Shown here: piece by piece, positions 1 through 64,000 of the stretch | How positions within the stretch are numbered: the stretch's first letter is position 1 | Layout: every line of letters starts with the position of its first letter | Assembly: GCA_046484975.1 (NCBI GenBank) | Contig: JAWOHX010000011.1 | Location: 3,611 to 67,610 of the forward strand | DNA from: Clostridia bacterium | GTDB lineage: Bacteria; Bacillota; Clostridia; DUPQ01 | Direction of reading: 5' to 3' | Length of the DNA: 64,000 bases | Notes under the pieces: generated by a model | Database searches by the model: none | The model's input: only the letters and a program-made list of their open reading frames with translations | Told to the model about the DNA's origin: nothing | Position numbers and translations under genes: made by a program

Positions 1-1242
1 CTCAGGCAGAGGGACGATATCCTGGAAGATGCCTCCGGGCAACGTGTGGTGCAAAAGGTCTGGTACATCGTCGGGGAAGAGGACGTGAAGGTCAACCAGG
101 CGAGGGTCAACGGGCTGGTCATCAACGCCACCAACCTGACTGGACGAAACATCATCGAGGAGGATGCCAAGGACCTGGAACAGTACGGAATCACCGGGGA
201 ATACTTCGTTCGGATCAAAACCGTCCAGGGGGTGGAATATACGGTGTCTCTTGGCGACCTGCTCTACAACAGGGACGGGTTTTATGCCATGAGGGACGAC
301 AACAGGCGTGTCTATTCCATCGCCGTCTCCTCTGCCCTGTCGTTGTACGCCACCAGGGCGGACATTCTGGACCTGAACATTTTTCCCACCCGCAACATTT
401 TGGATGTGGAGAGCATGAGACTGGATAGGGACCAGAAGCTTGTTTTCACCATCACCTCCGACAGAAATTATGTCTGGCTGATGAGGGAACCCGTCATCTG
501 CAAGGCCAAAATCCGCGAGGTGGATGAAATGATACAAAGCAGCCTGAACCTTTACATCAAGGGGTATGTGGACATCTCCCCGGAGGACCTGTCGGAATAC
601 GGCCTGGACAGGCCGAGATACGAGATGACACTGATCATCAGCGGCAAGGAGACCACCATGCAGATCGGTCGGGAAGAAATAAGGGACGGGGTTTTCTACG
701 CAATGGTAAAAGGCGTGAACGAAGTGTTCACCGTGGAGTCCAAGACCCTGGACTTCCTGGACAGCCCCACCATGGACATGGTGGTGGAATACCAGTACAC
801 TCCGGAATTCCAGCTGCTGGACAGCATCGAGATCCAGGCCCTGGACATGAACCTGCTCTATGAGATCACATACAATGAGGAACTGGAGGTGAACGACTAC
901 AAGTTCAACGGCCAGTCCATCAACCGTTTCGACGGGACCATGAGGACCTTCGGCGTGTTCTTTTATGAGTTCGCCACTCTTGTGCCCATCACCGGCATCG
1001 TTCCCGAATGGGAAATCACAGGGGAACCCTTTTTGAGCATGAAATACACCTTCAATGACGGATATTACGACAATTTAGAATTTTACATCAAGGACAGGGA
1101 GCATTGCTATTATGTCAGGAACGGCATCTACACCGGCCTGACGGTTTCCAGGCAGTACCTGGATGAAAAGGAAGGGTTCCTCAAACTGGTGGAGCTCATC
1201 CACACCGGGGAACTGCAGAGGGACTTCGGCATCACCAACTGA
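1..1242 (+). CDS. hypothetical protein, DUF4340-like (5' partial)
   Basis: Frame 1 is open from nt 1 with no in-frame stop before the ATG at 46, so the gene probably starts upstream of the window. No catalytic motifs seen. Family guess rests on overall resemblance to DUF4340-type proteins. Confidence 0.45.
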   Translation, partial: LRQRDDILEDASGQRVVQKVWYIVGEEDVKVNQARVNGLVINATNLTGRNIIEEDAKDLEQYGITGEYFVRIKTVQGVEYTVSLGDLLYNRDGFYAMRDDNRRVYSIAVSSALSLYATRADILDLNIFPTRNILDVESMRLDRDQKLVFTITSDRNYVWLMREPVICKAKIREVDEMIQSSLNLYIKGYVDISPEDLSEYGLDRPRYEMTLIISGKETTMQIGREEIRDGVFYAMVKGVNEVFTVESKTLDFLDSPTMDMVVEYQYTPEFQLLDSIEIQALDMNLLYEITYNEELEVNDYKFNGQSINRFDGTMRTFGVFFYEFATLVPITGIVPEWEITGEPFLSMKYTFNDGYYDNLEFYIKDREHCYYVRNGIYTGLTVSRQYLDEKEGFLKLVELIHTGELQRDFGITN

Positions 1243-1302
1243 ACCATCGGACCGTTTCCCCCGGAGACGGTCCGGTTTCTTTGATGGAAGGGAAGGCAGG
1301 AC

Positions 1303-1857
1303 ATGAAGAGATTTTATGAAAAATACCGGAAAGGCCTGTTGAATGTGGCAGGAGTCTACGCTTCCAGCGTCTTCCTGTTCACATTCTTTCTCATCGCGCC
1401 CATCAGCATGGAAAATACCTATCTTTGGATATCCATCTATTCCGTCATATTCTTTGCCTTCCTGTTCTCGTTCCTGTATCGGAGGATGCGGGAAGCAGGC
1501 AGCCGGGAGAACCATGAGGCCAACAGGGCATCCGTCAGGCCGTACCCTTTGAAGGGACTGGTCTACGGGTTGCTGGGGTTTTTACCTTTCCTGTTCCTGG
1601 AGCTTTTGTATTTCCTGATCCATGACCCGTCTTCCATGGAAATGTCCATGCGCATTTTCCATATCGCGTTCCGATGTATCTTCGGACCAATGTATTTCAT
1701 CATACGGGGACTGGGATATACCTGGTTTGCCTACCTTGCGGCATCGTCGGTGGTTCCCCTGATTGCCATGACCGGATACATGGCGGGTTTTTTCAATGTG
1801 GACATCGCCACCATCAAGGAGAAAAAAGAAAAAGAAACAGAGGACTTCCTGAAATGA
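1303..1857 (+). CDS. hypothetical integral membrane protein
   Basis: 184 aa with several hydrophobic helices (FLFTFFLIAPI, IYSVIFFAFLFSFLY, LLGFLPFLFLELLYFLI). Its stop TGA overlaps the next start in an ATGA, which suggests coupling. Confidence 0.5.
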   Translation: MKRFYEKYRKGLLNVAGVYASSVFLFTFFLIAPISMENTYLWISIYSVIFFAFLFSFLYRRMREAGSRENHEANRASVRPYPLKGLVYGLLGFLPFLFLELLYFLIHDPSSMEMSMRIFHIAFRCIFGPMYFIIRGLGYTWFAYLAASSVVPLIAMTGYMAGFFNVDIATIKEKKEKETEDFLK

Positions 1858-2672
1858 CCGACAGAAAGAAATGCCTTGAGATGATTGCAGACTACAATGC
1901 AACAATAAACAAAGAGATCGAAAAGAAGATGGACAGTGTTTCCAGCCATGGGGAACTCAAGCGAGCCGTGGAAGAGGCCGGCAGGGAGTGGGAGAAGAAA
2001 ACGTTTGGATCCATGCTTCCCCGGGAGCATTTCAATGGAATCAGGGAAGAGGACCTATGGGGGATTTTCGATGATGCATGCAGGATCCTTGACGACACCT
2101 TTCCCCTTTCATTCCTTGAGGTTCTCCGGCAGGATCATCATCGGGAGCGGCTTGCGGGACGGGCATTTGACTTTTCAGACCCCGAGACCTGCGTTGCAGC
2201 CCTCAGAATCCTTGGACTGACAGGCGACACGGGGCATCTGGGGGAAATCATCGCTGCCATCCTGGAAACAGGTGAGGAGCAGGAGCTTGTCAAGGAGACA
2301 GCCAGGCAGGCATTGGCTGACATCGGGAGACCCGCGTTGCCAAACATCATTGCGGTCCTGAACGCCAGGGAATCCTGCCGGGATGACGATTTTCACCTGG
2401 TCATCGCCCTTCTGGAGATCTGCCGCCATGAAAAGGATGACAACGCCTACCTGGCGCTCAAGGATGTGTTCCGCAAAACGGCGGACAAATCCATCGCCGC
2501 CAGTTGCCTGGCGGAGTACGGGGACCCAAGGGCCATCCCGATGCTTCGGACATACCTCGGAAAGAACCTGGCGGCCTTGGATAAGGCGGCCGTCCTGGAA
2601 ATCAAGAACGCGGTGGAAATCCTCGGGGGACAGGTGGAGGACCTGCTGTCGGAGCCATTCCCGCGGTTGTGA
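1854..2672 (+). CDS. HEAT/PBS-lyase-like repeat protein
   Basis: The ATG at 1854 overlaps the upstream stop. Repeated ~30-aa units with a L..LG..GD..A...L pattern are typical of HEAT-like repeats. The longer ORF from 1674 is rejected as an upstream extension. Confidence 0.55.
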   Translation: MTDRKKCLEMIADYNATINKEIEKKMDSVSSHGELKRAVEEAGREWEKKTFGSMLPREHFNGIREEDLWGIFDDACRILDDTFPLSFLEVLRQDHHRERLAGRAFDFSDPETCVAALRILGLTGDTGHLGEIIAAILETGEEQELVKETARQALADIGRPALPNIIAVLNARESCRDDDFHLVIALLEICRHEKDDNAYLALKDVFRKTADKSIAASCLAEYGDPRAIPMLRTYLGKNLAALDKAAVLEIKNAVEILGGQVEDLLSEPFPRL

Positions 2673-2706
2673 AACAATTGACAGGGAGAGGCTGATAATA
2701 TATAAT
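2667..2706 (+). promoter_or_regulatory. sigma-A promoter (TTGACA-17-TATAAT) overlapped by a half-Rex-box-like TTGTGAAacaaTTGACA
   Basis: TTGACA at 2678-2683 and TATAAT at 2701-2706 with a 17-nt spacer. TTGTGAA, the left half-site of the Rex operator consensus TTGTGAA-N6-TTCACAA, sits immediately upstream and overlaps the -35. Confidence 0.45.
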
Positions 2707-2740
2707 TTTTTTGCCTGAGAACATACCAACGGGGGGCTTG

Positions 2741-3391
2741 ATGACTGAGAACAAGAGAATATCCGATGCCGTTATAAAAAGACTGCCAAGATATTACAGA
2801 TATCTTACAGAGCTGAAACAAGGCCATTTGACAAGGATCTCTTCCAAGGAACTCAGCGAGAAGATGTCTCTGACCGCTTCCCAGATACGCCAGGACCTGA
2901 GCTGCTTCGGGGGGTTCGGACAACAGGGATACGGCTACAACATCGACCATCTCCATGAGGAGATCGGCAAGATCCTCGGGGTGGACCAGGGATTCGCCAT
3001 GATCGTCGTCGGGGCGGGCAACATGGGTCAAGCCCTTGCCAATTACCCGAATTTCAACAAAAGGGGATTCCGGGTCATTGGCATCTTCGACATCAATCCC
3101 AAGCTCATCGGCACCGGAATCAAAGGTGTTGAGGTCATGCATGTGGATGTCATGGAAGAGTTCATCAGAAATCACCATGTCGACATTGCAGTCCTGACCC
3201 TGCCCAGCGCTGAGACCAGGATGTACGCGGAGAAGATGATCCGCTGGGGCATCAAGGGACTATGGAATTATTCTGCCATGGATCTTCAGGTGAATCCCGA
3301 AAAGACCATCGTGGAGAATGTGCATCTCAGTGACAGCCTGATGGTACTGGGGTATAAAATACACAATAACAGACTAGGGGGACCACAATGA
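2741..3391 (+). CDS. rex: redox-sensing transcriptional repressor Rex
   Basis: N-terminal winged helix (KRLPRYYRYL; IRQDLSCFGGFGQQGYGYNIDHL) and a Rossmann NADH-binding fold (IVVGAGNMGQALANY). Length and motifs match Rex/YdiH. Start taken at MTENKR. Confidence 0.9.
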   Translation: MTENKRISDAVIKRLPRYYRYLTELKQGHLTRISSKELSEKMSLTASQIRQDLSCFGGFGQQGYGYNIDHLHEEIGKILGVDQGFAMIVVGAGNMGQALANYPNFNKRGFRVIGIFDINPKLIGTGIKGVEVMHVDVMEEFIRNHHVDIAVLTLPSAETRMYAEKMIRWGIKGLWNYSAMDLQVNPEKTIVENVHLSDSLMVLGYKIHNNRLGGPQ

Positions 3392-5457
3392 AAAACTTTA
3401 CAAGCGAGAATATCAGGAACATTTGCCTTTTATCCCATGGATCGGGAGGAAAGACGACCCTTGCGGAGGCGATGCTGTTCAATGCCAAGGCCATTGACCG
3501 CCTGGGAAGCATCAATGCGGGGAACACCACTTGTGATTTTGATTCAGAGGAAATAAAAAGGAACATTACCATAAACGTGTCCGTCGCGCCGTTTGAATGG
3601 AAAAACACGAAAATCAACATCATCGACACCCCCGGATATTTCGATTTTGTCGGGGAAGTGAAAAGCGGGGTCAAAGTGGCGGAGACGGCGCTGATCCTGG
3701 TCCCTGCGAAGAACGGGGTGGAGGTCGGCACAGAAAAGTCATGGGGCTATGCCAATGAGAACAACATGGGCAGGATGTTCTTCATCAGCAAGATGGACGA
3801 GGAGAACGCCGACTATTTCAAAACATACGGGGAACTGGTGGAACAATTCGGGAAGAATGTCATTGCCTTTGAATTCCCCATCCTTGAGAACGGGAAGCTG
3901 ACGGGACTGGTGGATGTCATCCACAAGACAGCAAGGAAGTACGATGGAGGAAAGCTCATCGAAATCCCCATTCCTGCCGACCTGGAGAAGAAAGCGGACG
4001 AGCTGAGGGAACCGTTGATGGAAGCGGTGGCCGAGACGGACGAGGCACTGATGGAAAAATATTTCGACGGAGAGGCATTCACCCCCGAAGAGATCAAGAA
4101 AGGCCTGCTGGAAGGCATCAGGAACGCAGACATCATTCCGGTCTTCTGCGGCTCATCCCTCACCAATGCCGGAATCCAGCTGCTGATGGACGCCATCGTG
4201 GAATACACCCCCGCACCGACGGCAGGAAAGCCAATGCCGGCCAAAAACATCAAAACCGGACAGGACATGGAGATCAAACCCCTGCCCGGCGAGAAACTGA
4301 GCGCCCTCGTGTTCAAGACCATTGCCGATCCTTTCGTCGGCAGGATTTCCATCATCAGGGTGTATTCCGGGGAACTGAAAGTGGACACCCAGGTCTACAA
4401 CAGCAGGACGAGGAAGCTTGAGAAAATCACCAACCTTTTCCTTCTGCGGGGGAAAAAACAGGAGACCACCGACAAGATACCCGCCGGTGACATCGGCGCC
4501 ACGGCGAAGCTGGTGGACACCAACACCAATGATACCCTGTCAGACCCGTTAAACCCGGTGGAGCTGGAAAAAATCGTGTTCCCTGCCCCTTCCATATCCC
4601 TTGCCGTAGAGCCCCTGACCAAAGGGGACGAGGAAAAAATAAGCTCCGGTCTGAACAAACTGAAGGACGAGGATCCCACATTCACCCTCGTAATCAACCC
4701 TGAGACCCATCAGGCATTGATTTCGGGAATCGGGGAACAGCACATTGAGGTGCTCACCAGCAAGCTCAAGGAGAAATTCGGCACATCCGTGAAACTCACC
4801 GACCCGTTGGTGCCTTACAGGGAGACCATCAAGAAAAGTCTCCGTGTGGAAGGAAAACACAAGAAACAATCCGGCGGACACGGCCAGTACGGCCATGTGT
4901 GGATGGAATTCGAACCCGGGCAAACGGATGACCTGACCTTCGAGGAGAAGATATTCGGTGGTTCGGTGCCCAAGCAGTATATCCCCGCCGTGGAAAAAGG
5001 ACTGCGTGAATGCATCACGAAAGGTGTCCTGGCAGGCTACCCCATGGTGAGGCTCAAGGCGGTCCTGGTGGACGGCTCCTACCATGCTGTGGATTCCTCC
5101 GAGATGGCCTTCAAACTGGCTGCCACCGTGGCATATAAAAAACTCGTGGACGCACAGCCGGTCCTGCTGGAGCCCATCATGCACTGTGAGGTGCTGATTC
5201 CCGAAGACTACATGGGAGACATCATGGGGGACCTGAACAAAAGAAGGGGCAGGATACTCGGGATGACCCCCATGGAAAACAGCTACCAGCAAGTGGCCGC
5301 CGAAGTCCCCATGGTTGAAATGTTCAAGTACGCCAATGATCTCAGATCCATGACCCAGGCAAGGGGAACCTTCACCATCAGGCTGGCCCGATACGACGAG
5401 GTACCCTTCCAGTTGAGCGCAAAGATCATAGAGGAAGCCAAAAAAGAGCATGAATGA
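3388..5457 (+). CDS. elongation factor G paralogue (EF-G-like translational GTPase with degenerate switch II/G4)
   Basis: 689 aa with the five-domain EF-G architecture. P-loop SHGSGGKTT. Switch II is DTPGY, where the canonical form is DTPGH. G4 is SKMD, where the canonical form is NKMD. The domain IV/V region matches fusA closely. Its ATG overlaps the rex stop in an ATGA. Confidence 0.85.
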   Translation: MKNFTSENIRNICLLSHGSGGKTTLAEAMLFNAKAIDRLGSINAGNTTCDFDSEEIKRNITINVSVAPFEWKNTKINIIDTPGYFDFVGEVKSGVKVAETALILVPAKNGVEVGTEKSWGYANENNMGRMFFISKMDEENADYFKTYGELVEQFGKNVIAFEFPILENGKLTGLVDVIHKTARKYDGGKLIEIPIPADLEKKADELREPLMEAVAETDEALMEKYFDGEAFTPEEIKKGLLEGIRNADIIPVFCGSSLTNAGIQLLMDAIVEYTPAPTAGKPMPAKNIKTGQDMEIKPLPGEKLSALVFKTIADPFVGRISIIRVYSGELKVDTQVYNSRTRKLEKITNLFLLRGKKQETTDKIPAGDIGATAKLVDTNTNDTLSDPLNPVELEKIVFPAPSISLAVEPLTKGDEEKISSGLNKLKDEDPTFTLVINPETHQALISGIGEQHIEVLTSKLKEKFGTSVKLTDPLVPYRETIKKSLRVEGKHKKQSGGHGQYGHVWMEFEPGQTDDLTFEEKIFGGSVPKQYIPAVEKGLRECITKGVLAGYPMVRLKAVLVDGSYHAVDSSEMAFKLAATVAYKKLVDAQPVLLEPIMHCEVLIPEDYMGDIMGDLNKRRGRILGMTPMENSYQQVAAEVPMVEMFKYANDLRSMTQARGTFTIRLARYDEVPFQLSAKIIEEAKKEHE

Positions 5458-5490
5458 CAAAAACCCCGGTCCCCACCGGGGTTTCCCAAA
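5458..5490. terminator. GC-rich hairpin after the EF-G paralogue (weak U-tract on + strand)
   Basis: AAACCCCGGT-cccc-ACCGGGGTTT inverted repeat followed by TTTCCC. The U-run is better on the minus strand, but no minus-strand gene is present. Confidence 0.35.
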
Positions 5491-5538
5491 AGGGAACAAT
5501 CTGTTGAACGGTTTCGTCAAATATTCAGGAAGAGGTGG

Positions 5539-6411
5539 ATGATGATGAAGAACAAAGCATTTTTAACAATACTTGCCATATTGATGATTTTTGCCGTGGC
5601 AGGCTGTGCCTCACTGGGTGGACAGAAAACCGACTCCAGTGAAGGCGCATACTATCCGGGAACGGCCCCGGCCCCGGATCCCTCCCGCTCCAATGAGTCA
5701 GGGGGATTTTATGAGGATGAAAACCAGAAAACCATCCTGACGGGGAACGTAACGGTGGAAGTGGATGACTTTGATTCCGCCATGGCCGGCATACGCGCAT
5801 CCATTGGTGACAGCGGATACATCCAAAACAGCAACATCTACAAACAACCGGCATATTACAATGATGAAAAAATCATGCTCAGCAGGGCAAGCCTCACCAT
5901 ACGGATCCATAAGTCCCGGTTCGATGCATTCGTCGCAGGCATCCACGATGTTGGCCTGGTCATCAATGAAAGCACCAACGCCGAAGACATCTCCGACATG
6001 TATTATGATACGGAGGCCAGGCACAAGCTCCTGAAGGACGAGAAAGCAAGGCTGGAGCTCTACCTGACGGAAACGAAGGACCCGGACGTGTTCTTCAAGA
6101 CCCAAAGCAGGATCACGGAAGTCATATATGAGATGGAGAGACTGAAAGGGACAATCAACAAGTGGGACGACAGGATCGAATTCTCAACGGTATATGTTGA
6201 GATCAAGGAACAGCATCCAGACGAGACATCGGCCCTTGCCAAACCCATGGGTTTCTTTGAAAGGGTCTGGGAGAACATGAAAAGCTCCGTCGGATTCCTT
6301 GGTGAAGTCTTAATCGTCATGGCGGGACTGATTCCCGTATTCATCGTGATGGGCATGGTGGCTTTGGCGGTCCTTGCCATAGTGCGCCTTTCCAGAAGAA
6401 AAAAGAAATAA
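5539..6411 (+). CDS. DUF4349-like lipoprotein with C-terminal TM anchor
   Basis: Signal peptide with lipobox (LMIFAVAGC ASLGG). Coiled middle region. C-terminal hydrophobic helix plus RRKKK stop-transfer. Confidence 0.65.
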   Translation: MMMKNKAFLTILAILMIFAVAGCASLGGQKTDSSEGAYYPGTAPAPDPSRSNESGGFYEDENQKTILTGNVTVEVDDFDSAMAGIRASIGDSGYIQNSNIYKQPAYYNDEKIMLSRASLTIRIHKSRFDAFVAGIHDVGLVINESTNAEDISDMYYDTEARHKLLKDEKARLELYLTETKDPDVFFKTQSRITEVIYEMERLKGTINKWDDRIEFSTVYVEIKEQHPDETSALAKPMGFFERVWENMKSSVGFLGEVLIVMAGLIPVFIVMGMVALAVLAIVRLSRRKKK

Positions 6412-6430
6412 GGGAAAAAAGTTTTGACAA

Positions 6431-6460
6431 CCCCTCTCCGGCCGGAGAGGGGTTGTTTTT
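6431..6460 (+). terminator. intrinsic terminator
   Basis: CCCCTCTCCGG/CCGGAGAGGGG perfect stem followed by TTGTTTTT. Confidence 0.8.
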
Positions 6461-6483
6461 CGTGTTCCCTTCGGATATAATAA

Positions 6484-6500
6484 AGTCAAGGTTAGTCAAA
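6484..6500 (+). promoter_or_regulatory. CtsR operator (tandem heptad AGTCAAG-gtt-AGTCAAA) just downstream of a TATAAT
   Basis: Direct heptad repeat matching the CtsR box consensus (A/G)GTCAAA-NAN-(A/G)GTCAAA. It lies immediately after the TATAAT at about 6476-6481 and 20 nt upstream of the ctsR start. Confidence 0.7.
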
Positions 6501-6521
6501 ATCAATTTATGAGGTTTCGAT

Positions 6522-6983
6522 ATGGCACGATTGAGCGATTTGATTGAGGAATTCATCAAGGGGATGATCAATGATACGGAAGGGGAAATCGAGATCCAGC
6601 GGAATGAGCTTGCCAGCCAGTTCAATTGCGTGCCTTCCCAGATCAATTATGTGATATCCACCCGTTTCAATTCCGAAAGGGGATATTTCGTGGAGAGCAG
6701 AAGGGGAGGCGGAGGCTACATACGGATCCGGAGCCTTTCCAATGCCAAGCCCACCGACTACCTGATGCATGTCATCCTGTCCATGGGGGAGGTTGTCTCC
6801 CAGCATTCCGCCAACCTCTATATCGACAATTTCATTGACTATGAGATCATTTCCCCCAGGGACGGTCTTTTGATCAAAGCCGCCGTGAACGACAAATCCT
6901 TAAAAAACGTGGAGGTCATCAACCGGGACAAGGTCCGGGCCGACTTGATCAAGAACATGCTTGTCAGACTGGTGGTGAGATAA
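6522..6983 (+). CDS. ctsR: CtsR, class III heat-shock/stress gene repressor
   Basis: N-terminus MARLSDLIEEFIKGMIND...EIQRNELASQFNCVPSQINYVISTRF, plus the glycine-rich loop RRGGGGYIRI that is diagnostic of CtsR. Confidence 0.92.
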   Translation: MARLSDLIEEFIKGMINDTEGEIEIQRNELASQFNCVPSQINYVISTRFNSERGYFVESRRGGGGYIRIRSLSNAKPTDYLMHVILSMGEVVSQHSANLYIDNFIDYEIISPRDGLLIKAAVNDKSLKNVEVINRDKVRADLIKNMLVRLVVR

Positions 6984-6985
6984 TC

Positions 6986-8338
6986 ATGGCAAAAACCAGC
7001 ACCCGATTCATCTGTCAGGAATGTGGATATGAGACCATGAAATGGATGGGAAAATGCCCGTCCTGTTTCCAATGGGACACCTTAAGCCAGACCGTGACTG
7101 AAAAGGCATCGGGTACAACAGAGGTGCGAAAAACAGTCCTCACGGGCCTTTCAGGCCTTTCTTCCGAATCTTCCGACAGGATCGACACGGGCATCGGGGA
7201 GATGAACCGTGTGCTGGGCGGAGGCGTGGTCAGGGGATCCATCATTCTGGTGGGAGGAGATCCCGGCATCGGCAAATCCACCATCCTCCTTCAGCTATGC
7301 AAAAGCGTGGAGGTGGGGACCGAGGTCTTGTATTTTTCCGGGGAGGAAAGCATCAGCCAGATCGGCATGCGGGCGAAGAGACTGGGGGTCGTGAAAGAAA
7401 ACATCCTGTTTGCCTCGGAGACGGATGTGGAAAGCATCTGCGACTGCATGGAGGATAAAAAACCCGAGATCGTTGTCATTGATTCCATCCAGACAGTCTC
7501 CAGCAGCCAGGTGCCCTCGGTCCCGGGCAGTGTGACCCAGATCCGCAATGCCGCCCAGGCTTTTATCCAGACAGCCAAGAAAATCAACACTTCCGTGTTC
7601 CTGGTGGGCCATGTCACCAAGGATGGCACACTGGCCGGCCCCAGGATCCTGGAACACATGGTGGACACGGTCCTGTATTTCGAGGGAGACAGAAGCAGCA
7701 GTTTCAGAATCCTGCGGGCGGTGAAGAACCGGTTCGGATCCACCAACGAGATTGGGGTGTTTGAGATGCTGGAGGAAGGATTGGCTGAGGTGGCCAACCC
7801 CTCCGCGCTGTTCCTGTCCGGGAAAAGCCGCCATGCGGCGGGATCCTGCGTGATACCCGTGATGGAGGGGACCCGGCCCATGCTGTGCGAGATACAGGCC
7901 CTGGTGAGCGCGAGTCCCTTCGGGATGCCCAGGAGGATGTCCACAGGAGTGGACAACAACCGGGTCATCATGCTGGCAGCGGTCCTGGAGAAGATTCTGG
8001 GGCTGAAGCTTGCCAATTGCGATGCCTATGTCAACGCCGCAGGCGGCCTGAAGGTTTCCGAACCGGCTTGTGACCTGGCGGTGATCAGTGCCATCGGATC
8101 CAGTTTCAAGAACCTCCCCGTCGCCGACGACCTGGTGGTCATGGGGGAGGTGGGGTTGACGGGTGAGATCCGGGGGGTCAGCAACATCGACAAGAGGGTC
8201 CGGGAAGCGGAGAAGCTGGGGTACAAGGTTGCCGTCATTCCGTCGGCCAATCTGGCCCAGGCCAGAAAGGCTTCCAAGACCCTTGTCATCCATGCCGTGG
8301 ACCATATAAAAAGAGCATTTGAGGTCCTTTTCCAGTGA
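6986..8338 (+). CDS. radA: DNA repair protein RadA/Sms
   Basis: C4 zinc finger (CQECGYE...CPSC). RecA-like Walker A (GGDPGIGKST). KNRFG motif. C-terminal Lon-like protease domain. Confidence 0.95.
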   Translation: MAKTSTRFICQECGYETMKWMGKCPSCFQWDTLSQTVTEKASGTTEVRKTVLTGLSGLSSESSDRIDTGIGEMNRVLGGGVVRGSIILVGGDPGIGKSTILLQLCKSVEVGTEVLYFSGEESISQIGMRAKRLGVVKENILFASETDVESICDCMEDKKPEIVVIDSIQTVSSSQVPSVPGSVTQIRNAAQAFIQTAKKINTSVFLVGHVTKDGTLAGPRILEHMVDTVLYFEGDRSSSFRILRAVKNRFGSTNEIGVFEMLEEGLAEVANPSALFLSGKSRHAAGSCVIPVMEGTRPMLCEIQALVSASPFGMPRRMSTGVDNNRVIMLAAVLEKILGLKLANCDAYVNAAGGLKVSEPACDLAVISAIGSSFKNLPVADDLVVMGEVGLTGEIRGVSNIDKRVREAEKLGYKVAVIPSANLAQARKASKTLVIHAVDHIKRAFEVLFQ

Positions 8339-8347
8339 ATCCTTTTT

Positions 8348-8376
8348 TTGACAGAAAGGCTCATTTCGGGTATAAT
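8348..8376 (+). promoter_or_regulatory. sigma-A promoter TTGACA-17-TATAAT
   Basis: TTGACA at 8348-8353 and TATAAT at 8371-8376, separated by 17 nt, about 25 nt upstream of the carD/cdnL start. Confidence 0.7.
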
Positions 8377-8398
8377 GAAGGTCAGATTGGAGAAAACC

Positions 8399-8881
8399 AT
8401 GTATAAAATAGGAGATAAAATCGTATACCCTCTCCATGGGGCGGGAGAAATCACAGGCCTGGTGGAAAGGCATGTTCTTGGCGTCACCAAGAACTATTAT
8501 AAATTGAAGATGACCGTGGGAGAAATGGAAGTCATGATTCCCGTGAGTGCCGTGGACAGTGTGGGCGTCAGGGATGTCATCACGGAACAGGAAGCCAATG
8601 ACCTGATCGAGGAGTTTCGGAAAATGGAATGCGATGACGTGGTCAACTGGAACAAGCGCTACCGGGAGAACATGCAGAAGCTGAAAAGCGGTTCCATCCT
8701 GAAAGTGGCGAATGTGGTGAAAGGGCTCATGATTCGGGACAAGCACAAGGGGTTGTCCACAGGAGAACGGAAGATGCTCACCAGTGCCAAGCAGATCCTT
8801 CTCAGCGAGATAGTGATAGCAAAAAAAATCAACACCGACCAGGCGGAAAAAATCCTTGCCAACATCATCGTAGATCATTGA
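8399..8881 (+). CDS. CarD/CdnL-family RNAP-binding transcription factor
   Basis: N-terminal Tudor-like RNAP-interacting motif (YKIGDKIVYPLHGAGEI...YYKL). About 160 aa, typical CarD_CdnL_TRCF domain. Start chosen at MYKIG. Confidence 0.8.
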   Translation: MYKIGDKIVYPLHGAGEITGLVERHVLGVTKNYYKLKMTVGEMEVMIPVSAVDSVGVRDVITEQEANDLIEEFRKMECDDVVNWNKRYRENMQKLKSGSILKVANVVKGLMIRDKHKGLSTGERKMLTSAKQILLSEIVIAKKINTDQAEKILANIIVDH

Positions 8882-8894
8882 CAGGAGAGGCTTC

Positions 8895-9926
8895 ATGCTT
8901 TTTAAGTTGTTTCGGTTGTTTTTTGGACTCCTTGGATTCCTCACAGGACTCACCGTCGTCCATACAATGATCATCGGCCTTTTTCCGGATGAGTCATTCT
9001 GGAAATACCCGTTGTACGGGTTCTTTGGTCTGGCCTCTGCATTGTTCATGTACTACATCTCAGGCAGGACATTCCTGGCCATCAACAAGCTGATGGGCAA
9101 AGCCCAGCACACCGCCACGAAGCTTTCCTTCTACGATATGCTCATCGGCGGCGTGGGACTGATCGCAGGCCTTGTCATCGCCAACCTCGCGGCCATCCCG
9201 TTTCGGAACATCGACATCATCGGGGGACCCCTTGCAGTGGTGCTCAACATTCTTCTGGGCATGGGCGGCATGTATTTCGCCATTTCAAAAAAAGACGAGA
9301 TCAGCCTGGAGAATTTCAAAGCCAACCGGAAAAGAAGCGGCAGTAAGATCCTGGACACCTGTGCCATCATCGACGGCAGGATCATGGATGTTTTCGAGAC
9401 GGGCTTTCTGGACGGGCTTTTCGTGGTGCCCCTCTTCATCGTCAAGGAACTCCATACCCTGGCGGACAGCGGGGACCCGATGAAACGGAGCCGCGGGAAA
9501 AGAGGCCTGGAGATTCTGGAGAAGCTCAAGGAAAAAATGAAAAGCATGGACATCGTCGAGACAGAGTTCGATGACCTGGCCCTGGACACCGATGTGAAAC
9601 TCATGAAATATGCCAGCAAAACCGCCGGTGCAATCCTTACTGTGGATTACAACCTCAACAAGGTTGCCGCCGTGACGGGAATCCGGGTGCTCAACATCAA
9701 CGATCTGGCGAACAGTGTGAAAAGGATGACGCTGCCCGGGGAGGAAATAAAGATCAACATCGTGAAAAAGGGCAAGGAAAACGGGCAGGGCATCGGCTAC
9801 CTGGAGGACGGGACCATGGTGGTGGCGGACAAGGGGAATGAATTCATCGGGATGGATGTGGAGCTGGTGGTCACCAGTGTCATGCAGACATCCGCCGGAA
9901 GGCTTGTTTTCGCCAGGGTCAAATGA
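8895..9926 (+). CDS. PIN/TRAM-domain membrane protein (YacL-like)
   Basis: N-terminal TM helices, then a PIN domain (ILDTCAIIDGRI...VVPLFIVKELHTLADSGD) and a C-terminal TRAM-like beta domain. Synteny radA-carD-yacL-ispD matches the Bacillus yacK-yacL-yacM neighbourhood. Confidence 0.75.
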   Translation: MLFKLFRLFFGLLGFLTGLTVVHTMIIGLFPDESFWKYPLYGFFGLASALFMYYISGRTFLAINKLMGKAQHTATKLSFYDMLIGGVGLIAGLVIANLAAIPFRNIDIIGGPLAVVLNILLGMGGMYFAISKKDEISLENFKANRKRSGSKILDTCAIIDGRIMDVFETGFLDGLFVVPLFIVKELHTLADSGDPMKRSRGKRGLEILEKLKEKMKSMDIVETEFDDLALDTDVKLMKYASKTAGAILTVDYNLNKVAAVTGIRVLNINDLANSVKRMTLPGEEIKINIVKKGKENGQGIGYLEDGTMVVADKGNEFIGMDVELVVTSVMQTSAGRLVFARVK

Positions 9927-9927
9927 T

Positions 9928-10650
9928 ATGAAGGCAAGTGTCATCATCCCGGCAGCAGGAAAATCCTCCAGGATGAAAAGCCATGGGGACAAATGCTCTC
10001 TCAACATCCAGGGAATACCGGTATTGATCCGGACCATTGGTGTTTTTTTTGCCATGCCGGAAATCCATGAGATAGTGGTGGCCTTGCCAAAAGAGCATAT
10101 GGCCAGGTATGCAGGCATGATCCGGAAACATGGCTTTGCGTCAAAGGTAAAGGCGGTGGCTGGAGCGGATGACAGGACCGGTTCGGTTGCCAATGCCTTC
10201 AGGGTTTTGGAAAAGAATACGGACATGGTACTGGTCCATGACGGAGCCAGGCCCTTTGTCACGGAAAAACTCATCAGGGACTGCATCGGGGCCTGTGCGG
10301 AGCACGGGGCCGCAGTGGCCGGAATCCCGTCAAAGGACACTGTCAAGCTGGCCGATAGCCAGGGGTTTGTCAAAAGTACGCCGGACCGAAGGCAGGCCTT
10401 CCTCATACAGACTCCCCAGGCTTTTCGTTACGGACTGGCGGAAAAAATGATGAAAACAGCATCATCAGGCTTCGTCCGGGCGACGGATGACGCATCACTG
10501 GCGGAAGCGTTGGGGCATCCCGTGTTCATTGTCCCGTCGGATGAGAGCAACATGAAAATAACCACGGATTTCGATTTGGTTGTCGCGGAAGCGGTATTAA
10601 GCCACCGTGATGATGCAGGTGCAGAGAATCCCTTCCCCCCGGCCGAATGA
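9928..10650 (+). CDS. ispD: 2-C-methyl-D-erythritol 4-phosphate cytidylyltransferase
   Basis: MKASVIIPAAGKSSRM (nucleotide-binding loop) ...LVHDGARPFV. About 240 aa. Its last ~18 codons overlap the ispF 3' end on the opposite strand. Confidence 0.9.
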   Translation: MKASVIIPAAGKSSRMKSHGDKCSLNIQGIPVLIRTIGVFFAMPEIHEIVVALPKEHMARYAGMIRKHGFASKVKAVAGADDRTGSVANAFRVLEKNTDMVLVHDGARPFVTEKLIRDCIGACAEHGAAVAGIPSKDTVKLADSQGFVKSTPDRRQAFLIQTPQAFRYGLAEKMMKTASSGFVRATDDASLAEALGHPVFIVPSDESNMKITTDFDLVVAEAVLSHRDDAGAENPFPPAE

Positions 10651-11064
10651 GGTCAGGCCCTCCCCGCTGGTGGCGGTGATCCCCACGCAGGAGACATCAA
10701 TGCCCAGCAGGCAGGCAACGGATTCCCGGATGTTTGGGATATGCGGCGCCAACACGGGTGTGGCGCATTCCATGGAAAAGCTCACATGGGATATGGAATG
10801 GAAGCCCAGGTGGCGCAACCCTTCTTTCAGATAGCAGGAGCTGTCCGTTATTTTCATGTCTTTGCACATCCTGTCGGCGTGTTCCCCGAGAATGATGACC
10901 CCGGTGATACCCGAGACGGCATTGGTCAGGGCATGCAGGACCACATCTGCATCACTGTTCCCCTCCAGGGGCCGGTGCCCCGGGATCTCCACCCCTCCGA
11001 GAAGAAGCTTTTTTTTTGGATCGTCACAGAATTTGTGGCTGTCCTGGCCGATGGCACATTTCAT
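10597..11064 (-). CDS. ispF: 2-C-methyl-D-erythritol 2,4-cyclodiphosphate synthase
   Basis: Starts MKCAIGQDSHKF, with SDADVVLHALTNA and a C-terminal TSFGRGEGI; 155 aa, all IspF hallmarks. Convergent with ispD. Confidence 0.9.
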   Translation of the reverse strand: MKCAIGQDSHKFCDDPKKKLLLGGVEIPGHRPLEGNSDADVVLHALTNAVSGITGVIILGEHADRMCKDMKITDSSCYLKEGLRHLGFHSISHVSFSMECATPVLAPHIPNIRESVACLLGIDVSCVGITATSGEGLTSFGRGEGILCTCIITVA

Positions 11065-11261
11065 GGATTCACCCCCTGTTCCATTCTATATTCTTTCCTG
11101 GATTTTTTCAATGACGGTCGTGGAACAGGCCTTAAAAAAATGACCGGCGGGATATATTTTCAAATAAAGCTGGATATTTGATGGCATATATAATAGAATG
11201 AACATAATCAGAAGAAACAGGTAGGTTTTTTTACAAAAGAAAGTGCAACGGGGGATATGGA

Positions 11262-12572
11262 ATGAAAAAGGGCATCGTGAGATGGATTGCTGCATTGGTG
11301 GTCATATGTTTTTTCTTTATGCCATTGCAAGTGAATGCAAGCCTTATCCGACGCGGAATGGAAAGTGAGCAGGTATACCAGTTACAGCACGATCTTCTTC
11401 AGCTCGGGTTTTTTCATGTGGATCCCACAGGCTATTTCGGAGAAATAACGGAGACCTCTTTGATTGCATTCCAGAAGGCAACCGGTCTGGATCCTGACGG
11501 GATAGCCGGATCGATGACTTTCAGCAAGATCCAGGAAATGATTGCCGGGCAGGCTGTTGTACAGACGGCACAGTCCGCAGTTGAGACCGCTTCCGACAAC
11601 AACAATGGTGAGGCCTTCCTGAGTCAGGGAATGAATGGGGACAATGTCAGGATTTATCAGTCAAAATTGAAACTCCTTGGTATTTTTGATTACAATGCCA
11701 CCGGATATTACGGGGTGATCACCACGGAAGCGGTGCAATCTTTCCAGATGAGCTTCGGGCTGGTTCCCGATGGCAGGATTGGGGAGCGGACGGCGTCCCT
11801 GATCAACACCCTTGTGGAACGGGTGCTGGAGGATTTGTTCCTCCAGGGGGACATGAAGACCAATGCCTCGGGCAGGAGTGTGAGCATCCTGCAAAGGGCC
11901 CTTGCGAGCCTGGGGCATTACGATTACGCAATCACGGGATCCTACGGGGATATCACCGCCAATGCCGTGATAAAATTCCAGGCGGACTACGGACTCGCAA
12001 TGGACGGAATCGCAGGCAAGGAGACGCTGGAGACAATCAGTAAAGTACTGGCCTCGAAGGAAGCCGTCAAAATTGAGAACACCTATGTCAAAGACCTGAC
12101 CATGAGATGGTTTGGCGGAGTGGAGAATTTTTTCAAGCTCGGGGACACCGCCAGGATATATGACGTGGGAACGGGAAGAAGCTTCTACATCAAGAGGACC
12201 TACGGATACAACCATGCCGACGTGGAGACCCTGACCGCCCAGGACACCGCCATCATGAGACAGATATACGGGGGCACCTGGTCCTGGGACAGAAGAGCGG
12301 TCCTGGTGTTTGTTCACGGACATGTCATCGCCGCCTCAATGGCAGGGATGCCCCATGCAGGACGTGATGACCTGGCTGCCAACGCCTGGGTTTCCAACAG
12401 GAGCGGCGGCTACGGGACAGGGGCCAACCTGGATGCAGTGAAGGGCAACGGGATGGAAGGCCACTTCGACCTGCACTTTACCCTCAGCAGGACCCATGCG
12501 ACCAATGCGGTCTGCCCGAGGCACCAGGAAGCCATCCGCCAGGCGGCAGCCTATGCCAGGAATATGTTCTGA
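11262..12572 (+). CDS. secreted protein with 4x peptidoglycan-binding (PG_binding_1) repeats and an uncharacterised C-terminal domain
   Basis: Signal peptide MKKGIVRWIAALVVICFFFMPLQVNA. Four repeats of about 70 aa, each with a G(L/F)..DG..G..T motif. The C-terminal ~150 aa are unassigned (possible cell-wall-enzyme-like domain) and contain a lone Cys in NAVCPRHQ. Confidence 0.7.
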   Translation: MKKGIVRWIAALVVICFFFMPLQVNASLIRRGMESEQVYQLQHDLLQLGFFHVDPTGYFGEITETSLIAFQKATGLDPDGIAGSMTFSKIQEMIAGQAVVQTAQSAVETASDNNNGEAFLSQGMNGDNVRIYQSKLKLLGIFDYNATGYYGVITTEAVQSFQMSFGLVPDGRIGERTASLINTLVERVLEDLFLQGDMKTNASGRSVSILQRALASLGHYDYAITGSYGDITANAVIKFQADYGLAMDGIAGKETLETISKVLASKEAVKIENTYVKDLTMRWFGGVENFFKLGDTARIYDVGTGRSFYIKRTYGYNHADVETLTAQDTAIMRQIYGGTWSWDRRAVLVFVHGHVIAASMAGMPHAGRDDLAANAWVSNRSGGYGTGANLDAVKGNGMEGHFDLHFTLSRTHATNAVCPRHQEAIRQAAAYARNMF

Positions 12573-12584
12573 GGACGAGGGAAC

Positions 12585-13919
12585 GTGATTCATGTTTTTC
12601 AGCAGGACGATATAAGAGTGGTTTTGGATGTGAACAGCGGCGCTGTTCACATTCTTGATGATGTGACTTTTGAACTCCTGAAGAATGCAAAAGACAAAGA
12701 CGACATCCTGGAAGGCCGCATTCTCCTCAGGGACAGGTACAGTGAAATCCAGCTGGATGAGGCCGTGGCGGAACTGGACGCCCTGATGGAGGAAGGCAGC
12801 CTGTTCTCCCCGTTTCCGGATCTGAAGACGGATCGTACGGCGGAAAAACAAGGACTGGATATGAAAGCCCTCTGCCTCCACGTGGCCCATGACTGCAATC
12901 TCCGATGCAGCTATTGTTTTGCGGACAAGGGAAAGTATGGGGACGCCAGGGAAAAGATGCCCCTGGATGTGGCACAGAAAGCCATTGATTTCCTTCTGGA
13001 AAACTCTTCCAGGAAACATGTGGAAGTGGATTTTTTCGGGGGGGAGCCCCTGATGAACTTTGAGGTCGTCAAAAAGACCGTGGAATATGCACTGGAGAGA
13101 CAAAAAGACAGGCAGGTGCATTTCACTTTGACCACCAATGCAACCATCCTGGACGATGAGATCCTTGCTTTCATCAACAGGCACATGGACAATGTTGTCC
13201 TCAGCCTGGACGGACGCAAAGAGACCCATGACAGGATGAGGCGCTACCAAAACGGCAGGGGATCCTATGACCGGGTCCTGGGGAACATCCGCAGGATCCT
13301 GGCTGACAGGAAAAAAGGCTCCTATTTCATCCGTGGCACCTTCACCCGGGAGAATCTGGATTTTTCAGAGGATATCAGGCACCTGGCCGACCTAGGCTTC
13401 CGGGAGATCTCCATCGAGCCCGTCACAGGGGGAGCCTTTGCATTCAACCGGGAGGAGCTGGCAGTCATCCTGAAGGAATACGAGGAATTCGCCATGGAAT
13501 ATGCCCGGCAGGAAGAGTACCGGTTCTACCATTTCAACCTGGACCTTTATCATGGTCCCTGCGTGTACAAGAGGATCAGCTCCTGTGGGGCGGGCTTTGA
13601 ATATGCCGCCGTTGTCCCGGACGGCTCCCTGTACGCCTGCCATCAGTTCGCTGGAATGGAGGCGTTCAGACTGGGGGATGTCTTCAACGGGATACACAAT
13701 ACCGCGCTCATGGAGGAAATGAGGAGCGCCAACGTCCTGAACAAGGAGGAATGCAAGGAATGCTGGGCCAGGTTTTTGTGCTCGGGAGGTTGCCATGCCC
13801 TGGCATATTTCAAAAACGGGGACATCAAAAAACCCGACCAGGACCATTGCACATTGCAAAAGAAAAGGATGGAATGCGCCATGATCATCGCAGCAAGGAG
13901 AGACATGCGGAATGAATGA
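12585..13919 (+). CDS. radical SAM/SPASM-domain peptide-maturase-like enzyme (anSME/SCIFF-maturase family) with N-terminal RRE-like extension
   Basis: CNLRCSYC (CxxxCxxC) at about residue 105, GGEPL, a twitch/SPASM C-terminal cysteine cluster (CKECWARFLCSGGCHA) and about 100 N-terminal residues before the rSAM core. Starts 13 nt after the upstream gene and overlaps the downstream HAD gene. Confidence 0.85.
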   Translation: MIHVFQQDDIRVVLDVNSGAVHILDDVTFELLKNAKDKDDILEGRILLRDRYSEIQLDEAVAELDALMEEGSLFSPFPDLKTDRTAEKQGLDMKALCLHVAHDCNLRCSYCFADKGKYGDAREKMPLDVAQKAIDFLLENSSRKHVEVDFFGGEPLMNFEVVKKTVEYALERQKDRQVHFTLTTNATILDDEILAFINRHMDNVVLSLDGRKETHDRMRRYQNGRGSYDRVLGNIRRILADRKKGSYFIRGTFTRENLDFSEDIRHLADLGFREISIEPVTGGAFAFNREELAVILKEYEEFAMEYARQEEYRFYHFNLDLYHGPCVYKRISSCGAGFEYAAVVPDGSLYACHQFAGMEAFRLGDVFNGIHNTALMEEMRSANVLNKEECKECWARFLCSGGCHALAYFKNGDIKKPDQDHCTLQKKRMECAMIIAARRDMRNE

Positions 13920-14691
13920 TTTGAAAAGCAAGGAGCTTCTCGTCCTGGACATGGACGGGACCTTTTACCTCGAGAACACCCTCATCGACGGAGCACGGGA
14001 GCTGCTGGAGGAAATCGGAAGAAAGGGGAAAAGATTCCTTTTTTTCACCAACAACTCCTCCAAAGCCATGGATGACTATATTCAGAAACTCTCTGACCTG
14101 GGCGTACAGGCCAACCGGGACAGTCTCTTTAGTTCCGGGGATGTCACCATCGGTTATCTGAAAAGACATTGTCCCGGCCAAAAAATCTACCTCATCGGCA
14201 CACGGATGCTGAAAAGGGGATTTGAGAAAGAAGGGATCATCCTGACGGAGGAGGACCCGGATGGGGTGGTCTTGGGATTCGACACGGAACTGACCTATGA
14301 GAAGATATACAAGGGATGTACCTTCATCAGGAACGGGGCCTTTTTCATTGCGACCCATCCGGACGTCAATTGCCCGGTGAAGAATGGGCTGATGCCGGAT
14401 TGCGGTTCCATGATCAAAATGTTCACTGAGTCCACGGGAAAGGTGCCGCTGGTGATGGGAAAGCCCTCCAGGCACACGGTGGAGGCCATCGAGGAAAAAA
14501 CCGGTGTGGGCAGGGACAAAATGGTCTTTGTCGGGGACCGGTTGGAAACGGACATTGCCATCGGGACGGACAACGGTGCCATGTCGGTGCTGGTCCTGAC
14601 TGGAGCCACGGACCGGGCCCTTCTGGACAGGTCGTCCATCCGCCCGGACCTGGTGCGAGACAGCGTGAAAGATTTGATTCCTCTTCTATAA
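13912..14691 (+). CDS. HAD-IIA family phosphatase (NagD/YutF-like)
   Basis: DxD nucleophile motif LVLDMDGTFY, TNNS motif II, and motif III/IV (GK...VGDRLETDI). Confidence 0.8.
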   Translation: MNDLKSKELLVLDMDGTFYLENTLIDGARELLEEIGRKGKRFLFFTNNSSKAMDDYIQKLSDLGVQANRDSLFSSGDVTIGYLKRHCPGQKIYLIGTRMLKRGFEKEGIILTEEDPDGVVLGFDTELTYEKIYKGCTFIRNGAFFIATHPDVNCPVKNGLMPDCGSMIKMFTESTGKVPLVMGKPSRHTVEAIEEKTGVGRDKMVFVGDRLETDIAIGTDNGAMSVLVLTGATDRALLDRSSIRPDLVRDSVKDLIPLL

Positions 14692-14749
14692 TCCTTTATC
14701 ATGACCCTCCTTTTTGTGATAAAATGAACTCAACGAAGGAGGGACCGCC

Positions 14750-15253
14750 ATGGAGCATTTCCTGGAAAGGCGCGTTGTCAAGGAGAAGTCACAGGAGGAT
14801 CAAGGCATCATCCTGCTGACGGTGACGGCAACGATCCTGTTGTCCGTGGGCGTCCTCTTCGTCAGGAGTGTGAACACCTATTTTCCCGTCGTATACCTGG
14901 TCCTGTGGTATCTGGCCTATCGGGTCATCCTTTCCCGGAGCGTAGAATACGAGTATGTTTTCGTGGACAACGCCCTCACCATAGACCGGATCACAGGCAA
15001 GAAATGGCGTAAGCGGGTATTCAATGCCAGTCTGAATGACTTTGATGTCTTTTCTTTCATCAAGCCGGAGGATTCCGGTGCTTTTTTCCAGGAATCCCGG
15101 CAGGAGATCCCAAAGGGCGTGTTCGGCAGGCCCGATGGCCTGATGTACGGAGTCATCCATTATGACGAAAAAAAAACCGTCGTCTATTTTCCGATTGACG
15201 CAACAATGGTGGAGTATGTCAAAAAACACACGGATTATAAAGTAAAAGAGTAG
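14750..15253 (+). CDS. hypothetical membrane protein
   Basis: 167 aa with two N-terminal hydrophobic helices followed by a soluble domain. No recognisable motif. Confidence 0.45.
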   Translation: MEHFLERRVVKEKSQEDQGIILLTVTATILLSVGVLFVRSVNTYFPVVYLVLWYLAYRVILSRSVEYEYVFVDNALTIDRITGKKWRKRVFNASLNDFDVFSFIKPEDSGAFFQESRQEIPKGVFGRPDGLMYGVIHYDEKKTVVYFPIDATMVEYVKKHTDYKVKE

Positions 15254-15269
15254 GGAACGGAAACAAAAA

Positions 15270-16958
15270 ATGAGAAAAATCCTGGTGATCTTCACAACCG
15301 CCTTGTTTGCCTTATCCGTCACCGGACTGGCATTTTTTACCGTGGGATACATCACCGAAAAATATTCCCCTGAGACACGGAAAGAGGATTTCCTGGTCAG
15401 GGACCGGGTGAACCTGGTATTTGAGGGAGAGCTCGTAAAAGGCTACGGGGAGCCGGTGTTGGTGGACGACGAGGTGCTGTTGCCCTTTGATTTCATCAAG
15501 GACTATATTGACGAGACAATTTTTTATGACGACCAGAGGGCAAAGCTCACCATCACCACACCCGACAAACTGATCCGGATCGCCGACGAGGAGCTGGAGG
15601 CTTTCGTGAATTTGGAGCCCTTCGACCTGGATGTCTCTTCAAGGCACATCGGGGATACCCTGTATGTCCCGGTGATGGTTTTTTTGGAGCTGTTCAAGAT
15701 CGACATCCAGGTCATTGATGAGGAACACCGGGTGGTCATCATCGACCGGTGGAAAAACCACCGCCATGAAGGCCATATTCTGAATGAGGATGGTGCGGTC
15801 CGGAAAGGGCCGTCCATCAAGGAGCCGATCTACAAGGAATACGACCCCTTGGACAACATGGTGACGGTCCTGGAGACCTCGTCCCTCTGGATGAAGGTCA
15901 GAACCCGGGAAGGCATCATTGGTTATGTGGAGTCCCGGTATATGTATACCGTCATCAGAAGCATCCGACTGGAGATCGACCTTGTACGGGAGCTCGAAAA
16001 GACCCCGGCGACGGTGGTGCTGGCCTGGCAATACATCCAGAGGGTGACGCCCCCGGCGGACAGGATGAAGGCATTCGCCGCGCTCAATGTCCTGTCCCCA
16101 ACATGGTTCACGGTTATTAACGCCGACGGCTCCATCGACAGCCGGGCGGACATCTCCTATGTCAACCGTGCGACGGAACTGGGATACCAGGTATGGCCCC
16201 TGATCAACAACACCTTCAACGATATCGAGATGACCAGCGCCTTCCTCAACGACACGGATGCCAGGGAGCAGGTCATCCGCCAGCTCCTGGCCTATGCGCA
16301 GCTGTACGGCTTCCAGGGGATCAACGTGGACTTTGAGAATGTCTATCGCTCGGACAAGGACGTCCTCACCCAGTTCATGCGGGAACTGCGGCCGCTGGCC
16401 GGGGAAATGGGATTGATCATATCCATCGATGTCGGGGTCCCCGACGGTTCGGACACCTATTCCCTCTGCTACGACCATAAGGCCTTGTCGGAAGTCAGCG
16501 ATTATGTCATGGTGATGACCTATGACCAGCACTGGTCCTCTTCCCCCGTGGCCGGTTCCCAGGCGCAATTGTCCTGGGTGGAGAACCGGCTGAGGAGAAC
16601 ACTGGAATTCGTGGAGAGCAGCAAGCTGGTGCTGGGAATCCCGTTCTATACCAGGGTATGGGAAGTCAAGGATGGCAGGACCCGGAACATTGCATCCATC
16701 ACCATGGACCGGGGAAAGGAACTACTCGAGGAAAAAGGGGCCACCGTGTCCTGGGAGAACTCCAGCGGCCAGTACTACGCCAGGTATACACAGGAGGGCG
16801 CGGTATATCATTTATGGCTGGAGGATGAAAGGAGCGTGGCCCTCAAGGCTGGCCTGGCAGTGAAATACGGGTTGGCAGGGGTCAGCATATGGGAATTGTC
16901 CCAAGGCAATGAGCAGGCCTGGGAAGCCATTGCGGAAAGTTTATTCGGAGGTGACTGA
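15270..16958 (+). CDS. glycoside hydrolase family 18 protein (YaaH/YdhD-like peptidoglycan/chitin hydrolase) with N-terminal anchor and extra domains
   Basis: GH18 catalytic signature GINVDFE (DxxDxDxE-type: FQGINVDFENV), MTYDQHW and GIPFYTRVW. N-terminal signal/TM segment. Confidence 0.8.
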   Translation: MRKILVIFTTALFALSVTGLAFFTVGYITEKYSPETRKEDFLVRDRVNLVFEGELVKGYGEPVLVDDEVLLPFDFIKDYIDETIFYDDQRAKLTITTPDKLIRIADEELEAFVNLEPFDLDVSSRHIGDTLYVPVMVFLELFKIDIQVIDEEHRVVIIDRWKNHRHEGHILNEDGAVRKGPSIKEPIYKEYDPLDNMVTVLETSSLWMKVRTREGIIGYVESRYMYTVIRSIRLEIDLVRELEKTPATVVLAWQYIQRVTPPADRMKAFAALNVLSPTWFTVINADGSIDSRADISYVNRATELGYQVWPLINNTFNDIEMTSAFLNDTDAREQVIRQLLAYAQLYGFQGINVDFENVYRSDKDVLTQFMRELRPLAGEMGLIISIDVGVPDGSDTYSLCYDHKALSEVSDYVMVMTYDQHWSSSPVAGSQAQLSWVENRLRRTLEFVESSKLVLGIPFYTRVWEVKDGRTRNIASITMDRGKELLEEKGATVSWENSSGQYYARYTQEGAVYHLWLEDERSVALKAGLAVKYGLAGVSIWELSQGNEQAWEAIAESLFGGD

Positions 16959-16959
16959 A

Positions 16960-17628
16960 ATGGTGTTTGAATGGGAAGTGGTCATCCGTATCGTGTGCGC
17001 CATGATTTTTGGGGGACTGATCGGATATGAGAGGGAGTACAGGAAAATGCCTGCGGGATTCCGCACCCACATCCTTGTCTGCGTGGGAGCCGCCCTGGTG
17101 ATGGTCACATCAGAGTTCATGCTCACCCGTTTTTCCGGCATCGTGAACCTGGATCCGGCACGGCTCGGCGCCCAGGTCATCAGCGGAATCGGATTCCTGG
17201 GAGCAGGAACCATTCTTCGTGACAGGTTCAGGGTCACAGGGTTGACCACTGCGGCCAGTCTTTGGGCGGTCGCATGCATCGGCCTAGCGGTGGGCATCGG
17301 GTACTATTTCATGGCAACAATAGCCACTCTGCTTATTTTCGGGACACTGACCTTCCTGCGCAGTTTTGAAAATTCCATCCTGTGCAAGATTACAAAAAGC
17401 AGGACGGCCATCACCGTCAGGCTGATGCAAGGGCACGAAAAGGAAGCGGCAGAGCTCATCGAAGGGCAAGGCTACCGGATTGCCAAGATCATATCCTTCA
17501 AGAGCGAAGCCGGAAAGACCCAGATCAAATATGAGCTGGTGTGCAAGGAGCCCAAGATGGATTTCAGCCGGCTCATGGAAAAAATGGCAGGGACAGACTA
17601 CATCGTTGGCGCGGAACTGAACGGGTGA
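16960..17628 (+). CDS. mgtC: MgtC/SapB family membrane protein
   Basis: N-terminus IRIVCAMIFGGLIGYEREYRKMPAGFRTHILVCVGAALVMV is diagnostic of the MgtC N-terminal domain. A soluble ACT-like domain follows. Confidence 0.8.
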   Translation: MVFEWEVVIRIVCAMIFGGLIGYEREYRKMPAGFRTHILVCVGAALVMVTSEFMLTRFSGIVNLDPARLGAQVISGIGFLGAGTILRDRFRVTGLTTAASLWAVACIGLAVGIGYYFMATIATLLIFGTLTFLRSFENSILCKITKSRTAITVRLMQGHEKEAAELIEGQGYRIAKIISFKSEAGKTQIKYELVCKEPKMDFSRLMEKMAGTDYIVGAELNG

Positions 17629-17669
17629 GCATCTTGTTGAACCAGCGGGAAAATGTTATGGTATAATGT

Positions 17670-18212
17670 ATGAATGATTTGATGATGGATGGTGAAAGTA
17701 TGCATAAAGAAGTCAATTACACAGATGTTTTGAAGCAGGCCATGGAGCAACTGGGCAAAGGCGGAGCTTTTCTGACCACTTGTTATGACGGAAAAATCAA
17801 CACCATGACCATCGGATGGGGGACCGCCGGGATCCTGTGGTCCAAACCGGTGCTGACCGTCATGGTCCGTTACTCCAGGCATACCTACAACCTGATTGAA
17901 AAGGCGGGGGAGTTCACGGTCAGCTTCCCGCAACAGGGAGAGTTGGCCAGGGAACTGGTCATCTGCGGGACGAAAAGCGGAAGGAACATCGACAAGTTCG
18001 ACGAATGCGGATTCAAGCCCGTGGAGTCCTTCACAGTCAAGACCCCCTGCATCGACAAATGCGGCATTCATTTCGAGTGCAAGACCATCTACAAGCAGGC
18101 GATGGAACCGGGACTCATCGGGGACAAGGTCAAGGACCTGTTCTATCGGAACAACAATGACTACCATGTGGTATATTACGGGGAAATCACCCGTTGCCAT
18201 GTCAATGATTAA
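17670..18212 (+). CDS. flavin reductase-like FMN-binding domain protein
   Basis: Flavin_Reduct-like split-barrel pattern (LTTCYDGKINTMTIGWGT...). Alternative start at 17700 (MHKEV). Confidence 0.55.
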   Translation: MNDLMMDGESMHKEVNYTDVLKQAMEQLGKGGAFLTTCYDGKINTMTIGWGTAGILWSKPVLTVMVRYSRHTYNLIEKAGEFTVSFPQQGELARELVICGTKSGRNIDKFDECGFKPVESFTVKTPCIDKCGIHFECKTIYKQAMEPGLIGDKVKDLFYRNNNDYHVVYYGEITRCHVND

Positions 18213-18224
18213 ACGGAGGCTGTC

Positions 18225-19322
18225 GTGGAAAAAATAAGCGTGGGAATCCTCTTTGGCGGGGTCTCCACCGAGCATGAGGTATCCAGAAACTCTGTTTCAT
18301 GCGTGCTCAGGGAGATCGACGGGGAAAAATACAAGGTGAAGCTGTTCGAAATCACCAAGAAAAACGGGTTTTTCATTTATGATGTCTCTTTTGAGAACCT
18401 GGACGCCTTCTGCGGGGAAATCAAAAAGACGGAGAACATGCTGATCAAGAAAAAGGCGGAACTGAGCAGGGCGGTGTTTCGGGAGAACGAGGTGGATGTG
18501 GTGTTCCCGCTGATCCACGGGACCAACGGGGAAGACGGGACCCTCCAGGGATTCCTGGAACTTTGCGACATCCCTTATGTCGGATGCGGTGTCCTTTCCT
18601 CCGCCCTCTGCATGGACAAGGACATGGCCAAGGCCGTTCTTCGTTCCCGGGGCATTCCCCAGGCGGACCATCTCTGCCTGACCTGTGACCAGATCCAGGA
18701 GGGAATGGATGATTCCATCAGTAAGGCGGAGGGCATGTTCCCATACCCCATGTTCGTGAAACCTTCCTCCAGCGGGTCCTCGGTGGGAGTGTCCAAGGCG
18801 AAGGACAGGGAAGGTTTGAGGAAATCCCTGGATCTGGCCTCCAGGCTGGACAGGAAGATCCTGGTGGAGGAATGCATCGGGGGCAGGGAACTGGAATGTG
18901 CCGTTTACGGAAATCATACCCATGCCTATGCCAGCGAACCGGGGGAAGTCATCGCCTCCAATGAATTTTATGACTACAACGCCAAATATGTGGATGGGAA
19001 ATCCCTGACCATCGTGCCGGCGGACATCCCCCCCGAAACAGGGAAACGGATACAGGAATATGCATTGGAGGCGTTTCGGGCGCTGGATTGCTACGGTTTG
19101 GCCCGGGTGGACTTTTTCCTGCCGGAAAACGGATCCCCCATCATGAACGAAATCAACACCATGCCGGGGTTCACCGACATCAGCATGTATCCCAAATTGA
19201 TGGCCAGGACAGGCATGGCATACAGGGAACTCATTGGCAACCTCATCCAGCTGGCGCTGGAAAAAAAGAAGCGCTACACCTTTACGCTGGATTACGAAGA
19301 GGTCATGAGAAATGAACAATAA
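18225..19322 (+). CDS. ddl: D-alanine--D-alanine ligase
   Basis: GTG start after a GGAGG Shine-Dalgarno. VGILFGGVSTEHEVS, HGTNGEDGTLQG and the ATP-grasp motifs (FVKPSSSGSSVGV; MPGFTDISMYPK). Confidence 0.92.
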   Translation: MEKISVGILFGGVSTEHEVSRNSVSCVLREIDGEKYKVKLFEITKKNGFFIYDVSFENLDAFCGEIKKTENMLIKKKAELSRAVFRENEVDVVFPLIHGTNGEDGTLQGFLELCDIPYVGCGVLSSALCMDKDMAKAVLRSRGIPQADHLCLTCDQIQEGMDDSISKAEGMFPYPMFVKPSSSGSSVGVSKAKDREGLRKSLDLASRLDRKILVEECIGGRELECAVYGNHTHAYASEPGEVIASNEFYDYNAKYVDGKSLTIVPADIPPETGKRIQEYALEAFRALDCYGLARVDFFLPENGSPIMNEINTMPGFTDISMYPKLMARTGMAYRELIGNLIQLALEKKKRYTFTLDYEEVMRNEQ

Positions 19323-20121
19323 ACCCATTGGCGTTTTTGATTCAGGACTGGGCGGACTGACGGTACTGAAGGAACTGAGGAAAATCATGCCCCGGGAAGA
19401 CATCATCTATTTCGGGGACAGCAAACGGGCCCCATACGGCACCAAGTCCCAGTCCACCATCGTGGAGTTCTCTTTCCAGAACATCCGCTTCCTGCTGGAG
19501 CAGGGTGTCAAGGCGGTGGTCATCGCCTGCAATACCGCCAGTTCCAATGCCATGGATGAGATCACCCGGTCTTTTCCACTCCCGGTGGCGGAAGTCATCC
19601 GCCCGGGGGCCGAAAGCGGCATAGCCGCCACCCGGAACGGGAGACTGGGGGTCATCGGGACGGACGCCACCATCCGGAGCAAGGCGTATGAGATGGCAAT
19701 CCGGGAAATGAGTCCCGGGACGGCTGTTTTTTCAAAGAGCTGCCCGTTGTTCGTTCCGCTGGTGGAGGAGTCGGTGGACCTTTGGACCAGCAAGGTTGTG
19801 GAGACCGTTGCCCAGGGTTACCTGGAGGATTTGCAAACACAGGGCGTGGATACCTTGATTCTGGGATGTACCCATTATCCCCTCATCGAAGGCATCATAC
19901 AGAAGGTCATGGGAAGTGGAGTGAAGCTCATCAATTCGGCACGGTCCGTGGCGGGAAAGACCCGGGAAATTCTTACCGACCTTGGCTTGGAAGCAGGGCG
20001 GGATGTGGGAAGCACCGTGCTTTACACCAGCGACAGTGTGGAAAAATTCATCAGGATGAGCAAGGCCATTCTTGATGAAGAGGTTTCAAACATCCAAAAG
20101 ATCGACATAGAAAGGTTTTGA
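19312..20121 (+). CDS. murI: glutamate racemase
   Basis: IGVFDSGLGGLTV, the catalytic Cys motifs IACNTAS and LGCTHYP. Confidence 0.92.
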   Translation: MNNKPIGVFDSGLGGLTVLKELRKIMPREDIIYFGDSKRAPYGTKSQSTIVEFSFQNIRFLLEQGVKAVVIACNTASSNAMDEITRSFPLPVAEVIRPGAESGIAATRNGRLGVIGTDATIRSKAYEMAIREMSPGTAVFSKSCPLFVPLVEESVDLWTSKVVETVAQGYLEDLQTQGVDTLILGCTHYPLIEGIIQKVMGSGVKLINSARSVAGKTREILTDLGLEAGRDVGSTVLYTSDSVEKFIRMSKAILDEEVSNIQKIDIERF

Positions 20122-20546
20122 ACAATAACATGGACAAGGATGTTCTCATATCATTGAAAGGGATTTCCGGGCAAAGCGGAGGGGAACCCATGGAATTCAT
20201 CACCGAGGGAAAATACTCCAGGATAGGGGATGTGTACTATGTCTCATACCAGGAATCCCGGATGACGGGGATGGATGGGACCACCACCACCCTGGAAATC
20301 GACAAGGACTCGGTGACCATGCGAAGGAAGGGATCCGTGAACACCAGTTTCATGTTCAAGAAAGGGCAAAAAAGTGTTTCCCATTATTCCACGGAATACG
20401 GGGTTTTCACCATAAACATCGTCGCCAGGGACCTGGACATCCGGGTGGACGACAATGGTGGGGAACTGGAGATCATCTATGAGATGGACGCCTTCGACAA
20501 CAAAGGAAGCAGGAATAATTTCAGCATGAAGATCAGGGAGGTTTGA
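20118..20546 (+). CDS. DUF1934 (YwiB-like) beta-barrel protein
   Basis: About 140 aa. Overlaps the murI stop and the argS start. Conserved ywiB-argS neighbourhood. Confidence 0.7.
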   Translation: MNNNMDKDVLISLKGISGQSGGEPMEFITEGKYSRIGDVYYVSYQESRMTGMDGTTTTLEIDKDSVTMRRKGSVNTSFMFKKGQKSVSHYSTEYGVFTINIVARDLDIRVDDNGGELEIIYEMDAFDNKGSRNNFSMKIREV

Positions 20547-22240
20547 CCCCGATGGCATACATGAGGGATATCGCAAGGACACAGATAGGAAAAATCATTG
20601 AGGACGCCTTTTCAAAGACGCTGGGAATGCAGGGCAGTAGGCTTCCGGAAATCACCATAGAGGTCCCGAAGGAAAAGAGCCACGGGGATTTTTCCACCAA
20701 CATCGCCATGGTGCTTGCCGGACAGGCCAGGATGGCGCCGGCTAAAATCGCCAGCCTGCTGGTGGAAGGCATGCAGATCGGGGATTCGTACATCGAAAGC
20801 GTGGAGTGGGCCCCTCCGGGGTTCATCAACTTTTGCATGAGCGACCAATGGCTGTACGAGGGGCTGGAGGAAGTGATCCGGCAAGGATCATCCTACGGCT
20901 CCTCCGACATGGGAAAAGGCAGGAAGGTCATGGTGGAGTTCGTGAGTGCAAACCCCACCGGCCCGCTGCACATGGGCAATGCAAGGGGGGGCGCCCTGGG
21001 CGACCTCATCGCCAAAGTCCTCGAGAAGTCGGGATATGAAGTGACCAAGGAATTCTATGTCAACGATGCGGGCAACCAGATCGAGAAATTCGGCCTTTCC
21101 CTGGAGGCGCGGTACCTGCAGGAAAAGCTGGGGGAGGATCGGGTAGAGTTCCCCGCGGACGGTTACCAGGGGGAGGACATCAGGGAGCATGTGTTGGAAT
21201 ATATCCGCTCGGGGCAGGAGGATCTCATGGACAAGCCCTCGGAGGAGAGAAGAAGAATCCTCGTGGATGATGCCCTGCCCAGGAACATCGGGAACATGAA
21301 AAAAACCCTGGGGCGCTACGGGATCGAATATGACGTGTGGTTCAGCGAGAAGATCCTCCATGAATCCGGGGATGTGCAAAAAGCCATCGACTACATGAAG
21401 GAAAAAGGCCATACCGTGGAATATGACGGGGCCCTGTGGCTGAAAGGCCCGGCCATGGGTGTGGAAAAGGACGAGGTCCTGGTTAGAGGCAACCAGATCC
21501 CCACCTATTTTGCCGCGGACATCGCGTATCACTGGAACAAATTCCATGAGCGGGGATTCCACCGGGTCATCGATCTGTTGGGTGCCGATCATCACGGCCA
21601 TGTGCAACGGATGAAAGGGGCGGTGGAATGCATCGGCATCGACAGGGAAAGAATCGACATCGTGGTTTTCCAGCTGGTCAGGCTCCTGAGGAACGGGGAG
21701 GTGGCCAGGATGTCCAAAAGGACGGGCAAGGCCATCACCCTGGAGGACTTGCTGGATGAGGTGGGTGTGGATGCCGCCAGGTTCTTTTTCAACACCAAGT
21801 CATCGGGCAGCCACCTGGATTTCGACCTGGATCTGGCTGTCAGGAAAAGCAATGAGAACCCGGTGTTCTATGTGCAGTACGCCCATGCCAGGATCTGCAG
21901 CATGCTCAGGATCCTGAATGAGGAGGGCTGTGACCTGGACCGCCATCCGGAAACCATTGATTTGACCCTGCTCTCCATGTCCCAGGAAAAGGATCTGATC
22001 CGGAAACTCTGCGAGTACCCTGATGAGCTGACAGCCAGCGCCCTGACCCTGGAGCCCAGCCGGCTGACGAGGTATGTGGTGGACCTGGCGGGATTGTTCC
22101 ACAGTTTCTACAATGCCTGCAGGCTCAAAGGGGAAGAGGAACCTCTCCTCTACGCCCGGCTTTCCCTGGTGAAAGCCGTGAAGACCGTAATCGGGAACGT
22201 CCTGGAGGTACTGAGCATCCAGGCGCCGGAGAAGATGTAA
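20543..22240 (+). CDS. argS: arginine--tRNA ligase
   Basis: Class I HIGH motif (SANPTGPLHMGNARGGALGD), KMSKR-type motif (RMSKRTGKAIT) and a DALR anticodon-binding C-terminus. Confidence 0.95.
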   Translation: MTPMAYMRDIARTQIGKIIEDAFSKTLGMQGSRLPEITIEVPKEKSHGDFSTNIAMVLAGQARMAPAKIASLLVEGMQIGDSYIESVEWAPPGFINFCMSDQWLYEGLEEVIRQGSSYGSSDMGKGRKVMVEFVSANPTGPLHMGNARGGALGDLIAKVLEKSGYEVTKEFYVNDAGNQIEKFGLSLEARYLQEKLGEDRVEFPADGYQGEDIREHVLEYIRSGQEDLMDKPSEERRRILVDDALPRNIGNMKKTLGRYGIEYDVWFSEKILHESGDVQKAIDYMKEKGHTVEYDGALWLKGPAMGVEKDEVLVRGNQIPTYFAADIAYHWNKFHERGFHRVIDLLGADHHGHVQRMKGAVECIGIDRERIDIVVFQLVRLLRNGEVARMSKRTGKAITLEDLLDEVGVDAARFFFNTKSSGSHLDFDLDLAVRKSNENPVFYVQYAHARICSMLRILNEEGCDLDRHPETIDLTLLSMSQEKDLIRKLCEYPDELTASALTLEPSRLTRYVVDLAGLFHSFYNACRLKGEEEPLLYARLSLVKAVKTVIGNVLEVLSIQAPEKM

Positions 22241-22251
22241 AGGAGTATCCT

Positions 22252-23748
22252 ATGAACAACAGGAAAATATGGAAAGCACTGCCGATAATCATGGCACTGA
22301 TGTTGGTCACTGTGCTCATCCTGGGATCGACCCGGGTCTTAGGGACCCGGGACAGCGGTAGAATCCAGGCCTATGTGGACCTGGTGACCCAGAACCATTA
22401 TGAATACCTTCCGGTGGAAAACACCTTCCCCAATATGATCAAAGGAGCCTTCGACAACACCGACCGTTATACCTATTTCCAGGAAGTCCGGACATACAGG
22501 AGTGAGATGGAGACCTATATCGATGCCACATACGTTGGAATCGGAATCTCCATGTCCCAGCTGGAGGAAGGGGCCCTGGTGGAGAACGTCTTTATCCATT
22601 CCCCTGCATACCATGCGGGCCTGAAGCCCGGGGACATCCTGGTGGAGGCCAACGGCATTTCCTTCCGGGGAAGGACCCTGGAATACATTGCCTCAAAGGT
22701 CAGGGGACCTGAAGACACGGTGGTGAGAATCGGGATCCTGAGAGACGGGGGGGGAGACATCATCCGCATGGACATCGTCCGAAAAAGCATCACCATTACC
22801 ACGGTGAACATGTTCATGGCCGGTGATACCGCATATGTCAGCATCTCCTCCTTCACCAACAACACCCCTGAGGAATTTGTGAAGGCTTTGTTGAAGATTG
22901 ACGACGCAAAGATCATCAATATTGTCATCGACATCCGTGACAACGGGGGAGGTTCGGTGTACGGGGCCCTGAATGTGGCCAACCAGCTGCTTTCCAATGA
23001 GATCATCACCAAGATCTATTATAAATTCCCTGGCTACCTGAACCTGGCTTACCTGGCCGATGAGAAGGAGATCCCCTACAATGTGGTCCTGCTCATGAAC
23101 AAGAAATCCGCCAGCGCATCGGAGATCCTGGCAGGCGCCCTGAAGGACAACGGACGGGCAGTGCTGATGGGGGAGACCAGCTTCGGAAAAAGCCTTGTAC
23201 AGTCCTCCTATGAGCTCATGACACCGGAGGTGTTCGAGCGGTATGCCAACCTGTACGGGAGCAGGAGCATGCTGGTATTAAACAACATGCTTGCCATGAA
23301 CGGAATCACCCTGCAGGATCATGAAATCCTGGGTGCCGCGAAGATCACCATCGGGGAATATGTCACACCAAAGGAAACCAGGATCAACTTGACCGGCATC
23401 CGCCCCCATATCCTTGTTCCCTATGACGGCCCCACTGTCTTAAGAGCCGGCATCGGCAAAGCCCTTCAGTCCCTGGATGAATACGGTCCGGGGATGCGGG
23501 ATGAAGAGATCAAAAAGGCGAAAGCCATATTGCAGGCCCTGGGCTACGATTCGGGAGCGCCCGGTGACCATTATGACGGGAAAATGGAGGAAGCCGTCAG
23601 GCTTTTCCGAAAAGACGAGGGGCTACCTTCCGGAGAGGGCCTCGACCATGCCGTGCAGGCCGCACTCAACCTGAGGATTTTACCTGCCATCATCGGCACG
23701 GACATCCAGCTGGAAAAAGCATTCCAGCAGGTGGGGGAGGTGGAATGA
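22252..23748 (+). CDS. S41 family C-terminal processing peptidase with PDZ and C-terminal peptidoglycan-binding domain
   Basis: PDZ (GLKPGDILVEANG). Catalytic Ser in KKSASASEILAGAL and Lys in GETSFGKS. C-terminal PG_binding_1 (LGYDSGAPGDHYDGKMEEAVRLFRKDEGL). N-terminal TM anchor. Confidence 0.85.
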   Translation: MNNRKIWKALPIIMALMLVTVLILGSTRVLGTRDSGRIQAYVDLVTQNHYEYLPVENTFPNMIKGAFDNTDRYTYFQEVRTYRSEMETYIDATYVGIGISMSQLEEGALVENVFIHSPAYHAGLKPGDILVEANGISFRGRTLEYIASKVRGPEDTVVRIGILRDGGGDIIRMDIVRKSITITTVNMFMAGDTAYVSISSFTNNTPEEFVKALLKIDDAKIINIVIDIRDNGGGSVYGALNVANQLLSNEIITKIYYKFPGYLNLAYLADEKEIPYNVVLLMNKKSASASEILAGALKDNGRAVLMGETSFGKSLVQSSYELMTPEVFERYANLYGSRSMLVLNNMLAMNGITLQDHEILGAAKITIGEYVTPKETRINLTGIRPHILVPYDGPTVLRAGIGKALQSLDEYGPGMRDEEIKKAKAILQALGYDSGAPGDHYDGKMEEAVRLFRKDEGLPSGEGLDHAVQAALNLRILPAIIGTDIQLEKAFQQVGEVE

Positions 23749-23749
23749 C

Positions 23750-25186
23750 ATGAAAAAAACATGGAAGGTTCTTAGTCTGCTCCTCATCGCCTCGGTCCTC
23801 TTTTCCAGTGTGTTGTCTGCTTCCGTCATCCGTGTGGATGAGGGATACCTCAACCAGCTTTATGATTTCATCAGCAGCATGTACAACGAGGACATCGACC
23901 GGGAATCGGTGCTGGGATCCTCCTTCAACGGGCTCTTCACCGGCACCTCCCCATACTCCTGTTTTGAAAGTGTCTCCCTCCGGGAGGAAGGAACCCACGG
24001 GATCGGCGCAGCCCTGGAGAAGGTGAGACAGGGCTTCATGGTGTCTGCAGTCCACCCGGGATCCAATGCATACAATGCGGGGCTCAAATCCGGCGACATC
24101 ATCTTCAATGCCAACAGGAAAAGCCTCGCCCTCATGAACGTGAAGGATTTCAACCATTATCTGGCCGGTGAGGCAAGGGGCATCCAACTGGACGTCCTGG
24201 ATCCCGGGACAGGAGAGACAAGAACCTTGCTCCTGGACGCCGAGAACATCCAGTACGGGGCGGTGGAGTTTTTCATCCATCAGGAAACAGGCTTCATCCG
24301 CATCCATCATTACGGGCCAAAGACCGGTGAGACAGTGTCCCGGGCGCTTTCAATCTTCTCCGCCAGCCGGGTAAGGAATGTCATCCTTGATCTGCGGGAT
24401 TCCATATCCATGAACGTGGAGGCGGCCGCTGCAGTGGCTGACCTGCTTCTTCCCTACGGAAGGATCGCCCAGGTCAGGGACAAGGCTTTCCACGCTTCCT
24501 TCAAACAAGTCAGCTTCACATTCCATCTGGCTGTCAACGGGAATACCGCGGGGGCGGGGGAAATCATCGCCAGGGCGGTGGAGGACAAAGGCACCGGCAT
24601 GGTTTATGGAAGCCCCACGGCAGGCAACAGCCTGTACGTGAAAACCTATCCGGTGCTTTCCGATGACGCATACATGAAATATGCCGTGCAGGCCGGAAGA
24701 ACGGACATCCCCGGCATCATGAACCATATCCGCCTGAACGGCATCGTGCCGGGGCCTTTCGAGACCACCGGCTACCTGCATATGGTGGAATCCCATGTCA
24801 AGGATGCAAGGGGCCTGGAGATCAGCAGGGCAAACAACATCATCCCTGGTATCGCAACCCGGGAGGATGCCGTGGCCTATCTTGATGCGGACAACAGGAA
24901 CAGGATATGGATCCGGAAGGATTATGAGCCAGGCGAGCTCAGCTATGATGTGTTCCTGGCAAAAAAAATATTGTCGGAGGCAGGATATTTCAAGGGGGAA
25001 CTGAACGTATCCTATGATGCGAATGCGGTTGGGGCGGTGAACGCCTTCAAGAAAGACATGGGACTGGAGCAAAACGGCATCCTGGACAAGGATACCCAGA
25101 AACTGCTGAACTTCACCATGCTTGCCCCGAAGATATTTGCAGACCCTTGCATCCTTGAGATCCTGGAATATATTAAAGGGGAATGA
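23750..25186 (+). CDS. S41-peptidase-like pseudoenzyme (catalytic Ser->Gly, Lys->Asn) with PDZ and peptidoglycan-binding tail
   Basis: Same architecture as the upstream gene: signal peptide, PDZ (GLKSGDIIFNANR) and a C-terminal PG_binding_1. The catalytic positions read GNTAGAGEI (no Ser) and GSPTAGNS (no Lys). Confidence 0.7.
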   Translation: MKKTWKVLSLLLIASVLFSSVLSASVIRVDEGYLNQLYDFISSMYNEDIDRESVLGSSFNGLFTGTSPYSCFESVSLREEGTHGIGAALEKVRQGFMVSAVHPGSNAYNAGLKSGDIIFNANRKSLALMNVKDFNHYLAGEARGIQLDVLDPGTGETRTLLLDAENIQYGAVEFFIHQETGFIRIHHYGPKTGETVSRALSIFSASRVRNVILDLRDSISMNVEAAAAVADLLLPYGRIAQVRDKAFHASFKQVSFTFHLAVNGNTAGAGEIIARAVEDKGTGMVYGSPTAGNSLYVKTYPVLSDDAYMKYAVQAGRTDIPGIMNHIRLNGIVPGPFETTGYLHMVESHVKDARGLEISRANNIIPGIATREDAVAYLDADNRNRIWIRKDYEPGELSYDVFLAKKILSEAGYFKGELNVSYDANAVGAVNAFKKDMGLEQNGILDKDTQKLLNFTMLAPKIFADPCILEILEYIKGE

Positions 25187-25187
25187 C

Positions 25188-28905
<3,718 letters not shown>

Positions 28906-28967
28906 CAATGTCACATGAACTCTTTATTATTATATAATCTTAAGACAATCATGAGAGGTATAACAAT

Positions 28968-29444
28968 ATGCCGGATAAAAAAACACTGCTGACATATGAA
29001 GGGCTGATAGAGCTGGAAAAGGAGCTTGAATTTCTCAAAAGCAAAAAACGGATGGAAATCGCTGAAAGGATCAAGACGGCCATCTCTTTCGGGGACATAT
29101 CAGAAAACAGCGAATATGACGAGGCGAAGAACGAGCAGGGACAGGTGGAAGCCCGGATCATGAAACTTGAGCAGACACTGAGGAACGTGGAGATCATCGA
29201 TGACAAGGACCTGGACACCAAGCAGGTCAGGATTGGCAGCGTGGTCAGGATCCTGGATATAGAGTATGATGAAGAGGAAGAATACAAAATCGTGGGATCC
29301 ACCGAGGCCGACCCCACCAGGCACAGGATATCCGATGAGTCTCCCATCGGCAGTGTGCTTCTGGGCAAGAAGAAGGGCCAGAAGGTACAGGCCCACACCC
29401 CCTCGGGCATTGTCGAGCTGAAAATTCTGAGCATCGGCAAGTGA
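28968..29444 (+). CDS. greA: transcription elongation factor GreA
   Basis: LTYEGLIELEKELEFLK coiled coil with acidic tip ...SENSEYDEAK. 158 aa. Confidence 0.92.
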   Translation: MPDKKTLLTYEGLIELEKELEFLKSKKRMEIAERIKTAISFGDISENSEYDEAKNEQGQVEARIMKLEQTLRNVEIIDDKDLDTKQVRIGSVVRILDIEYDEEEEYKIVGSTEADPTRHRISDESPIGSVLLGKKKGQKVQAHTPSGIVELKILSIGK

Positions 29445-29449
29445 GGATG

Positions 29450-29516
29450 TTGTCCTCAACGGAAAAAATGTATATAATATGAAAGAACAGTTTACTCATG
29501 GTAAACTGTTCTTTTA
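29450..29516 (+). promoter_or_regulatory. promoter-like element (TTGTCC..TATAAT) followed by a perfect 14-bp terminator-like hairpin + TTTTAT, immediately upstream of lysS
   Basis: AAAGAACAGTTTAC-tcatg-GTAAACTGTTCTTT at about 29481-29513, then TTTTAT, then the GGAGG Shine-Dalgarno. It is either the greA terminator or a leader attenuator for lysS. Too short to be a T-box. Confidence 0.55.
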
Positions 29517-29534
29517 TGGATGGAGGAACCCGAT

Positions 29535-31028
29535 ATGACAGACCACCCGGAATGCCACAACGAAGAGATGGACCTCAATGAGATCCAGCGGATACGGCTG
29601 GAAAAGTTGCATGTCCTGAAGGAAGAGGGAAAAAATCCGTTTGACATAAAAGCCTATGACCGCCTGCATACGGCGGGACAGGTCCTGGGGGCATATGAGG
29701 CTTGGGAAGGCAGGGAGGTCTCCCTGGCGGGACGGATCATGGCGAAGAGAATCATGGGAAAGGCGAGTTTCTGCCATATTCAGGATCCGACGGGAAAAAT
29801 CCAGGTGTATGTCCGGATTGACGCCATTGGGGAAGAAGCCTACGAGGATTTTAAAAAATACGACATCGGCGACATCATCGGCCTGAAAGGACAGCCCTTC
29901 ACCACGAAGATGGGGGAGAAGTCAATCAAGGCGGAGGAGCTGGTCCTGCTATCAAAATCCCTCAAGCCCCTCCCGGAGAAATGGCACGGCCTGAAGGACA
30001 CAGACCTGAGGTACAGGCACAGGTATCTGGACCTCATCGTGAATCCCGATGTCAAGGAGACCTTCGTCCTTCGTTCCGGGATCATGACCGCCATCCGTGA
30101 ATACATGAACAGCAACGGGTATCTGGAAGTGGAAACCCCTGTGCTGCAGAACCATGCCACCAATTCCAATGCAAGACCCTTCAAAACCCATCATAAAACC
30201 CTTGACCTGAATCTTTTTCTCCGGGTGGAGACGGAACTGGCGCTGAAGAAACTCATCGTGGGGGGATTCGACAGGGTCTACGAGATCGGAAGGATATTCC
30301 GGAACGAGGGGATGAGCTACAAGCATAATCCCGAGTTCACCATGATTGAGATGTATGAGGCATATACCGACTACATGGGGATGATGAAAAGGACGGAGGA
30401 ACTCTTCGCACATGTCGCCTTGCGGACAAAAGGCAGCCTGGAGATCCAATACCAGGGTGAACGGATTGACTTGGCCCCGCCGTGGGAGAGAATGACCATG
30501 GCAGAGGCCGTGAGAAAACATACTGGAGTGGATTTCGACTCTTTTGACAACGACGGGGAAAAAGCGATTGCCGCGGCCAGGGAGAACCATGTCAAGGTGG
30601 AAAAGGGAATGACCTGGGGAGAAGTGCTGAATGAATTCTTTGAGACGAAAGTGGAGGAACACCTGGTCCAGCCCACATTCATCCATGATTACCCCATTGA
30701 GATATCCCCCCTTGCCAAAAGAAAAGGGGACAGGCCACACCTGACGGAACGGTTCGAGTTGTTCATCACCGGACGGGAAATGGGAAATGCTTTCACTGAA
30801 CTGAACGATCCGGTGGACCAGAGGGAACGTCTGGTCCAGCAGGCTGTGAAAAAGCACGGGCAGGACGATTATTCCATTGACGAGGACTTCCTTTATGCCC
30901 TCGAGATTGGAATGCCACCGACGGGAGGGCTGGGCATCGGCATCGACAGGATGGTCATGCTCTTTGCGGATGTTCCATCCATCCGGGATGTCCTGCTGTT
31001 CCCCACCATGCGGCCTTCGGGAAAGTGA
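29535..31028 (+). CDS. lysS: lysine--tRNA ligase (class II)
   Basis: Class II motifs ([20 protein letters not shown]; [14 protein letters not shown]) and an N-terminal OB fold. Start at MTDHPE after GGAGG; the alternative ATG is 15 nt upstream. Confidence 0.95.
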
Positions 31029-31034
31029 GGGGAC

Positions 31035-31832
31035 ATGACAGACGAAGACAGAAAAAAAGCACTTGATGCAATGGGCCTATCGGAAGAGGCTTCCCGGAAG
31101 GACATAGAGTCCAGGTATGTGGCGTTTTTGAAGAGGCGAAAAAACAGGGAAGAACTGGATTATGACGGCATCACGAAGGCATACAACCAGCTCATGGGGA
31201 TTGAAGAGGAACACAGGCCGCAAAGTTGGCTGCGGAAAAAGTACAAGGCATTTATGTTCAACCATTTCGGAATGGCCGTGGTAGTGGTCATTGCCCTTGG
31301 CATCCTGTTTTCCGTGGTTTACCCGGCCCTTACGAAGAAAACCCCTGACCTTTCCATATCCTTCGTGGGAAATTTCAACATCTTCAACCAGGCCCTGGAA
31401 GAAAAGATCCGGCTGGAGATGCCGCATCTGGAATACCTCATAGTGGAGACCATTTATGTCAGTGAGAACAGTGAGAGCGGGGAGTTCGACGAAGCGGGGC
31501 GCATCCAGTTGGCCGGGCTGATCCTGACCGGGGAGACCGGCGTCATCGTGGCCAGTGACACAGCCTACCAGTTCCTGCTGGCCAACGACGCCCTGGCACC
31601 TTTGGAGGAGACCATGGGAGAGGTGCTGGCAGGAATCAACCCTGACAAATATATCTATGCCATAGACCCGGTGGACAGGGAAAAGAAGGTATTCGGGGTC
31701 AATGTGTCAGAAAACGGCCTGTTTTACAAATCAATATCGGGGTCCGTCGCCAGGATCCTTTGCCTGACCAGGGATTTCGCCAATCCGGAGAATGTCCTGG
31801 AGGCCATAAAAATCATATTGGAGGAGGAATGA
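31035..31832 (+). CDS. J-domain-like single-pass membrane protein (paralogue A)
   Basis: N-terminal helical J-like segment (ALDAMGLSEEASRKDIESRYVAFLKRR) lacking HPD, one TM helix (GMAVVVVIALGILFSVVY) and a C-terminal domain of about 170 aa. Confidence 0.5.
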   Translation: MTDEDRKKALDAMGLSEEASRKDIESRYVAFLKRRKNREELDYDGITKAYNQLMGIEEEHRPQSWLRKKYKAFMFNHFGMAVVVVIALGILFSVVYPALTKKTPDLSISFVGNFNIFNQALEEKIRLEMPHLEYLIVETIYVSENSESGEFDEAGRIQLAGLILTGETGVIVASDTAYQFLLANDALAPLEETMGEVLAGINPDKYIYAIDPVDREKKVFGVNVSENGLFYKSISGSVARILCLTRDFANPENVLEAIKIILEEE

Positions 31833-31836
31833 ACCC

Positions 31837-32157
31837 ATGACAGAATACGATATTTCGGTCCAGGGAGACCATGTTCAACTGAAGGGGGAGCTGGATGTCA
31901 GCAATGTGGCTTCCTTCAAAGGGCGTTTGTACGATATTATAGACCAGGCAGAAAAAAACCTGACACTTGACATGGAAGAACTGCGCTATATAGACAGCGC
32001 CGGGCTGGGGATCCTCGTGGGAGCATATAAGAGGCTGAAACAGAAGCAGCTGGGAATGACCATCATCCATGCCATGGACAACATCCGTAAATTGTTCTCC
32101 GTAACGAAACTGGACACCATGATCCCCATCGGGGGAGCAAGGGAGGAAAACATATGA
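31837..32157 (+). CDS. anti-sigma factor antagonist (STAS domain, SpoIIAA/RsbV-like)
   Basis: 106 aa. Conserved phosphorylatable Ser in the DSAGLG motif (YIDSAGLGILVG). Confidence 0.85.
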   Translation: MTEYDISVQGDHVQLKGELDVSNVASFKGRLYDIIDQAEKNLTLDMEELRYIDSAGLGILVGAYKRLKQKQLGMTIIHAMDNIRKLFSVTKLDTMIPIGGAREENI

Positions 32158-32507
32158 TCTGCGACAACAACAAGATTGAAATCGCCATGCCCTGCAAAGC
32201 GGAATACGTCGGGATCCTGAGGTTGGCTTCCGCCGGTGCTGCCAACGAGGCGGGGTTTGACATCGAAACCATCGATGATGTCAAAATACTGGTCTCGGAA
32301 ATTTTCAACAGTGTCTTCAATGCCGGGATTCCTTCCTTTAAGACGGACATCCACATGGAAAAAGGAAAGCTTTTCATTGACTTCGAAGTATGCGAGGGCA
32401 ACGACATCCTGGCAGGAGCCAACGACATGACGCTTCCCATCCTGGAGGCCCTTGCAAGGGAAGTGACCGTCCATGGCAGGAATAAAATATCGCTGGTGAT
32501 CGTATAA
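32154..32507 (+). CDS. short anti-sigma-factor-like protein with degenerate HATPase fold (no G1/G2 boxes)
   Basis: The N-terminal half aligns with the SpoIIAB/RsbW pattern (IAMPCKAEYVGILRLASAGAA...VKILVSEIFNSVFNAG), but the N-box His and the DxGxG ATP-lid motifs are absent. Confidence 0.55.
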   Translation: MICDNNKIEIAMPCKAEYVGILRLASAGAANEAGFDIETIDDVKILVSEIFNSVFNAGIPSFKTDIHMEKGKLFIDFEVCEGNDILAGANDMTLPILEALAREVTVHGRNKISLVIV

Positions 32508-33232
32508 TGGAATCAGAAAACAGAATTTTTCAATTGTACAGGGATACGGGCGACATTGAGGTGCGCAACGAGATTGTCGAGAGATATTATTACCTCGCTG
32601 AGACCCTGGCGAAAAAATTCAGGAACAGGGGCGTGGAATATGACGACCTCATACAGATCGGGTCCCTTGCGCTGATCAAAGCGGCGGAGCGATTCGACCA
32701 TGGGAAAGGCATCAAGTTCATCACCTTTGCCACCCCCACCATCATCGGTGAAATTAAAAAATATTTCAGGGACAAGGCTTCGTCCGTCCGGATGCCCAGG
32801 AAATACTACGAGGCCTATCCCCTGGTCAAGAACGCCCTGGACACATTGATTCATGAACAGGGGCAGTACCCCACTGCGGATGAAATCGCCGGCGTGACCC
32901 ATCTGAAGGCTGAGGAAGTGCTTGAAATATTGGAAATGGCAAAAAGCGGGAGCATCCTTTCCCTGGACGAGGAATATGAAGAGGAAGGGCTCACCCGGAT
33001 GGACAGCCTGAGCCAGACGGAGATGGGGTTTGAGCAGATCGAGAACATTGAGGTCTACAGGATGGCACTGGACATGCTGGAAGAGGAGGAACGGGAAATC
33101 ATCCTCATGCGGCTTGAAAAAGGGTTCACCCAGAAAAAGATTGCCGAGGTGACGGGGTATTCCCAGATGTACATCTCCCGGCTGGAGAAGAAAATCTACA
33201 GGAAACTGAAAGGATTGATCCAGACAGAATGA
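32507..33232 (+). CDS. RNA polymerase sigma factor, sigma-70 group 3 (SigB/F/G-like)
   Basis: Region 2 (DLIQIGSLALIKAAERFDHGKGIKFITFATPTIIGEIKKYFRD) and region 4 HTH (TQKKIAEVTGYSQMYISRLEKK). Confidence 0.9.
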   Translation: MESENRIFQLYRDTGDIEVRNEIVERYYYLAETLAKKFRNRGVEYDDLIQIGSLALIKAAERFDHGKGIKFITFATPTIIGEIKKYFRDKASSVRMPRKYYEAYPLVKNALDTLIHEQGQYPTADEIAGVTHLKAEEVLEILEMAKSGSILSLDEEYEEEGLTRMDSLSQTEMGFEQIENIEVYRMALDMLEEEEREIILMRLEKGFTQKKIAEVTGYSQMYISRLEKKIYRKLKGLIQTE

Positions 33233-33642
33233 TTGAAGAAAAGGACTATTCATTCCCTTCGGACACAAGCAGGATCCCCTCCTACGTGCAAGACATCCTG
33301 ATCGACTTGGGCAAGCATTCCCTCTGGTTCACGGGAGAAGCATTGTACAATGTCCGTGTCGTCCTCAGCGAGCTCATCGCCAACGCGGTGATCCACGGCA
33401 ACAGGAACAATCCGAGGAAGACTGTGGACATCCATATGGCTCTCGGGGAAAGGCGTCTGGAATTCCATGTCTTTGACAAGGGAAAAGGCTTTGAAATGAA
33501 AAAAATACCAAGGCAGAGACTCACCCGTGAAAGCTGCAGGGGCATCCTGATATGCACGAACATGTGCGACAACCTGGAGACTTGTTTCACCAGGGGGAAA
33601 GGCCATACCGTGTCCGTCATTTTTGAAAAGAAAAAGGATTGA
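33229..33642 (+). CDS. anti-sigma factor serine kinase (HATPase_c, SpoIIAB/RsbW-like)
   Basis: N-box VLSELIANAVIHG and G1 box VFDKGKGF. 137 aa. The ATGA overlaps the sigma gene stop. Confidence 0.8.
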   Translation: MIEEKDYSFPSDTSRIPSYVQDILIDLGKHSLWFTGEALYNVRVVLSELIANAVIHGNRNNPRKTVDIHMALGERRLEFHVFDKGKGFEMKKIPRQRLTRESCRGILICTNMCDNLETCFTRGKGHTVSVIFEKKKD

Positions 33643-33739
33643 ATGCTTGACACCGGCTCGTTTCCTATGATATCTTATATTGTGCTTAAGGAAGGTTCTT
33701 TTTTTTTGTATAAAAGAATCATTATCGGAGGGAAAAGCA

Positions 33740-33889
33740 ATGAGAGACAAAGTGACATTGGCTTGTACTGAATGCAAGCAGAGGAACTATATCACGAAAA
33801 AGAACAAGAAGAACACACCGGACAGGCTGGAGTTCAGCAAGTACTGCAAATTCTGCAGCAAACATACCCCTCACAGGGAAACAAAATAA
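33740..33889 (+). CDS. rpmG: 50S ribosomal protein L33
   Basis: [17 protein letters not shown]...[12 protein letters not shown], a Cys4 zinc ribbon; 49 aa. Confidence 0.9.
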
Positions 33890-33896
33890 GGCGGGA

Positions 33897-34109
33897 GTGT
33901 ATCAAAAAATGACCGTTGTGAAGAAAGCCAGGTTCAAAGGTTTCTTTAAAGAGATTGGACAGGAGTTGAAAAAGGTCGTATGGCCGACCAAAGAGCAGCT
34001 CATTAAGAATACAGTGACAGTCATCGTGGTATGCGTCATCGTCGGCGTCATCATATGGTTGTTCGACATGGGTCTTTCTGCTCTCATCAGAGCTTTTGTG
34101 CTAAGGTAA
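33897..34109 (+). CDS. secE: preprotein translocase subunit SecE
   Basis: FFKEIGQELKKVVWPTKEQL followed by a single TM helix. Conserved position before nusG. Confidence 0.85.
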   Translation: MYQKMTVVKKARFKGFFKEIGQELKKVVWPTKEQLIKNTVTVIVVCVIVGVIIWLFDMGLSALIRAFVLR

Positions 34110-34120
34110 GGGGCGTATGC

Positions 34121-34672
34121 ATGTCTGAAGAAAACCAAACAACCGCATCGGAGAATTCCAACGCAAAATGGTATGTGGTGCATACCTATTCCGGCTATGA
34201 AAACAAGGTGAAGGCCAACCTTGAGAAGATCGTGGAGAACAGGGGCATGCATGAGCACATCGAGGAAATCGTCGTGCCCATGGAGGAAGTCATCGAGGAA
34301 AAAGCCGGTAAAAGGAAAGTGACATTCAAAAAGATATTCCCCGGATACGTTCTGGTCAAGATGGTCATGAGTGATGAGTCCTGGTATGTGGTCAGGAACA
34401 CCAGGGGCGTCACCGGTTTCGTCGGCCCTTCCGCGAAGCCCGTGCCCTTGTCACCGGATGAGGTCAAGACCATGCGCCTGGAAGGTGTGGAGACGGTTGT
34501 GGACTACTCCGTGGGAGACAATGTACGGGTCATCGAGGGGCCGCTGGAGAATTTCGTGGGCACCGTCGAGGAAGTCCACAGGGAAAAAAGAAAGATACGC
34601 GTCCTGATATCCATGTTCGGCAGGGAGACTCCCGTGGAACTGGAATACGGACAGATTCAGATCATACTATAA
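34121..34672 (+). CDS. nusG: transcription termination/antitermination factor NusG
   Basis: KWYVVHTYSGYENKV NGN domain and a C-terminal KOW (GDNVRVIEGPLENFVGTVEEV). Confidence 0.95.
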   Translation: MSEENQTTASENSNAKWYVVHTYSGYENKVKANLEKIVENRGMHEHIEEIVVPMEEVIEEKAGKRKVTFKKIFPGYVLVKMVMSDESWYVVRNTRGVTGFVGPSAKPVPLSPDEVKTMRLEGVETVVDYSVGDNVRVIEGPLENFVGTVEEVHREKRKIRVLISMFGRETPVELEYGQIQIIL

Positions 34673-34696
34673 AAATAAATTGGGAGGTGGATACAC

Positions 34697-35122
34697 ATGG
34701 CAAAAAAAGTAACCGGCTACATCAAACTGCAGATCCCTGCAGGAAAAGCTACACCGGCTCCACCGGTTGGACCAGCCCTGGGACAGCATGGTGTCAACAT
34801 CATGGGGTTCTGCAAGGAGTTTAATGAAAGAACAAAAAATGATATGGGACTGATCATCCCCGTTGTCATCACCGTTTTTGCGGACAGGTCTTTCACTTTC
34901 ATCACCAAAACTCCCCCGGCTGCGGTTCTTCTGAAGAAGGCCTGTAAAATTGAAAGTGGGTCGGGCGTTCCAAACAAGGACAAGGTGGCAAAAATTTCAA
35001 AAGAGGAAGTCCAAAAGATTGCTGAGTTGAAAATGACGGACCTGAATGCGGGAAGCATCGAATCCGCCATCAGCATGATTTCGGGAACAGCAAGAAGCAT
35101 GGGCATCGTCGTAACGGACTGA
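34697..35122 (+). CDS. rplK: 50S ribosomal protein L11
   Basis: [34 protein letters not shown] is diagnostic. Confidence 0.96.
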
Positions 35123-35185
35123 TGCGCATTCATTGTGGGAGGGACGATTGTCCCGAACAAAAGCAACCACGAAGGAGACGATGAT

Positions 35186-35881
35186 ATGAAAAGAGGAAAG
35201 AAATACTTACAGAGCAGCGAGCTGTTCGACAAGACCCAGACTTATGAAACACAGCAGGCGCTGGAACTGGTGCAAAAGACAGCGAAAGCGAAGTTCGATG
35301 AGACGGTGGAAGCCCATATCAGGCTGGGTGTTGATTCCAGGCATGCGGACCAGCAGGTCAGGGGAGCTGTCGTACTGCCCCACGGCACCGGAAAAACTGT
35401 CCGGGTGCTCGTATTCGCCAAAGGGGACAAAGCAAAGGAAGCCGAAGCCGCCGGTGCGGATTACGTCGGCGCCGAGGAGCTGGCGGATAAAATTAAGAAT
35501 GAGAACTGGTTTTTATTCGATGTGGCCATCGCAACTCCGGACATGATGGGCGTGGTAGGAAAAATCGGCCGTGTACTTGGACCCAAAGGCCTGATGCCCA
35601 ACCCGAAGGCAGGCACGGTGACCATGGATGTGAGCAAAGCCGTTTCCGATTCCAAAGCCGGAAAGATCGAATACAGGCTTGACAAGACCAATATCATCCA
35701 TTGCCCCATCGGGAAAGTATCCTTCGGAACGGAAAAACTGTCGGATAATTTCAAGACTCTCATGGAGGCCATCATCAAAGCGAAACCCTCTGCTTCCAAA
35801 GGCCAGTACCTTAGGAATGTGGTCGTTACATCCACCATGGGGCCTGGCATCAAGGTGAATACGCAGAAAGTGCTTGATTAA
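35186..35881 (+). CDS. rplA: 50S ribosomal protein L1
   Basis: MKRGKKY start; [24 protein letters not shown]. 231 aa. Confidence 0.95.
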
Positions 35882-36053
35882 CGGGAACATATTGGTTATA
35901 ATGCATAAAGTAGATATGCCATAGACAGCAGGAGCTTTAAAAAGCGTAACGACATCCGTCTTCCTGCCGAGGTGAGATTTCCTTTTGAAGGATGATATCC
36001 TCGTATGTCTGTGTATATACGGGGATTTTTATATAGTAAGGAGGTGTGGAAAA
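35882..36053 (+). promoter_or_regulatory. rplJ 5' leader (candidate L10(L12)4 autoregulatory leader)
   Basis: Untranslated 170-nt structured spacer between rplA and rplJ, at the position of the conserved L10 leader in Firmicutes. Ends in AGGAGG and the GTG start. Confidence 0.4.
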
Positions 36054-36590
36054 GTGGCCAGTGAAAAGATACTTGACAAAAAGAAAAAGCAGGTTGAAGT
36101 GATCAACAAAAAACTCATCGAAGCAGGATCCTTCGTACTTGCCGACTACAGGGGACTGACGGTGGAACAGGATACAAAGCTCCGGGCGGAAATGCGAAAA
36201 GCCGGGGTTGATTATTCGGTAATCAAGAACAGCATCCTCAGGTTCGCAATACAGGGTACTGCCTATGAATCACTGGAATCTTATCTGGAAGGCCCCACGG
36301 CGGTCGCCTTCAGTGACGACCAGGTGAAGCCGGCGAAGATTCTTTTGAAATTTGCAAAGGACTTCAAGGTTCTGGAAATCAAAGCCGGGGCGGTGGACGG
36401 CAATGTCATCAACCTTTCCGGGGTGGAATTGCTAGCGAACCTTCCTTCAAAAGAGGAATTGATCGCGAAAATGCTGGGAAGCATGAACAGGCCCGTCACA
36501 GGGTTGGTTTATGTGTTGTCGGCAAATATCAGGGGTCTGGCGGTCGCCTTGCAGGCCATCGTCGATCAAAAACAAAGTGAAAGCGCTTAG
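36054..36590 (+). CDS. rplJ: 50S ribosomal protein L10
   Basis: GTG start 9 nt after AGGAGG. ASEKILDKKKKQVEVINKKL...LADYRGLTVEQDTKLR. Confidence 0.9.
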   Translation: MASEKILDKKKKQVEVINKKLIEAGSFVLADYRGLTVEQDTKLRAEMRKAGVDYSVIKNSILRFAIQGTAYESLESYLEGPTAVAFSDDQVKPAKILLKFAKDFKVLEIKAGAVDGNVINLSGVELLANLPSKEELIAKMLGSMNRPVTGLVYVLSANIRGLAVALQAIVDQKQSESA

Positions 36591-36616
36591 CATAATGAAA
36601 TTGGAGGATTTGAAAC

Positions 36617-37006
36617 ATGAATGAGAAATTGCAGAAATTAATGGAAGAAATCAAAGGAATGACGGTCATCGAACTGTCTGAACTGGTTAAGGCCCTTGAA
36701 ACGGAATTTGGCGTCTCAGCGGCCGCCCCTGTCTCTGCCGCAGCGGCAGGAGCACCTGCAGCAGGCGGAGCACCTGCGGAAGCTGTTGAAGAACAGACCG
36801 AATTCGACGTCATCCTCAAAGAAGTGGGAGCCGAGAAAATCAAGGTCATCAAAGTGGTCAGGGAAGTCACGGGACTCGGGCTGAAGGAAGCCAAGGACCT
36901 GGTGGACGGCGCCCCCAACACAGTCAAGGAAGCCATTTCCAAGCAGGATGCGGAAGGCATCGCAACGAAATTCAAGGAAGTCGGAGCCACCTGCGAAATC
37001 AAATAA
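36617..37006 (+). CDS. rplL: 50S ribosomal protein L7/L12
   Basis: Ala/Pro-rich hinge ([22 protein letters not shown]) and a C-terminal domain ([25 protein letters not shown]). Confidence 0.96.
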
Positions 37007-37021
37007 TGGAAATACAACCGG

Positions 37022-37050
37022 AAACGGGGGGGATTCCCCCCGTTTTTCGT
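37022..37050 (+). terminator. intrinsic terminator after rplL
   Basis: AACGGGGGGG-att-CCCCCCGTT stem followed by TTTCGTTGTTTG. Confidence 0.8.
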
Positions 37051-37098
37051 TGTTTGTGCGTGGAAAAAATCAAGAAAAAATCATTCATTCATTTTTAA

Positions 37099-37127
37099 TT
37101 GACAAAAAAAATGAATAATGATAAAAT
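37099..37127 (+). promoter_or_regulatory. sigma-A promoter for rpoBC (TTGACA-17-TGaTAAAAT, extended -10)
   Basis: TTGACA at 37099-37104, a 17-nt spacer, then TGATAAAAT at 37119-37127. An AT-rich UP-like region lies upstream. Confidence 0.7.
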
Positions 37128-37295
37128 GACTAAATGTGCGATTATGTATATGTGCTTGACCACCCCTTCAATGCCAACCGGAATTTCAAAATCAGGGGTG
37201 TCTGTTGGAATTATAGCATGCCAGCGCGGAAAATGCAATAAAGCCGAACAGCATATGTGCATCTGAATAAATAAATAATATGAGGTGGAAATTAC

Positions 37296-40200
37296 ATGGT
37301 GCATCCCATCAAATTAGGCAAAAAGGAACGCATGAGTTTTTCAAAAATCAATGAAGTTCTGGAGATGCCTAATCTTATTGAAGTCCAAAAAAAGTCTTAT
37401 CAATGGTTTTTAGAAGAAGGATTGAAAGAAGTGTTCAAGGATGTTTCCCCAATCACAGACTATACCGGGAACCTTGTCCTTGAATTTATCGACCATAAGA
37501 TAGAGGAGGCGCCGAAATACTCCGTCCAGGAATGCAAGGAAAGGGACGCCACATACCAGGCACCATTGAGGGTGAAGGTCCGCCTGATCAACACTGAGAC
37601 AGGCGAAATCAAGGAACAGGAGATCTTCATGGGGGATTTCCCCCTCATGACCACGACGGGCACCTTCATCATCAACGGCGCGGAGAGGGTCATCGTCAGC
37701 CAGCTGGTGCGCTCACCCGGTGCATATTACACGGAGAAAAAGGATAAGTCGGGAAAAAGCCTTTATTCCAGCACCCTCATCCCGAACAGAGGTGCATGGA
37801 TTGAATACGAGACCGACTCCAATGATGTTTTCTATGTCAGAATCGACCGGACCCGCAAACTGCCTCTCACCGTATTGATCCGGGCGCTGGGGTACGGTAC
37901 CGATACCCAGATCAATCAGTTCTTTGGCAACGACTCCCTGTTGGAGGCCACGTTTTCCAAAGATGCGGCCAAATCGGTGGAAGAAGGACTGTATGAGATC
38001 TACCACAGGCTGAGGCCAGGGGAACCCCCAACCGTGGAAAGCGCCTCCGCTTTGTTCAACAACCTGTTTTTCGACCCGAAAAGATACGACATGGCACGGT
38101 TTGGACGATACAAGTTCAACAAGAAGCTTGCCATATCCAACAGGATCCTTGACACCATTGCCGCGGAAGACATCAAACATCCCAAAACAGGAGAGATCTT
38201 TGCCAAAGAAGGCGACAGGATCGACCATGAGACCGCGCTGAAGATTGAAATCAGCGGCATAAACGAGGTGCTCATCCTGACGGACAACAGGAAGTTCAAG
38301 GTCATCGGCAACAAGACCGTTGAGTTGGCCCCCTTCGTGAATTTCAATTATAAAAAATTCAGTCTTACGGAAAAAGTGAATTATGAAGTGTTGATGGATA
38401 TCCTCGCCACATGCAAGACGGATGAGGAGATCATGGAGGCCTTTGTTGAGAAAAAGCAGGACCTGTCCCCGAAATCCATCACCAAGGCAGACATCATGGC
38501 ATCCATCAGTTATCTGATCGGGCTTTCCTGTGGCACCGGGAACACTGATGACATCGACCATCTGGGAAACAGAAGGATCCGTTCTGTCGGTGAGTTGCTC
38601 CAGAACCAGTTCAGAATAGGCTTCGCCAGGATGGAGAGGGTCATTCGGGAAAGGATGACCATTCAGGACATTGACATCATCACACCCCAGGCCCTGATCA
38701 ACATCCGGCCCATCACCGCAGCCATCAAGGAGTTCTTCGGGTCCAGTCAGCTGTCCCAGTTCATGGACCAACCCAATCCCCTGGCCGAACTGACTCATAA
38801 GAGAAGGCTCAGCGCTCTGGGACCTGGGGGATTGAGCAGGGAAAGGGCCAGCTTCGAGGTGAGGGACGTCCATTACTCCCATTACGGAAGGATGTGCCCC
38901 ATCGAGACCCCGGAAGGTCCCAACATCGGCCTGATTGCATCCTTGAGCACATTCGCCCGGATCAATGAATATGGTTTCATCGAGACTCCCTACAGGAAAG
39001 TGGACAAGGCCACAGGCATCGTGACAAGCCAGGTGGACTACCTGACTGCCGATTCCGAGGACAACTTCATTGTGGCTCAGGCCAATGCGCTGCTGACCGA
39101 AGAAGGAAAGTTCCTGAACAACAGGGTGAATGTACGGTTTAAAAGCGATAAGATCAACGTGGACTCCAACCGCGTGGACTACATGGATGTGTCCCCGAAG
39201 CAACTGGTCTCGGTGGCCACAAGCATGATTCCATTCCTGGAGAACGACGACGCAAACAGGGCCCTGATGGGATCCAACATGCAACGGCAGGCAGTTCCCC
39301 TGATCAAGCCTGAATCACCCATCATCGCAACCGGGATGGAATACAAGGTGGCCAAGGATTCCGGAGTATGCGCCATCGCCGAGGAAGCCGGCATTGTTGA
39401 AAGTGTGACGGCCAATAAAATTGTAATCAGAGGCGCGGACAAAACAAGATATGACTATGACCTGTTGAAATACAAACGTTCCAACCAGGGGACATGCATC
39501 AACCAGAGGCCCATTGTCTCAAAAGGGGAATCAGTTGAAAAAGGACAGATTCTCGCCGATGGCCCGGCCACGGAAGGCGGAGAGATTTCCCTTGGGAAAA
39601 ACATCCTGGTGGGATTCATGACATGGGAGGGTTACAATTATGAGGATGCCATCCTGATCAGCGAGAAGCTTGTGCAGGATGATGTGTTCACATCCATCCA
39701 TATAGAGGAATACGACATCGAGGCAAGGGACACAAAGCTCGGGCCCGAGGACATCACCAGGGACATTCCTAATGTCGGGGAGGAAGCCCTGAAGGACCTG
39801 GACGAAAGAGGTGTCATCCGCATCGGTGCAGAGGTCCGCTCCGGCGACATCCTTGTCGGCAAGGTCACCCCGAAAGGGGAAACCGAGCTGACTCCCGAGG
39901 AGCGGCTCCTCAGGGCCATATTCGGTGAGAAATCAAGGGACGTCAGGGACACATCCCTCCGGGTTCCCCATGGGGAATCAGGGATCATTGTGGATGTGAA
40001 GGTGTTCACCAAGGAAGAAGGTGACGAACTCAACCCTGGCGTCAACGAAATGGTCCGGGTGTTCATCGCCCAGAAACGGAAAGTCTCCATCGGTGACAAG
40101 ATGGCCGGCAGGCACGGAAACAAAGGGGTCATATCAAAAATCATGCCCGCGGAAGACATGCCATTCCTCCCCGACGGGACCCCTCTGGAAATCGTCCTGA

Positions 40201-41006
40201 ATCCCCTGGGTGTACCTTCTAGGATGAACATCGGCCAGGTTCTGGAGGTTCATCTCGGTTATGCGGCCAAGGCGCTGGGATGGAGAATCGCGACCCCTGT
40301 TTTTGACGGGGCCTCGGAACTGGACATTTTTGAATGCCTCAAAATGGCTGGCATCAACCAGGACGGGAAATCCGTGCTGTATGACGGGAGAACAGGCCAG
40401 CCTTTCAACAACCGGGTCACCGTGGGATTCATGTACATGCTGAAGTTGGCCCATCTGGTGGATGATAAAATCCATGCCAGATCCACCGGCCCATATTCCC
40501 TGGTCACCCAGCAGCCGCTGGGAGGCAAGGCCCAGTTCGGCGGACAACGCTTCGGGGAAATGGAAGTATGGGCATTGGAGGCATATGGCGCCGCCTACAC
40601 GCTTCAGGAAATGCTCACGGTGAAATCTGATGATGTCATCGGAAGGGTCAAGACATATGAGGCCATCGTGAAAGGGGAGAATGTCCCCCGGGCCGGTATA
40701 CCGGAAGCCTTCAAAGTCCTTGTCAAGGAATTCCAAAGCCTTGCCCTGGATGTGAGGGTGTTCGCCAGCGACAATACGGAGGTCCGCATCAAGGACACCA
40801 GTGAGGAAGATTATGTCAAGTTGAATGTCAACCTGTCGGGGACAGAGGATTACGACTACATGGAAGACGAACTGTTCACCATGGACAAGCCCCGCAAGCC
40901 AGTTGAAAGCATTGACATTCTGGAAGATGACAACGAAGAAGACGTCCTGGACAGCATGATCGTGGAAGACATCGAGGACGAGGCAGTCGAAGAAGATACC
41001 GAGTAA
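37296..41006 (+). CDS. rpoB: DNA-directed RNA polymerase subunit beta
   Basis: 1236 aa with the rifampicin cluster region ([32 protein letters not shown]) and the conserved C-terminal motifs. Confidence 0.98.
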
Positions 41007-41027
41007 AGGGTGGAAGGAGCATAAACT

Positions 41028-44000
41028 GTGCAGGATTATGATAATTTTGATGTTATAAAAATCGGGCTGGCTTCGCCGGAACAGATCAGGGAGTGGTCAA
41101 AAGGCGAAGTGAAAAAACCTGAGACGATAAATTACAGGACACTCAAGCCGGAAAGGGACGGATTGTTCTGCGAAAGGATATTCGGACCCACGAAGGACTG
41201 GGAATGCCACTGCGGGAAATACAAAAGGATACGCTACAAGGGTGTGATATGCGACCGCTGTGGGGTCGAAGTCACCAGAAGCAAGGTCAGGAGGGAACGG
41301 ATGGGCCATATCGAGTTGGCCGCCCCCGTTTCCCATATCTGGTATTTCAGGGGGATTCCCAGCCGGATGGGACTGGTCCTGGACATGAGTCCAAGGGCTC
41401 TGGAAAGGGTGCTGTATTTCAATGCATTCGTTGTTCTGGATCCCGGTGAAACAGGATTGTTGAAAAAACAGATTCTCAACGACAGGGAATACAGGGAGAA
41501 CCAGGAGAAATACGGAAAATCATTCAAAGCGGAGATGGGTGCGGAGGCAATCAAGAAGCTGCTGGACGAAATCAACCTGGAAGAAGAATGCGAGTCATTG
41601 AAACATGAACTCAGGAACAGTTCAGGCCAGAAGAAAGTCCGGATCATCAAACGGCTTGAGACACTGGAGTCCTTCCGGATATCCGGCAACAAGCCGGACT
41701 GGATGATTCTCGATGTGGTACCTGTGATACCTCCCGATCTGCGACCCATGGTGCAGCTTGACGGCGGCCGTTTTGCAACAAGCGACCTCAATGACCTGTA
41801 CAGAAGGGTCATCAACCGGAACAACCGGCTCAAGCGTCTCCTGGACCTGGGGGCACCCGACATCATCGTACGCAACGAGAAAAGAATGCTTCAGGAAGCC
41901 GTGGATGCCTTGATCAACAACGGCAGGAAAGGCAAACCGGTCACAGGCCCCGGCAACAGGCCCCTCAAGTCCCTTTCGGACATGCTCCGGGGAAAACAGG
42001 GAAGGTTCCGTCAGAACCTCCTCGGGAAACGCGTGGACTATTCAGGCCGGTCGGTCATCGTCATCGGCCCCGAGCTTAAACTATACCAATGCGGGTTGCC
42101 AAAGGAAATGGCCCTGGAGCTCTTTAAGCCCTTTGTCATGAAAAGGCTTGTCAGCGACGGGATTGCCCATAACATCAAAAGCGCAAAAAGAATGGTGGAA
42201 AGAGTCCGTTCAGAAGTGTGGGACATACTGGAGGAGGTCATCAAGGACCATCCCGTTTTATTGAACAGGGCGCCGACTCTCCACAGGCTTGGCATACAGG
42301 CCTTTGAGCCCAAACTGGTGGAAGGCCGCGCCATCCAGCTGCATCCGCTGGTCTGCAATGCATACAACGCGGATTTCGACGGGGACCAGATGGCCGTCCA
42401 TGTTCCCCTTTCAGCGGAATCCCAGGCGGAAGCCAGGTTCCTGATGCTCTCCGCAAACAACCTCCTTGCACCCAAGGATGGGAAACCCATCACGGTTCCC
42501 ACCCAGGACATGGTCCTGGGAAGCTATTACCTGACCATCAGCAAAGACGGGGAAAAGGGAGAGGGAAAAGCTTTTGGGGGCATCAATGAGATTCTGATGG
42601 CACTTGACGAGAATGATATCACCCTCCATTCGAAGATCAGAATGAGAACGGAAAAAATCATTGACGGCAAGAAGGTCAGCAGGGTCATCAATGTCACCGC
42701 CGGCAAGGTTATTTTCAATGAAATCATACCCCAGGATCTCGGATTTGTGGACAGGACGAACCCGGATACCTTCATGGACCTTGAGATTGCTGAAGTGGTG
42801 GGTAAAAAACAGCTTCAGAAAATCATCCAGCAGCTGATCAATTGCCATGGTACCACGAAAGCGGCGGAGATTCTGGACAAGATCAAGGAGATCGGATTCG
42901 CATATTCCACCAAGGGTGCCATCACCATCAGCGTCAGCGACATGGTGATCCCCGAGGAGAAACCCATTCTCATCGATGAAACCGAGAAACAGGTGGAAAA
43001 AGTCACCAACCAGTTCAGAAGGGGACTGATCACCAACGAGGAACGATACAATTCCGTCATCAAGCTGTGGACGGAGACCGGGGACAAGGTCACACAGGCC
43101 CTGATGAACGGGCTGGATCCCATGAATCCCCTCTACATCATGTCCAGGTCGGGTGCAAGGGGTGACGAGAATCAGATCAAACAGCTGGCAGGAATGAGGG
43201 GACTGATGTTCGACACATCAGGGAAGATCATTGAGATTCCCATCAAATCGAATTTCCGCGAGGGATTGAATGTTCTGGAATTCTTCATTTCCAGCAACGG
43301 GGCCAGAAAAGGTCTGGCGGATACGGCGCTGAGGACTGCTGACTCCGGATATCTCACCAGAAGGCTGGTGGATGTGAGCCATGATGTCATCATCAAGGAG
43401 ATGGACTGCAAGACCACCGGGGACATTGAGGTTTCCGCCATTTATGACGGAAAAGAGACCATCGAGACCTTGAGCGATAGAATCAAGGGCAGATATGTCA
43501 TCCATGAGGTTTTGGACCCGGAAACCGGTGAGGAACTGATTCCCAAGGATTGTTTCATCACCGATGACATGGCCAATGCAGTGGAAGACGCTGGAATCAA
43601 GAACATCAGGGTGAGATCCGCCCTTGCATGCAAGACTCGCAACGGCGTTTGCTCCAAATGCTACGGGATGAACCTGGCAACCCATGAACCCATATGCAAG
43701 GGAGAAGCGGTGGGAATCATCGCGGCCCAGTCCATCGGGGAGCCGGGAACACAGCTGACCATGAGAACCTTTCATACCGGCGGAATCGCAGGGGAAGACA
43801 TCACCCAGGGCCTTCCACGTGTGGAGGAACTGTTCGAGGCCAGGAAACCCAAGGGGCTTTCCATCATTTCAGAAATCGTCGGACAGGTGAAAATCAACGA
43901 AACGAAGATGAACAGGGAAATCATCATCGAGGGAGAGGACAAGGAAACCAAAATTTATACCATTCCATATGGATCGAGGATCAGCGTGGATGAAGGCCAG

Positions 44001-44564
44001 TCCGTGGAAGCCGGCGACGAATTGACGGAAGGCAGCATCAATCCCCATGATATCCTGCGGATCAAGGGACCCCAGGGAGTCCAGCAATACATTCTGCGGG
44101 AAGTGCAAAAGGTATATAAGATGCAGGGGATCGACATCAACGACAAACACATCGAGATCATCGTTCGCCAGATGATGAACAAGGTGAAAGTGGATGATTC
44201 CGGGGAAACCACCCTTCTGCCGGGCAGTTATGTGGACTATCTGGAATTTGAGAACCAGAACATCAAGGCTGAAAGCGAGGGCTTGAGGCCGGCGGAAGGG
44301 GAGCGCGTTCTGCTGGGGATCACCAAGGCATCCCTTGCGACGGAATCCTTCCTCTCGGCGGCATCCTTCCAGGAAACCACGAGGGTGCTCACCGATGCTT
44401 CCATCAAAGGAAAAACGGACCCACTCATCGGCCTGAAGGAGAATGTCATCATCGGCAAGCTGATACCGGCCGGGACAGGAATGGAAAGCTACCAGGAATA
44501 CGAGGTCTATGTCAATGAGAATCTGTTGGAGGCCGAGGAAGTATCCGAGGCGGTTTCTTCGTAG
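41028..44564 (+). CDS. rpoC: DNA-directed RNA polymerase subunit beta'
   Basis: GTG start. Zinc-binding [23 protein letters not shown] and the catalytic [12 protein letters not shown] motif. 1178 aa. Confidence 0.98.
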
Positions 44565-44570
44565 TTTTTC

Positions 44571-44600
44571 TTGACAACCCGAAGGAATCGGTGTTAAAAT
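44571..44600 (+). promoter_or_regulatory. sigma-A promoter (TTGACA-18-TGtTAAAAT)
   Basis: TTGACA at 44571-44576 and an extended -10 TGTTAAAAT at 44592-44600, upstream of the L7Ae-like/rpsL/rpsG/fusA block. Confidence 0.65.
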
Positions 44601-44642
44601 GAACGCCGTGTGTTTCTATCGGAAAGAGATTGGATTGATTAG

Positions 44643-44885
44643 ATGGAACGGTTGAAAAACAAAAAAAGGATTGTCGGACTGAGACAGACCCTGAAATCCC
44701 TCAGAAGCGGCAAATTGGAAATTGCATATATCGCCATGGACGCGGACCCGAGGGTCGTTGGTGGATTTGAGCAGGAATGCATCAGCATGAACGTGGAAAT
44801 ACGCCGTCCGGAAAGCATGAAGGAACTCGGGAAAGAATGCGGCATTGAAGTGGGGACCGCAGTGGCAGGCATTGAAAAAGAATAA
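44643..44885 (+). CDS. ribosomal protein L7Ae-family protein (YbxF-like)
   Basis: 80 aa at the conserved Firmicutes position between rpoC and rpsL. K-turn-binding L7Ae-like pattern. Confidence 0.8.
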   Translation: MERLKNKKRIVGLRQTLKSLRSGKLEIAYIAMDADPRVVGGFEQECISMNVEIRRPESMKELGKECGIEVGTAVAGIEKE

Positions 44886-44918
44886 AGCATATAGAAAATA
44901 GAAAGGAGGTGCAGCAAT

Positions 44919-45329
44919 TTGCCGACATTTAACCAGTTGGTGAGAAAGGGGAGAAAGGTCTCAAAAAAGAAATCAGACTCTCCCGCCCTGCAGAAAAGCT
45001 TGAACACCCTCAAGAAGAGATCCATCGAAATGAGCTGTCCGCAGAAGAGAGGGACCTGTACGGTTGTCAAGACCAATACCCCGAAAAAGCCCAATTCCGC
45101 ACTGAGAAAGATTGCCAGGGTCAGGCTGACGAACGGCATCGAAGTCACGGCTTACATCCCGGGCATCGGACACAATCTTCAGGAACACAGCGTCGTTTTG
45201 ATCAGGGGCGGCAGGGTCAAGGATCTTCCCGGTGTCAGGTATCACATCGTGAGGGGAACACTGGACACGGCAGGTGTGGACAAAAGGAAACAGGGCAGGT
45301 CCAAATACGGGACAAAAAAAGGAAAATAA
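44919..45329 (+). CDS. rpsL: 30S ribosomal protein S12
   Basis: TTG start after [19 protein letters not shown]...[10 protein letters not shown]...[34 protein letters not shown]. Confidence 0.95.
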
Positions 45330-45436
45330 AAGAAAATACAGTGCGCCTAGTACTTCATCATATATGTATGAAAGCGCCGGCGATGGCTGACTGCCACGAG
45401 TACCGATGATCGTTTATCGAAAAGGAGGGAAGTAAG

Positions 45437-45907
45437 GTGCCAAGAAAAGGTCATGTACCAAAAAGAGATGTTCTTCCCGATCCCATATATAATGACAAGA
45501 CAGTCACGAAACTTGTCAACAATATCATGTTGGACGGGAAAAAAGGAGTAGCGCAGAGGATCTGCTACGATGCTTTTGACATCATCAAGGGAAAAACAGG
45601 AAAAGATCCTTTGGAAATGTTCAAACTAGCCCTGGACAATATCATGCCGGTCCTGGAGATCAAGGCAAGGAGAGTCGGGGGAGCCACATATCAGGTGCCC
45701 ATAGAAGTCAGACCCGAAAGAAGGCAGGCCCTCGGCTTGAGATGGCTCTGCACATTTGCCAAAAACAGGGGTGAGCGGACCATGAAGGAAAAGCTTGCGG
45801 GCGAGATCATGGATGCCGCCAACGGACAGGGCAATGCATTCAAGAAAAAGGAAGACACCCATAAAATGGCTGAAGCCAACAAGGCTTTTGCACATTACAG
45901 ATGGTAA
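45437..45907 (+). CDS. rpsG: 30S ribosomal protein S7
   Basis: GTG start. [18 protein letters not shown]...[23 protein letters not shown]. Confidence 0.95.
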
Positions 45908-45948
45908 TTTCCCATCAAGGGGTGGATTGAAAGGAAGAAAGAGAGAAT

Positions 45949-48018
45949 ATGCCAAGAGAATTCACATTGGATAAAACGAGAAACGTCGGAATCATGGCTC
46001 ATATTGATGCCGGAAAGACGACGACAACAGAGCGCATTCTCTATTATTCCGGACGCCTCCATAAAATGGGGGAGACCCATGATGGATCTGCCGTCATGGA
46101 CTGGATGGACCAGGAACAGGAGAGGGGAATCACCATCACCTCTGCGGCTACAACCGCCCAGTGGAACAAACACCGCATCAATGTCATAGACACACCCGGG
46201 CACGTTGACTTCACGGTGGAGGTGGAACGCTCATTGAGGGTCCTGGATGGGGCCGTTACTTTGTTCTGCGCGAAAGGCGGGGTGGAGCCCCAGACAGAAA
46301 CGGTATGGAGGCAGGCGGATAAATATCATGTCCCAAGGCTCGCCTTTATCAACAAAATGGATATTGTGGGAGCGGATTTCTTTCATTGTGTGGACATGAT
46401 GAAGGAGCGGCTGGGTGCCAAGGCCATCCCCATCCAGCTGCCCATCGGGGCGGAGGATGCCTTCAAGGGGATTGTGGACCTGGTCAGCTTCAAGGCCTAC
46501 TATTACATGGATGACCTCGGCCAGGAGATCGTGGAGCAGGAGATTCCCGCAGAAATGCTCCAGAAAAGCCTGGAATACAGGAACAAGCTGATGGAAGTGG
46601 TGGCGGAAGAGGATGAGGAGCTCCTGATGAAATACCTCGAAGGCGAGGAAATGACGCAGGATGAGATCAAAAAGGGATTGAGGAAAGCCACCATCAAGGT
46701 TGACATCATCCCTGTCACATGCGGGTCCGCTTACAAGAACAAGGGCGTGCAGAAACTGCTGGATGCCATTGTGGACTATATGCCCTCGCCTCTGGACGTG
46801 CCTGCCATCAAGGGGGTCGGAGTCAGGGACAAGGAAACTGAAATCATCCGACATTCAGATGACAACGAGCCTTTTTCTGCCCTGGCATTCAAAATCATGA
46901 CGGATCCTTATGTGGGGAAATTATGTTTTTTCCGGGTTTACTCAGGAACACTGGACTCCGGGTCATATATTCTCAACAGCACAAAGAACAACAAGGAGCG
47001 CATCGGCAGGATCCTCCAGATGCATGCCAATGCCAGGGAAGAGATCAAGAAGGTGTATTCCGGAGACATTGCCGCCGCGGTGGGATTGAAAAACACCACC
47101 ACGGGAGACACCCTTTGCGATGAGAAACATCCGGTCATACTGGAGGCCATGACCTTTCCGGAACCTGTCATATCCATCGCCATCGAGCCAAAGACCAAGG
47201 CAGGGCAGGAAAAAATGGCGGTGGCCCTGCAGAAACTGGCGGAGGAAGACCCGACCTTCAGAACCTATACGGACAAGGATACGGGGCAGACCATCATCCA
47301 GGGCATGGGGGAACTCCACCTTGACATCCTGGTCACCCGCATGTTCCGGGAATTCAGCGTGGAGGCCAATGTGGGCAAACCGCAAGTGGCTTACAAGGAG
47401 ACCATCAGGAAAAAAGCCACTGCGGAAGGGCGTTTCATCCGGCAGTCCGGCGGCAGAGGCCAATACGGACATTGCCTGATCGAAATCGAACCAAGGGCAC
47501 ACGGGGAAGGATATGAGTTCGTGGACAAGATCGTCGGTGGCAGCATCCCAAGGGAATACATCCCTGCGGTGGATGCTGGAATCAGGGATGCCATGAACAA
47601 CGGTATCCTTGCCGGGTATCCTGTCCTTGACTTCCGTGTCACCCTGTTGGATGGGTCCTATCATGATGTGGATTCCTCTGAGATGGCATTCAAAATCGCC
47701 GGGTCAATGGCATTTAAAGAAGCATGCAGGAACGCGGACCCCGCCATCCTTGAACCCATCATGAGGGTGGATGTGGTGGTGCCGGAAGACTACATGGGGG
47801 ATGTCATCGGAGACATCAATGCGCGAAGAGGCCGGATAGAAGGCATGGAACCCAGAAACAACATGCAGATCATCCGATCCCTGGTGCCTTTGTCCGAGAT
47901 GTTCGGATATGCCACCCAGCTTCGGTCCAGGACCCAGGGTCGCGGAACCTTCACCATGCAGTTTGCCCATTATGAGGAAGTTCCCAAGGCAATCGCAGAC
48001 AAGATTTGCGAAATGTAG
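45949..48018 (+). CDS. fusA: elongation factor G (canonical)
   Basis: [26 protein letters not shown] and NKMD are all intact. 689 aa. Confidence 0.98.
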
Positions 48019-48020
48019 GG

Positions 48021-48049
48021 TTGACGGTTGGATGAAACATGTATAAAAT
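48021..48049 (+). promoter_or_regulatory. internal sigma-A promoter upstream of tuf (TTGACG-17-TATAAAAT)
   Basis: TTGACG at 48021-48026 and TATAAAAT at about 48043-48049. An internal tuf promoter is common in Firmicutes. Confidence 0.6.
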
Positions 48050-48135
48050 GATAGTGATATACGCGTAAATGCTGTTTCATATCATTTGGTCATGAAAATC
48101 AATATTGTGTTTAATTTTAAGGGAGGAAATATAAA

Positions 48136-49341
48136 ATGGGAAAAGCTAAATTTGAGAGAACAAAACCGCATGCCAACATCGGTACGATAGGCCATGTTGA
48201 CCACGGTAAAACCACACTGACAGCTGCTATAACCAAAGTCCTGGGTCTCACGAACAAAAATATCAAATTCATGGCCTATGACGCCATTGATGCAGCACCG
48301 GAAGAAAAAGAAAGAGGCATCACCATATCAACGGCCCATGTCGAATATGAAACCAAGAGCAGGCATTATGCCCATGTTGACTGCCCTGGCCACGCCGACT
48401 ATGTCAAGAACATGATCACCGGAGCCGCCCAGATGGACGGTGCAATACTTGTCGTGTCCGCCGCCGATGGCCCCATGCCCCAGACAAGAGAGCACATCCT
48501 TCTTGCCAGGCAGGTTGGTGTACCCCATATCGTGGTATACATGAACAAGACCGACATGGTGGATGATCCCGAGCTCATCGAGCTGGTGGAAATGGAACTC
48601 AGGGAACTGCTCAGCGAATACAATTTTGACGGGGACAACATTCCCATCGTCAAAGGATCTGCACTCCTTGCCCTGGAATCCACATCCACGGACCAGACCG
48701 CACCCGAATATGCAACCATCCTGGAGCTGATGGAAGCCGTCGACAGCTATATTCCGACTCCTGAAAGGGAAACCGATAAGCCTTTCCTCATGCCTGTTGA
48801 GGATGTGTTCACCATCACCGGCCGCGGAACCGTCGCCACCGGAAGGATTGAAAGAGGCAAAGTCAAGACCGGGGAGGAAGTTGAAATCGTGGGCTTCCAG
48901 GAAAAATCAAGGAAGACCATCTGCACAGGCGTGGAGATGTTCAGGAAGATCCTGGATGAAGCCTTTGCAGGGGACAACGTCGGATGCCTTCTCAGGGGAG
49001 TCCAGAGAAGCGAAATCGAAAGAGGCCAGGTCCTTGCGAAACCCGGTTCCATCACCCCGCATACGGAATTCGAGAGCCAGGTGTACGTGTTGACCAATGA
49101 TGAAGGCGGAAGGCATACTCCCTTCTTCACGGGATACAGGCCCCAGTTCTATTTCAGGACCACCGATGTCACCGGTGTGGCAACCCTTCCCGAAGGCGTG
49201 GAAATGTGCATGCCCGGCGACCACATCACCATGACCATCAAGCTCATCACCCCCATCGCCATGGAGGAAGGCCTGCGCTTCGCCATCAGGGAAGGCGGAC
49301 GCACCGTGGGATCGGGAACCGTGTCCAAAGTCATCAAATAG
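48136..49341 (+). CDS. tuf: elongation factor Tu
   Basis: [23 protein letters not shown] and NKTD. 401 aa. Confidence 0.98.
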
Positions 49342-49360
49342 AATCCTGAAGGACATCACG

Positions 49361-49391
49361 AAAGGAACTGTTTATACAGTTCCTTTTTTTT
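49361..49391 (+). terminator. intrinsic terminator after tuf
   Basis: GGAACTGT-ttat-ACAGTTCC followed by TTTTTTTT. Confidence 0.85.
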
Positions 49392-49448
49392 AACTTAAAT
49401 ATGAAAGAAATAGTGCTAATACTTGCAAAATTGATGCAAATCTGTTAA

Positions 49449-50828
<1,380 letters not shown>

Positions 50829-50898
50829 GCACTTTGATGGTATTTTTCTCCCGGATGGGGTATGATTAACATGACTACAGCCTGAGGGAGGACATGTT

Positions 50899-52080
50899 AT
50901 GCAAAAAATCACTGAAAACATTCTCTGGACGGGAATCAAGGACTGGGACTTAAGGCATTTTCATGGGCAGGAGTTATCCACACAAAGGGGAACCACCTAC
51001 AATGCATATATCATCCTGGACAAGAAAAACGTTCTGGTGGATACGGTCTGGCCTCCCCATGCACTGCCTTTCATGGATGAAATCCGGGCATTCGGCGTCG
51101 AAAACATCGATGCCATCATCATCAACCACATGGAGCCGGACCATGGCGGAACCCTGGGAATGATCATGGACATCAAACCGGACATCCCCATCTACTGCAC
51201 TCAGAAAGGGAAAGAGATCATTACGTCCTACTTCCGAAAAGACTGGAATTTTGTCACCGTTAAGACAGGCGACACCCTGGATATCGGTGAAAATACCCTG
51301 ACCTTCGTAGAAATGAAAATGATTCACTGGCCAGACAGCATGATGGTGTATGCGGACAAGGAGAAAGTCCTTTTTTCCAATGACGCCTTCGGACAGCATT
51401 ACTGCACGAAGTCCCTCTTCAATGACGAGGTGGACAATCATGAACTTTACCAGGAGGCAATCAAGTATTATGCCAATATCCTGACCCCGTTTGCCTCCTT
51501 GATCAAAAGCAAGGTTCTTGAGATCAACAAGCTGGGTCTTGATGTGAAGATCATCGCCCCCAGCCATGGGGTCCTGTGGAGGGAGAATCCTTTCCAGATC
51601 GTGGAAAAATATCTGGAATGGTCGGATTCCTACCAGGAGGATTTCGTTGTGGTCATCTATGACACCATGTACCAGTCCACCAAAAAAATGGCTGAAGGCA
51701 TCGAGAAAGGACTGCGGGGAAAAGGGGTCCTGGTGAAACTCTACAATGCAGCAGTGACAGACCCCTCTTATCTGCTCACAGAGATTTTCAAATCCAAGGG
51801 GATGGCAGTCGGCAGCTGCACCGTGAACAACGGGGCCATGGCTTCCATCCATACACTGGTTCACGAGATCAGGTCCCATAAATTCAAAGACAAGCCTTTT
51901 CTTGCATTCGGAAGCCACGGATGGAGCGGGGAAGCTGCAAGGGACATCCACGAAGGACTGTTGGCGGCCAAACTGAGTCCTGTGGCTAATCCCGTGACGG
52001 CAAAGTACAATCCGGGAGAGGATGTCCTGGAGGCATGCGAAAAAGCGGGAGCCATGCTGGCGGATATTCTTAAGATATAG
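50899..52080 (+). CDS. flavodiiron protein (metallo-beta-lactamase-like + flavodoxin domains; FprA/NorV-type without rubredoxin)
   Basis: Di-iron ligand motif HMEPDHGG and a flavodoxin-like C-terminal domain (VVIYDTMYQSTKKMAEGI). Confidence 0.85.
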   Translation: MQKITENILWTGIKDWDLRHFHGQELSTQRGTTYNAYIILDKKNVLVDTVWPPHALPFMDEIRAFGVENIDAIIINHMEPDHGGTLGMIMDIKPDIPIYCTQKGKEIITSYFRKDWNFVTVKTGDTLDIGENTLTFVEMKMIHWPDSMMVYADKEKVLFSNDAFGQHYCTKSLFNDEVDNHELYQEAIKYYANILTPFASLIKSKVLEINKLGLDVKIIAPSHGVLWRENPFQIVEKYLEWSDSYQEDFVVVIYDTMYQSTKKMAEGIEKGLRGKGVLVKLYNAAVTDPSYLLTEIFKSKGMAVGSCTVNNGAMASIHTLVHEIRSHKFKDKPFLAFGSHGWSGEAARDIHEGLLAAKLSPVANPVTAKYNPGEDVLEACEKAGAMLADILKI

Positions 52081-52170
52081 AACTTGACAAGAAGGATGAA
52101 GTATTTCCCCTTCTTTCTCCTTTCAAAAAGAGGTATAATGTGCGTATAAGGGAATAATTCAAAGGAGTGC

Positions 52171-52995
52171 TTGATGATGTCAGAAATGATGACCAGGGAA
52201 AAAGCTTATGAAATCCTGGGGTTGCCGCAGGATGCCCCTGAGCAGGATATCAAGATCAAATACGAGAATTTCATGAGGCGGCATAGATATGATGAGACCA
52301 TTGATGTGGATCTCCTGACACAAGCCCATGACACCCTGATGGGATATGACATGCACAGCAAGGACAAGGACCCTGCATATGCCCAGAAAGGCCTCAACAA
52401 AAAGAAAGTGGATAATTTCTTCTACCACCATAAGAGGAATCTCCTCTACGGAGCAGTCATCCTCATCATTCTTGTAGCCTTGTCCTTCTCCTTGTTCAGT
52501 GGAAGGAGGAAGGTGGACTTCGGGGTTGCTTTCATCGGCAATTTGACCATGTCCGACATAACCCGGGTGGAGGAGTATCTTCAGACGGTATACGAGATCA
52601 ACAACATCGGGGTCACCTATGCCTCCTATGCATTGGACCAGGGGGAAGCCTCCGCAGCCAACATCATCCGGCTCATGGGAGTCATCACCGACCCGATGTA
52701 CAACGTCCTCTATATGAACAAGGAGGCCGCGGAATTCCTCGCTACTGAAGAGGGTCTGGTTGATCTGACCCCTTATTTCACCGAGATCGGCATCGTCAGA
52801 CAGGACGAAAGGATACTCTGGGTAACCACCGACACGGGGAAAGTGATTGCGGGTGCCATTTTGGTCGGCAGGGATCTTGAATTACAAGACCTGATCATCG
52901 GGTTCGTCCCGGATTACATCGGCATATCCAAAAGCGACACGGACAAGACAACATCCATCACCTTAATCAGGGGATTATTGGAAAGAAGGCTATAA
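52171..52995 (+). CDS. J-domain-like single-pass membrane protein (paralogue B)
   Basis: KAYEILGLPQDAPEQDIKIKYENFMRRHRYDE (J-like, no HPD), a TM helix (LLYGAVILIILVALSFSLF) and a C-terminal domain co-linear with the 31035..31832 product. Confidence 0.5.
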   Translation: MMMSEMMTREKAYEILGLPQDAPEQDIKIKYENFMRRHRYDETIDVDLLTQAHDTLMGYDMHSKDKDPAYAQKGLNKKKVDNFFYHHKRNLLYGAVILIILVALSFSLFSGRRKVDFGVAFIGNLTMSDITRVEEYLQTVYEINNIGVTYASYALDQGEASAANIIRLMGVITDPMYNVLYMNKEAAEFLATEEGLVDLTPYFTEIGIVRQDERILWVTTDTGKVIAGAILVGRDLELQDLIIGFVPDYIGISKSDTDKTTSITLIRGLLERRL

Positions 52996-53098
52996 ATCCC
53001 ACTTAATATCAATAAATATTAGATATTTCCCTACTGGCATTTTTACGGGATGCTATATAATTGTGTTGCAATCTTTTTATTGAAGGAGTGTACGTCAC

Positions 53099-54058
53099 AT
53101 GGAATATATCAAAGAATTGTCCGATCGGATCAGGGAAAACATTGCCAAGGTCATCATTGGAAAGGATGAGGTCATTGACATCGTGCTGGCCTCCCTTTTC
53201 TCCTCCGGCCATGTCCTTCTGGAGGATGTTCCGGGATTGGGAAAGACGGTGCTGGCAAAAAGCCTCGCCAGGTCCATCGGTTGCGACTTCAAGAGGATCC
53301 AGTTCACTCCTGACCTCCTGCCTGGAGACCTGACTGGTGTAAGCGTCTACAATCAGAGGGAATCCGATTTCATTTTCCGGGAAGGTCCGCTTTTCACCCA
53401 GATTGTCCTTGCCGATGAAATCAACAGGGCCACTCCCAGAACCCAGTCTGCCCTTTTGGAATGCATGGAGGAACACCAGATTACCGTGGAAGGCAAGACC
53501 ATGATCCTTAAAGAACCCTTCTTTGTCATTGCCACCCAGAATCCCCTGGAGACCCAAGGCACCTTCCCTCTTCCCGAGGCCCAGATGGACAGGTTTTTCG
53601 TCAAACTGAGCATCGGTTATCCCTCCCATGGGGAAAGCATCAGCATCCTGGACCGCTTTGAAAAGGACAAACCCCTTGAACGGCTGGAAACTGTGGCAAC
53701 GGCCGAGGAAATTGTCAAGGTGCAGGAAATGATGAACAAGATATTCGTCAGCGACGACATCAAGGAATATATTGTGGACATCACCGAGGCCACCAGGGAG
53801 CATGCACGGCTGATCCTGGGACTTAGCCCGAGGGGCAGCATCTCCCTGATGAAAGCCGCCAGGGCATATGCGGCCATCCGGGGCAGGGATTTCGTGATTC
53901 CCACGGATGTCAAGGCCGTAGGAGTCTGGGTCATGTCCCACCGGGTAATGCTACGGGGTCATGCCATCACTTCCGGAGGAAAAGGGACCGCAGATGTCAT
54001 CAAAGAAATTTTTGACACCGTCAAGGTGCCCACAGAGGACATCGAAGGAGAAAAATAA
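53099..54058 (+). CDS. MoxR-like AAA+ ATPase
   Basis: Walker A (GLGKTVLAKSLARS), Walker B (LADEINRATP) and sensor motifs. 319 aa. Confidence 0.9.
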   Translation: MEYIKELSDRIRENIAKVIIGKDEVIDIVLASLFSSGHVLLEDVPGLGKTVLAKSLARSIGCDFKRIQFTPDLLPGDLTGVSVYNQRESDFIFREGPLFTQIVLADEINRATPRTQSALLECMEEHQITVEGKTMILKEPFFVIATQNPLETQGTFPLPEAQMDRFFVKLSIGYPSHGESISILDRFEKDKPLERLETVATAEEIVKVQEMMNKIFVSDDIKEYIVDITEATREHARLILGLSPRGSISLMKAARAYAAIRGRDFVIPTDVKAVGVWVMSHRVMLRGHAITSGGKGTADVIKEIFDTVKVPTEDIEGEK

Positions 54059-55180
54059 ATGGAACTGATTTTTATTGCAGTTCTGGTTATGACGTTCTTC
54101 CTGATTGAATTGGTGTTCTATAAATTTTTCCTTCTCAAGAACATGGAGTATACCCTTTCCTTCAGCCAAAAGCATGCATTTGAAAACGACGACATGTATG
54201 TGGATGAGGTCATCTACAACAAGAAACCCATCTATATCCCCTGGGTCAAGGCAGACATCCATTCGTCCAAATGGCTGGAATTTGCCAATGCCAGCTCGGT
54301 GATCATCGATGAGAGACGATTCGTCACCAGTGGATTCATGCTCAAGGCTTTCCAGAAGACAACAAGAAGATGGTATATGAAATGCACGAAGAGAGGAGTG
54401 TTTGATATTGACAACGCCACGCTGACCTGCGGGGATCTTCTGGGGCTGGTCACGGAATCCAAGGCTGTCCCTGTGAAGACCCGGTTGACCGTATACCCCG
54501 GCCTGGTGGATCTCAGCGAGACGTTTTTCAGCACCCGGGACATCATGGGGGATGCCATCGTAAAGCGATTCATCATCGATGACCCGTTCATTGTGAAAGG
54601 GACCCGGGAATATATGCCGGGGGATGCCATCAACAGAATCAACTGGAAGGCCACGGCCCGGCATGACAGGCTGATGGTAAAGGAAAACGACTTCACGGCG
54701 AAAATGGGGATCACCGTCCTGATGAACATCCAGTCCGCCGACAATGAGTTCAACATGGTGAAGAACAAGGATGTGGTGGAACTGGCCATCAAGGTCTCGG
54801 CCACCATCCTCAACAGGGGATATTCCACGGGGATGCCGTTGCGCTTCGCCACCAACGGGTGCGTCGTGGATCGAGACGATGAGATGGTTTTCTCCGAGAT
54901 CGGCAACGGGCAGGAACACTATATGGAGCTGCTGACAGTCCTGGCGCAGCTTAAATTGAAAAATGTCAGGGATTTCCCCATATTCGTGAACGCCCAGATG
55001 GAAAATATCCGGAACACCCAGGTCTATATCGTGACCGCATACTACAACGAGGATATTCTCGGCCTGGCCAGGGAGATGCAGAAGTCTTCCAACACCGTCA
55101 AGGTGCTGGTCCTGGACACCTACTCTGATGGAATGCCGGTGTCCGGGGATATCGAAACCTATTTCATGGGCAGGAAATAG
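54059..55180 (+). CDS. DUF58 (vWA-like) protein, MoxR partner
   Basis: N-terminal TM helix and the DUF58 core (REYMPGDAINRINWKATARHDRLMVKE). The ATG is 1 nt after the moxR stop. Confidence 0.85.
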   Translation: MELIFIAVLVMTFFLIELVFYKFFLLKNMEYTLSFSQKHAFENDDMYVDEVIYNKKPIYIPWVKADIHSSKWLEFANASSVIIDERRFVTSGFMLKAFQKTTRRWYMKCTKRGVFDIDNATLTCGDLLGLVTESKAVPVKTRLTVYPGLVDLSETFFSTRDIMGDAIVKRFIIDDPFIVKGTREYMPGDAINRINWKATARHDRLMVKENDFTAKMGITVLMNIQSADNEFNMVKNKDVVELAIKVSATILNRGYSTGMPLRFATNGCVVDRDDEMVFSEIGNGQEHYMELLTVLAQLKLKNVRDFPIFVNAQMENIRNTQVYIVTAYYNEDILGLAREMQKSSNTVKVLVLDTYSDGMPVSGDIETYFMGRK

Positions 55181-55193
55181 AAAGGAACGCACT

Positions 55194-56591
55194 GTGGAAA
55201 AGCAATATGACCTGAGAAGGAAGTTCATCCCTGTGCTCGCAATGACAGGCAGCCTTTGCGGTTTTTTCATGATGCTCTTCCACATGGTGGACAAGGATGT
55301 CAATGTTGTCCTGCAGAGCCTGATTTTCATCGGGTATCTGGTGGCAGGCACGCTGGCATCCCATCTGATCCGGTTGACCCGGGGTAAAAAAGGCATCGAT
55401 GTCATCAATCGGAATGAGAAAGACGAGGCCTACCTGATCAAGCAAAAAATGTATCTGCTGGCCATCCCGGTTTTCATCCTGGCGTTTCTCTTCACCCAGT
55501 CCATGGGAATCCTCTATGCCCTGGTCTATTCCTTTGCATATGGAACAGCCTTCCTCCTTGGAATATCCAACGGGCTTTTCGATTACAAGGACATGGTGAC
55601 CACCAACCTTCTCTATGTGGGGGTCATCCCCATCGGATTTTCCTTTGTTTATGCCTATTACGGTGCAAACATCCCGTTGACCAGCAATACCGCCTGGTTT
55701 TTCGGTTCCATGTACCTGCTTGCATACCTGTTGTTGATCAACAGGATGAAACTAAACAGCATCCTTTTCTTCCGGTCCTCCGTCAACGTGGAGAACAGCC
55801 GGAAGATCCGGATCCAGAACGACATCCTCATCGGGCTGTTCTATCTTCTCTATCTGGTGATTTTCAATTTCAGGCAGCTCATCAACTTCTCCTATGACAT
55901 ACTGTTGACGGTCTTCACCTATTTCCTCATCGCCATGCAGGCCATTATGGATTTTCTGCTGGCTGATACGAGGGGAGGGGATGTGCCCGGCGATCCGACC
56001 GGCGGACTGGACGCCTTTGAGCCTGTGGAGATGGCTCCATGGCTGACCTACCTGCTGTATGGACTTCTGATTGTGGCCTTTGCCATCGGGTTGGTATTTT
56101 TCATCATTTTACTGGTTCGGATCATCCGTAAAATCGTCAGGTTGATCATGCAGACTGTCTCAGGGGAGATGAACAGGAAATCATCAAAGAAAACCGTGGT
56201 GGCCCGGGAATATGAAGAAGAAAGCGTAATTATCCGAAAGGGCAAGACGCAGCACCCACTGCAGAAAAAAAGAAGATTCCACTACACCCTGAAGGAACTG
56301 ACGCTCATGCAGAATCCCACGGATAAGCTGCGGTATTTTTATGCCTTCGTCCTGGAACGGTTCCGTTACAAGAAAGTGGATTTCAGGGACAGCGACGCCC
56401 CGGAAGAGATTCTCGAGAAGATATCTGCATATGAAGGGGTGGACCAGCTCCGTGCAGACGGGTTCCCCGAGGTGACTACAGAATACCTGAGGGTTCGTTA
56501 CGGGGAAAAGGAGCCCGGGCTCCAGGTGGATGAGGAGAAGGCCAGGAGATACGAAAAAGACATCCAGCTGATCAAAACAGATAAAAAATAA
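55194..56591 (+). CDS. polytopic membrane protein with cytoplasmic DUF4129-like tail (third MoxR-operon gene)
   Basis: About 8 TM helices and a charged C-terminal domain. Positional equivalent of the transglutaminase/DUF4129 gene in MoxR-DUF58 operons. GTG start at 55194 is chosen to avoid overlap; the ORF itself opens at 55128. Confidence 0.55.
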   Translation: MEKQYDLRRKFIPVLAMTGSLCGFFMMLFHMVDKDVNVVLQSLIFIGYLVAGTLASHLIRLTRGKKGIDVINRNEKDEAYLIKQKMYLLAIPVFILAFLFTQSMGILYALVYSFAYGTAFLLGISNGLFDYKDMVTTNLLYVGVIPIGFSFVYAYYGANIPLTSNTAWFFGSMYLLAYLLLINRMKLNSILFFRSSVNVENSRKIRIQNDILIGLFYLLYLVIFNFRQLINFSYDILLTVFTYFLIAMQAIMDFLLADTRGGDVPGDPTGGLDAFEPVEMAPWLTYLLYGLLIVAFAIGLVFFIILLVRIIRKIVRLIMQTVSGEMNRKSSKKTVVAREYEEESVIIRKGKTQHPLQKKRRFHYTLKELTLMQNPTDKLRYFYAFVLERFRYKKVDFRDSDAPEEILEKISAYEGVDQLRADGFPEVTTEYLRVRYGEKEPGLQVDEEKARRYEKDIQLIKTDKK

Positions 56592-56693
56592 ACACATCCG
56601 ATCTCATTTGCTTTTTGGCTACCGATTGATTATAATGTTAAAGCCAAGCCGCTAGGGTATATAATAGGATAGTAAGATGAGAGAGGGATTTGA

Positions 56694-59132
56694 ATGCAAG
56701 AGAGTGTTAAAATTATAAAAATCAACAAACTTCCGTTGATTCCCCTGAGAGGATTGACGGTGTTTCCACATATGACCATCCATTTCGACATCGGCAGGGA
56801 CAAGTCCATCAAGGCATTGGAGAAAGCCATGGAGGACAACCAGCTGGTGTTTCTGGTCACACAAAAGGAAACTGCCATGGATGATCCGGAGACAGGGGAC
56901 ATCTATGAATATGGAACTGTTTCAAAAATCAAACAGTTGCTGAGACTGCCCGGGAAAACCATCCGGGTGCTCATAGAGGGGCTGGAGAGGGGCAGAATCG
57001 TCAGTTATGAGAAGACCCAGCCATTTTTTGAAGCGGAGATCGAACGGATCGAACCTGTTTTCAACAGCAGGGACAAGAAAAAGGAAGAGGCATTGAAACG
57101 CCAGGCAGTGGAAGCATTCGAGGAGTATGCCACACTTGCAGGCAGGGTTTCACCGGAAACGGTTTTTTCCATCATCACCACGGAGGACGCGGACAAGCTG
57201 TCGGATCTGATCATTGGAAGCATCTCCCTGAAAACGGAGGCCAAGCAGCAACTGCTGGAGGAGAACAATCCTGTCAAACGGTTGGACAAGATGCTGCCCC
57301 TTATTTTCGAGGAGATTCAGATCCTGGAACTGGAAAAGGACATCTCTACCAAAGTCAAGGGACAGATTGACGAGATGCAGAAGCAATATTACCTGAAGGA
57401 GCAGTTGAAGGTCATCCAGGACGAGCTGGGGGAGAACCAGCCGGAGGACGATGAGCTGAATGAATATTACGAAGCCCTGCGCGACAGGAAATTCCCCGTT
57501 GAAGTCCGGGAGAAAATTGAGAAGGAATTGAACCGCCTGAAAAAAATGAGCCCCATGTCGGCAGAGTCGTCGGTGATACGCACTTATGTGGAATGGCTGA
57601 TCCAGATGCCTTGGGATAAATCCACCCAGGAGAAACTGGACATCAGGAAGGCCCGTTTCATCCTTGAGAGGGACCATTACGGTCTCGCCAAGGTCAAGGA
57701 AAGAATCATCGAGTACATTGCCGCCAGAAAAATGTCTGAAGGGTTCAACGCCCCCATCCTTTGCCTGGTGGGCCCACCCGGGGTAGGAAAAACCAGCATC
57801 GCAAAATCCATCGCAGAAGCTGTGAACCGGAATTATGTTCGAATGTCTTTGGGCGGGGTACGGGATGAAGCCGAAATCCGGGGACATCGGAGGACCTATG
57901 TGGGTTCCATGCCCGGAAGGATTGCCAAGGCCATCGTCCAGGCGGAAAGCAGCAATCCCCTGATGCTTCTGGACGAGATCGACAAGATGAGCAGCGATTT
58001 TCGCGGCGATCCTGCCTCTGCCATGCTGGAGGTTCTGGATTCCGAGCAAAACTACTCCTTCCGGGACCACTACCTTGAGGTCTCCCTGGACCTTCGGCAG
58101 GTGATGTTCATCACCACCGCCAACAGCCTGGATACCGTTCCCAGGGCATTGGTGGACAGGATGGAGGTCATCGAGGTGTCCGGATACACCCCGGAGGAAA
58201 AGCTCAACATCGCCAAAAAATACCTGTTGCCCAAGCTTCTGGGAAAATACGGGCTGAATAAAAGACAGCTGAAGATCGGCAACCCTGCCATGATGGACAT
58301 CATCAACGGGTACACCCGGGAATCAGGTGTGAGAAACCTGGAAAGGGAGCTTTCCGCCATCCTGAGGAAAGCCACCACCCGTCTGGTGGAACAAAACATG
58401 GAAGGTGTTGTGGTGAACAGGGGCCATCTGGTGGAATTCCTGGGGCCAGTACGATATGAATACGAAAAAGCCCTCAAAAAGAACGAGATCGGCATCGCCA
58501 GGGGACTTGCCTGGACCCCGGTGGGAGGGGACACCCTGTCCATCGAGGTCAATGTGATGCCCGGAACCGGGAGTCTGGAACTCACCGGCCGTCTGGGTGA
58601 TGTCATGAAGGAATCGGCCAAGGCCGCCATGGGATACATCCGTTCCATGACAGAACGGTTTGCCCTGGAAAAGGATTTCTACAAGAAAATAGACATCCAT
58701 GTCCATGTTCCCGAAGGAGCCGTCCCCAAGGACGGACCCTCCGCAGGAATCACCCTGGCCACTGCCATTATATCCGCCCTCATGGGAATACCGGTCTTTG
58801 GCTTTGTGGCCATGACCGGGGAGATCACCCTTCGTGGAAGGGTCCTGCCCATCGGGGGGCTCAAGGAAAAACTCACCGCCGCCAGAAGGGCAGGGATCAC
58901 CAAGGTCATCCTGCCCCTGGCAAACGATAAGGATCTTTCGGAAGTCCCCGGTGAAATCCTCAAAGCCATGGAGATTGTGAAGGCCGCCACCATGGAGGAT
59001 GTGCTCAAGCATGCCCTGGCGGTGGATTATGCGAAAAACAACAGGGACCCGGGAAAAAGCGCAACAAAGCCCGCATATTTAAAAGGCGACCTGAAGGAAG
59101 GAATCGGCAACGGTCCGGATATCAGGGCATAA
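56694..59132 (+). CDS. lon: ATP-dependent Lon protease (LonA)
   Basis: N-terminal LON domain, AAA+ (GPPGVGKTS) and protease domain with the catalytic Ser ([10 protein letters not shown]) and Lys. 812 aa. Confidence 0.96.
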
Positions 59133-59206
59133 AAAAACAAGCGCTCCCTTTCCTTCCTCCTGGTTTACGGATATAATGTGAGGGAGGAAAAGAAGGAGAC
59201 TGGCAA

Positions 59207-59941
59207 ATGACAATCACAATCGGGATCCTCCTTTGCATGGGGATCCTGTTTTTCGCCAATTGGATACAGGGGGTATCAGGTTTCGGCCGGGGGCTCATCG
59301 CCATCCCCCTGCTGTCATTTTTCATCCCCATTGACCAGGTAATCCCAATGATGATCCTGACCAGCATCCTGACGACCTTGCTGATGTATCTGAAGAACCG
59401 CGAAAGCACGGACATCCGTAAAATTCTTCCCATGTCCCTGCTGGGCATCGTGGGAACCACGGTGGGTGTTGCCCTGCTCAAGGCGTTGCCGGTGTTCCAC
59501 CTGAAAATCATCATCGGCATCCTCATCATGCTCTTCGCCATTTTGATCGCCACAGGTTTTTCCATCCGGGTGAAACGGATGAAACTGGCTTTTTGCGTGA
59601 CAGGCTTCATCAGTGGGTTCCTCTCCGGTTCCTTGTCCATCGGCGGGCCACCTGTGGTCTTCCTTTTCCAGGGGATCCGGGAGGAAAAGGATGCCTTCAG
59701 GGGAAACCTGTCATTGTTCTTCCTCATCGTGTCCCTGTTCTCCATTCTCAACCTGTTTCTCAACGGGATGGTCTCCGGGGACATCCTATGGTACAGTCTG
59801 GTTTTCATGCCGGTGATTCTCCTGGGAACCCTTGCCGGACATCTGTTTTCCAGAAAGGTCAATGAAATTTTCTTTCGCAAGCTGGTCACAATCCTTCTGT
59901 TTCTCTCTGGAATGTCCGCGGTGTTTTTCGCACTGGTATGA
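59207..59941 (+). CDS. TauE/SafE (DUF81) family sulfite/sulfur-compound exporter-like permease
   Basis: Two-fold repeated 4-TM architecture with GxGGG-like motifs (GVSGFGRGL; SIGGPPVV). Confidence 0.8.
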   Translation: MTITIGILLCMGILFFANWIQGVSGFGRGLIAIPLLSFFIPIDQVIPMMILTSILTTLLMYLKNRESTDIRKILPMSLLGIVGTTVGVALLKALPVFHLKIIIGILIMLFAILIATGFSIRVKRMKLAFCVTGFISGFLSGSLSIGGPPVVFLFQGIREEKDAFRGNLSLFFLIVSLFSILNLFLNGMVSGDILWYSLVFMPVILLGTLAGHLFSRKVNEIFFRKLVTILLFLSGMSAVFFALV

Positions 59942-60012
59942 GGCCCCCGGGAAAATTATTTTACAAAAAATCATGATGGACTTATAATATAATAAAAAGT
60001 AAGGAGCATCCT

Positions 60013-61161
60013 ATGAAAACTGTAGCTGAGATCAATGAAAAAATCAGGAAAGGCAAGGCCATTGTGGTCACTGCTGAGGAAGTCATCGACATCGCCCGGG
60101 ACATGGGATACAGGAAAGCCGCGGAGAAAATCGATGTCGTCACTACCGGTACTTTCGGGCCCATGTGTTCCTCCGGCGTTTTCATCAATTTCGGCCACTC
60201 CAATCCTCCCATCAAGATGCAGAAAGTGAAACTCAACGATGTTCCCGCCTACGCCGGGATTGCCGCGGTGGACGCCTACATCGGCGCTACGGAGCTTTCC
60301 GAGACCAGGGGGATGGAATACGGGGGAGGCCACGTCATCGAGGACCTGGTGGCCGGAAAGGACATCAAGCTCTACGCAACTGCCTATGGGACCGACTGTT
60401 ATCCCCGGCGGGAGATCCTTACCTCCATCAATAAGCACAACGTGAACCAGGCCTATATGTATAACCCGAGAAACGCCTACCAGAATTACCCGGCCGCCAC
60501 CAATTCCACCAACAGGACCATCTACACATACATGGGGACCTTGTTGCCCAATTTCGGGAATATCACCTACAGCACATCAGGTGAATTGAGCCCCCTGCTG
60601 AACGACCCGTATCTGAGGACCATCGGCCTGGGGACCAAAATCTTTCTGGGAGGAACGGAGGGTTATGTGACCTGGCAGGGGACCCAGAACAATCCCAACC
60701 AGGAACGAAACGAGCGGGGGGTTCCCGTTTCCCTTGCCGGTACCCTGGCATTGGCCGGGGACATCAAGGGCATGAGCACACGATATGTCAAGGGGGCCAC
60801 TTATGAGAAATACGGACCAAGCCTGTTCGTCGGGGTAGGCATACCCATCCCTGTGATTGACGAGGATATGCTGGCCAGCACCGCAGTGACCAACAGGGAT
60901 ATCACGACTAAGTTGTCCGACAAGAGCGGAAATGAAAACCTGGATGTCTCATTCACCTATGAACAGCTACGCAGCGGTTGGGTGGAGTACAGGGGCAGGA
61001 AGGTCCCGACTGCACCATTGAGCAGCCTGCCACGGGCCAGGGAAATCGCCCAGGTACTGAAAAAGTGGGTGGCCATGGGAGAGTTTCTCCTGACTGAGGC
61101 ATCCACCACCCTGCAGAAGCCGGACATCATCAATCAACTGACCATAAGGGAGATCAAATGA
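60013..61161 (+). CDS. DUF39/COG1900 protein (homocysteine biosynthesis, aspartate-semialdehyde sulfurtransferase-like)
   Basis: 382 aa COG1900-type protein. Followed directly by a NIL-ferredoxin gene, the signature pairing of the sulfide-dependent homocysteine pathway. Confidence 0.8.
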   Translation: MKTVAEINEKIRKGKAIVVTAEEVIDIARDMGYRKAAEKIDVVTTGTFGPMCSSGVFINFGHSNPPIKMQKVKLNDVPAYAGIAAVDAYIGATELSETRGMEYGGGHVIEDLVAGKDIKLYATAYGTDCYPRREILTSINKHNVNQAYMYNPRNAYQNYPAATNSTNRTIYTYMGTLLPNFGNITYSTSGELSPLLNDPYLRTIGLGTKIFLGGTEGYVTWQGTQNNPNQERNERGVPVSLAGTLALAGDIKGMSTRYVKGATYEKYGPSLFVGVGIPIPVIDEDMLASTAVTNRDITTKLSDKSGNENLDVSFTYEQLRSGWVEYRGRKVPTAPLSSLPRAREIAQVLKKWVAMGEFLLTEASTTLQKPDIINQLTIREIK

Positions 61162-61162
61162 T

Positions 61163-61567
61163 ATGAAAAAATTGAAACTGAAAATGAGTTTTCATCAGGA
61201 TAATGTTGAAAAACCCGTGATATATGAGCTGATCAAGAAGTACAACCTGTTGTTCAACATCCTCCATGCCGACATCAACTACGGCAGCAAGGGGACCCTG
61301 ATCACGGAGATCCAGGGAGAGGAAGAGGACATCGAGAAGGCCATGTCATATCTCTCCGACGTAGGGGTCCAGTATGAGACCTACCTGAAAGCCATCCTCA
61401 GGGATGAGGATGAATGTGTGGACTGCGGTGCGTGTACTGCGGTCTGTCCCACCCGGGCCTTGAGCATGAACGAGGATGGATGCCTGGAATTTGACAAGGA
61501 AAAATGTGTGGTCTGCGAATTGTGCATCAGTGCCTGTCCACTGCGAATCATCCGCCTGGAACTGTAA
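61163..61567 (+). CDS. NIL domain + 2x[4Fe-4S] ferredoxin protein
   Basis: N-terminal NIL domain (VIYELIKKYNLLFNILHADINYG) and two CxxCxxCxxxCP motifs (CVDCGACTAVCP; CVVCELCISACP). Confidence 0.8.
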   Translation: MKKLKLKMSFHQDNVEKPVIYELIKKYNLLFNILHADINYGSKGTLITEIQGEEEDIEKAMSYLSDVGVQYETYLKAILRDEDECVDCGACTAVCPTRALSMNEDGCLEFDKEKCVVCELCISACPLRIIRLEL

Positions 61568-61568
61568 A

Positions 61569-62306
61569 ATGTATGAGAAGAGAAGCTATAGGGATCTGTT
61601 TGAGAACAAACTGACCTGGTTTGAAGTCAGTGTGGGCGAAACCGACCTGATGGTGGGGTGTTCAGCTGATTTGCAAAAAGAAACCCTGAGGGAGGTGCGG
61701 CGGCTTAGAAAATCCCTTGATTCCTTCATCAGGCTGCATCCCGAATTTTCCACATCCCTGGTTCCGCTGTCATATGAAGACGCCAACGGAATCATCCGCG
61801 ACATGGAACAGGCAGGCATCAAGGCAGGCACCGGACCCATGGCGGCCGTGGCTGGTGCCATCGCCATGCACATAGCGAACCGTCTCCGGGAACACTCAAC
61901 GGAAGTGTTCGTGGAAAACGGGGGGGATTTGTACATTTATTCCGAGGAAGACAGGCTCATCGGAATCCATGCCGGACAATCCGTGCTCAGCGGAAAATTC
62001 GCCATCAGGGTAAAAAAATGCCAATTGCCCATGGGTGTCTGTACTTCCTCCGCCACCGTTGGACATTCTTTGAGTTTCGGAAAAGCCGATGCAGCCACGG
62101 TTCTGTCCAGGGACGGCGCCCTGAGCGACGCCCTGGCCACAGCCCTGTGCAACAGGATCCAGGGTAAAAATGACCTGGGACCGGCACTGGAATGGGTGCG
62201 TTCCATTGAAGGGGTGTCGGGGGCAATGGCAGTAATGGGAGACACCATGGGAGCTGTAGGGGACATTGAACTGGTTCCATGGAACAGAAAAGAGGAGGAG
62301 TCATGA
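61569..62306 (+). CDS. UPF0280/ApbE-like family protein
   Basis: The ATG at 61569 sits 2 nt after the ferredoxin stop. 245 aa. Conserved Gly-rich segments (GTGPMAAVAGAIA). Family assignment is tentative. Confidence 0.5.
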   Translation: MYEKRSYRDLFENKLTWFEVSVGETDLMVGCSADLQKETLREVRRLRKSLDSFIRLHPEFSTSLVPLSYEDANGIIRDMEQAGIKAGTGPMAAVAGAIAMHIANRLREHSTEVFVENGGDLYIYSEEDRLIGIHAGQSVLSGKFAIRVKKCQLPMGVCTSSATVGHSLSFGKADAATVLSRDGALSDALATALCNRIQGKNDLGPALEWVRSIEGVSGAMAVMGDTMGAVGDIELVPWNRKEEES

Positions 62307-63115
62307 GGGAACAGATCCGGAATGCACAAAGGATTGTAGTGAAAGTGGGGACATCCTCCCTGACATTTGCGAACGGAAAAATCAATCTGATGAAAATGGA
62401 ACAGCTTTCAAGGAGGATTGTCAACATCGCCAACAGCGGGAAAGAGGTCATCCTGGTCTCTTCAGGTGCTGTCGGGGTGGGCATGGGTAAACTCAACCTC
62501 AGCCAACGGCCGGAGGACGTGGTGGAAAAACAGGCCATAGCAGCAGTGGGCCAGTGTGAACTCATGCACATTTATTCGAAATTTTTCTCGGAATACGGAA
62601 GGATTGTAGGCCAGATCCTGCTGACAAAGGATGTGGTCAGCAACGAAGCCACCAGTCATAATGCAAAGAACACGTTCAACAGCCTGCTGGAAAAAGGCAT
62701 CATTCCCATCGTCAATGAGAATGACTCGGTCTCCGTTGATGAACTCATATCCAGCGGGAATACGGGTTTTGGGGACAACGACACCTTGTCCGCCCTGGTG
62801 GCCGTACTGGTGAAGGCGGATCTTTTGGTCATCCTTACGGACATCGACGGGTTTTATGAAGGAAACCCCAGGGAGATCAAAGATGCCAGGATCATCCCCC
62901 TCGTACGGGACATCGACGACACCCTGCTTGGTTATGCCGGAGGCAACGGCTCCTTGATGGGGACCGGGGGAATGGTCACCAAGTTGCAGGCCGCCTCCAT
63001 TTGCATGGAGCACAACATTGACATGGCATTGATCAATGGAAACAGAATGGATAATATCCAGGATCTTCTGGACGGCCGGGAGTTGGGCACCTTGTTCAAA
63101 GGAAGGAAAAACTGA
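62303..63115 (+). CDS. proB: glutamate 5-kinase
   Basis: RIVVKVGTSSLT, VSSGAV and the amino-acid-kinase fold. No PUA domain. About 270 aa. Confidence 0.9.
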   Translation: MREQIRNAQRIVVKVGTSSLTFANGKINLMKMEQLSRRIVNIANSGKEVILVSSGAVGVGMGKLNLSQRPEDVVEKQAIAAVGQCELMHIYSKFFSEYGRIVGQILLTKDVVSNEATSHNAKNTFNSLLEKGIIPIVNENDSVSVDELISSGNTGFGDNDTLSALVAVLVKADLLVILTDIDGFYEGNPREIKDARIIPLVRDIDDTLLGYAGGNGSLMGTGGMVTKLQAASICMEHNIDMALINGNRMDNIQDLLDGRELGTLFKGRKN

Positions 63116-64000
63116 TGGATATGGAAAGACTGGGCAGGATGGCGAAGGATGCAAAGGTTTTTCTCAACGGCCTGACGGAACAGGAGAAAAACACCCTTCT
63201 CCGGAAAATGGCCCGGAGCCTGAGGGAAAACAGCAAAGCCATCCTGGAGGGCAACAGAAAGGACCTGGCAGATGCGACGGCCCAGACACGGCTGGACAGG
63301 CTCAGGCTCGATGATGGGCGGATCGAAGGGATGGCATGTGGACTGGAGGAACTGGCAGACATCAAGGACCCCGTGGGAGAAGTCATGGAGAGGATCCAAC
63401 GGCCCAACGGGCTTCTCATCGAGAAAGTCCGGGTGCCAATCGGTGTCATCGGGATCATTTATGAGGCCCGACCCAATGTGACCAGCGATGCCGCCGGGAT
63501 CTGTTTCAAAACAGGGAACGCCGTCATCCTGAAGGGCGGACGGGAAGCGTTGCACTCAAACAAGGCCATCACCAGGATCCTGCATGATGTCCTGGAGGCC
63601 GAGGGTTTCCCTGATGGATGCATTCAGCTTGTGGAGGATCCCAGCCGGGAAACCACCCTGGAGATGATGCGGCTGGACCGCTATATCGATTTGCTGATTC
63701 CCAGGGGAGGGGCTTTGCTCATCCGTTCTGTGGTTGAGAATGCCACCATCCCGGTGATTGAGACCGGGGTGGGAAACTGCCATGTATACATCGACTCACC
63801 GTCGGACCTGGAGATGGGGGTGCGTGTCATCGTGAATGCCAAGACATCCAGGCCTTCCGTGTGCAATGCGGCGGAGACTCTCCTGGTGCACAGGGACATG
63901 GCAAAGGATTTCCTGCCCGTGGCCTGTGAAGCATTGAAGGCGTCCGGCGTGGAGATTCGAGGCTGTCAGAAAACCCGGGACGTTGTCCCTTGGGTACTCC
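63115..64000 (+). CDS. proA: gamma-glutamyl phosphate reductase (3' partial, runs off window)
   Basis: ATG overlaps the proB TGA. VPIGVIGIIYEARPNVT and the catalytic Cys in NAKTSRPSVCNAAETLLVH. Confidence 0.9.
   Translation, partial: MDMERLGRMAKDAKVFLNGLTEQEKNTLLRKMARSLRENSKAILEGNRKDLADATAQTRLDRLRLDDGRIEGMACGLEELADIKDPVGEVMERIQRPNGLLIEKVRVPIGVIGIIYEARPNVTSDAAGICFKTGNAVILKGGREALHSNKAITRILHDVLEAEGFPDGCIQLVEDPSRETTLEMMRLDRYIDLLIPRGGALLIRSVVENATIPVIETGVGNCHVYIDSPSDLEMGVRVIVNAKTSRPSVCNAAETLLVHRDMAKDFLPVACEALKASGVEIRGCQKTRDVVPWVL

Follow-up and report, generated by a model that had tools for sequence, protein, structure and literature searches.

This study has placed an elongation factor G (EF-G) paralogue, encoded in a 64,000-nucleotide stretch of a Clostridia bacterium genome (hereafter the window), in a known protein family. 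The paralogue is most likely a new member of the Clostridia sub-group of the EFG II subfamily and, judged from its sequence, probably a slow translocase or stress factor that binds GTP and the ribosome and whose ribosome-stimulated GTPase activity is weak or absent. The whole of our best explanation, in which a GTPase-impaired EFG II (EF-G2) protein of the Clostridia type is the product of the second gene on a transcript shared with rex, and this transcript may be autorepressed by Rex, is one that we favour with some reserve. As a genomic finding the paralogue is unremarkable within a subfamily that has already been described: neither its His-less state nor its altered G4 motif is new, and the linkage to rex is the only unusual point.

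The gene for the paralogue (3388..5457, + strand) encodes 689 aa. Translation and Pfam confirm a full-length EF-G homologue with DTPGY and SKMD and five domains, namely GTP_EFTU (residues 7-275, with the G' domain), EF-G_D2, EFG_III, EFG_IV and EFG_C. Read in translation, G1 is SHGSGGKTT (residues 16-24, nt 3433-3459, +), G2 is KRNITI, G3 is DTPGY (residues 80-84, nt 3625-3639, +) and G4 is SKMD (residues 134-137, nt 3787-3798, +). The catalytic switch-II His is thus replaced by Tyr, and the P-loop Ile-Asp by Gly-Ser, with the loss of half of the hydrophobic gate and of the monovalent-cation ligand. GKT and DxPG are retained, as are Arg, Ile and Thr in switch I, the xKxD Asp and most of G5. 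The domain IV tip loops, GGHGQYGH and SYHAVDSS, are nearly identical to those of canonical EF-G, in which they enter the decoding centre. In Foldseek, an AlphaFold model of the paralogue (pLDDT 79) aligns at TM 0.83-0.88 with structures of EF-G and EF-G2 bound to the ribosome, comparisons that confirm the EF-G fold and cannot tell EF-G from EF-G2.

The window also holds, as had been predicted, a canonical fusA (EFG I; 45949..48018, +), with NKMD at G4 and a TIGR00484 score of 1184.8 bits. It sits in the str operon, rpsL-rpsG-fusA-tuf (44919-49341), where its neighbours encode S12, S7 and EF-Tu. The paralogue, which is 42% identical to the fusA product, lies outside this operon, between rex and a DUF4349 gene. 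Identity between the two proteins varies by domain: 35% in G, 36% in II, 39% in III, 51% in IV and 57% in V, with 46% in G'.

Several published features of EFG II recur in the paralogue. In that subfamily domains I-III have drifted further from EFG I than IV-V have, and Clostridia lie near the root (PMC3150367); the corresponding identities of the paralogue to fusA are 35-39% and 51-57%. The Asp of the P-loop AHIDAGKT is replaced in EFG II, typically by Gly (Atkinson 2015, PMC4342817), and the family consensus around the paralogue is SHGGAGKTT, close to its own G1. The Clostridia sub-subgroup is characterized by a relaxed G2, RxxSI (Margus, Remm & Tenson 2011, PMC3150367), which corresponds to R-K-I-S-I in the family consensus and to R-N-I-T-I, with Thr for Ser, in the paralogue. 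EFG II occurs only beside EFG I and outside the str operon, as the paralogue does; the catalytic His and the str-operon location that mark EFG I are both lacking.

Similarity scores are divided. A neighbour-joining tree of 157 sequences left the deep nodes unresolved and did not cleanly separate the His-bearing sequences, after which a profile of 142 His-less representatives was compared with a canonical profile. The paralogue scored 985.7 bits on the His-less profile against 795.8 on the canonical one (+190), and Thermus EF-G-2 likewise 742.5 against 577.2 (+165), whereas the window fusA scored 930.1 and 1252.9, respectively. When the G domain was ranked against PDB entries, 1wdt (128.8 bits), 7uvp/8dmf (122.9) and 9k0z (121.2) came ahead of the best canonical EF-G (at most 113.7). 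In a full-length phmmer comparison, however, canonical EF-G comes out ahead, with 586 bits against 471 for Thermus EF-G-2. It also exceeds the TIGR00484 EF-G cut-off of 659.4, if only just (690.1 bits), which is why public records call it 'elongation factor G'. The NCBIfam EF-G2 equivalog NF009377 gives 589.8 bits, below its cut-off of 890; this model fails to discriminate the Clostridia sub-group, since the canonical fusA of the window scores about the same (577.6). Identity as a Tet-type protein, RF3, BipA or LepA was rejected from the NCBIfam scores.

The original prediction had drawn attention to the Tyr and Ser substitutions in this protein. The first is indeed common to its orthologues, for Tyr or Phe stands in place of His (DTPGY or DTPGF) in all 120 of the closest homologues, which rules out a strain-specific change or a sequencing artefact. 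Among the 150 nearest cluster representatives at 50% identity, 142 are non-His and only 8 carry His. Across the family the position is occupied by Y, F, D, L, N, A, S or T, a free variation which argues that it is not catalytic there. The three EF-G2 proteins studied structurally also have no His, those of Thermus (DAPGY/TKLD), Mycobacterium smegmatis (DTPGY/TKLD) and Bacteroides thetaiotaomicron (DCPGS). Far from being peculiar to the paralogue, such substitutions are what characterizes the EFG II/EF-G2 subfamily as already described. Nor is there support for the altered nucleotide specificity that had been expected from Ser in place of Asn in G4, because the G4 Asp is retained: the Asp of xKxD is the main guanine determinant in G proteins, and a TKLD motif does not stop EF-G2 proteins from binding guanine nucleotides.

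Upstream of the paralogue lies rex (2741..3391, +), encoding a redox-sensing repressor of 216 aa (NCBIfam NF003990, 310.8 bits, cut-off 233) with a winged-helix N-terminus and a Rossmann fold containing GAGNMG (Pfam Put_DNA-bind_N and CoA_binding). Its TGA (3389-3391) overlaps the paralogue ATG (3388-3390) in an ATGA at 3388-3391, and the Shine-Dalgarno sequence of the paralogue, AGGGGGA (3376..3382, +), is located within the 3' end of rex, 5 nt 5' of the ATG. In eight clade-B-level loci the Shine-Dalgarno motif AAGGGGGA is invariant 5' of the orthologue, and it is the only conserved element in the clade-B upstream alignment. A sigma-70-type promoter, TTGACA-17 nt-TATAAT (2678..2706, +), agrees with the consensus at 12/12 positions and is placed to drive both genes; perfect hexamers with equal spacing are present in all five clade-A relatives. 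A GC-rich stem-loop of 9 bp with the loop CCCC (5462..5483, +), 5 nt past the paralogue stop, is a probable terminator. The 61-nt hairpin region has a folding energy of -21 kcal/mol (z = -2.45) and a weak U-tract, and a terminator scanner misses it because only UUU comes after the stem-loop. A hairpin occurs at the equivalent place in the relatives L161, L163 and L165-L168, lacking a T-run only in L161, so that the position of the terminator is conserved. The overlapping start, the terminator-like hairpin and a rex-[EF-G-like] bicistron had all been predicted; the first two are confirmed, and for the window genome the overlap, promoter and terminator together speak for the third. An Rfam scan of the window and of L163 for a leader 5' of the orthologue found only an L10 leader, located elsewhere. 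Downstream, the paralogue is followed by the DUF4349 lipoprotein-like gene (5539..6411, +; PF14257, 144 bits), an arrangement conserved in clades A and B; with regard to a transcript shared with the rex-paralogue unit, adjacency is what is seen.

Linkage in related genomes, a further element of the original prediction, holds over a short evolutionary range. The rex gene directly adjoins the paralogue in six lineages (68-100% identity), five of them relatives in which it lies directly upstream (L081/82, L083/84, L161/162, L165 and L166). In clade B (60-66% identity) two aromatic-amino-acid genes on the opposite strand lie between rex and the paralogue, and among the matches listed rex is near the paralogue in 0 of 147 loci at <58% identity. 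The scan of genome contigs listed matches of up to 62% identity, closer relatives being reached through a metagenome scan and exact-protein look-ups. The linkage is lineage-specific, confined to a narrow clade of uncultured Clostridia, and it is not separable from the general synteny of a block of about 10 kb, DUF4340-HEAT-rex-EFG2-DUF4349-ctsR-radA.

Autoregulation through a Rex-box-like site had also been proposed, and here the outcome is divided. The window genome does contain a Rex-operator-like site, TTGTGAAACAATTGACAG (2667..2684, +), which departs from TTGTGAA-N4-TTCACAA at two positions; the -35 hexamer forms its 3' half, and its 5' half shares bases with the stop codon of the HEAT-repeat ORF upstream. 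Such a site is unlikely by chance, two with at most two mismatches being observed in the whole window where about 0.32 would be expected, but it is not conserved: of the five relatives sharing the operon and promoter, four (L081, L084, L161 and L165) lack the 5' half-site. A search for TTGTGAA and TTGTTAA variants 5' of rex in clade A gave nothing convincing beyond the window and L166, which has a weak, three-mismatch site in the same register. In clade B, in which rex is not next to the orthologue, none of these variants was found 5' of that gene. It is quite conceivable, if somewhat short of probable, that the linkage is incidental synteny, a deletion having joined the two genes and the Rex-box match being a by-product of the -35 hexamer without redox control. 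The intervening genes of clade B, the lack of rex at the more distant loci, the synteny of the whole block and the patchy occurrence of the site are all consistent with this. Against it, given the -35 hexamer, an exact TTGTGAA at 4-nt spacing is expected only about once in 16,000 cases (fixed register), the rarity of matching sites in the window and the site of L166 would be coincidental, and the two genes have stayed tightly joined (overlapping, or 14-23 nt by gene calls) while Rex diverged to 57-63% identity. We offer redox control of the EF-G2 factor as a hypothesis for the window genome only. The bolder claim, that in this Clostridia lineage Rex, as sensor of NADH/NAD+, firmly governs production of a GTPase-impaired EF-G2 through a shared transcript and, in the window genome, a Rex operator on the promoter, seems improbable.

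The biochemical part of our reading also has competitors, and the precedents for ribosome-stimulated GTPase activity disagree. An H88Y change in the canonical M. smegmatis EF-G1 nearly abolishes GTPase activity, and M. smegmatis EF-G2 (Tyr98, TKLD) has no ribosome-dependent GTPase. B. thetaiotaomicron EF-G2 is likewise reported to be inactive in this respect, to enable GTP-independent translation and to be induced at carbon limitation by a metabolic regulator, whereas Thermus EF-G-2 is reported to have ribosome-dependent GTPase and translocation activity. Because that protein carries Tyr and is so described, the Tyr alone is insufficient evidence of GTPase loss, and the original prediction was overstated on this point. 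The paralogue could, then, be a fully competent alternative EF-G that hydrolyses GTP on the ribosome by another residue or geometry and serves as a condition-specific second translocase, a possibility that we judge unlikely while giving it real weight. The intact switch-I residues, the relatively similar G' domain, the domain IV loops, the TIGR00484 score and membership of the least diverged EFG II type, with Clostridia near the root (PMC3150367), all fit such competence. The H88Y result, the free variation at the His position, the additional replacement of the P-loop Ile-Asp and the lack of ribosome-stimulated GTPase in two of the three EF-G2 proteins studied count against it. Rather improbable is a non-translocating regulator that holds the 70S/50S factor site under stress and modulates or silences translation, for which M. 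smegmatis EF-G2 is the model: that protein shares DTPGY and a non-Asn G4, is described as stress-specific and as having no recycling or GTPase activity, and accommodates the predicted structure of the paralogue (on 9k0z, TM 0.85). Switch I and the tip loops of domain IV are, however, far better conserved in the paralogue than is described for the mycobacterial protein, which fits continued selection for contacts with the decoding centre, and the very strong, conserved Shine-Dalgarno sequence and consensus promoter of its gene point to abundant production, not to use under stress alone. Least plausible by far is some other kind of EF-G relative, namely a ribosome protection protein of the Tet(M)/Tet(O) type or a recycling factor like spirochaete or mitochondrial EF-G2. 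The five-domain architecture, the second copy in the genome and weak tet_protect matches could be read in that sense, but the scores fall far below the cut-offs (NF012153, 312 against 775 bits; Tet(M/W/O) NF033148, 217 against 1100) and the domain IV loops are EF-G-like. Moreover, recycling-specialised mitochondrial EF-G2 proteins keep the catalytic His and need GTPase activity, and M. smegmatis EF-G2, with its Tyr, is unable to recycle.

In the GTPase-impaired EF-G2 model that we prefer, the rex-EF-G2 transcript would start at the consensus sigma-70 promoter and end at the hairpin 3' of the paralogue, which would be translated as the second cistron from its own strong Shine-Dalgarno sequence and a start codon overlapping the rex stop. 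Since the nucleotide-binding scaffold, the five-domain shape and the domain IV tips are retained, the protein is expected to bind GTP and to occupy the ribosomal factor site like EF-G. Ribosome-stimulated hydrolysis would be weak or absent, and the protein would act as a slow translocase of low energy cost or as a stress-specific ribosome factor, roles for which the Bacteroides and mycobacterial EF-G2 proteins are precedents. In the weakest step, Rex would repress its own unit, with induction at high NADH/NAD+; since the Rex-operator-like site of the window genome overlaps the -35 box, such autorepression may occur.

EF-G2 proteins attract attention because the Bacteroides representative, at least, reportedly translocates without GTP hydrolysis and is required for gut colonisation. 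The clostridial EF-G2 proteins are numerous in genomes and metagenomes. In this least diverged form the changes are limited to the catalytic His and the P-loop gate, while switch I and the tips of domain IV remain intact, which makes such proteins useful for asking which alterations are enough to let translocation proceed independently of GTP hydrolysis. As to when the factor is made in strict anaerobes, a simple, testable hypothesis is provided by the rex-EF-G2 operon. If it is correct, reductive or energy stress would directly raise an energy-saving alternative translocase, a link from redox state to translation elongation that is undescribed for Rex regulons; a literature search for a connection between Rex and EF-G found no paper.

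Among named systems, the Clostridia sub-subgroup of EFG II (PMC3150367; PMC4342817) is the closest, being a second, five-domain EF-G beside EFG I with a P-loop Gly, a relaxed G2, greater divergence in I-III than in IV-V and low divergence near the root. The paralogue differs from its description in that G2 (RNITI) carries Thr in the place of Ser and G4 carries Ser, and the subfamily descriptions (PMC3150367, PMC4342817) contain no rex link. What is called 'fusA2' in Clostridioides difficile (PMC13392398) seems to be the EF-G that serves as a drug target and was set aside as irrelevant to the paralogue. Thermus thermophilus EF-G-2 (PDB 1WDT/2DY1), the top PDB match of the G domain, resembles the paralogue in its Tyr at the catalytic position, its non-Asn G4, the common motifs GYxDFVGE and GGHGQYG and its better fit to the His-less profile. 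It is, however, only 36% identical (Foldseek structural alignment) and shorter (665 aa), and it is itself reported to be active in GTP hydrolysis and translocation. M. smegmatis EF-G2 (PDB 9K0Z/9K10) similarly accompanies a canonical EF-G1, but it has lost the switch-I Arg, Ile and Thr and G5 residues that the paralogue keeps wholly or, for G5, mostly, and has a shorter C-terminal helix. Bacteroides thetaiotaomicron EF-G2/fusA2 (PDB 7UVP/8DMF), a His-less EF-G paralogue, is the precedent for an alternative translocase that dispenses with GTP hydrolysis and for transcription under a metabolic regulator, although that regulator is reported to be Cur/BT4338 and not Rex. It belongs to another sub-group, with YGYSV in G2 and NQLD, and the NCBIfam EFG2_Bacteroid model gives the paralogue 568 bits against a cut-off of 1000.

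With respect to regulation, the nearest comparison is the rex-hemACD operon of Streptomyces coelicolor, which is reported to be autoregulated by Rex (Brekasis and Paget 2003). Like that operon, the unit in the window has rex as its first gene and a Rex-operator-like palindrome over its own promoter. Unlike Rex-autoregulated operons, it has an operator-like site with two mismatches that is not conserved in most relatives with the same operon, and the gene co-transcribed with rex would encode a translation factor in place of a respiratory or fermentation protein.

The second EF-G-like gene in the window (3388..5457, + strand, 689 amino acids) encodes a complete EF-G architecture by Pfam: GTP_EFTU including G', domain 2, and domains III, IV and C. 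Its translation carries DTPGY at switch II (G3, residues 80-84) and SKMD at G4 (residues 134-137), exactly as claimed in the original prediction, along with SHGSGGKTT as the P loop and KRNITI as switch I. The canonical fusA product, encoded at 45949..48018 in an rpsL-rpsG-fusA-tuf setting and bearing NKMD at G4, is 42% identical to the paralogue. Identity by domain is 35% in G (46% in the G' subdomain), 36% in II, 39% in III, 51% in IV and 57% in V. In domain IV, the tip loops of the two proteins are almost the same (GGHGQYGH in the paralogue versus GGRGQYGH in fusA; SYHAVDSS versus SYHDVDSS). What has changed is the catalytic His, now Tyr, and the P-loop Ile-Asp, now Gly-Ser; GKT, the switch-I Thr, Arg and Ile, DxPG, the Lys and Asp of xKxD and most of G5 are kept. 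[quoted passage not shown]

The 120 closest homologues in the database (63-100% identity) come from Clostridia MAGs, Acetivibrionales and Pseudoclostridium thermosuccinogenes. In these, switch II reads DTPGY in 112 and DTPGF in eight, giving Tyr or Phe in 120/120 and the catalytic His in 0/120, while G4 reads SKxD in 92, NKMD in 15 and TKMD in one. An exhaustive HMMER search finds His at this position in only 8 of the 150 nearest cluster representatives; the others have Tyr (68), Phe (32), Asp (10) and also Leu, Asn, Ala, Ser, Thr and others. Representatives with His also possess the canonical AHIDAGKT P loop, although, of the seven sequences with His that were kept for the tree, six have it (five representatives and window fusA) and P0188 does not. 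The 160 loci fetched from genomes and metagenomes show the same His-less pattern. Because it is kept across homologues, representatives and loci, the substitution is neither an artefact nor strain-specific, and the freedom with which the residue varies suggests that this position is not catalytic in the paralogue's family.

A distinct EF-G2-like clade (44-47% identity), abundant in metagenome contigs (loci L121-L148, L153, L159 and L160, match at about 4001-6055), has Asp at the catalytic position (DTPGD) together with NKLD. The EF-G-like proteins P0251 (1040 aa) and P0269 (1016 aa) carry N-terminal extensions of approximately 325-350 residues, in which no Pfam match was found.

The family is already described, as EFG II (Margus et al. 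2011, PMC3150367) and EFGII (Atkinson 2015, PMC4342817): a widespread, fast-evolving EF-G paralogue, always beside an EFG I gene, with a divergent G domain, a P-loop Gly and a relaxed G2. Its low-divergence 'Clostridia' sub-subgroup has the G2 signature RxxSI (PMC3150367). The alignment consensus of the paralogue's family is SHGGAGKTT in the P loop and R-K-I-S-I in G2, and its lower identity to fusA in domains I-III than in IV-V is the pattern described for EFG II. The top PDB matches of the paralogue's G domain are the three EF-G2 proteins that have been studied by experiment: Thermus EF-G-2 (1wdt), with DAPGY and TKLD, Bacteroides thetaiotaomicron EF-G2 (7uvp/8dmf), with DCPGS and NQLD, and Mycobacterium smegmatis EF-G2 (9k0z), with DTPGY and TKLD. 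When a profile of the His-less representatives was compared with a canonical profile, the score difference (His-less minus canonical) was +165 bits for Thermus EF-G-2, +190 bits for the paralogue and -323 bits for fusA. Against a clean EFG II assignment, canonical EF-G ranks first in a full-length phmmer search with the paralogue, which also scores just above the TIGR00484 cut-off and below that of the NCBI EF-G2 equivalog, and the deep nodes of a neighbour-joining tree are not resolved. With these three points noted, we file the paralogue under EFG II, with the clostridial members, which have diverged least. Scores ruled out Tet-type, RF3, BipA and LepA identities; public records name the protein plainly 'elongation factor G'. 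It belongs to an already known kind: what had been observed was accurate, but its singularity was overstated in the interpretation. Within the family, a switch II lacking His is the rule, and earlier work on the mycobacterial and Bacteroides proteins has discussed it.

In G proteins, guanine specificity is determined by the Asp of xKxD. This residue is kept in the paralogue, and EF-G2 proteins with Thr at the first G4 position still work with guanine nucleotides, which leaves unsupported the altered nucleotide specificity that had been predicted from Ser in place of Asn. As for hydrolysis, H88Y in M. smegmatis EF-G1 nearly abolishes GTPase activity, and MsmEF-G2 (Tyr98, TKLD), termed a stress-specific factor, is without ribosome-dependent GTPase or recycling activity. 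Thermus EF-G-2, which also has Tyr, reportedly shows ribosome-dependent and intrinsic GTPase as well as translocation activity, and B. thetaiotaomicron EF-G2 is described as catalysing translocation without GTP hydrolysis. The clostridial paralogue would bind GTP and the ribosomal factor site; its most likely role would be that of a slow translocase, or of a stress-specific factor, whose GTP hydrolysis the ribosome stimulates little or not at all.

Linkage of the paralogue (EFG2) to rex was compared in 168 loci, grouped in three by identity to the paralogue. In clade A (68-100% identity: the window and the fetched loci L081/082, L083/084, L161/162, L165 and L166), rex immediately precedes EFG2 in the same orientation, with spacers of 14-23 nt by gene calls and a 4-nt overlap in the window, inside the syntenic block DUF7088/ABC_transp_aux-DUF4340-x-HEAT-rex-EFG2-DUF4349-ctsR-radA. 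In clade B (60-66%), to which P. thermosuccinogenes and Acetivibrionales MAGs belong, rex(+) is followed by prephenate dehydrogenase(-), DAHP synthase(-), an AT-rich spacer of 350-900 nt, EFG2(+) and DUF4349, an arrangement that makes rex and EFG2 neighbours without their being co-transcribed. No rex was found within 4 kb of EFG2 in three loci of about 63% identity (L085, L086 and L104), nor within the fetched flanks of any of the 147 loci below 58%. Since the genes are adjacent in clade A, split in clade B and unlinked in those 147, the bicistron is real and stable, but lineage-specific and inseparable from general synteny. The AT-rich regions of clade B (L163 5116-6000, L167 4149-4500, L168 3952-4500) show no sequence conservation beyond the Shine-Dalgarno sequence AAGGGGGAATT, whose AGGGGGA motif is invariant, and that of L163 has no Rfam match. 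The downstream neighbour, a DUF4349 lipoprotein-like gene, is conserved in both clades and kept more widely than rex (window 5539-6411; L161 7475-8431; L163 8441-9457; L165 6718-7644; L166 6662-7576; L167 6636-7763).

Within the window, rex (2741..3391; NF003990, 310.8 bits against a cut-off of 233) shares an ATGA with the paralogue at 3388-3391, as had been predicted, and the latter has its own strong Shine-Dalgarno sequence, AGGGGGA, within the rex 3' end. A perfect TTGACA-17-TATAAT promoter lies at 2678-2706. The predicted hairpin, a 9-bp GC-rich stem at 5462-5483, directly follows the paralogue stop, and its position is conserved in clades A and B (L163 8091-8228, L165 6576-6718, L166 6567-6662, L167 6588-6636, L168 6579-6858), with proper T-runs in L163 and L165-L168 and only a short U/T tract in the window and L161. 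Co-transcription of the two genes is supported by the overlap, by the lack of room for an intervening terminator, by the single consensus promoter and by the positionally conserved hairpin.

Autoregulation through a Rex-box-like site had also been proposed. The site, TTGTGAAACAATTGACAG at 2667-2684, has two mismatches; chance would give only 0.32 sites of this quality per window. Given the -35 hexamer, an exact TTGTGAA 4 bases upstream is improbable by chance, which makes Rex autoregulation plausible in the source genome of the window. On the other side, the 3' half of the site is no more than the -35 box itself, and its 5' half overlaps the upstream ORF stop codon. Among six aligned clade-A promoters, all retain TTGACA-17-TATAAT, but the 5' half-site is present only in the window, weak in L166 (TAGTTAA) and absent from L081, L084, L161 and L165; no Rex box was found upstream of EFG2 in clade B. 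Redox control of the paralogue is a reasonable hypothesis as a candidate for the window's genome; as judged from these promoters, it is not a conserved property. A second two-mismatch site, ATGTGAAGGTGTTCACCA at 39994-40011, apparently in the rpoB/rpoC region, is probably a chance match. Four clade-A lineages (L081 ~1440-1495, L084 ~3295-3350, L161 ~4290-4345, L165 ~3795-3848) share a nearly identical rex 5' UTR sequence, TTTCTTTGCATCATTT(T)AAT.GGAGGCC, from which the window and L166 differ; this sequence may act as a further regulatory element in the rex-EF-G2 transcript. The window also holds a ribosomal protein L10 leader at 35901-36040 (RF00557, 73.3 bits), in keeping with the rplJ-rplL-rpoB-rpoC-str region that lies downstream of it.

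In the literature that was searched, no paper links Rex with EF-G paralogues. The rex-EF-G2 operon of a single uncultured clade of Clostridia, with a possible Rex operator in the window's genome, is the sole element for which we could not find a description. That the operon serves redox-gated production of an energy-saving translocase seems unlikely. In B. thetaiotaomicron, the EF-G2 gene is reported to have the strongest Cur/BT4338 dependence among genes induced on carbon limitation, and putative Rex control of the rex-EF-G2 operon would parallel this metabolic control of fusA2.

Follow-up and report, generated by a model that had tools for sequence, protein, structure and literature searches.

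The window (the whole 64-kb stretch of DNA that was analyzed) carries, within a compact gene array, three same-strand open reading frames for a secreted PG-binding protein, a radical SAM (rSAM)/SPASM enzyme, and a HAD-IIA phosphatase. These were much as the preliminary description had given them, their coordinates being confirmed with minor corrections. The features of the array discussed here are the following:

11262..12572, plus strand, open reading frame of the secreted PG-binding protein (436 aa)
12057..12569, plus strand, C-terminal domain of the PG-binding protein (residues 266–436, 171 aa)
12585..13919, plus strand, radical SAM/SPASM open reading frame (444 aa, GTG start)
12585..12860, plus strand, N-terminal RRE-like domain of the rSAM enzyme (residues 1–92), aligning to the RRE of CteB
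12894..12917, plus strand, CxxxCxxC radical SAM motif CNLRCSYC (residues 104–111; C104, C108, and C111)
13485..13916, plus strand, bridging region and SPASM domain with the auxiliary-cluster cysteines (Pfam SPASM, residues 334–394)
13912..14691, plus strand, HAD-IIA phosphatase open reading frame (259 aa)
17670..18212, plus strand, Flavin_Reduct (PF01613) protein, four genes downstream of the rSAM gene

The stop codon of the PG-binding gene is followed by the rSAM start after 12 nt, a spacing as close as previously described although not the 13 nt then given, and the gap contains a Shine-Dalgarno-like site (GAGGGA) and no terminator-like site. At its other end, the rSAM gene overlaps the HAD gene by 8 nt, exactly as first read. 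Junctions of neighboring genes in the same array measure 9, 13, −5, 12, −8, 16, and −2 nt; as junctions throughout this compact array are similarly short or overlapping, tight spacing is not special to the PG-binding, rSAM, and HAD genes. Genes around the rSAM gene were identified as ispD/ispF, HAD, DUF6106, GH18, and MgtC, and the order ispD-ispF-rSAM-HAD-DUF6106-GH18-MgtC is kept in four distinct relatives (L001, L002/L003, L084, and L085) whose rSAM proteins share 52 to 59% identity with that of the window. The DUF6106-like downstream protein (167 aa) was considered as an rSAM substrate and rejected, as it has no cysteine.

The rSAM product, 100% identical to NCBI MAG protein P0001, is an intact enzyme of the ScfB/CteB type. 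Residues 1 to 438 align to CteB (PDB 5WGG) with 454 bits, the columns of C104, C108, and C111 are invariant in the homologue alignment, and the Pfam models Radical_SAM and Fer4_12 both match. Auxiliary-cluster cysteines C326, C334, C352, C390, C393, C399, C403, C422, and C431 are likewise invariant across 38 homologues and were aligned to CteB. The CteB alignment and complete cysteine set bear out the succession of RRE, AdoMet radical core, and SPASM domain proposed in the preliminary description, which had assigned the protein to a combined SCIFF/anSME family and suggested comparison with models of both. The SCIFF maturase model TIGR03974 scored 543.7 bits (cutoff 425), as compared to 801.9 for a SCIFF-linked ScfB (L011) and 490 to 628 for other precursor-less homologues, and “SCIFF peptide maturase” is the name that the NCBI pipeline gives both to the protein and to the clade around it. 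In contrast, the anSME model TIGR03942 reached 118.6 (cutoff 349.45) over residues 100 to 423 only, a match that does not extend to the N-terminal RRE region; the SCIFF maturase half of the assignment is retained and the anSME half discarded. Scores also fell below the cutoff for the QhpD model TIGR03906 (270.4, cutoff 453), for the PapB model NF047865 (288, cutoff 340; match starting only at residue 93), and for NF040492 (496.5, cutoff 855).

In length and three-domain architecture, the window enzyme matches the SCIFF ranthipeptide maturases ScfB, CteB, and Tte1186 (TIGR03974). It is approximately 50% identical to them from end to end and retains all of their Fe-S cysteines as well as the strand motif of the RRE. 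It differs from them in having no SCIFF in the 64 kb, in belonging to a separate clade, and in its TIGR03974 score (544 versus ∼800 bits). PapB (the freyrasin maturase) and anSME, SPASM enzymes that form thioethers or oxidize Cys/Ser, have the same cluster layout. QhpD, the maturase of quinohemoprotein amine dehydrogenase, has a homologous RRE-rSAM-SPASM arrangement and makes thioethers from Cys to β- or γ-carbons (PMC8326336, PMC10114670), but no qhp-like dehydrogenase genes were seen among the identified neighbors of the window enzyme. NF040492, an NCBIfam exception model named “ScfB-related radical SAM/SPASM orphan maturase,” resembles the window enzyme in describing a close ScfB relative without a partner precursor; however, the O-type (precursor-less) proteins tested against it all scored 430 to 561, which does not exceed the 595 bits of a true ScfB and is under the cutoff of 855, and NF040492 therefore describes another, narrower orphan clade.

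Approximately 170 ScfB-homologue loci were compared among the matches listed, the genome-contig matches having 44 to 50% identity to the window protein; a metagenome scan with the window enzyme as single query gave no match above 50% identity. Loci with a canonical SCIFF gene upstream were termed S-type and those with none within 6 to 10 kb O-type, the window being O-type. In the SCIFF system as described, every ScfA comes with a ScfB, and 234 radical SAM genes lie within 500 bp of SCIFF (PMC5300114). An adjoining SCIFF gene (TIGR03973-type, GGCGECQTSCQSACKTSC), usually at a distance of 500 bp or less, was not found in the 64-kb window, nor did a regular-expression search of the whole window in any frame return a SCIFF-like or Cys-rich small ORF. 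The best SCIFF HMM score was 7 bits over the window and 11 bits over 11 O-type loci, versus ∼100 for real SCIFFs. The linked precursor is absent from the window, as initially noticed, and the same holds for the syntenic relatives L001, L002, L084, and L085, where no SCIFF precursor was found. Beside O-type genes there was no conserved small ORF, only random-looking ones. SCIFF is present at 72 of the 80 genome loci among the matches listed, and at most metagenome loci as well. Counted by type, again among the matches listed, a SCIFF within 6 to 10 kb occurs at none of ∼17 O-type loci and at nearly all of ∼140 S-type loci.

The division by precursor linkage is mirrored in the enzymes themselves. 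In a neighbor-joining (NJ) tree of the matches listed, one clade of 123 leaves holds the window enzyme and every precursor-less locus and another of 76 leaves takes in all 72 SCIFF-linked loci. The split between O-type and S-type plus ambiguous loci was recovered in 183 of 200 bootstraps and that between all O-type and all S-type loci in 194 of 200 (92–97%), in trees that are all NJ, without outgroup, and with short internal branches. The window enzyme belongs to the SCIFF maturase lineage, as the earlier family assignment would have it, but falls outside the SCIFF-linked clade (NJ, 183–194 of 200). Cross-validated HMM scores (S minus O) ranged from +18 to +207 for S-type and from −179 to −92 for O-type proteins, with no overlap; CteB scored +133, as an S-type enzyme, and the window enzyme −103.5, about 100 bits lower on the SCIFF-linked HMM than on that of its own clade, whose specific fixed residues it carries. 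The O-type clade has alternative fixed residues, for example, GGCHA versus GGCaAN. An independent metagenome set behaved in the same way: nine loci with S minus O below −30 all lacked SCIFF, and almost all of ∼70 loci above +50 had a SCIFF ORF upstream. Judged by their sequences, the O-type enzymes form a well-separated sister clade of the SCIFF-linked maturases, of which the window enzyme is a member; literature searches found no described precursor-less ScfB clade.

Within-clade conservation of the RRE, core, and SPASM regions is 0.38, 0.65, and 0.60 for O-type and 0.42, 0.66, and 0.62 for S-type enzymes, a similarity that argues for purifying selection on the O-type clade. The DVNSGxxHxxD motif of the RRE is kept in both clades. 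The ratio of between- to within-clade divergence is 0.77 for the RRE and 0.81 to 0.83 for the other domains; divergence of the RRE being proportional to that of the rest, the sequences gave no sign that O-type enzymes recognize a different leader. O-type genes stand alone, and their surroundings change from one lineage to another. A Flavin_Reduct member lies within ∼5.3 kb of the rSAM gene in the window lineage, L004, and L086, and none was found near S-type genes in 150 S-type loci (1.9 Mb) among the matches listed. The Flavin_Reduct proteins share only 22 to 25% identity between lineages, and this recurrent neighbor of O-type enzymes is a weak lead. Some O-type genes are flanked by DUF134, NifX-like, DUF5320, and MinD-Fer4 genes, which are absent from the 64-kb window.

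We consider the window enzyme to be, more probably than any other kind of protein, a stand-alone ScfB/CteB-like thioether synthase that acts in trans on an unlinked substrate. With its chemistry judged by analogy with homologues at ∼50% identity, the N-terminal RRE would dock the peptide leader, the radical SAM core would make the 5′-deoxyadenosyl radical, and the SPASM domain would carry two auxiliary [4Fe-4S] clusters. As proposed for CteB, Tte1186, and QhpD (mechanistic background in PMC8326336 and PMC10114670), a substrate Cys may ligate auxiliary cluster I at its open iron, hydrogen would be abstracted from a side-chain carbon of the acceptor residue, and a thioether crosslink would then form from sulfur to the β- or γ-carbon. 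Since no precursor gene lies within 6 to 10 kb of O-type genes, the gene for the substrate would lie elsewhere, and its product would be modified in trans. That the substrate is a conserved, nonadjacent peptide or protein other than a neighboring SCIFF is slightly favored. QhpD modifies a protein subunit, not a small RiPP, and shows that relatives of ScfB can take such a substrate (PMC8326336, PMC10114670). O-type enzymes occur in Caldicoprobacter, Dehalobacter, Pelotomaculum, Mahella, Anaerostipes, and many uncultured Clostridia, and it is a tentative suggestion that they constitute distinct, widespread RRE-bearing thioether synthases with a conserved non-SCIFF substrate encoded far off.

Another reading, possible although we think it rather unlikely, is that the window enzyme is the genuine SCIFF maturase of its host, with scfA relocated outside the 64-kb window and its product modified in trans, the enzyme working either alone or as a second crosslinking enzyme beside a canonical ScfB. 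The enzyme does pass the TIGR03974 cutoff, and it shares helix-3 residues and the DVNSGxxHxxD strand motif of the RRE with SCIFF-linked enzymes. One S-type group (L115–L124) has its SCIFF ∼3.2 kb from scfB, so adjacency can loosen. Moreover, CteB installs just a single thioether in a peptide with six cysteines, and what becomes of the remaining ones is an open question (PMC8326336). Set against this are the contrast in SCIFF linkage between O-type and S-type loci counted above, the separate O-type clade with its alternative fixed residues, and the company of a ScfB kept by every ScfA (PMC5300114).

The gene downstream was also correctly recognized at the outset as a HAD-IIA phosphatase: TIGR01460 scored 143.5 bits (cutoff 100.15), the LDMDGT motif is present, and Pfam Hydrolase_6 and Hydrolase_like match, while the narrower models TIGR01457 (182.7, cutoff 247.65) and NF053752 (192.9, cutoff 475) remained below threshold. 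A pathway in which the rSAM enzyme and the phosphatase of the overlapping gene would jointly process a phosphorylated small molecule or phosphopeptide, instead of a classical RiPP system, is improbable. The overlap is indeed kept at 8 to 14 nt in L001, L002, L084, and L085, and so across five syntenic loci despite rSAM identities of 52 to 59%; however, it is confined to this one lineage, and no HAD gene was found beside the O-type genes of any other. Overlaps are common between unrelated genes of the array, including in L084 and L085, and the conserved RRE, together with auxiliary clusters resembling those of CteB, speaks for a peptide as substrate. Cotranscription and translational overlap with the HAD gene would stem from the compactness of a housekeeping operon of this lineage.

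The PG-binding protein begins with a putative signal peptide, MKKGIVRWIAALVVICFFFMPLQVNA|S, and its mature form has a single Cys. Pfam gives three stretches of PG_binding_1 (PF01471; 163.5 bits; approximately residues 28–90, 121–182, and 198–258), not the four repeats counted previously. For the 171-aa C-terminal domain there was no match to a Pfam family, and fold searches returned no assignable homologue. In the four syntenic relatives, ispF is followed directly by the rSAM gene after a gap of 118 to 538 nt, without a PG-binding gene, and five loci with homologues of the PG-binding C-terminal domain have unrelated contexts and no radical SAM neighbor. The linkage of PG-binding, rSAM, and HAD genes highlighted in the preliminary description is thus lost in close relatives, the very outcome it had named as counting against a functional trio. 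Cys418, the lone Cys in NAVCPRHQ that it put forward as a modification site, corresponds to an Asp of the family consensus GTNxVDxxHQ and lies outside the conserved columns. That the three genes form such a trio, with the secreted protein modified at Cys418 before export, is accordingly very improbable: a shared strand, a 12-nt gap without a terminator-like site, and a single Cys in the mature protein speak for it, but gaps as small are usual in the array, the protein has no SCIFF-like leader, and gene order in relatives, the homologue loci, and the Asp consensus all run counter to it. Recent insertion of foreign DNA was dismissed as an origin of the PG-binding gene, as its composition (GC3 0.67) is like that of its neighbors. 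The gene is a lineage-specific neighbor without a functional tie to the rSAM gene, and its proximity is accidental, a caution that tight gene spacing in compact operons is a poor guide to function.

SCIFF and ScfB have been treated as strictly paired, and the O-type enzymes, a variant of the known ScfB kind currently annotated as SCIFF maturase, make up a large, well-separated branch without any linked SCIFF. The division into S-type and O-type is clean and can be tested with two HMMs and precursor linkage. If a distal SCIFF is the substrate, O-type enzymes might account for what happens to its remaining cysteines. If another substrate is modified, the SCIFF annotation would be wrong, and many anaerobic Firmicutes would possess an unrecognized conserved post-translational modification, made by a trans-acting system that is invisible to neighborhood-based RiPP mining and mislabeled as SCIFF maturation.

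The radical SAM enzyme (rSAM) of the window was found as the second of three ORFs, all running in one direction.

Features from the ORF listing
11262–12572, + strand: PG-binding protein, 436 aa
12585–13919, + strand: rSAM, 444 aa, with a GTG start and GAGGGA ahead of it
13912–14691, + strand: HAD-IIA protein, 259 aa

These ORFs, and the 8-nt overlap of the HAD start with the rSAM stop, were present as in the preliminary description, while rSAM begins 12 nt, not 13, after the PG-binding stop. Pfam and NCBIfam recognized three PG_binding_1 stretches in the PG-binding protein instead of the four repeats claimed, assigned no family to its final 171 residues, matched rSAM to Radical_SAM, Fer4_12 and SPASM, and identified the 13912–14691 product as HAD-IIA (TIGR01460, 143.5 versus a cutoff of 100.15). 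The reported lack of a nearby precursor was borne out across the full 64-kb window: a six-frame scan returned no ORF resembling SCIFF, the ScfA precursor peptide (criterion, at least 5 Cys per 25 residues), and an HMM built from 69 real precursors gave a best match of 7 bits, as compared to ∼100 bits for true SCIFFs. With ORFs, domains and the absence of a SCIFF-like ORF confirmed, the factual core of the earlier finding holds.

Residues 1–438 of rSAM aligned at 454 bits with the C. thermocellum SCIFF maturase CteB (PDB 5WGG). In common with ScfB and CteB, rSAM keeps the peptide-recognition domain (RRE) strand motif DVNSGxxHxxD, as seen in the homologue alignment, the CNLRCSYC motif, and every SPASM/auxiliary-cluster cysteine (C326, C334, C352, C390, C393, C399, C403, C422 and C431). 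It scored 543.7 bits against the NCBIfam ScfB model TIGR03974 (cutoff 425) and fell below cutoff for the anSME (118.6; cutoff 349), QhpD (270; 453) and PapB (288; 340) models, such that the proposed RRE-bearing SCIFF/anSME-family maturase was retained on its SCIFF side and not as an anSME. The cutoff was likewise missed for the orphan group that NCBI already models as an exception, NF040492 “ScfB-related orphan maturase” (496.5; 855), and rSAM does not belong to it. An identical protein occurs in an NCBI “Clostridia bacterium” MAG under the name “thioether cross-link-forming SCIFF peptide maturase”; the next-nearest relative exhibited only 59% identity. rSAM lacks two defining ScfB-family features: it has no linked SCIFF precursor and is placed outside the SCIFF-linked enzymes.

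This placement was obtained by classifying ScfB homologues at 80 genome loci (matches listed, hence at least 80) and 80 metagenome loci. Of the 80 genome loci listed, 72 had a canonical SCIFF ORF (...GGCGECQTSCQSACKTSC...) just upstream (S-type); those without it were two truncated loci and six others (L004–L008 and L014), the latter also being the best matches of rSAM among these 80. In a neighbor-joining tree of 203 sequences, all 72 SCIFF-linked enzymes formed one clade, and the other, of 123 leaves (O-type), contained rSAM, the top 120 database matches minus six, and eight of nine precursor-less loci, with L014 outside. The split of O-type from S-type plus ambiguous sequences appeared in 183/200 bootstraps, and some split parting all O-type from all S-type in 194/200. 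Two-fold cross-validated score differences (S HMM minus O HMM) did not overlap, ranging from +18 to +207 for S-type and from −179 to −92 for O-type enzymes; rSAM scored −103.5, and CteB, at +133, is S-type. In the independent metagenome set, 9/9 loci with a strongly negative difference were without SCIFF, and of ∼70 loci with a positive one nearly all had it. Internal conservation of the two clades was similar, with fixed differences at few positions (e.g., GGCHA versus GGCaAN after an auxiliary-cluster Cys). A third small group (L014, P0085, P0116 and P0120) had near-equal S and O scores (+11 to +33); L014 (Tepidanaerobacteraceae), its sole locus seen, is also without SCIFF. Among canonical loci, a human-gut group (L115–L124) has its SCIFF gene set apart from scfB, ∼3.2 kb upstream, and L047 has two complete SCIFF cores in tandem within one ORF.

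The preliminary description had coupled rSAM to both neighboring genes. In four distinct syntenic relatives (L001, L002, L084 and L085; L003 is a second contig with the L002 protein), with rSAMs 52 to 59% identical to that of the window, an array was kept from radA, carD, PIN/TRAM, ispD and ispF (opposite strand) to rSAM and on through HAD, DUF6106, GH18/Cu_amine_oxidN1, MgtC, Flavin_Reduct, ddl, racemase, DUF1934, argS and S41 peptidases. The rSAM stop and HAD start overlapped by 8 to 14 nt in every relative. None had a PG-binding gene between ispF and rSAM, and these gaps (118–538 nt) contained neither SCIFF nor a plausible small ORF. The C-terminal domain of the PG-binding protein has 267 homologues, mostly Clostridia proteins of ∼272 aa that contain a single PG_binding_1 repeat; at 0/5 loci inspected was a radical SAM gene adjacent, the neighbors being unrelated. 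The family consensus GTNxVDxxHQ has Asp at the position of Cys418 (NAVCPRHQ), which had been put forward as a modification site. The PG-binding gene resembles its neighbors in composition (GC3 0.67), and since tight junctions run along the whole window array (9, 13, −5, 12, −8, 16 and −2 nt), close spacing is no evidence of coupling. The three-gene hypothesis is refuted by the absence of the PG-binding gene from this position in the relatives. The rSAM–HAD pairing is lineage-specific, no HAD neighbor being found at the O-type loci examined outside the window lineage. Within the same array, the convergent ispD (+) and ispF (−) genes (window 9922–11064) overlap at their 3′ ends by 54 nt, and by about 24 to 60 nt in L001, L002, L084 and L085, an unusual arrangement conserved lineage-wide.

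O-type hosts include Caldicoprobacter spp., Dehalobacter spp., Pelotomaculum, Mahella, Candidatus Syntrophopropionicum, an Anaerostipes MAG and many uncultured Clostridia. Neighborhoods vary with lineage: the window lineage has ispDF/HAD; Caldicoprobacter-like loci have ROK kinase and glycerate kinase; loci of Anaerostipes, Dehalobacter and Pelotomaculum have def/DUF89/DUF134/NifX-like/DUF5320/MinD-Fer4/NifU; and one further locus has rubrerythrin with SDRs. No conserved small ORF flanks O-type genes. In L004, L086 and L087 (Anaerostipes, Dehalobacter-like and Pelotomaculum), a solo ScfB-like gene sits within a recurrent cluster (peptide deformylase, DUF89/ARMT1-like, DUF134, NifX-like [Nitro_FeMo-Co], DUF5320, MinD/CbiA-ferredoxin, NifU and metallo-beta-lactamase), none of whose genes occur in the window. 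A Flavin_Reduct gene (PF01613) lies at most ∼5.3 kb downstream of O-type rSAM in three lineages (window 17670–18212; L004 11785–12276; L086 7443–7793) whereas 150 S-type loci (1.9 Mb) contain none; as the proteins share only 22 to 25% identity between lineages, the recurrence may be fortuitous or may point weakly to a redox partner.

rSAM is an ordinary member of a large, already annotated clade, and no paper describing the O-type clade was found in the literature searched. Conservation of the RRE, the SAM cluster and both auxiliary clusters argues that the chemistry is that of CteB, Tte1186 and QhpD (PMC8326336, PMC10114670), a reading drawn from ∼50% identity, and rSAM is predicted to work like ScfB/CteB. 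A peptide leader would dock on the RRE, a substrate Cys would ligate the open iron of auxiliary cluster I, the 5′-deoxyadenosyl radical would abstract H from a side-chain carbon, and an S–C(β/γ) thioether would form. As no O-type locus has a linked precursor, the substrate must reach the enzyme in trans. The SCIFF system has been described with an ScfB adjacent to each ScfA (PMC5300114), and this pairing, together with the clade separation, mildly favors a substrate other than a distal SCIFF. TIGR03974 gave 802 bits for a linked ScfB (about 800 for SCIFF-linked enzymes) and 490 to 628 bits for precursor-less homologues; because the latter clear its cutoff of 425, most O-type proteins carry the NCBI name borne by the identical MAG protein. 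Product names, where supplied, are nearly always “SCIFF peptide maturase”, with a few entries as “uncharacterized protein”, “hypothetical protein” or “Anaerobic sulfatase-maturating enzyme”. The name “SCIFF peptide maturase” is probably over-specific for the O-type clade.

Follow-up and report, generated by a model that had tools for sequence, protein, structure and literature searches.

The window analysed here, a stretch of 64,000 nucleotides (64 kb) from a Clostridia bacterium, contains two genes, which we designate A and B, whose products are both labelled "hypothetical protein" at NCBI (R6W96_00695, identical to A, and R6W96_00800, B). Neither product reaches any Pfam or NCBIfam cut-off. 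What these two proteins are, how they are related to each other, and what they might do beside the genes that surround them are the questions raised by this locus. The earlier note on this DNA, made from the sequence alone, had described unannotated, diverged paralogues, each with an N-terminal J-like domain lacking the HPD tripeptide, one transmembrane (TM) helix, and a C-terminal domain with common motifs; it had placed A behind lysS, and B between a flavodiiron protein gene and MoxR/DUF58 genes. These descriptions were borne out (Table 1).

Table 1. Features of the A and B loci, with positions given in the window.
Feature	Position	Strand	Remarks
lysS, class II LysRS	29520..31028	+	ends 6 nt before A
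Paralogue A, 265 aa	31035..31832	+	J-like domain, TM helix, and single SBP-like lobe; family HMM 207 bits
A, HPD-less J-like domain, aa 1–55	31035..31199	+	predicted cytosolic; helices 3–12, 21–36, 43–54
A, TM core, aa 78–96	31266..31322	+	within one long helix, aa 65–100
A, alpha/beta domain, aa 104–265	31344..31829	+	predicted extracytoplasmic; corresponds to one class-II solute-binding protein lobe
STAS anti-sigma-factor antagonist	31837..32157	+	starts 4 nt past A stop; DSAGLG with phosphorylatable Ser
Short RsbW-like protein, 117 aa	32154..32507	+	matches only N-terminal half of RsbW
SigB/SigF/SigG-family sigma factor	32507..33232	+	below equivalog cut-offs for SigB and SigF
Second anti-sigma serine kinase, 137 aa	33229..33642	+	HATPase_c_2, SpoIIAB-like; N-box and G1 box present
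Flavodiiron protein	50899..52080	+	directly upstream of B
Paralogue B, 274 aa from TTG	52171..52995	+	three-part architecture as in A; family HMM 204 bits
B, J-like domain, aa 8–58	52192..52344	+	Pfam DnaJ E = 0.006 over residues 12–38
B, TM core, aa 91–109	52441..52497	+	
B, single SBP-like lobe, aa 115–274	52513..52992	+	predicted extracytoplasmic
MoxR AAA+ ATPase (AAA_3)	53099..54058	+	downstream of B; position kept in 9/9 contigs with downstream sequence
DUF58 protein	54059..55180	+	N-terminal TM helix
Polytopic membrane protein P487	55128..56591	+	at least 7 TM segments; weak C-terminal DUF4129-like match
Lon protease	56694..59132	+	closes the conserved B-MoxR-DUF58-membrane protein-Lon block

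Two paralogues and their family

BLASTP with composition adjustment aligned 211 residues of A and B (E = 1e-16, 48% positives), and the motifs of the shared C-terminal domain (approximately 160 aa) paired up in this alignment as ISFVGN/VAFIGN and LAPLEE/LVDLTP, as in the earlier note. A single family hidden Markov model (HMM) gave both proteins full-length scores of more than 200 bits and found no third copy in the 64-kb window. The AlphaFold2 (AF2) models of A (pLDDT 93.2) and B (pLDDT 92.1) agree in the order of their secondary-structure elements and in their fold matches. The notion that the two belong to separate families and resemble each other by composition or chance has nothing in its favour but the 27% identity; it has practically no probability left and is already refuted by these results. 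B is listed from TTG 52171, versus ATG 52174 in the NCBI model (273 aa), and a GGAG site precedes this ATG. No RNA element was found near either gene in Rfam, and PADLOC made no defence-system assignment for B or the MoxR, DUF58, and P487 proteins.

An exhaustive HMMER profile search (E ≤ 1e-3) yielded 465 clusters at 50% identity, with mostly full-length matches of 265–300 aa. The family, which has no Pfam or NCBIfam model, was visible only by this search; word-indexed homologue searches returned just 1, 3, and 4 matches. Residue, TM, and HPD counts given below were taken over 101 members. Further loci came from scanning genome contigs for DNA that could encode AYNLLMGY, written as a degenerate pattern. 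Family members occurred in 21 of the 58 stretches that carried the pattern (20 identified by HMM, plus the frameshifted L005); the remaining stretches matched it by chance, being from unrelated phyla or in a different frame. A and B are members of separate clades, each with its own conserved neighbourhood, and gene context tracks phylogeny. They are old paralogues and not a recent local duplication. The duplication that had appeared unusual for one region is thus a pair of representatives of two deep clades within a sizeable Clostridia family.

One hydrophobic segment is present in each of A and B, and a single TM segment in 98 of the 101 members. Lys and Arg are richer on the N-terminal flank of this segment in 88 of 101, which indicates an N-in/C-out topology. 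A and B are therefore predicted to be type-II single-pass membrane proteins, with the C-terminal domain, whose side of the membrane the earlier note had left to topology prediction, outside. They have no signal peptide or lipoprotein anchor; a soluble J-like N-terminus is followed by the internal TM helix, and a basic/aromatic juxtamembrane motif (KKxxNFxYYYKxH) is conserved in most of the family. SLATT_5 and PycTM matches of A (E about 0.05–0.1) were discarded as TM-helix noise.

A degenerate J domain inside and a predicted half solute-binding protein outside

The AF2 models of A and B contain the three J-domain helices with pLDDT above 90. Taken alone, A had no Pfam DnaJ match and that of B (E = 0.006) was also sub-threshold. 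At the level of the family profile, the J-domain fold and sequence signature (helices I–III, with the conserved cores Y..LG....A....I..AY and I..AY..L) were found: 70 of the 101 members matched Pfam DnaJ at E ≤ 0.01 (best E = 2e-9), and the profile matched solved DnaJ J domains among PDB sequences (E = 1.8e-12, profile positions 3–67). The core residues A49, Y50, and Y28 are kept in 100, 96, and 93 members, respectively, and helix II keeps many Lys and Arg residues. The HPD tripeptide between helices II and III was present in none of the 101 members, and neither its His nor its Pro was kept in any. The equivalent columns have Lys or Arg first in 83 members, a variable second residue, and Asp third in 16; A has K36-N37-R38 and B has R39-Y40-D41 at this position. 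In place of HPD there is a loop whose length ranges across the family from 17 to 39 residues. The N-terminus of the family is a true but degenerate J domain, in which the fold is kept and HPD is lost. An identity as "cold adaptation protein ActJ" (NCBIfam) was rejected: the match reflected J-domain similarity alone (22 bits on a 93-position model, against a cut-off of 150), and the ActJ of the literature is an unrelated response regulator.

Loss of HPD in canonical J proteins abolishes stimulation of the Hsp70 ATPase. The Hsp70-independent scaffold role to which the earlier note had pointed may accordingly be called a reasonable reading of the HPD loss seen in the sequences. Some contact of the domain with DnaK may persist, since helix II is still basic. 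The fold is homologous to that of canonical J-domain proteins, including the membrane-anchored DjlA, DjlB, and DjlC, but HPD, which defines those proteins, is lacking in 101 of 101 family members, and none of them has an ectodomain resembling a solute-binding protein (SBP). In DjlA, moreover, the TM helix is N-terminal and the J domain C-terminal. Pam16/Tim16 is a degenerate, HPD-less J domain that acts by protein–protein contact at the membrane; unlike the A/B family, it is mitochondrial, pairs with the true J protein Pam18, and has no ectodomain, and there is no sign of close kinship.

The C-terminal domain, which the earlier note had correctly taken as shared, had gone unrecognised there as to its fold. 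Its high-confidence models match one lobe of a class-II SBP: the predicted structures show an alpha/beta lobe of approximately 160 aa with class-II SBP topology, and the fold matches cover 110–135 residues of SBPs that are 300–450 residues long. The models of both proteins contain one beta-sheet domain, with neither a hinge nor a second lobe. Sequence comparison was less telling: (i) Pfam SBP_bac_1 did not match A or B and gave weak matches in 8 of 101 relatives (best E = 4.7e-4); (ii) hhalign of the family with Escherichia coli MalE aligned the expected motif at E = 0.065 and a probability below 1%; and (iii) the family profile found J domains but no SBP among PDB sequences. Because the comparison with MalE was non-significant, the assignment rests on structure, and the C-terminal domain is, as modelled, a single lobe of a class-II (MalE/FbpA-type) SBP.

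Three further differences separate the family from the class-II SBPs (cluster D, SBP_bac_1/MalE/FbpA) besides the absence of hinge and second lobe: the lobe is held by a TM helix and not by a signal peptide or lipid anchor, sequence similarity reaches none of the curated thresholds, and no ABC importer genes are adjacent. A Pfam check of 16.9–33.6 kb and 50.9–56.6 kb of the window found no such genes, and none adjoined A, B, or their sigma-linked or MoxR-linked relatives. The most conserved positions of the family, G112, K158, D169, D174, and Y220-G221, are located in the lobe; among the 89 members that belong to neither the A nor the B clade, approximately 85 keep them. A and B both lack the signature acidic pair (D169/D174), a loss that may mark a shift of their lobes from ligand binding to protein binding.

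Conserved neighbourhoods of the two clades

The ribosome-binding site of A overlaps the lysS stop codon, and no promoter-like or terminator-like site was found in the window between lysS and the end of the gene cluster that follows A. The earlier note had taken lysS as the informative neighbour of A; the cluster immediately downstream is tighter and more telling. Its genes form a partner-switching sigma module, with a STAS antagonist (TIGR00377, 71.8 bits, above the cut-off), a kinase of the RsbW/SpoIIAB type, and a sigma factor of group 3 (SigBFG subfamily, 214.6 bits, slightly short of the 234-bit cut-off). The short RsbW-like protein has degenerate G1/G2 ATP-binding boxes. No PP2C input phosphatase was found within approximately 14 kb upstream of A or inside the cluster, and we know of no A-like component in partner-switching sigma modules.

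The order greA-lysS-J-like-STAS-short RsbW-like-SigB/F/G-family sigma-kinase was found, as far as the contigs reach, at 18 further distinct loci (L002, L003, and 16 that the genome scan supplied; L008 is on the same contig as L003). The gap between the J-like gene and the next gene ranges from 2 to 248 nt and is 4 nt in the window. In L002, a class I LysRS gene replaces lysS, with the J-like gene and the sigma cluster still in place. The STAS gene is absent in three of these lineages, L024, L030, and L038, where the J-like and short RsbW-like genes are still tightly packed (12–39 nt); the sigma gene follows in L024 and L030, L038 being read only to the RsbW-like gene. L024, the only STAS-less locus read past sigma, is without the second kinase. 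This synteny is weaker evidence than usual, since the order of this housekeeping region (greA, lysS, rpmG-secE-nusG-rplK) is conserved for other reasons.

The order J-like-MoxR-DUF58-membrane protein-Lon was found, again as far as the contigs reach, in L001, L062–65, L067–69, and L071, and the J-like gene is separated from MoxR by 19–35 nt in 7 of 9 loci. The polytopic membrane protein is conserved in L063–L067 and L071, and a flavodiiron gene is located approximately 2–3 kb upstream of the B-type gene in four related loci. The MoxR proteins of these loci are 69–77% identical, and the lineage that the loci represent is fairly narrow; their common order could be due in part to shallow divergence. 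In the window, a promoter-like site between B and MoxR counts against a functional link between the two. The genes downstream of B resemble operons of the MoxR-DUF58-TgpA/DUF4129 type (Bacillus subtilis YeaC-YeaD-YebA-like; Bacteroides Bat aerotolerance), for which we found no description of a J-like membrane protein as a member in the literature.

A third clade occupied unrelated contexts in all three members sampled, with neither the sigma cluster nor MoxR near, and the B-clade member L072 has no MoxR nearby, so the family has a function for which neither module is needed. One third-clade gene, L077, lies directly downstream of ABC-2 transporter genes. No dnaK, dnaJ, or grpE gene adjoined any sampled family locus.

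Possible roles of A and B

We consider it quite possible, though somewhat short of an even chance, that A and B are transmembrane sensors or adaptors whose J-like domain docks the neighbouring cytosolic module without Hsp70 action. The outside lobe would bind either an envelope partner or a small ligand, perhaps through the pairing of two lobes in a dimer; inside, the J-like domain would not fire Hsp70 and would instead form a docking or regulatory surface for the machine encoded nearby. For A, this machine would be the module of STAS protein, short RsbW-like protein, SigB/F/G-family sigma factor, and kinase, which would thereby gain an input or a tether located at the membrane. For B, the machine would be the membrane-associated system of MoxR AAA+, DUF58, and polytopic proteins, followed by Lon. 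Gene order is what suggests the link of A and B to their modules. No paper was found that joins J domains to partner switching or describes the A/B architecture.

A precedent for such a use of the domain is ARC6, which crosses the membrane once; its J-like domain lacks HPD and, instead of binding Hsp70, regulates partner-protein binding (bioRxiv 10.1101/2024.01.08.574726). ARC6 of chloroplasts and Ftn2 (ZipN; PMC6391411) of cyanobacteria share with A and B a J-like domain without HPD at the N-terminus, in the cytosol or stroma, then a single TM helix and, across the membrane, a C-terminal domain. The likeness is one of described architecture: unlike A and B, these proteins are cyanobacterial or plastid and tether FtsZ for division. 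With approximately 800 aa, ARC6/ZipN is also far larger, by about three-fold, and we know of no SBP likeness in its outer domain.

The clear J-domain homology, the basic helix II, and the Lys or Arg at the first HPD-equivalent position would also suit a membrane arm of the Hsp70 system. The domain would then still touch DnaK, or else join with a true J domain in the way established for Pam16 and Pam18; chaperone activity for secreted or membrane proteins would thereby be tethered or tuned at the membrane, and the lobe would hold the client. The neighbourhoods would then be incidental, as the clade without a conserved neighbourhood and the position of the A-type block inside a generally order-conserved housekeeping region might suggest. 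We regard this as unlikely, given the complete loss of HPD (even its Asp is seen in few members), the variable loop in its place, and the lack of dnaK, dnaJ, or grpE beside any sampled locus; moreover, it leaves the tight clade-specific synteny unexplained, including the J-like-short RsbW-like-sigma unit that is kept after loss of STAS. A purely extracytoplasmic job, with the tethered half-SBP as a ligand scavenger, transporter accessory, or envelope factor and the J-like domain as a stable cytosolic cap or oligomerisation module, would fit the concentration of the most conserved positions in the lobe, its fold match to transport SBPs, and the ABC-2 genes upstream of L077. Set against it are the lack of importer genes beside A, B, and their linked relatives, the inability of a single lobe to close on a ligand as an SBP does, and the retention of A and B after loss of the acidic pair; the J-like core is as conserved as the lobe, which argues against a passive cap, and we give this explanation a low probability.

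A narrower version of the sensor or adaptor explanation makes A a membrane anti-sigma-type anchor, whose N-terminal helical domain would directly hold either the sigma factor or the short RsbW-like protein at the membrane, B being a neofunctionalised copy. RsgI and RsiV likewise have a small helical domain in the cytosol, joined through a single TM helix to a binding domain outside, and are encoded beside a sigma gene in Clostridia; the persistence of the J-like-short RsbW-like-sigma unit without STAS and, in L024, without the second kinase, as well as the lack of a PP2C gene near A, agree with such an anchor. However, the cytosolic domain of A is a J domain by descent and not a known anti-sigma domain, and no match to zf-HC2, RsgI_N, RskA, or similar domains was found in Pfam/NCBIfam even at E ≤ 10. 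The adjacent sigma factor belongs to the SigB/F/G group and has STAS/RsbW-type regulators of its own, which sets the arrangement apart from an ECF or SigI pair; one or two RsbW-type anti-sigma proteins are already present in the cluster, and family members exist with no sigma gene nearby. This version is therefore rather improbable.

For the sensor or adaptor reading, a point of comparison is Clostridioides difficile, whose sigB operon has no RsbR/S/T/X stressosome homologues and in which the only input characterised so far is the PP2C phosphatase RsbZ, encoded outside the operon (bioRxiv 10.1101/2020.07.16.207829). A pair of open reading frames lying upstream of rsbV reportedly had no role in sigma-B activation there (bioRxiv 10.1101/2020.07.16.207829). 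If cd0008, one of these two (cd0007/cd0008), is a family member, this result bears on the proposed role.

Whatever its function, the family is a case of a bacterial J domain with systematic HPD loss and a kept fold, and of a predicted SBP reduced to one lobe that is joined to a TM anchor; a family model would annotate at least several hundred "hypothetical" proteins. To our knowledge, signal input to SigB-type partner-switching modules in anaerobic Clostridia is poorly understood, and an A-type protein with an outside binding lobe, whose gene immediately precedes such a module at 18 or more further distinct loci, is a testable candidate for an input or tether. We also know of no partners that connect MoxR/DUF58 systems to the cell exterior, for which the B clade is one candidate. 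A bolder and doubtful proposal is that the family comprises unrecognised transmembrane input devices of Clostridia, in which the half-SBP would read an extracellular or envelope cue and the HPD-less J-like domain would relay it by direct contact to a stressosome-less SigB/F/G-type module (A clade) or to a MoxR AAA+/DUF58 system (B clade). If this is true, the family would supply the sensor that is missing from these sigma modules of anaerobes, and with it the first bacterial J-like domain used as a signalling output.

Paralogy and family membership of A and B

The open reading frames A and B were both found on the forward strand where the earlier note had placed them (see table), and their products, annotated as "hypothetical protein" in the source metagenome-assembled genome ("Clostridia bacterium"), reached neither the Pfam nor the NCBIfam cut-offs, in keeping with its remark that an obvious annotation was lacking. 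Pairwise BLASTP aligned the two proteins over 211 residues (E = 1e-16, 27% identity, 48% positives) and paired the motifs singled out in that note with one another. Both proteins also matched a single family HMM end to end with more than 200 bits each. A chance resemblance of A to B was excluded by these results, and the proposed paralogy is confirmed. The one transmembrane helix claimed for each protein corresponds to a single hydrophobic segment (residues 78–96 in A and 91–109 in B). The family HMM revealed no third copy in the window. In the public record, B starts at the ATG at 52174, one codon after the listed TTG; a GGAG site precedes it. The window holds another paralogous pair, two tandem S41 (Ctp-type) peptidase genes (22252..25186), each with PDZ and PG_binding_1 domains.

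Positions and properties of A, B and the products of the sigma cluster
Feature	Position	Strand	Length	Properties
A	31035..31832	+	265 aa	
STAS antagonist	after A			phosphorylatable-serine motif DSAGLG
Short RsbW-like protein	32154..32507		117 aa	RsbW match confined to the N-terminal half; ATP-binding (G) boxes degenerate
Sigma factor, SigB/SigF/SigG subfamily	after short RsbW-like			below SigB and SigF equivalog cut-offs
SpoIIAB-like kinase	33229..33642, after sigma gene		137 aa, complete	N-box and G1 box
B	52171..52995	+	274 aa from TTG	

Word-indexed homologue searches returned hardly any relatives. When 1.84 billion cluster representatives were searched exhaustively with a HMMER profile, 465 family clusters came out at E ≤ 1e-3, of which 173 reached E ≤ 1e-10; the matches were mostly 265–300 aa in length and aligned end to end, and the family is therefore real, moderate in size and unnamed. 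Its hosts are Clostridia/Bacillota isolates and metagenome-assembled genomes (MAGs) labelled Acetivibrionales, Clostridiaceae, Oscillospiraceae and Eubacteriales. Clustering and a neighbour-joining tree of family members grouped A with P0008, P0011, P0018 and P0021 in a small clade, and B with P0003–P0007 and P0009 in a separate one; two larger groups hold the rest.

Domain architecture and membrane topology

The AlphaFold2 models of A and B, which were built from family alignments (pLDDT of 93.2 and 92.1), have an identical order of elements, with three short helices first, then a long helix including the transmembrane segment, and finally an α/β domain. The Pfam DnaJ profile matched 70 of the 101 aligned members at E ≤ 0.01 (best E = 2e-9), and the family profile matched the solved J domains of Thermus thermophilus DnaJ2 and Escherichia coli DnaJ across helices I–III (E = 1.8e-12 to 1e-10); the NCBIfam DnaJ matches, over roughly the first 60 residues, lay far below threshold. 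The structural core is near-invariant, with Y28, A49 and Y50 each retained in 93–100 of the 101 members. The HPD tripeptide between helices II and III was present in none of the 101. At the equivalent columns, the first residue is K/R in 83 members, the second is variable and the third is Asp in only 16; A reads KNR and B reads RYD, and the loop replacing HPD spans 17–39 residues. The N-terminus descends from a J domain but no longer has the defining catalytic motif, and the description of it as J-like and HPD-less holds.

Foldseek comparison with the PDB returned almost exclusively class-II solute-binding proteins (SBPs; E about 1e-3, Foldseek probability 0.99), with alignments of 106–138 columns among the top 20 matches. 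Because only about 110–135 residues of these 300–450-residue SBPs were matched, and the domain itself comprises about 160 aa, the C-terminal domain corresponds to one lobe of a class-II SBP rather than a complete two-lobe clamp. At the sequence level the support is weak: SBP_bac_1 gave weak matches to 8 of 101 members (best E = 4.7e-4), and hhalign placed the family motif g..Dv.I.D...F.....gaF..Ld on a MalE segment without significance. The best-conserved lobe residues are G112, K158, D169, D174 and Y220-G221; with the A and B clades set aside, about 85 of the remaining 89 members keep each of them. The acidic pair is lost in the window copies, being G and S in A and N and N in B, and the YG pair is relaxed to AA in the B clade.

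A single transmembrane segment was predicted in 98 of the 101 members. On its N-terminal side the adjacent 15 residues contain 3.5 K/R on average, versus 1.6 on the C-terminal side, and in 88 of the 101 members the N-terminal flank has the more K/R. This bias, combined with the absence of a signal peptide and the resemblance of the C-terminal domain to SBPs, indicates an N-in/C-out topology for the family. A juxtamembrane motif on the cytosolic side, KKxxNFxYYYKxH, is conserved in most of the family; B retains part of it (KKVDNFFYHHKRN) and A very little.

Gene neighbourhoods of the two clades

Related loci were gathered by exact-protein look-ups, by a degenerate DNA pattern for AYNLLMGY in species-representative genomes, and by scanning metagenome contigs with a B-clade profile; tblastn and the family HMM then served to map the window proteins to the loci. 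As the earlier note had read them, A follows lysS (itself preceded by greA), and B lies between the flavodiiron gene and MoxR/DUF58.

The genome scan gave 16 distinct sigma-linked loci, to which L002 and L003 are added (L003 and L008 are one contig). The order greA–lysS–J-like–STAS–short RsbW-like–SigB/F/G-family sigma–second HATPase_c_2 kinase was found in all sigma-linked loci, as far as the contig reaches. The four genes from STAS to the kinase are complete in 13 distinct related loci and partial in several whose contigs end early. The J-like gene begins 3–468 nt after lysS (6 nt in the window) and is separated by 2–248 nt from its downstream neighbour (4 nt in the window), and no promoter-like or terminator-like site was found in the window between the lysS promoter region and the cluster end. 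In the P0008 locus (L002), the lysS slot (2425..4449) encodes a class I LysRS (tRNA-synt_1f), versus class II in the window, with the J-like gene and sigma cluster unchanged; a desulfoferrodoxin gene (7271..7648) lies after this cluster. In three "Eubacteriales" MAGs (L024, L030 and L038) STAS is absent and the J-like gene is 12–39 nt from the short RsbW-like gene, which is followed by sigma in L024 and L030; L038 was read only to the RsbW-like gene. L024 (3417..5468), the sole STAS-less locus read past sigma, has no second kinase after it. L024 and L030 thus keep a compact unit of the J-like, short RsbW-like and sigma genes, which in L024 are spaced by 12 and 4 nt. The L005 locus (4600..5600), from a long-read MAG of the Acetivibrionales, has short ORFs in place of an intact family gene between lysS and STAS, owing either to assembly frameshift errors or to pseudogene formation.

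The window cluster has two RsbW-type genes, one before and one after the sigma gene, and is a partner-switching module of unusual make-up. In view of its half match and degenerate G boxes, the short RsbW-like protein is probably not a kinase. A PP2C phosphatase was found neither in the cluster nor among the 12 genes upstream of A (16.9–31 kb, all checked). The sole Rfam match in the window is a ribosomal protein L10 leader (35901..36040, RF00557, 73 bits), and no Rfam element lies near A or B.

In the B clade, the order J-like–MoxR–DUF58–polytopic membrane protein–Lon was found in 9 of 9 contigs with downstream sequence, as far as each reaches. The window genes encode MoxR (AAA_3 and lid domain), DUF58 with an N-terminal transmembrane helix, a 487-aa protein (P487) that has at least 7 transmembrane segments and weakly matches DUF4129 at its C-terminus, and Lon; PADLOC assigned no defence system to B, MoxR, DUF58 or P487. 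The P487 ORF overlaps the DUF58 end by 53 nt (55128..55180), which makes a start further downstream probable. The J-like gene lies 19–35 nt from MoxR in 7 of the 9 contigs and 103 nt in the window, where a sigma-70-like promoter match (53034..53061, 10 of 12 positions) suggests that MoxR may have its own promoter as well. A flavodiiron gene lies about 2–3 kb upstream of the B-type gene in four loci and directly upstream in the window. In the B-clade locus L072 (5938..7861), MoxR is absent and a 343-aa protein with an N-terminal transmembrane helix and many WG/KWG-type repeats follows. The L074 contig, which carries a B-type gene at its end, also has a 119-aa ORF (1322..1681) upstream of the flavodiiron gene that consists of the J-like domain and transmembrane segment only; several short matches of 117–134 aa in the representative search are perhaps similar mini-proteins or fragments.

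The third, second-largest group had three sampled members in unrelated contexts. P0083, a scattered-clade member (L077, 3243..6879), has an ABC ATPase gene and two ABC-2 membrane genes immediately upstream and a CheX/CheC-like gene downstream. Family gene context therefore tracks phylogeny, and the window pair represents two old orthologous groups, each with its own clade and neighbourhood, rather than a recent local duplication; the earlier impression of an unusual duplicated family within one 64-kb region does not stand. The finding is real and richer than first described: gene order ties the A clade to a sigma-factor partner switch and the B clade to the MoxR operon.

Candidate roles and related systems

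Literature searches returned no paper on this architecture and none linking J domains with partner switching. The nearest architectural analogue is ARC6/ZipN. In ARC6, a single-pass membrane protein, the J-like domain lacks HPD and regulates partner binding without binding Hsp70 (bioRxiv 10.1101/2024.01.08.574726), and its cyanobacterial relative ZipN tethers FtsZ to the membrane (PMC6391411). From architecture, conservation and clade-specific synteny, we infer, as the leading but tentative reading, that the family may consist of transmembrane sensor/adaptor proteins. The outside lobe would bind a ligand or envelope partner, possibly through a dimer that pairs two lobes, since closure on a ligand takes more than one lobe. 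The J-like domain, without firing Hsp70, would offer a docking or regulatory surface, for which ARC6 is a direct precedent, to the adjacent cytosolic system: the sigma module for A and the MoxR/DUF58 machinery for B. This reading is weakened by the housekeeping region of generally conserved order around the A-type block, by the clade without a conserved neighbourhood, by the fairly narrow lineage of the B-type loci (MoxR 69–77% identical), and by the promoter-like site between B and MoxR.

Among the rival readings, a membrane-localised, DnaK-linked role is unlikely, and a purely extracytoplasmic role is somewhat less likely still, as is an anti-sigma anchor for A, a narrower version of the sensor/adaptor reading. 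In their mode of action the proteins would resemble several known groups without belonging to them. They share the fold of canonical J-domain proteins but lack HPD. They share the lobe fold of SBPs, but not their two lobes, sequence thresholds, secretion signal or ABC context. No anti-sigma domain of the known anti-sigma factors is detectable in the family. In Clostridioides difficile, two possible family members, the ORFs cd0007 and cd0008 upstream of rsbV, reportedly have no role in sigma-B activation (bioRxiv 10.1101/2020.07.16.207829).

Among other pointers, the flavodiiron gene beside B and the desulfoferrodoxin gene in L002 hint at an oxygen or oxidative-stress theme. This unnamed Clostridia family is a catalytically dead J domain fused to a membrane-anchored half-SBP, and, although its function is inferred, it is a further variant of already known kinds rather than a new category.

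Follow-up and report, generated by a model that had tools for sequence, protein, structure and literature searches.

RsbW/SpoIIAB partner switching is the textbook case of a single protein that acts both as an anti-sigma factor and as a kinase. In the window, the whole 64,000-nucleotide stretch of clostridial DNA analyzed here, a sigma factor gene is preceded by the gene for a 117-aa RsbW-like protein, SHORT, and followed by that for a 137-aa kinase-like protein, KIN, which raises the question of how sequestration of the sigma factor and phosphorylation of its STAS antagonist are shared out. The reading toward which we lean, with some reserve, is that the locus encodes SigB-type partner switching with the two tasks of RsbW/SpoIIAB divided between two diverged paralogues.

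Organization of the Module

The module and its flanks comprise the following features.

31035..31832, + strand: gene for a 265-aa single-pass membrane protein
31837..32157, + strand: STAS antagonist gene (106 aa)
32154..32507, + strand: gene for SHORT, the RsbW-like protein (117 aa)
32507..33232, + strand: sigma factor gene (241 aa)
33229..33642, + strand: gene for KIN, the HATPase_c_2 protein (137 aa)
33647..33676, + strand: sigma-70-like promoter of rpmG-secE-nusG (TTGACA-18-TATCTT with TG), the 3′ limit of the module

The order and sizes of the four module genes in the original prediction agree exactly with these coordinates, and the motifs that it quoted are present in the translations, SEIFNSVFNAG at residues 48–58 of SHORT and ELIANAVIHG and DKGKGF in KIN. 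Four overlapping junctions had also been counted; the three internal junctions all overlap, STAS/SHORT and sigma/KIN by ATGA (32154–32157 and 33229–33232) and SHORT/sigma by TAATG (32505–32509, the SHORT stop codon overlapping the sigma start codon), but the upstream 265-aa gene and the STAS gene are separated by a gap of 4 nt. The product of that gene has no match in Pfam, NCBIfam, or the PDB. A homologue lies directly upstream of the STAS gene in 46 of the 63 loci with sufficient upstream sequence and is absent from the other 17, C. thermocellum among them, and the membrane protein is possibly an optional fifth member or an input component of the module. No sigma-70-like site (at least 10 of 12 matches, + strand) is found between position 29478, upstream of lysS, and the promoter at 33647..33676, so the module is probably co-transcribed with lysS.

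STAS Antagonist and Sigma Factor

The STAS protein matches PF01740 with an E-value of 8e-18 and passes the model for anti-sigma-factor antagonists (TIGR00377; 71.8 bits, cut-off 53.45), and its best PDB sequence matches include SpoIIAA. The predicted phospho-acceptor, Ser54, sits in the sequence YIDS54AGLG, which fits the family motif DS(T/A)GLG, and aligns with SpoIIAA S58. Together with Ser54, D20 and Y51 align with D23, Y53, and S56 of B. subtilis RsbV (6m36_B), residues that contact RsbW (PMC7340262), and these D, Y, and S positions are conserved across 73 orthologues.

The assignment of the third gene to the group-3 sigma factors is consistent with the profile searches, which find Sigma70 regions 2, 3, and 4 and point to the SigB/F/G type. 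Its score against the SigB/SigF/SigG model TIGR02980 (214.6 bits) is just under the cut-off of 234.35, and its scores against the equivalog models fall well short of their cut-offs (169.5 versus 315 bits for SigB, TIGR02941; 153 versus 321 bits for SigF). The sigma factor is the best conserved product of the module, with a median pairwise identity of 0.67.

Fold and Conserved Surface of SHORT

In terms of profile scores, SHORT lies below the curated thresholds (16 bits versus a GA of 27.4 for Pfam HATPase_c_2, and 48.3 versus 145 bits for the RsbW model NF003144, of which only positions 4–75 of 161 are matched, with an E-value of 7e-13); its C. thermocellum orthologue passes the Pfam model with 35.8 bits. 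The AF2 model of SHORT (pLDDT 95, pTM 0.86), compared with known structures by Foldseek, reveals the GHKL (Bergerat) fold of RsbW, UsfX, and SpoIIAB minus the ATP lid. The top matches are RsbW (6m36/6m37), UsfX (8ih8/8jzt), and SpoIIAB, and those to RsbW have an E-value of 1e-8 and TM scores of 0.72–0.78 (query-normalised) and 0.75–0.88 (target-normalised). The original prediction had left SHORT with only an N-terminal helix and a degenerate N-box. This description is too sparing, as the model contains the whole GHKL core of five strands and three helices; what it lacks, as had been claimed, is the ATP lid together with the nucleotide-binding motifs.

The surface of SHORT that would face the antagonist is preserved. 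In the B. subtilis complex, RsbW R23, D42, K44, S48, and E49 hydrogen-bond RsbV D23, R84/R87, Y53, and S56 (PMC7340262). SHORT is colinear with residues 8–49 of RsbW and has the same five residues at the same positions, and the STAS protein retains D20, Y51, S54, and K85 opposite them. Among 104 homologues of SHORT, R23 is invariant, and D42 and K44 (as K/R) are each found in 102, S48 in 81, and E49 in 103; P13, L24, D42, and E49 are all at least 90% conserved.

The determinants for ATP show the reverse. The DxGxG motif is missing from SHORT and its closest relatives, and few members of the family have GxG. In an alignment of the SHORT and KIN families (homologous over 119 columns, 8% identical), KIN N52, D83, and G85 pair with SHORT S53, V79, and E81, and these positions are not conserved in SHORT; nothing in SHORT corresponds to the KIN G2 residues R104-G105 or to the lid segment. 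From sequence and predicted fold, SHORT appears to be a kinase-dead RsbW-type protein that lacks the determinants for ATP binding, and we propose that it is a sigma-sequestering, STAS-binding anti-sigma factor. The position of its gene, directly upstream of and translationally coupled to the sigma gene, is a cue that SHORT acts on sigma.

The 117-aa frame is conserved, with more than 100 homologues, and its predicted anti-sigma fold is a confident one; on both counts the earlier description of a genuine HATPase-like protein survives. SHORT is 70–76% identical to its counterparts in two related loci (L001 and L002) and 43–45% identical to those in six species-representative genomes, all of them MAGs, and clustering of its family at 50% identity leaves more than 100 representatives. 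The dN between SHORT and its counterparts in L001 and L002 is 0.16–0.20; dS is saturated and yields no dN/dS ratio, and family-wide conservation was used in its place. That SHORT is a pseudogene or a decayed remnant is ruled out by its conserved length, the residues invariant in more than 100 homologues, and the confident fold.

KIN Retains the Kinase Motifs

KIN scores 58.1 bits against HATPase_c_2, above the Pfam threshold, and 27 bits against HATPase_c, and its AF2 model (pLDDT 85), like that of SHORT, has a single-domain GHKL fold. The top Foldseek matches are the SpoIIAB structures 1l0o, 1til, and 1th8 (22–25% identity; TM scores 0.76–0.85 query-normalised and 0.77–0.88 target-normalised). 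Its best profile match is likewise SpoIIAB (TIGR01925), at 46.9 bits, short of the equivalog cut-off of 135 bits.

An intact N-box/G1 kinase had been predicted after the sigma gene, and KIN does conserve the N, G1, and G2 motifs: E48, N52, H56, G57, and N58 in the N-box, D83 and G85 in G1, E101, and R104 and G105 in G2. Alignments of 15 and 67 sequences show little or no variation at these residues. The KIN of the window has a cysteine for the first glycine of G2 (ESCRG), and its lid falls short of that of the C. thermocellum clade by about 10 residues. At the position of SHORT R23, KIN has Q21, and this position is variable among KIN sequences; the docking arginine is not kept. KIN is also the fastest-evolving member of the module, with a median identity of 0.39. 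We propose that KIN is a SpoIIAB-like serine kinase acting on Ser54 of the STAS protein.

Conservation of the Gene Order

About 90 related loci share the order STAS-SHORT-sigma-KIN, which is seen on every contig of sufficient length; the locus of Acetivibrio (Clostridium) thermocellus (CP013828.1, at about 494.6–496.7 kb) is one of them, and so the arrangement is not due to chance. The module is less out of the ordinary than the original prediction took it to be, with a wide distribution that takes in C. thermocellum and a functional split already described in mycobacteria. The 80 metagenome loci in this set were retrieved with a closer, 12-sequence alignment, which biases them toward C. thermocellum-like relatives. 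The SHORT and sigma genes are separated by a median of 2 nt across 85 loci, the sigma and KIN genes by a median of 155 nt. One locus, L010, differs in order (STAS-SHORT-KIN), and actinobacterial relatives have STAS-short-sigma with no adjacent KIN. A mirror-tree comparison of pairwise identities, each partner against sigma, gives Spearman coefficients of 0.72–0.76 for all three partners and does not discriminate among them.

A scan of approximately 25 of the window's about 55 genes turned up no PP2C phosphatase, and the module itself contains no gene for an RsbR/RsbS-type STAS protein or a PP2C phosphatase. In the literature, we found no described clostridial version of a split RsbW, only C. 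thermocellum SigB as “not reported”, and a 2020 review lists that sigma factor as uncharacterized (PMC7522486).

A SigB-Type Promoter Motif before the KIN Gene

The motif GTTT-N15-17-GGGTA is present on the coding strand in 45 of 53 unique spacers between the sigma and KIN genes of related loci, as compared with a mean of 0.23 in shuffled spacers and 0 on the reverse strand. It matches the B. subtilis consensus for SigB, GTTTAA-N14-GGGTAT (PMC9847131). Upstream of the STAS gene, the strict pattern is found in none of 74 loci and a relaxed pattern gives one weak match in the same 74; the strict count rules out autoregulation from a SigB-type promoter at that site. In most relatives, then, the SigB-type promoter is directed at KIN, which implies negative feedback, provided that the orthologous sigma factor uses this promoter.

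The window's clade has neither the spacer between sigma and KIN nor a KIN promoter. The motif has no match in the 64-kb window, as compared with about one expected by chance, and the 3′ part of this clade's sigma gene has none either. Five loci (L004–L008) have matches at the 5′ end of their sigma gene, which were discounted, as they fall within the conserved coding sequence for LFEEY..TGN.

Proposed Division of Labor

A split of sequestration and phosphorylation between SHORT and KIN fits these sequence features, because SHORT keeps the five RsbV-contact residues without the determinants for ATP and KIN keeps the N, G1, and G2 motifs without the docking arginine. The protein–protein contacts, the kinase activity, and the recognition of the promoter by sigma, which we infer from the observed gene order, folds, motifs, conservation, and promoter motif, would combine as follows. 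SHORT, which would be unable to bind ATP, would hold sigma as a stoichiometric anti-sigma factor and would exchange it for unphosphorylated STAS protein via the R23/D42/K44/S48/E49 surface. KIN, as a catalytic serine kinase, would phosphorylate Ser54 of the STAS protein, upon which the antagonist would become inactive and SHORT would recapture sigma; resetting of the STAS protein would fall to a PP2C phosphatase encoded elsewhere. In most relatives, active sigma would induce KIN, which would in turn shut sigma off, a negative feedback. KIN of the window's clade is joined to the operon by the ATGA overlap and lacks a promoter of its own. Weighing against this scheme are the cysteine and the short lid of the window's KIN, the fast evolution of KIN, the missing feedback promoter in the window and its closest relatives, and the lack of a PP2C gene among the window genes that were scanned.

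The resemblance of KIN to SpoIIAB leaves room for an unlikely alternative, in which KIN is itself a dual-function anti-sigma kinase and SHORT is an accessory modulator, either a decoy that titrates the STAS protein or an RsbW3-like threshold tuner that binds the anti-sigma factor. KIN is closer to SpoIIAB, a sigma binder as well as a kinase, than SHORT is, which counts against the split. Its closest structures are SpoIIAB chains from the complexes with sigma-F and SpoIIAA, its fold is complete, N-terminal strand and helix included, and, as a SpoIIAB-like protein with the β1–α1 elements that dimerize RsbW, KIN could also bind sigma. The conserved STAS-contact surface of SHORT would suit a pure STAS binder equally well, and a modulator of this kind has a precedent in M. 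smegmatis RsbW3, an RsbW homologue that antagonizes by binding RsbW1 (PMC7693655). However, KIN has no conserved equivalent of R23, and across the family the gene in the rsbW position, in tight coupling with sigma, is that of SHORT. SHORT R23 corresponds to SpoIIAB R20, which is reportedly required for binding both sigma-F and SpoIIAA. The actinobacterial STAS-short-sigma modules have no adjacent KIN, and in most loci KIN lies behind the SigB-type promoter, where an inhibitor made only after sigma activation would be a poor sole inhibitor.

Rather improbable, in our estimate, is that SHORT and KIN form an obligate pseudokinase–kinase heterodimer via β1–α1, an asymmetric complex with one docking subunit for sigma and STAS and one catalytic subunit. 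SpoIIAB2 reportedly binds a single sigma-F asymmetrically, which lends this arrangement some support. To our knowledge, an asymmetric pseudokinase–kinase anti-sigma complex is undescribed for partner-switching systems. RsbW and SpoIIAB dimerize through β1 and α1 (PMC7340262), elements kept in the models of both SHORT and KIN, and the two genes co-occur despite the altered order in L010. That SHORT and KIN mostly have different promoters argues against a fixed 1:1 stoichiometry. Two further points speak against a heterodimer: the actinobacterial relatives have no adjacent KIN, and RsbW1 of M. smegmatis failed to co-purify with RsbW2 (PMC7693655). An extension of this idea, in which sigma-dependent KIN turns sequestering SHORT homodimers into switch-resetting heterodimers and the upstream membrane protein provides the input, we regard as decidedly improbable. 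It is highly improbable that KIN is an RsbT-like switch kinase of an upstream input layer, for instance as the activator of a phosphatase or as the kinase of a different STAS protein, with SHORT a kinase-independent, UsfX-like anti-sigma factor. The size and HATPase_c_2 domain of KIN are as in RsbT-type kinases, and the UsfX and RsbW1 systems do work with kinase-independent anti-sigma factors; yet the module has no gene for an RsbR/RsbS-type STAS protein or a PP2C phosphatase, its only STAS protein keeps the phospho-serine motif, and the best profile and structure matches of KIN are to SpoIIAB.

Comparison with Characterized Partner-Switching Systems

The proposed division between SHORT and KIN has its closest parallel in the SigF system of M. 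smegmatis, in which RsbW1 binds SigF as the anti-sigma factor and RsbW2, which keeps the N, G1, and G2 motifs, is the sole RsfB kinase and does not bind SigF (PMC7693655). There, as predicted here, one of two RsbW-type paralogues binds sigma and unphosphorylated STAS protein and the other phosphorylates the STAS serine, and the sigma gene is immediately preceded by that of its anti-sigma factor. UsfX, from the M. tuberculosis UsfX-SigF structures (8jzt, 8ih8), ranks with SHORT's best structural matches. SHORT has the fold and the gene position of the UsfX/RsbW1 type and has lost the ATP motifs, and a separate candidate kinase is present; the sequence similarity between SHORT and UsfX is marginal (E-value 0.06), which suggests that kinase function was probably lost independently in Clostridia and mycobacteria. 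The clostridial split probably arose independently of the mycobacterial one. The systems differ in further respects. SHORT, at 117 aa, has its ATP lid deleted, unlike UsfX (141–145 aa); the M. smegmatis genes are dispersed, with rsfB-rsbW2 in a separate operon beside a histidine kinase and a PP2C phosphatase, whereas the clostridial module is one operon; and the SigB-type promoter before the kinase gene in clostridial relatives sets them apart from the mycobacterial system. As the split has already been demonstrated experimentally in mycobacteria, the clostridial operon is a further variant of a known system.

In terms of gene order, the module resembles rsbV-rsbW-sigB-rsbX of B. subtilis, with an antagonist, an RsbW-like protein, a sigma factor, and a fourth, feedback gene, and the antagonist-RsbW-sigma order of rsbV-rsbW-sigB in C. 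difficile. As in the RsbW/RsbV pair, SHORT keeps the RsbV-contact residues and the STAS protein keeps the phospho-serine, but B. subtilis RsbW (160 aa) is an active kinase with an ATP lid, and SHORT is without the ATP-binding determinants. The gene after sigB in B. subtilis, rsbX, encodes a PP2C phosphatase, whereas the clostridial module has a GHKL kinase in this place, and the SigB-type promoter of the relatives precedes the kinase gene rather than the rsbV counterpart, unlike in the B. subtilis/C. difficile core. The likeness to spoIIAA-spoIIAB-sigF of Bacillus lies in the nearest structures and profile of KIN, which are those of SpoIIAB, and in the SpoIIAA matches of the STAS protein. SpoIIAB precedes sigF and is both anti-sigma factor and kinase, whereas KIN follows sigma, scores far below the SpoIIAB equivalog cut-off, and has no conserved docking arginine.

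These comparisons suggest that a large clostridial group, the biotechnology organism C. thermocellum included, has split the functions of RsbW into a lid-less pseudokinase and an apparently sigma-induced kinase. If this is true, the module would be a natural separation-of-function system for the effects of sequestration and of phosphorylation on SigB dynamics, annotations that name both SHORT and KIN “serine/threonine-protein kinase RsbW” would be corrected, and GTTTAy-N14-GGGTAw would provide a simple motif for mapping SigB regulons in these anaerobes.

In sister loci, a desulfoferrodoxin gene adjoins the module, which hints at a role in oxidative stress like that in C. difficile.

Gene organization of the module

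The four open reading frames of the partner-switching module lie at the coordinates originally predicted, co-directional on the + strand, and every motif quoted in that prediction is found in the encoded proteins, which confirms the observation behind it.

Genes of the module (ORF call and profile search) and the gene directly before it (described from its sequence)
31035–31832, + strand: 265-aa protein, helical at its N-terminus, with a single transmembrane segment and a ~165-aa C-terminal domain
31837–32157, + strand: STAS antagonist, 106 aa
32154–32507, + strand: SHORT, the RsbW-like protein, 117 aa
32507–33232, + strand: sigma factor, 241 aa
33229–33642, + strand: KIN, the HATPase_c_2 protein, 137 aa

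The claimed overlap of all junctions holds for the three internal ones (ATGA, TAATG, ATGA) and fails upstream, where the gene for the 265-aa protein stops 4 nt before STAS. This protein has no match in Pfam, NCBIfam or PDB; of 63 related loci, 46 have a homologue immediately before STAS, and the C. thermocellum group lacks it. The protein may act as a sensor or supply another input, or simply be a syntenic neighbour. Housekeeping genes flank the module: greA and lysS upstream, the latter named from a reading of its ORF and the tRNA-synthetase domains in its orthologue, and rpmG, secE, nusG, rplK, rplA, rplJ, rplL, rpoB and rpoC downstream, named from translations and not by profile.

Profile searches identify the first ORF as a STAS anti-sigma antagonist (PF01740, E 8e-18; TIGR00377, 71.8 bits, over the cut-off) and the third as a SigB/F/G-type sigma factor with regions 2, 3 and 4, scoring slightly below the TIGR02980 cut-off at 214.6 bits.

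Fold and conservation of SHORT

SHORT matches the N-terminal half of RsbW only (NF003144 positions 4–75 of 161, E 7e-13) and falls below the Pfam HATPase_c_2 threshold (16 bits). It occurs, equal in length and 70% or 76% identical, on two metagenome contigs and, at 43–45% identity, in six species-representative genomes, all MAGs. An exhaustive HMMER search returned 415 cluster representatives with E < 1e-3; among the best 150 of these, 104 are 105–140 aa long and lack DxGxG. The AlphaFold model computed from the alignment of these 104 sequences is very confident (pLDDT 95, pTM 0.86) and has the topology β1-α1-α2-β2-β3-α3-β4-β5. Its best PDB match is B. subtilis RsbW (6m36/6m37; E 1e-8; TM 0.72–0.78 query-normalised, 0.75–0.88 target-normalised), and the other best matches are M. 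tuberculosis UsfX (8ih8/8jzt) and SpoIIAB. SHORT had been thought to keep only the N-terminal helix and a degenerate N-box; instead, the whole GHKL core is retained in a conserved ORF with an RsbW-type fold, and no search assigned it to an unrelated family.

The predicted absence of the ATP-lid motifs is borne out by profile-profile alignment against the KIN family. The Mg-binding Asn of the N-box is missing (aligned residue S53, variable), as are the adenine-binding Asp and Gly of G1 (aligned V79 and E81, variable), the G2 box and the lid segment. SHORT is a real, folded RsbW-type protein, predicted from its motifs to be kinase-dead.

The alignment of SHORT with residues 8–49 of B. subtilis RsbW is gapless. 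The most conserved positions are R23 (104/104), E49 (103/104) and D42 (102/104), position 44 is K or R in 102/104, and S48 is kept in 81/104; P13 and L24 are also among the most conserved in the family. In the RsbV–RsbW crystal structure, RsbW Arg23, Asp42, Lys44/Ser48 and Glu49 hydrogen-bond RsbV Asp23, Arg84/Arg87, Tyr53 and Ser56 (PMC7340262). Because the most conserved residues of SHORT are the RsbV-contact residues of RsbW, selection on SHORT is concentrated on the antagonist-docking surface. The STAS protein keeps D20, Y51, S54 and K85 at the partner positions, with S54 aligned to the phospho-acceptor, and the D, Y and S residues are conserved among 73 orthologues.

KIN as a predicted kinase

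KIN is a HATPase_c_2 protein (58 bits) whose best named profile is SpoIIAB, from model position 30 onward. Its AlphaFold model (67 homologues; pLDDT 85) has the topology of SHORT plus a lower-confidence lid at residues 84–100. SpoIIAB chains are the best structural matches (TM 0.76–0.85 query-normalised, 0.77–0.88 target-normalised; 22–25% identity), followed by RsbW. Homologue alignments show that E48, N52, H56, G57 and N58 of the N-box, D83 and G85 of G1, and E101, R104 and G105 of G2 are invariant or nearly so. The lid is ~10 residues shorter in the clade of the window than in that of C. thermocellum, and the second G1 glycine varies within the former; this glycine is likewise absent from the active kinase RsbW of B. 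subtilis (DEGDS). The KIN of the window reads ESCRG at G2, with Cys instead of the first glycine.

Opposite R23 of SHORT, KIN has Q21, and this position varies in its family. Since the motifs are kept and the counterpart of R23 is variable, KIN is plausibly an active serine kinase without the conserved arginine used for stable docking. Judged by sequence, SHORT and KIN are complementary in what they keep and what they lack. An hhalign probability of 94% shows the two families to be homologous; their identity is only 8%, and the duplication is therefore old.

A SigB-type motif between the sigma and KIN genes

The median gap is 2 nt at the SHORT-to-sigma junction (85 loci) and 155 nt at the sigma-to-KIN junction (65 loci). 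The coding strand of the latter spacer carries tGTTTAy-N14-GGGTAw in 45 of 53 unique loci (L014–L093 and L009 in our numbering of related loci), versus an average of 0.23 matching sequences among shuffled spacers. No match is present on the reverse strand of these spacers or in any of 74 regions upstream of STAS. The C. thermocellum motif (L014, 7252–7277) precedes the start codon of KIN by ~45 nt. The motif is the B. subtilis SigB consensus, GTTTAA-N14-GGGTAT (PMC9847131), and closely resembles GTTT-N17-GGGTAA, the SigF motif of mycobacteria (PMC7693655). The simplest reading is that the sigma factor would induce the kinase that switches it off.

Unlike in most loci, KIN overlaps the sigma gene in the window and its nearest relatives, and the motif has no match anywhere in the 64-kb window; this copy is a compact, promoter-less form of the module. 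From 29478 to the promoter of rpmG at 33647, the + strand has no sigma-70-like site (at least 10/12 matches), and the whole module is probably carried on the lysS transcript.

Locus L009 has a second SigB-type motif (GTTTGACCTGTGCAGGAAGCGGGTA, 4895–4919) between the STAS and SHORT genes, through which sigma could direct the expression of SHORT and of itself in that lineage. Five sister-clade loci share GTTT-N17-GGGTA at the 5′ end of the sigma gene (L004 422, L005 6389, L006 3654, L007 6389, L008 6368). An internal promoter is one explanation; the motif sits within codons for LFEEY..TGN and most likely just reflects conservation of the protein sequence.

Proposed mechanism and comparison with known systems

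In the best-supported model, which we consider moderately likely, SHORT would be the stoichiometric anti-sigma factor and STAS-binding partner, KIN the catalytic kinase of STAS, and a PP2C phosphatase encoded away from the module would reset STAS. KIN could instead be the true dual-function anti-sigma factor, with SHORT as a decoy or modulator, which seems unlikely; that SHORT and KIN act as a heterodimer is more doubtful, and an RsbT-like input kinase would be a quite improbable role for KIN.

The mycobacterial SigF system offers a direct experimental precedent for the split proposed here, which in Clostridia is predicted from sequence. In M. smegmatis, RsbW1 binds SigF and unphosphorylated RsfB. 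RsbW2 has the motifs N, G1 and G2; it alone phosphorylates RsfB Ser63, and it shows no binding to SigF. A further RsbW homologue, RsbW3, acts as an antagonist of RsbW1 (PMC7693655). The functional split has been demonstrated in that species, and each part is of a familiar kind: the antagonist is a STAS protein, the two GHKL proteins are RsbW/SpoIIAB-type and the sigma factor is SigB-type. The place after sigma that a SpoIIAB-like kinase gene takes in the clostridial module is filled in B. subtilis by a phosphatase gene, rsbX. The searchable literature appears to hold no description of one operon encoding both halves, a pseudokinase with a deleted lid, a SpoIIAB-like kinase gene placed after the sigma gene, or a SigB-type promoter dedicated to that kinase. 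As the sequence similarity of SHORT to UsfX is only marginal (E 0.06), kinase function was probably lost independently in the clostridial and mycobacterial lineages.

Distribution and variants

ORFs were annotated in 95 sequences (94 fetched loci and the window) with HMMs from the four module proteins, and the order STAS-SHORT-sigma-KIN is conserved in every locus with a long enough contig. The module or its kinase gene is found in Acetivibrio (Clostridium) thermocellus, A. cellulolyticus, Clostridium thermosuccinogenes, Anaerobacterium and many digester MAGs. NCBI labels both GHKL genes of C. thermocellum AD2 'serine/threonine-protein kinase RsbW', and a 2020 review gives C. thermocellum SigB as 'not reported' (PMC7522486). 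C. thermocellum-like contigs often stop ~1.5–2.5 kb downstream of SHORT, and L014 has no long ORFs after KIN, beyond 7755; a repeated element after the module, such as an rRNA operon, would fit both.

One variant (L010) reads STAS-SHORT-KIN. An actinobacterial locus from an Ilumatobacteraceae MAG (L095; 15–1961, 3316–4585) has the order STAS, short RsbW-like protein (129 aa, lid-less), sigma; no KIN is adjacent, and two SpoIIE/PP2C-domain genes lie 2 kb downstream. GTTT-N16-GGGTA occurs there at position 1530, before an unannotated 119-aa ORF.

Sister-clade loci have a gene for desulfoferrodoxin, a superoxide reductase, after KIN (L004 1545–1928, L005 ~7517–7894, L007 7517–7894, L008 7499–7876). 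This gene, which the window lacks, is a hint of a role in oxidative stress. In L006 (4346–5158) the two share a single in-frame ORF of 270 aa with HATPase_c_2 and desulfoferrodoxin domains, either genuinely fused or joined by an assembly error or frameshift.

Elsewhere, the window carries two EF-G-like genes, one far upstream with all EF-G domains (3388–5457) and one in the str-operon position before tuf (45949–48018). Two S41 C-terminal processing peptidase genes stand in tandem (22252–23748 and 23750–25186), the second with weak similarity to SleB, a spore-cortex-lytic enzyme, over the N-terminal part of its model (28.9 bits, far under the 236.5-bit cut-off).

Follow-up and report, generated by a model that had tools for sequence, protein, structure and literature searches.

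[quoted passage not shown] In the archaeon Methanosarcina acetivorans, L-ASST is proposed to make homocysteine from aspartate semialdehyde, sulfide and two electrons (PMC12068725, PMC5764234). It consists of MA1821, a COG1900a protein with a C-terminal CBS (SAM-sensing) domain, and MA1822, a 2x[4Fe-4S] ferredoxin that carries a fused NIL domain; the third component of the system is COG2122, represented by MA1715 in M. acetivorans and by DvMF_0044 in D. vulgaris (PMC5764234). The two near-universal cysteines of COG1900a are Cys54, which is essential, and Cys131 in MA1821 (PMC12068725), and a role in sulfur trafficking or persulfide formation has been ascribed to COG2122/UPF0280. Bacterial versions of the same triad are DvMF_1464/DvMF_0262/DvMF_0044 of Desulfovibrio, Dde_3007 of D. 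alaskensis, a DUF39 protein without a CBS domain, and DET0921:DET0919 of Dehalococcoides, which has been cited as a bacterial triad cluster (PMC5764234). Mutants of D. vulgaris Miyazaki in the DUF39, NIL/ferredoxin and COG2122 genes are methionine auxotrophs, genetics by which all three proteins are required for homocysteine synthesis, and homoserine is not an intermediate of the pathway (PMC5764234). That DUF39 genes lie next to those for ferredoxin and COG2122 had been pointed out in 2014 (PMC4045070). COG1900 also includes MMP16/ComF (COG1900d), which shares the fold family and converts sulfoacetaldehyde to CoM by an analogous aldehyde-to-thiol chemistry, and which L-ASST may partly replace (PMC12068725).

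The window, a stretch of 64,000 nucleotides from a Clostridia metagenome-assembled genome, encodes the same three families as the M. acetivorans system, here in a bacterium. The triad is contiguous, like DET0921:DET0919, whereas MA1715 lies apart from MA1821-22 and the Desulfovibrio genes are scattered, as judged by locus numbers. Unlike the triads described from Desulfovibrio and Dehalococcoides, it is joined to proB-proA, an arrangement of which we found no mention in the pathway literature cited here. The features of the region are listed in the table. The sequence-only reading had delimited four ORFs, from tauE to the UPF0280 gene, and assigned their families; the four ORFs lie at those coordinates, and the profile searches bore out the families with E-values far outside the range of chance, the DUF39 product matching PF01837 over its full length. 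We conclude that the segment from position 59960 to 64000 and beyond very probably constitutes a single homocysteine-proBA operon, and that tauE is probably a separate bystander.

Table. Features of the lon-proBA region (positions are those of the window)
Feature	Coordinates	Strand	Product	Profile match or other basis
tauE (ORF in the lon-proBA interval)	59207-59941	+	244 aa	PF01925, E 4.1e-33, profile positions 2-235 of 237
Promoter-like site, sigma-70 type	59960-59988	+		TTTACA-17-TATAAT, 11 of 12 consensus positions
DUF39/HcyBio (COG1900a) gene	60013-61161	+	382 aa	PF01837, E 4.6e-150, 499.8 bits, profile positions 1-349 of 349
NIL-ferredoxin gene	61163-61567	+	134 aa	PF09383 (NIL), E 1.8e-18, and Fer4 families
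UPF0280/COG2122 gene	61569-62306	+	245 aa from the conserved ATG	NF003323 (PRK04334), 272.6 bits
proB, glutamate 5-kinase	62303-63115	+		TIGR01027, 312.8 bits (cut-off 186)
proA, glutamate-5-semialdehyde dehydrogenase	63115-64000	+	5' part only (gene cut by the window end)	identity taken from relatives

The product of the DUF39 gene is the predicted catalytic subunit of L-ASST. Like Dde_3007 and in contrast to MA1821, it lacks a CBS domain, and a PDB sequence search found no solved homologous structure. An NCBI record 100% identical to it bears the name 'homocysteine biosynthesis protein'. Cys52 is kept in all 30 homologues and Cys129 in 29 of them; by position and conservation the two appear to correspond to Cys54 and Cys131 of MA1821.

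The start codon of the NIL-ferredoxin gene lies 1 nt past the DUF39 stop codon, behind an AAGGGAG Shine-Dalgarno sequence. As in M. acetivorans L-ASST, the NIL domain is fused to a ferredoxin with two CxxCxxCxxxC motifs, whose eight cysteines are conserved in all 29 homologues. [quoted passage not shown] After a further 1-nt spacer follows the UPF0280 gene, the product of which is ApbE-like, scores just over the NF003323 cut-off of 271 bits and matches PDB entry 2o34 (E 5.4e-40); homologues in related genomes carry the precomputed label PF27030 AbpE_bact. Its Cys158 is invariant (26 of 26 homologues). Under the name COG2122, the UPF0280 family had been described before as the third component of the homocysteine system.

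The order DUF39, NIL-ferredoxin, UPF0280 recurred in about 27 of the 32 genome loci, which came from Clostridia, Christensenellales, Bacteroidales, Spirochaetales and Altiarchaeota. This agrees with the earlier proposal that UPF0280 belongs with the DUF39-NIL pair, and the families and conserved cysteines, which match the published system, uphold the view of that pair as the signature of a sulfide-dependent route to homocysteine. Judged by these features, the triad is an ordinary copy of the known three-gene bacterial and archaeal homocysteine system, here joined to proBA. A bacterial triad as such is not new, since the three-gene cluster of Dehalococcoides was published previously. Across the window, Pfam searches of 37 ORFs outside 34-49 kb gave no match to the Cys_Met_Meta_PP, HTS or sulfite reductase families. 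Inspected by eye, the segment at 34-49 kb is a region of ribosomal protein, RNA polymerase and elongation factor genes.

At the downstream end of the triad, the UPF0280 and proB genes share a 4-nt ATGA start/stop overlap, with the proB start behind a GAGGAGGAG Shine-Dalgarno sequence, and proB and proA overlap by 1 nt (TGATG). The proB gene of the window is a short form that lacks the PUA domain. The order triad-proB was also present in L001-L004, L034 and L045-L049 (L-numbers denote triad loci of other genomes); the proB genes of the relatives score 289-302 bits on TIGR01027, and they keep their place after the triad although the genes before it differ (five contexts, DUF39 identities of 66-77%). 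An Aldedh gene comes next after proB in L045-L047, and in L046 the gene in the place of proA reaches 578 bits with NF001221. As read from the overlapping start and stop codons, proB is translationally coupled to the UPF0280 gene. No convincing intrinsic terminator was found on the + strand within 60013-64000. Co-transcription of the cluster with the proline genes, suggested in the sequence-only reading, is likely, given junctions of 1, 1, -4 and -1 nt and the retention of proB in five contexts.

At the upstream end, the spacer of 71 nt between tauE and the DUF39 gene contains the promoter-like site, whose -10 hexamer ends 24 nt before the DUF39 ATG. An element of the form TTTACA-17-TATAAT or TATACT, 24-44 nt before the ATG, occurs in L001-L004, L034, L035, L045 and L046, in spacers that look otherwise dissimilar, and L046 keeps it despite a different upstream gene. 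From this match to the consensus, we propose the site as the putative promoter of the homocysteine-proBA operon. In L048 and L049, whose spacers were read by eye, a variant TTGAAT-17-TATAAT was seen; TTGAAT lies outside the pattern searched. The tauE-DUF39 spacer showed no significant RNA structure (z +1.04). A SAM, T-box or other riboswitch before the triad or tauE was considered and rejected: Rfam returned no relevant match at the gathering threshold in the whole window, in 11 related loci and in 5 more, nor in an E-value scan of 58900-60300. In the window, no clear terminator was found after tauE, and transcription from lon-tauE may still run on into the operon; in L001, a terminator-like hairpin follows tauE.

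The tauE product has about eight hydrophobic segments (19-mers) and thus the multi-pass topology of a TauE/SafE (TSUP, PF01925) permease, in line with its end-to-end family match. The TauE/SafE family is associated with sulfur oxyanions, and the permease could be a fourth component of the system, a dedicated importer that feeds sulfite, thiosulfate or hydrosulfide to the DUF39 pathway. Its gene lies on the same strand as the DUF39 gene with no strong terminator between them in the window, the adjacency is held in the closest relatives (L001-L004, L034, L035 and L045), and one TauE homologue (P0005, 33% identity) adjoins NIR_SIR (sulfite-reductase-like), rhodanese and Aminotran_5 genes. However, a tauE gene next to the triad was found in a single narrow clade only, that of DUF39 identities of 73% or more. 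There the whole block DUF58-x-lon-tauE-triad-proBA is syntenic, and an adjacency confined to a syntenic block is explained by recent common descent. TauE orthologues (39-47% identity) occur only within this lon-tauE-triad-proB clade, and identity to homologues outside it is at most 33-35%. In the next lineages, at 66-71% DUF39 identity, tauE is missing from four of four loci, in which the triad-proB order stays: MFS and peptidase C69 genes precede the triad in L046 (71%), lon and then an opposite-strand MatE gene do so in L047 (70%), and other genes take the tauE position in L048 and L049. Near 28 more distant triad loci, TauE was not detected by tblastn or with an HMM built from five orthologues. 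Likewise, the five closest TauE homologues that were examined all lack a neighbouring DUF39 gene, the four other than P0005 lying in unrelated gene contexts, and a metagenome scan with the TauE alignment for independent TauE-DUF39 pairs returned the same clade and one short unrelated contig only. The conserved promoter-like site also lies between tauE and the DUF39 gene, a terminator-like hairpin stands after tauE in L001, and H2S passes membranes without a carrier. We therefore consider a dedicated importer unlikely; TauE is a neighbour that shows no conserved association with the homocysteine genes, and it is probably not part of the system. Of the four-gene system put forward in the sequence-only reading, the three genes of the known triad stand, whereas the permease, expected to be conserved with the DUF39-NIL pair, accompanies it in one shallow clade and is absent from L046-L049 and the 28 other loci.

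The junction with proBA raises the question of whether the two modules interact. ProB and ProA produce a semialdehyde by way of an acyl-phosphate, which parallels the chemistry of aspartate kinase and Asd, and these enzymes could supply a semialdehyde, either aspartate semialdehyde or glutamate-5-semialdehyde, to the COG1900 enzyme. Both the translationally coupled junction and the persistence of proB after the triad in different contexts would fit such a functional link. Against it, ProB and ProA clear the equivalog cut-offs of the proline enzymes by a wide margin (the ProA score being that of L046), the triad-proB link is absent from all 28 loci with 58% DUF39 identity or less, and in L048 and L049 proB lies 330-390 nt from the triad and proA is not adjacent. 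Such a pattern would be expected of ancestral synteny that is decaying slowly, or of a common operon for amino-acid biosynthesis. It is very unlikely that the triad and ProB/ProA share or exchange a semialdehyde at all, be it by promiscuous supply of aspartate semialdehyde or by thiolation of glutamate-5-semialdehyde, which would yield a new thiol amino acid, and we find it most improbable that the link serves to feed the COG1900 enzyme. In a weaker variant of interaction between modules, TauE might bring in a sulfur species in those genomes of the shallow clade, where tauE is present.

Finally, COG1900 includes the CoM-forming MMP16/ComF and TauE/SafE members are linked to sulfoacetaldehyde-derived products, but the idea that the COG1900 protein is another aldehyde sulfurtransferase, for example a CoM-synthase-like enzyme acting on sulfoacetaldehyde, with the permease handling a sulfonate, is barely credible, because the protein scores 138 bits on TIGR03287 (MMP16), far under the cut-off of 364 (289 of 391 profile positions aligned), has no Pfam Fer4 match within its 382 aa and is thus of the COG1900a and not the MMP16/COG1900d type, in which the COG1900 domain harbours a ferredoxin insertion and the conserved cysteines lie elsewhere, carries the COG1900a cysteine pair, is accompanied by a separate NIL-fused ferredoxin, as in L-ASST, and by COG2122, the partners of the homocysteine system, and has no match to sulfonate-metabolism families among the neighbouring genes examined.

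The gene identities, the conserved cysteines, the gene order and its conservation, the junctions and the conserved promoter-like motif are direct observations. For the preferred reading, a homocysteine-proBA operon with tauE as a bystander, we infer the transcription start, the enzyme chemistry and the regulation as follows, the chemistry of the triad being carried over from homologues that are about 50% identical or less. The sigma-70-type promoter would drive the triad and then the translationally coupled proB and proA. COG2122/UPF0280 may help to capture sulfide and load the sulfur as a persulfide, and Cys52 of the COG1900a protein would pass it to the aldehyde carbon of L-aspartate-4-semialdehyde, as modelled on the published homologues. 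The NIL-ferredoxin is proposed, by analogy, as the electron donor of L-ASST: its two [4Fe-4S] clusters would give the two electrons needed to reduce the intermediate to homocysteine, the thiol product. Its NIL domain is a possible methionine-sensing regulator and would be the candidate sensor in a system with neither a CBS domain nor a riboswitch. TauE would be a separate anion permease, placed by chance between lon and the operon in one shallow clade.

The importance of these results beyond correct annotation is slight. They confirm, at the level of gene content, that uncultured Clostridia would make homocysteine by the homoserine-independent DUF39 pathway, a route that used to be taken for a methionine gap by automated pathway tools (PMC5764234). 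Hosts of the system typically lack canonical homoserine-based routes, although such a lack does not strictly define it. Should MetA/MetX and MetY/MetB routes be present in the genome, the triad would not be the only route to homocysteine but a redundant one. The results also caution against assigning the neighbouring TauE permease to the homocysteine pathway. The small additions to the known system are a conserved triad-proBA operon and a putative promoter without a riboswitch; they could guide expression studies or the choice of a compact five-gene cassette for heterologous work.

The four open reading frames that the sequence-only reading had described upstream of proBA were all located on the + strand at the positions it gave, and its family assignments, including COG1900/DUF39, were borne out by profile searches (see the table of features). 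Reading of the sequence gave 71 nt between tauE and the DUF39 gene and 1-nt spacers at both the DUF39/NIL-ferredoxin and NIL-ferredoxin/UPF0280 junctions. UPF0280 is joined to proB by a 4-nt ATGA overlap, with the ribosome-binding site GAGGAGGAG preceding proB, and proB and proA meet in a 1-nt overlap, TGATG.

Features located in the window
Feature	Position	Strand	Length	Basis
tauE	59207-59941	+	244 aa	PF01925, E 4.1e-33, end-to-end
DUF39/HcyBio	60013-61161	+	382 aa	PF01837, E 4.6e-150, end-to-end
NIL-ferredoxin	61163-61567	+	134 aa	PF09383 NIL, E 1.8e-18, plus 4Fe-4S families
UPF0280/COG2122	61569-62306	+	245 aa	NF003323/PRK04334, 272.6 bits (cut-off 271); PDB 2o34, E 5.4e-40
proB	next gene after UPF0280	+		TIGR01027, 312.8 bits (cut-off 186)
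proA	after proB; continues past window end
Candidate promoter	59960-59988			TTTACA-17-TATAAT, sigma-70 consensus match 11/12
lon-tauE spacer hairpin	59141-59203			-22.4 kcal/mol, z -2.0
Genes upstream of lon	53099-56591			MoxR-type AAA_3 ATPase; DUF58 protein; 487-aa membrane protein without Pfam match
Ribosomal protein L10 leader	35901-36040			RF00557, 73.3 bits; sole window Rfam match at gathering threshold

[quoted passage not shown] Homocysteine synthesis in Desulfovibrio alaskensis requires the DUF39 protein Dde_3007, whose orthologues are often encoded beside or fused to a ferredoxin, and often beside COG2122 (PMC4045070). All three proteins are required in D. vulgaris Miyazaki, where homoserine is not an intermediate, and Dehalococcoides DET0921:DET0919 is cited as encoding the same pathway (PMC5764234). 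[quoted passage not shown]

The window DUF39 protein agrees with L-ASST rather than with MMP16: it scored 138 bits on the MMP16 model (cut-off 364), and a Pfam scan found no internal ferredoxin domain. Cys52 was kept in 30/30 homologues and Cys129 in 29/30, their equivalence to Cys54 and Cys131 of the Methanosarcina acetivorans subunit MA1821 being positional; all eight cluster cysteines of the NIL-ferredoxin were kept in 29/29 homologues, and Cys158 of the COG2122 protein was invariant (26/26). Families, cysteines and published pathway uphold the proposal that the DUF39/NIL-ferredoxin pair is a signature of homocysteine biosynthesis, and an NCBI record 100% identical to the DUF39 protein already carries the name "homocysteine biosynthesis protein". 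In a close relative (P0055, 73% identity, on a 4.5-kb contig), DUF39 and NIL-ferredoxin form one 519-aa polypeptide. This could be a natural fusion or an artefact of assembly; it is consistent with the two acting as subunits. By analogy with homologues in the literature, COG2122 would aid sulfide capture and persulfide loading, the conserved N-terminal cysteine of COG1900a would pass sulfur to aspartate semialdehyde at its aldehyde group, and two electrons from the two [4Fe-4S] clusters would yield homocysteine; methionine feedback may come from the NIL domain.

Archaeal L-ASST has a SAM-sensing CBS domain, whereas the window protein is without it, as in Desulfovibrio. In three loci (Altiarchaeota L020, 7341-7958; also L021 and L029) a divergent gene for an HTH and CBS-pair regulator lies just 5' of DUF39, and this regulator may take over the SAM-sensing of the DUF39-fused CBS domain of methanogens.

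Among the 37 window ORFs scanned with Pfam, which lie outside 34-49 kb, no Cys_Met_Meta_PP, HTS or sulfite-reductase family was found, only housekeeping genes. By eye, the 34-49 kb ORFs, next to the L10 leader, look like genes for ribosomal proteins, RNA polymerase and elongation factors.

When each GTDB species was represented by a single genome, a scan yielded 32 loci. In ~27 of them, covering Clostridia, Christensenellales, Bacteroidales, Spirochaetales and Altiarchaeota, tblastn with the window proteins found the order DUF39, NIL-ferredoxin, UPF0280; in loci without TauE the recurrent neighbours were housekeeping genes (YchF, Sua5/TsaC, LMW phosphatase, PBP). In Omnitrophota and Planctomycetes MAGs (L023, 6245-8004; also L026 and L027) Thi4-family and cysteine-synthase-like PALP genes lie directly 5' of DUF39 and UPF0280 is missing from the surroundings, so that sulfur-assimilation genes are grouped differently there.

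The sequence-only reading had proposed a four-gene bacterial version of the pathway with TauE as dedicated transporter. The three triad genes are real, but form an already known module, and TauE as a fourth component found no support. Of the 32 loci, only the closest four, L001-L004 (DUF39 identity 75-77%), had a TauE, and these also retain lon 5' and proB 3'; an HMM made from five TauE orthologues and run on every ORF of the set added none, leaving 28 loci without it. Apart from one short unrelated contig, metagenomes searched with the TauE alignment yielded the same clade only, in the order lon-tauE-DUF39-NIL-Fd-UPF0280-proB. Outside the clade, the closest TauE homologues shared only 30-35% identity, and the five with context checked were all in unrelated surroundings. 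At one of these loci (L038, 2397-6714) a 33%-identical homologue, P0005, ends a same-strand run of cysteine-desulfurase-like Aminotran_5, rhodanese, Fe-S protein and sulfite-reductase-like NIR_SIR genes, which suggests that some members of its branch serve sulfite handling. In a metagenomic relative (L033, 6872-7576) a 234-aa ORF, which by its look we take to be an IS5-type transposase, lies directly 3' of tauE, where the rest of the clade has DUF39, and not far from the end of the contig.

Intermediate-distance DUF39 homologues were then compared in Pfam-annotated context.

Loci of intermediate-distance DUF39 homologues
Locus	DUF39 identity	Gene order
L045	73%	DUF58-x-Lon-TauE-HcyBio-NIL-Fd-AbpE_bact-ProB-ProA; block same as window
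L046	71%	MFS-peptidase C69-HcyBio-NIL-Fd-AbpE_bact-ProB-ProA
L047	70%	Lon-MatE (opposite strand)-HcyBio-NIL-Fd-AbpE_bact-ProB-ProA
L048	69%	UvrA ... HcyBio-NIL-Fd-AbpE_bact, 330-390-nt gap, ProB; without ProA
L049	66%	as L048

TauE is gone wherever local synteny breaks (L046-L049). Recent common descent, rather than selection for keeping the genes together, accounts for its place beside the triad. The triad-proB link persists, with ProB in each of the five upstream contexts, and the kinases are bona fide ProB (TIGR01027, 289-302 bits). The Pfam-unmatched protein encoded upstream of lon in the window accompanies DUF58 in L045 as well. The triad-proB spacers of L048 (7293-7618) and L049 (7299-7687) open with a conserved motif, AAAAAAAGGCCAAACCACCGGGGGGTT...GTCTGGCC, and have no Rfam match.

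The promoter-like element in the tauE-DUF39 spacer is a candidate promoter of the operon, its function being inferred from sequence. It recurs 24-44 nt 5' of the DUF39 ATG in the relatives L001-L004, L034, L035, L045 and L046; the spacers are otherwise dissimilar, and the upstream gene of L046 is unrelated. Spacers of L048 and L049, read by eye, carry a TTGAAT-17-TATAAT variant. A loose form of the pattern occurs only 12 times on both strands of the 64-kb window. The DUF39 leader would be ~20-40 nt, the spacer is unstructured (z +1.04), and no Rfam family, neither S-box nor T-box, was found in this region or in 16 related loci. No clear terminator was seen after tauE in the window, so read-through from tauE is possible; L001 has a hairpin there. 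In the lon-tauE spacer hairpin, the arm rich in pyrimidines, CTCCCTTTCCTTCCTCC, is paired to GGGAGGAAAAGAAGGAG, the purine-rich region of the tauE ribosome-binding site. The hairpin could terminate lon transcripts or hide the Shine-Dalgarno sequence of tauE; relatives, with lon-tauE spacers of 8-92 nt, do not share it.

Given junctions of 1, 1, -4 and -1 nt and no convincing + strand terminator in the DUF39-proA region, one transcript very likely runs from DUF39 through proA, which, with the persistence of the triad-proB link, supports the suggested co-transcription with proline biosynthesis. The cluster is a real, correctly recognised homocysteine-biosynthesis module, a known three-gene system in a new host. 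The proposed fourth component is unsupported; the triad-proBA co-transcription, supported and conserved within the lineage, is a modest new detail.
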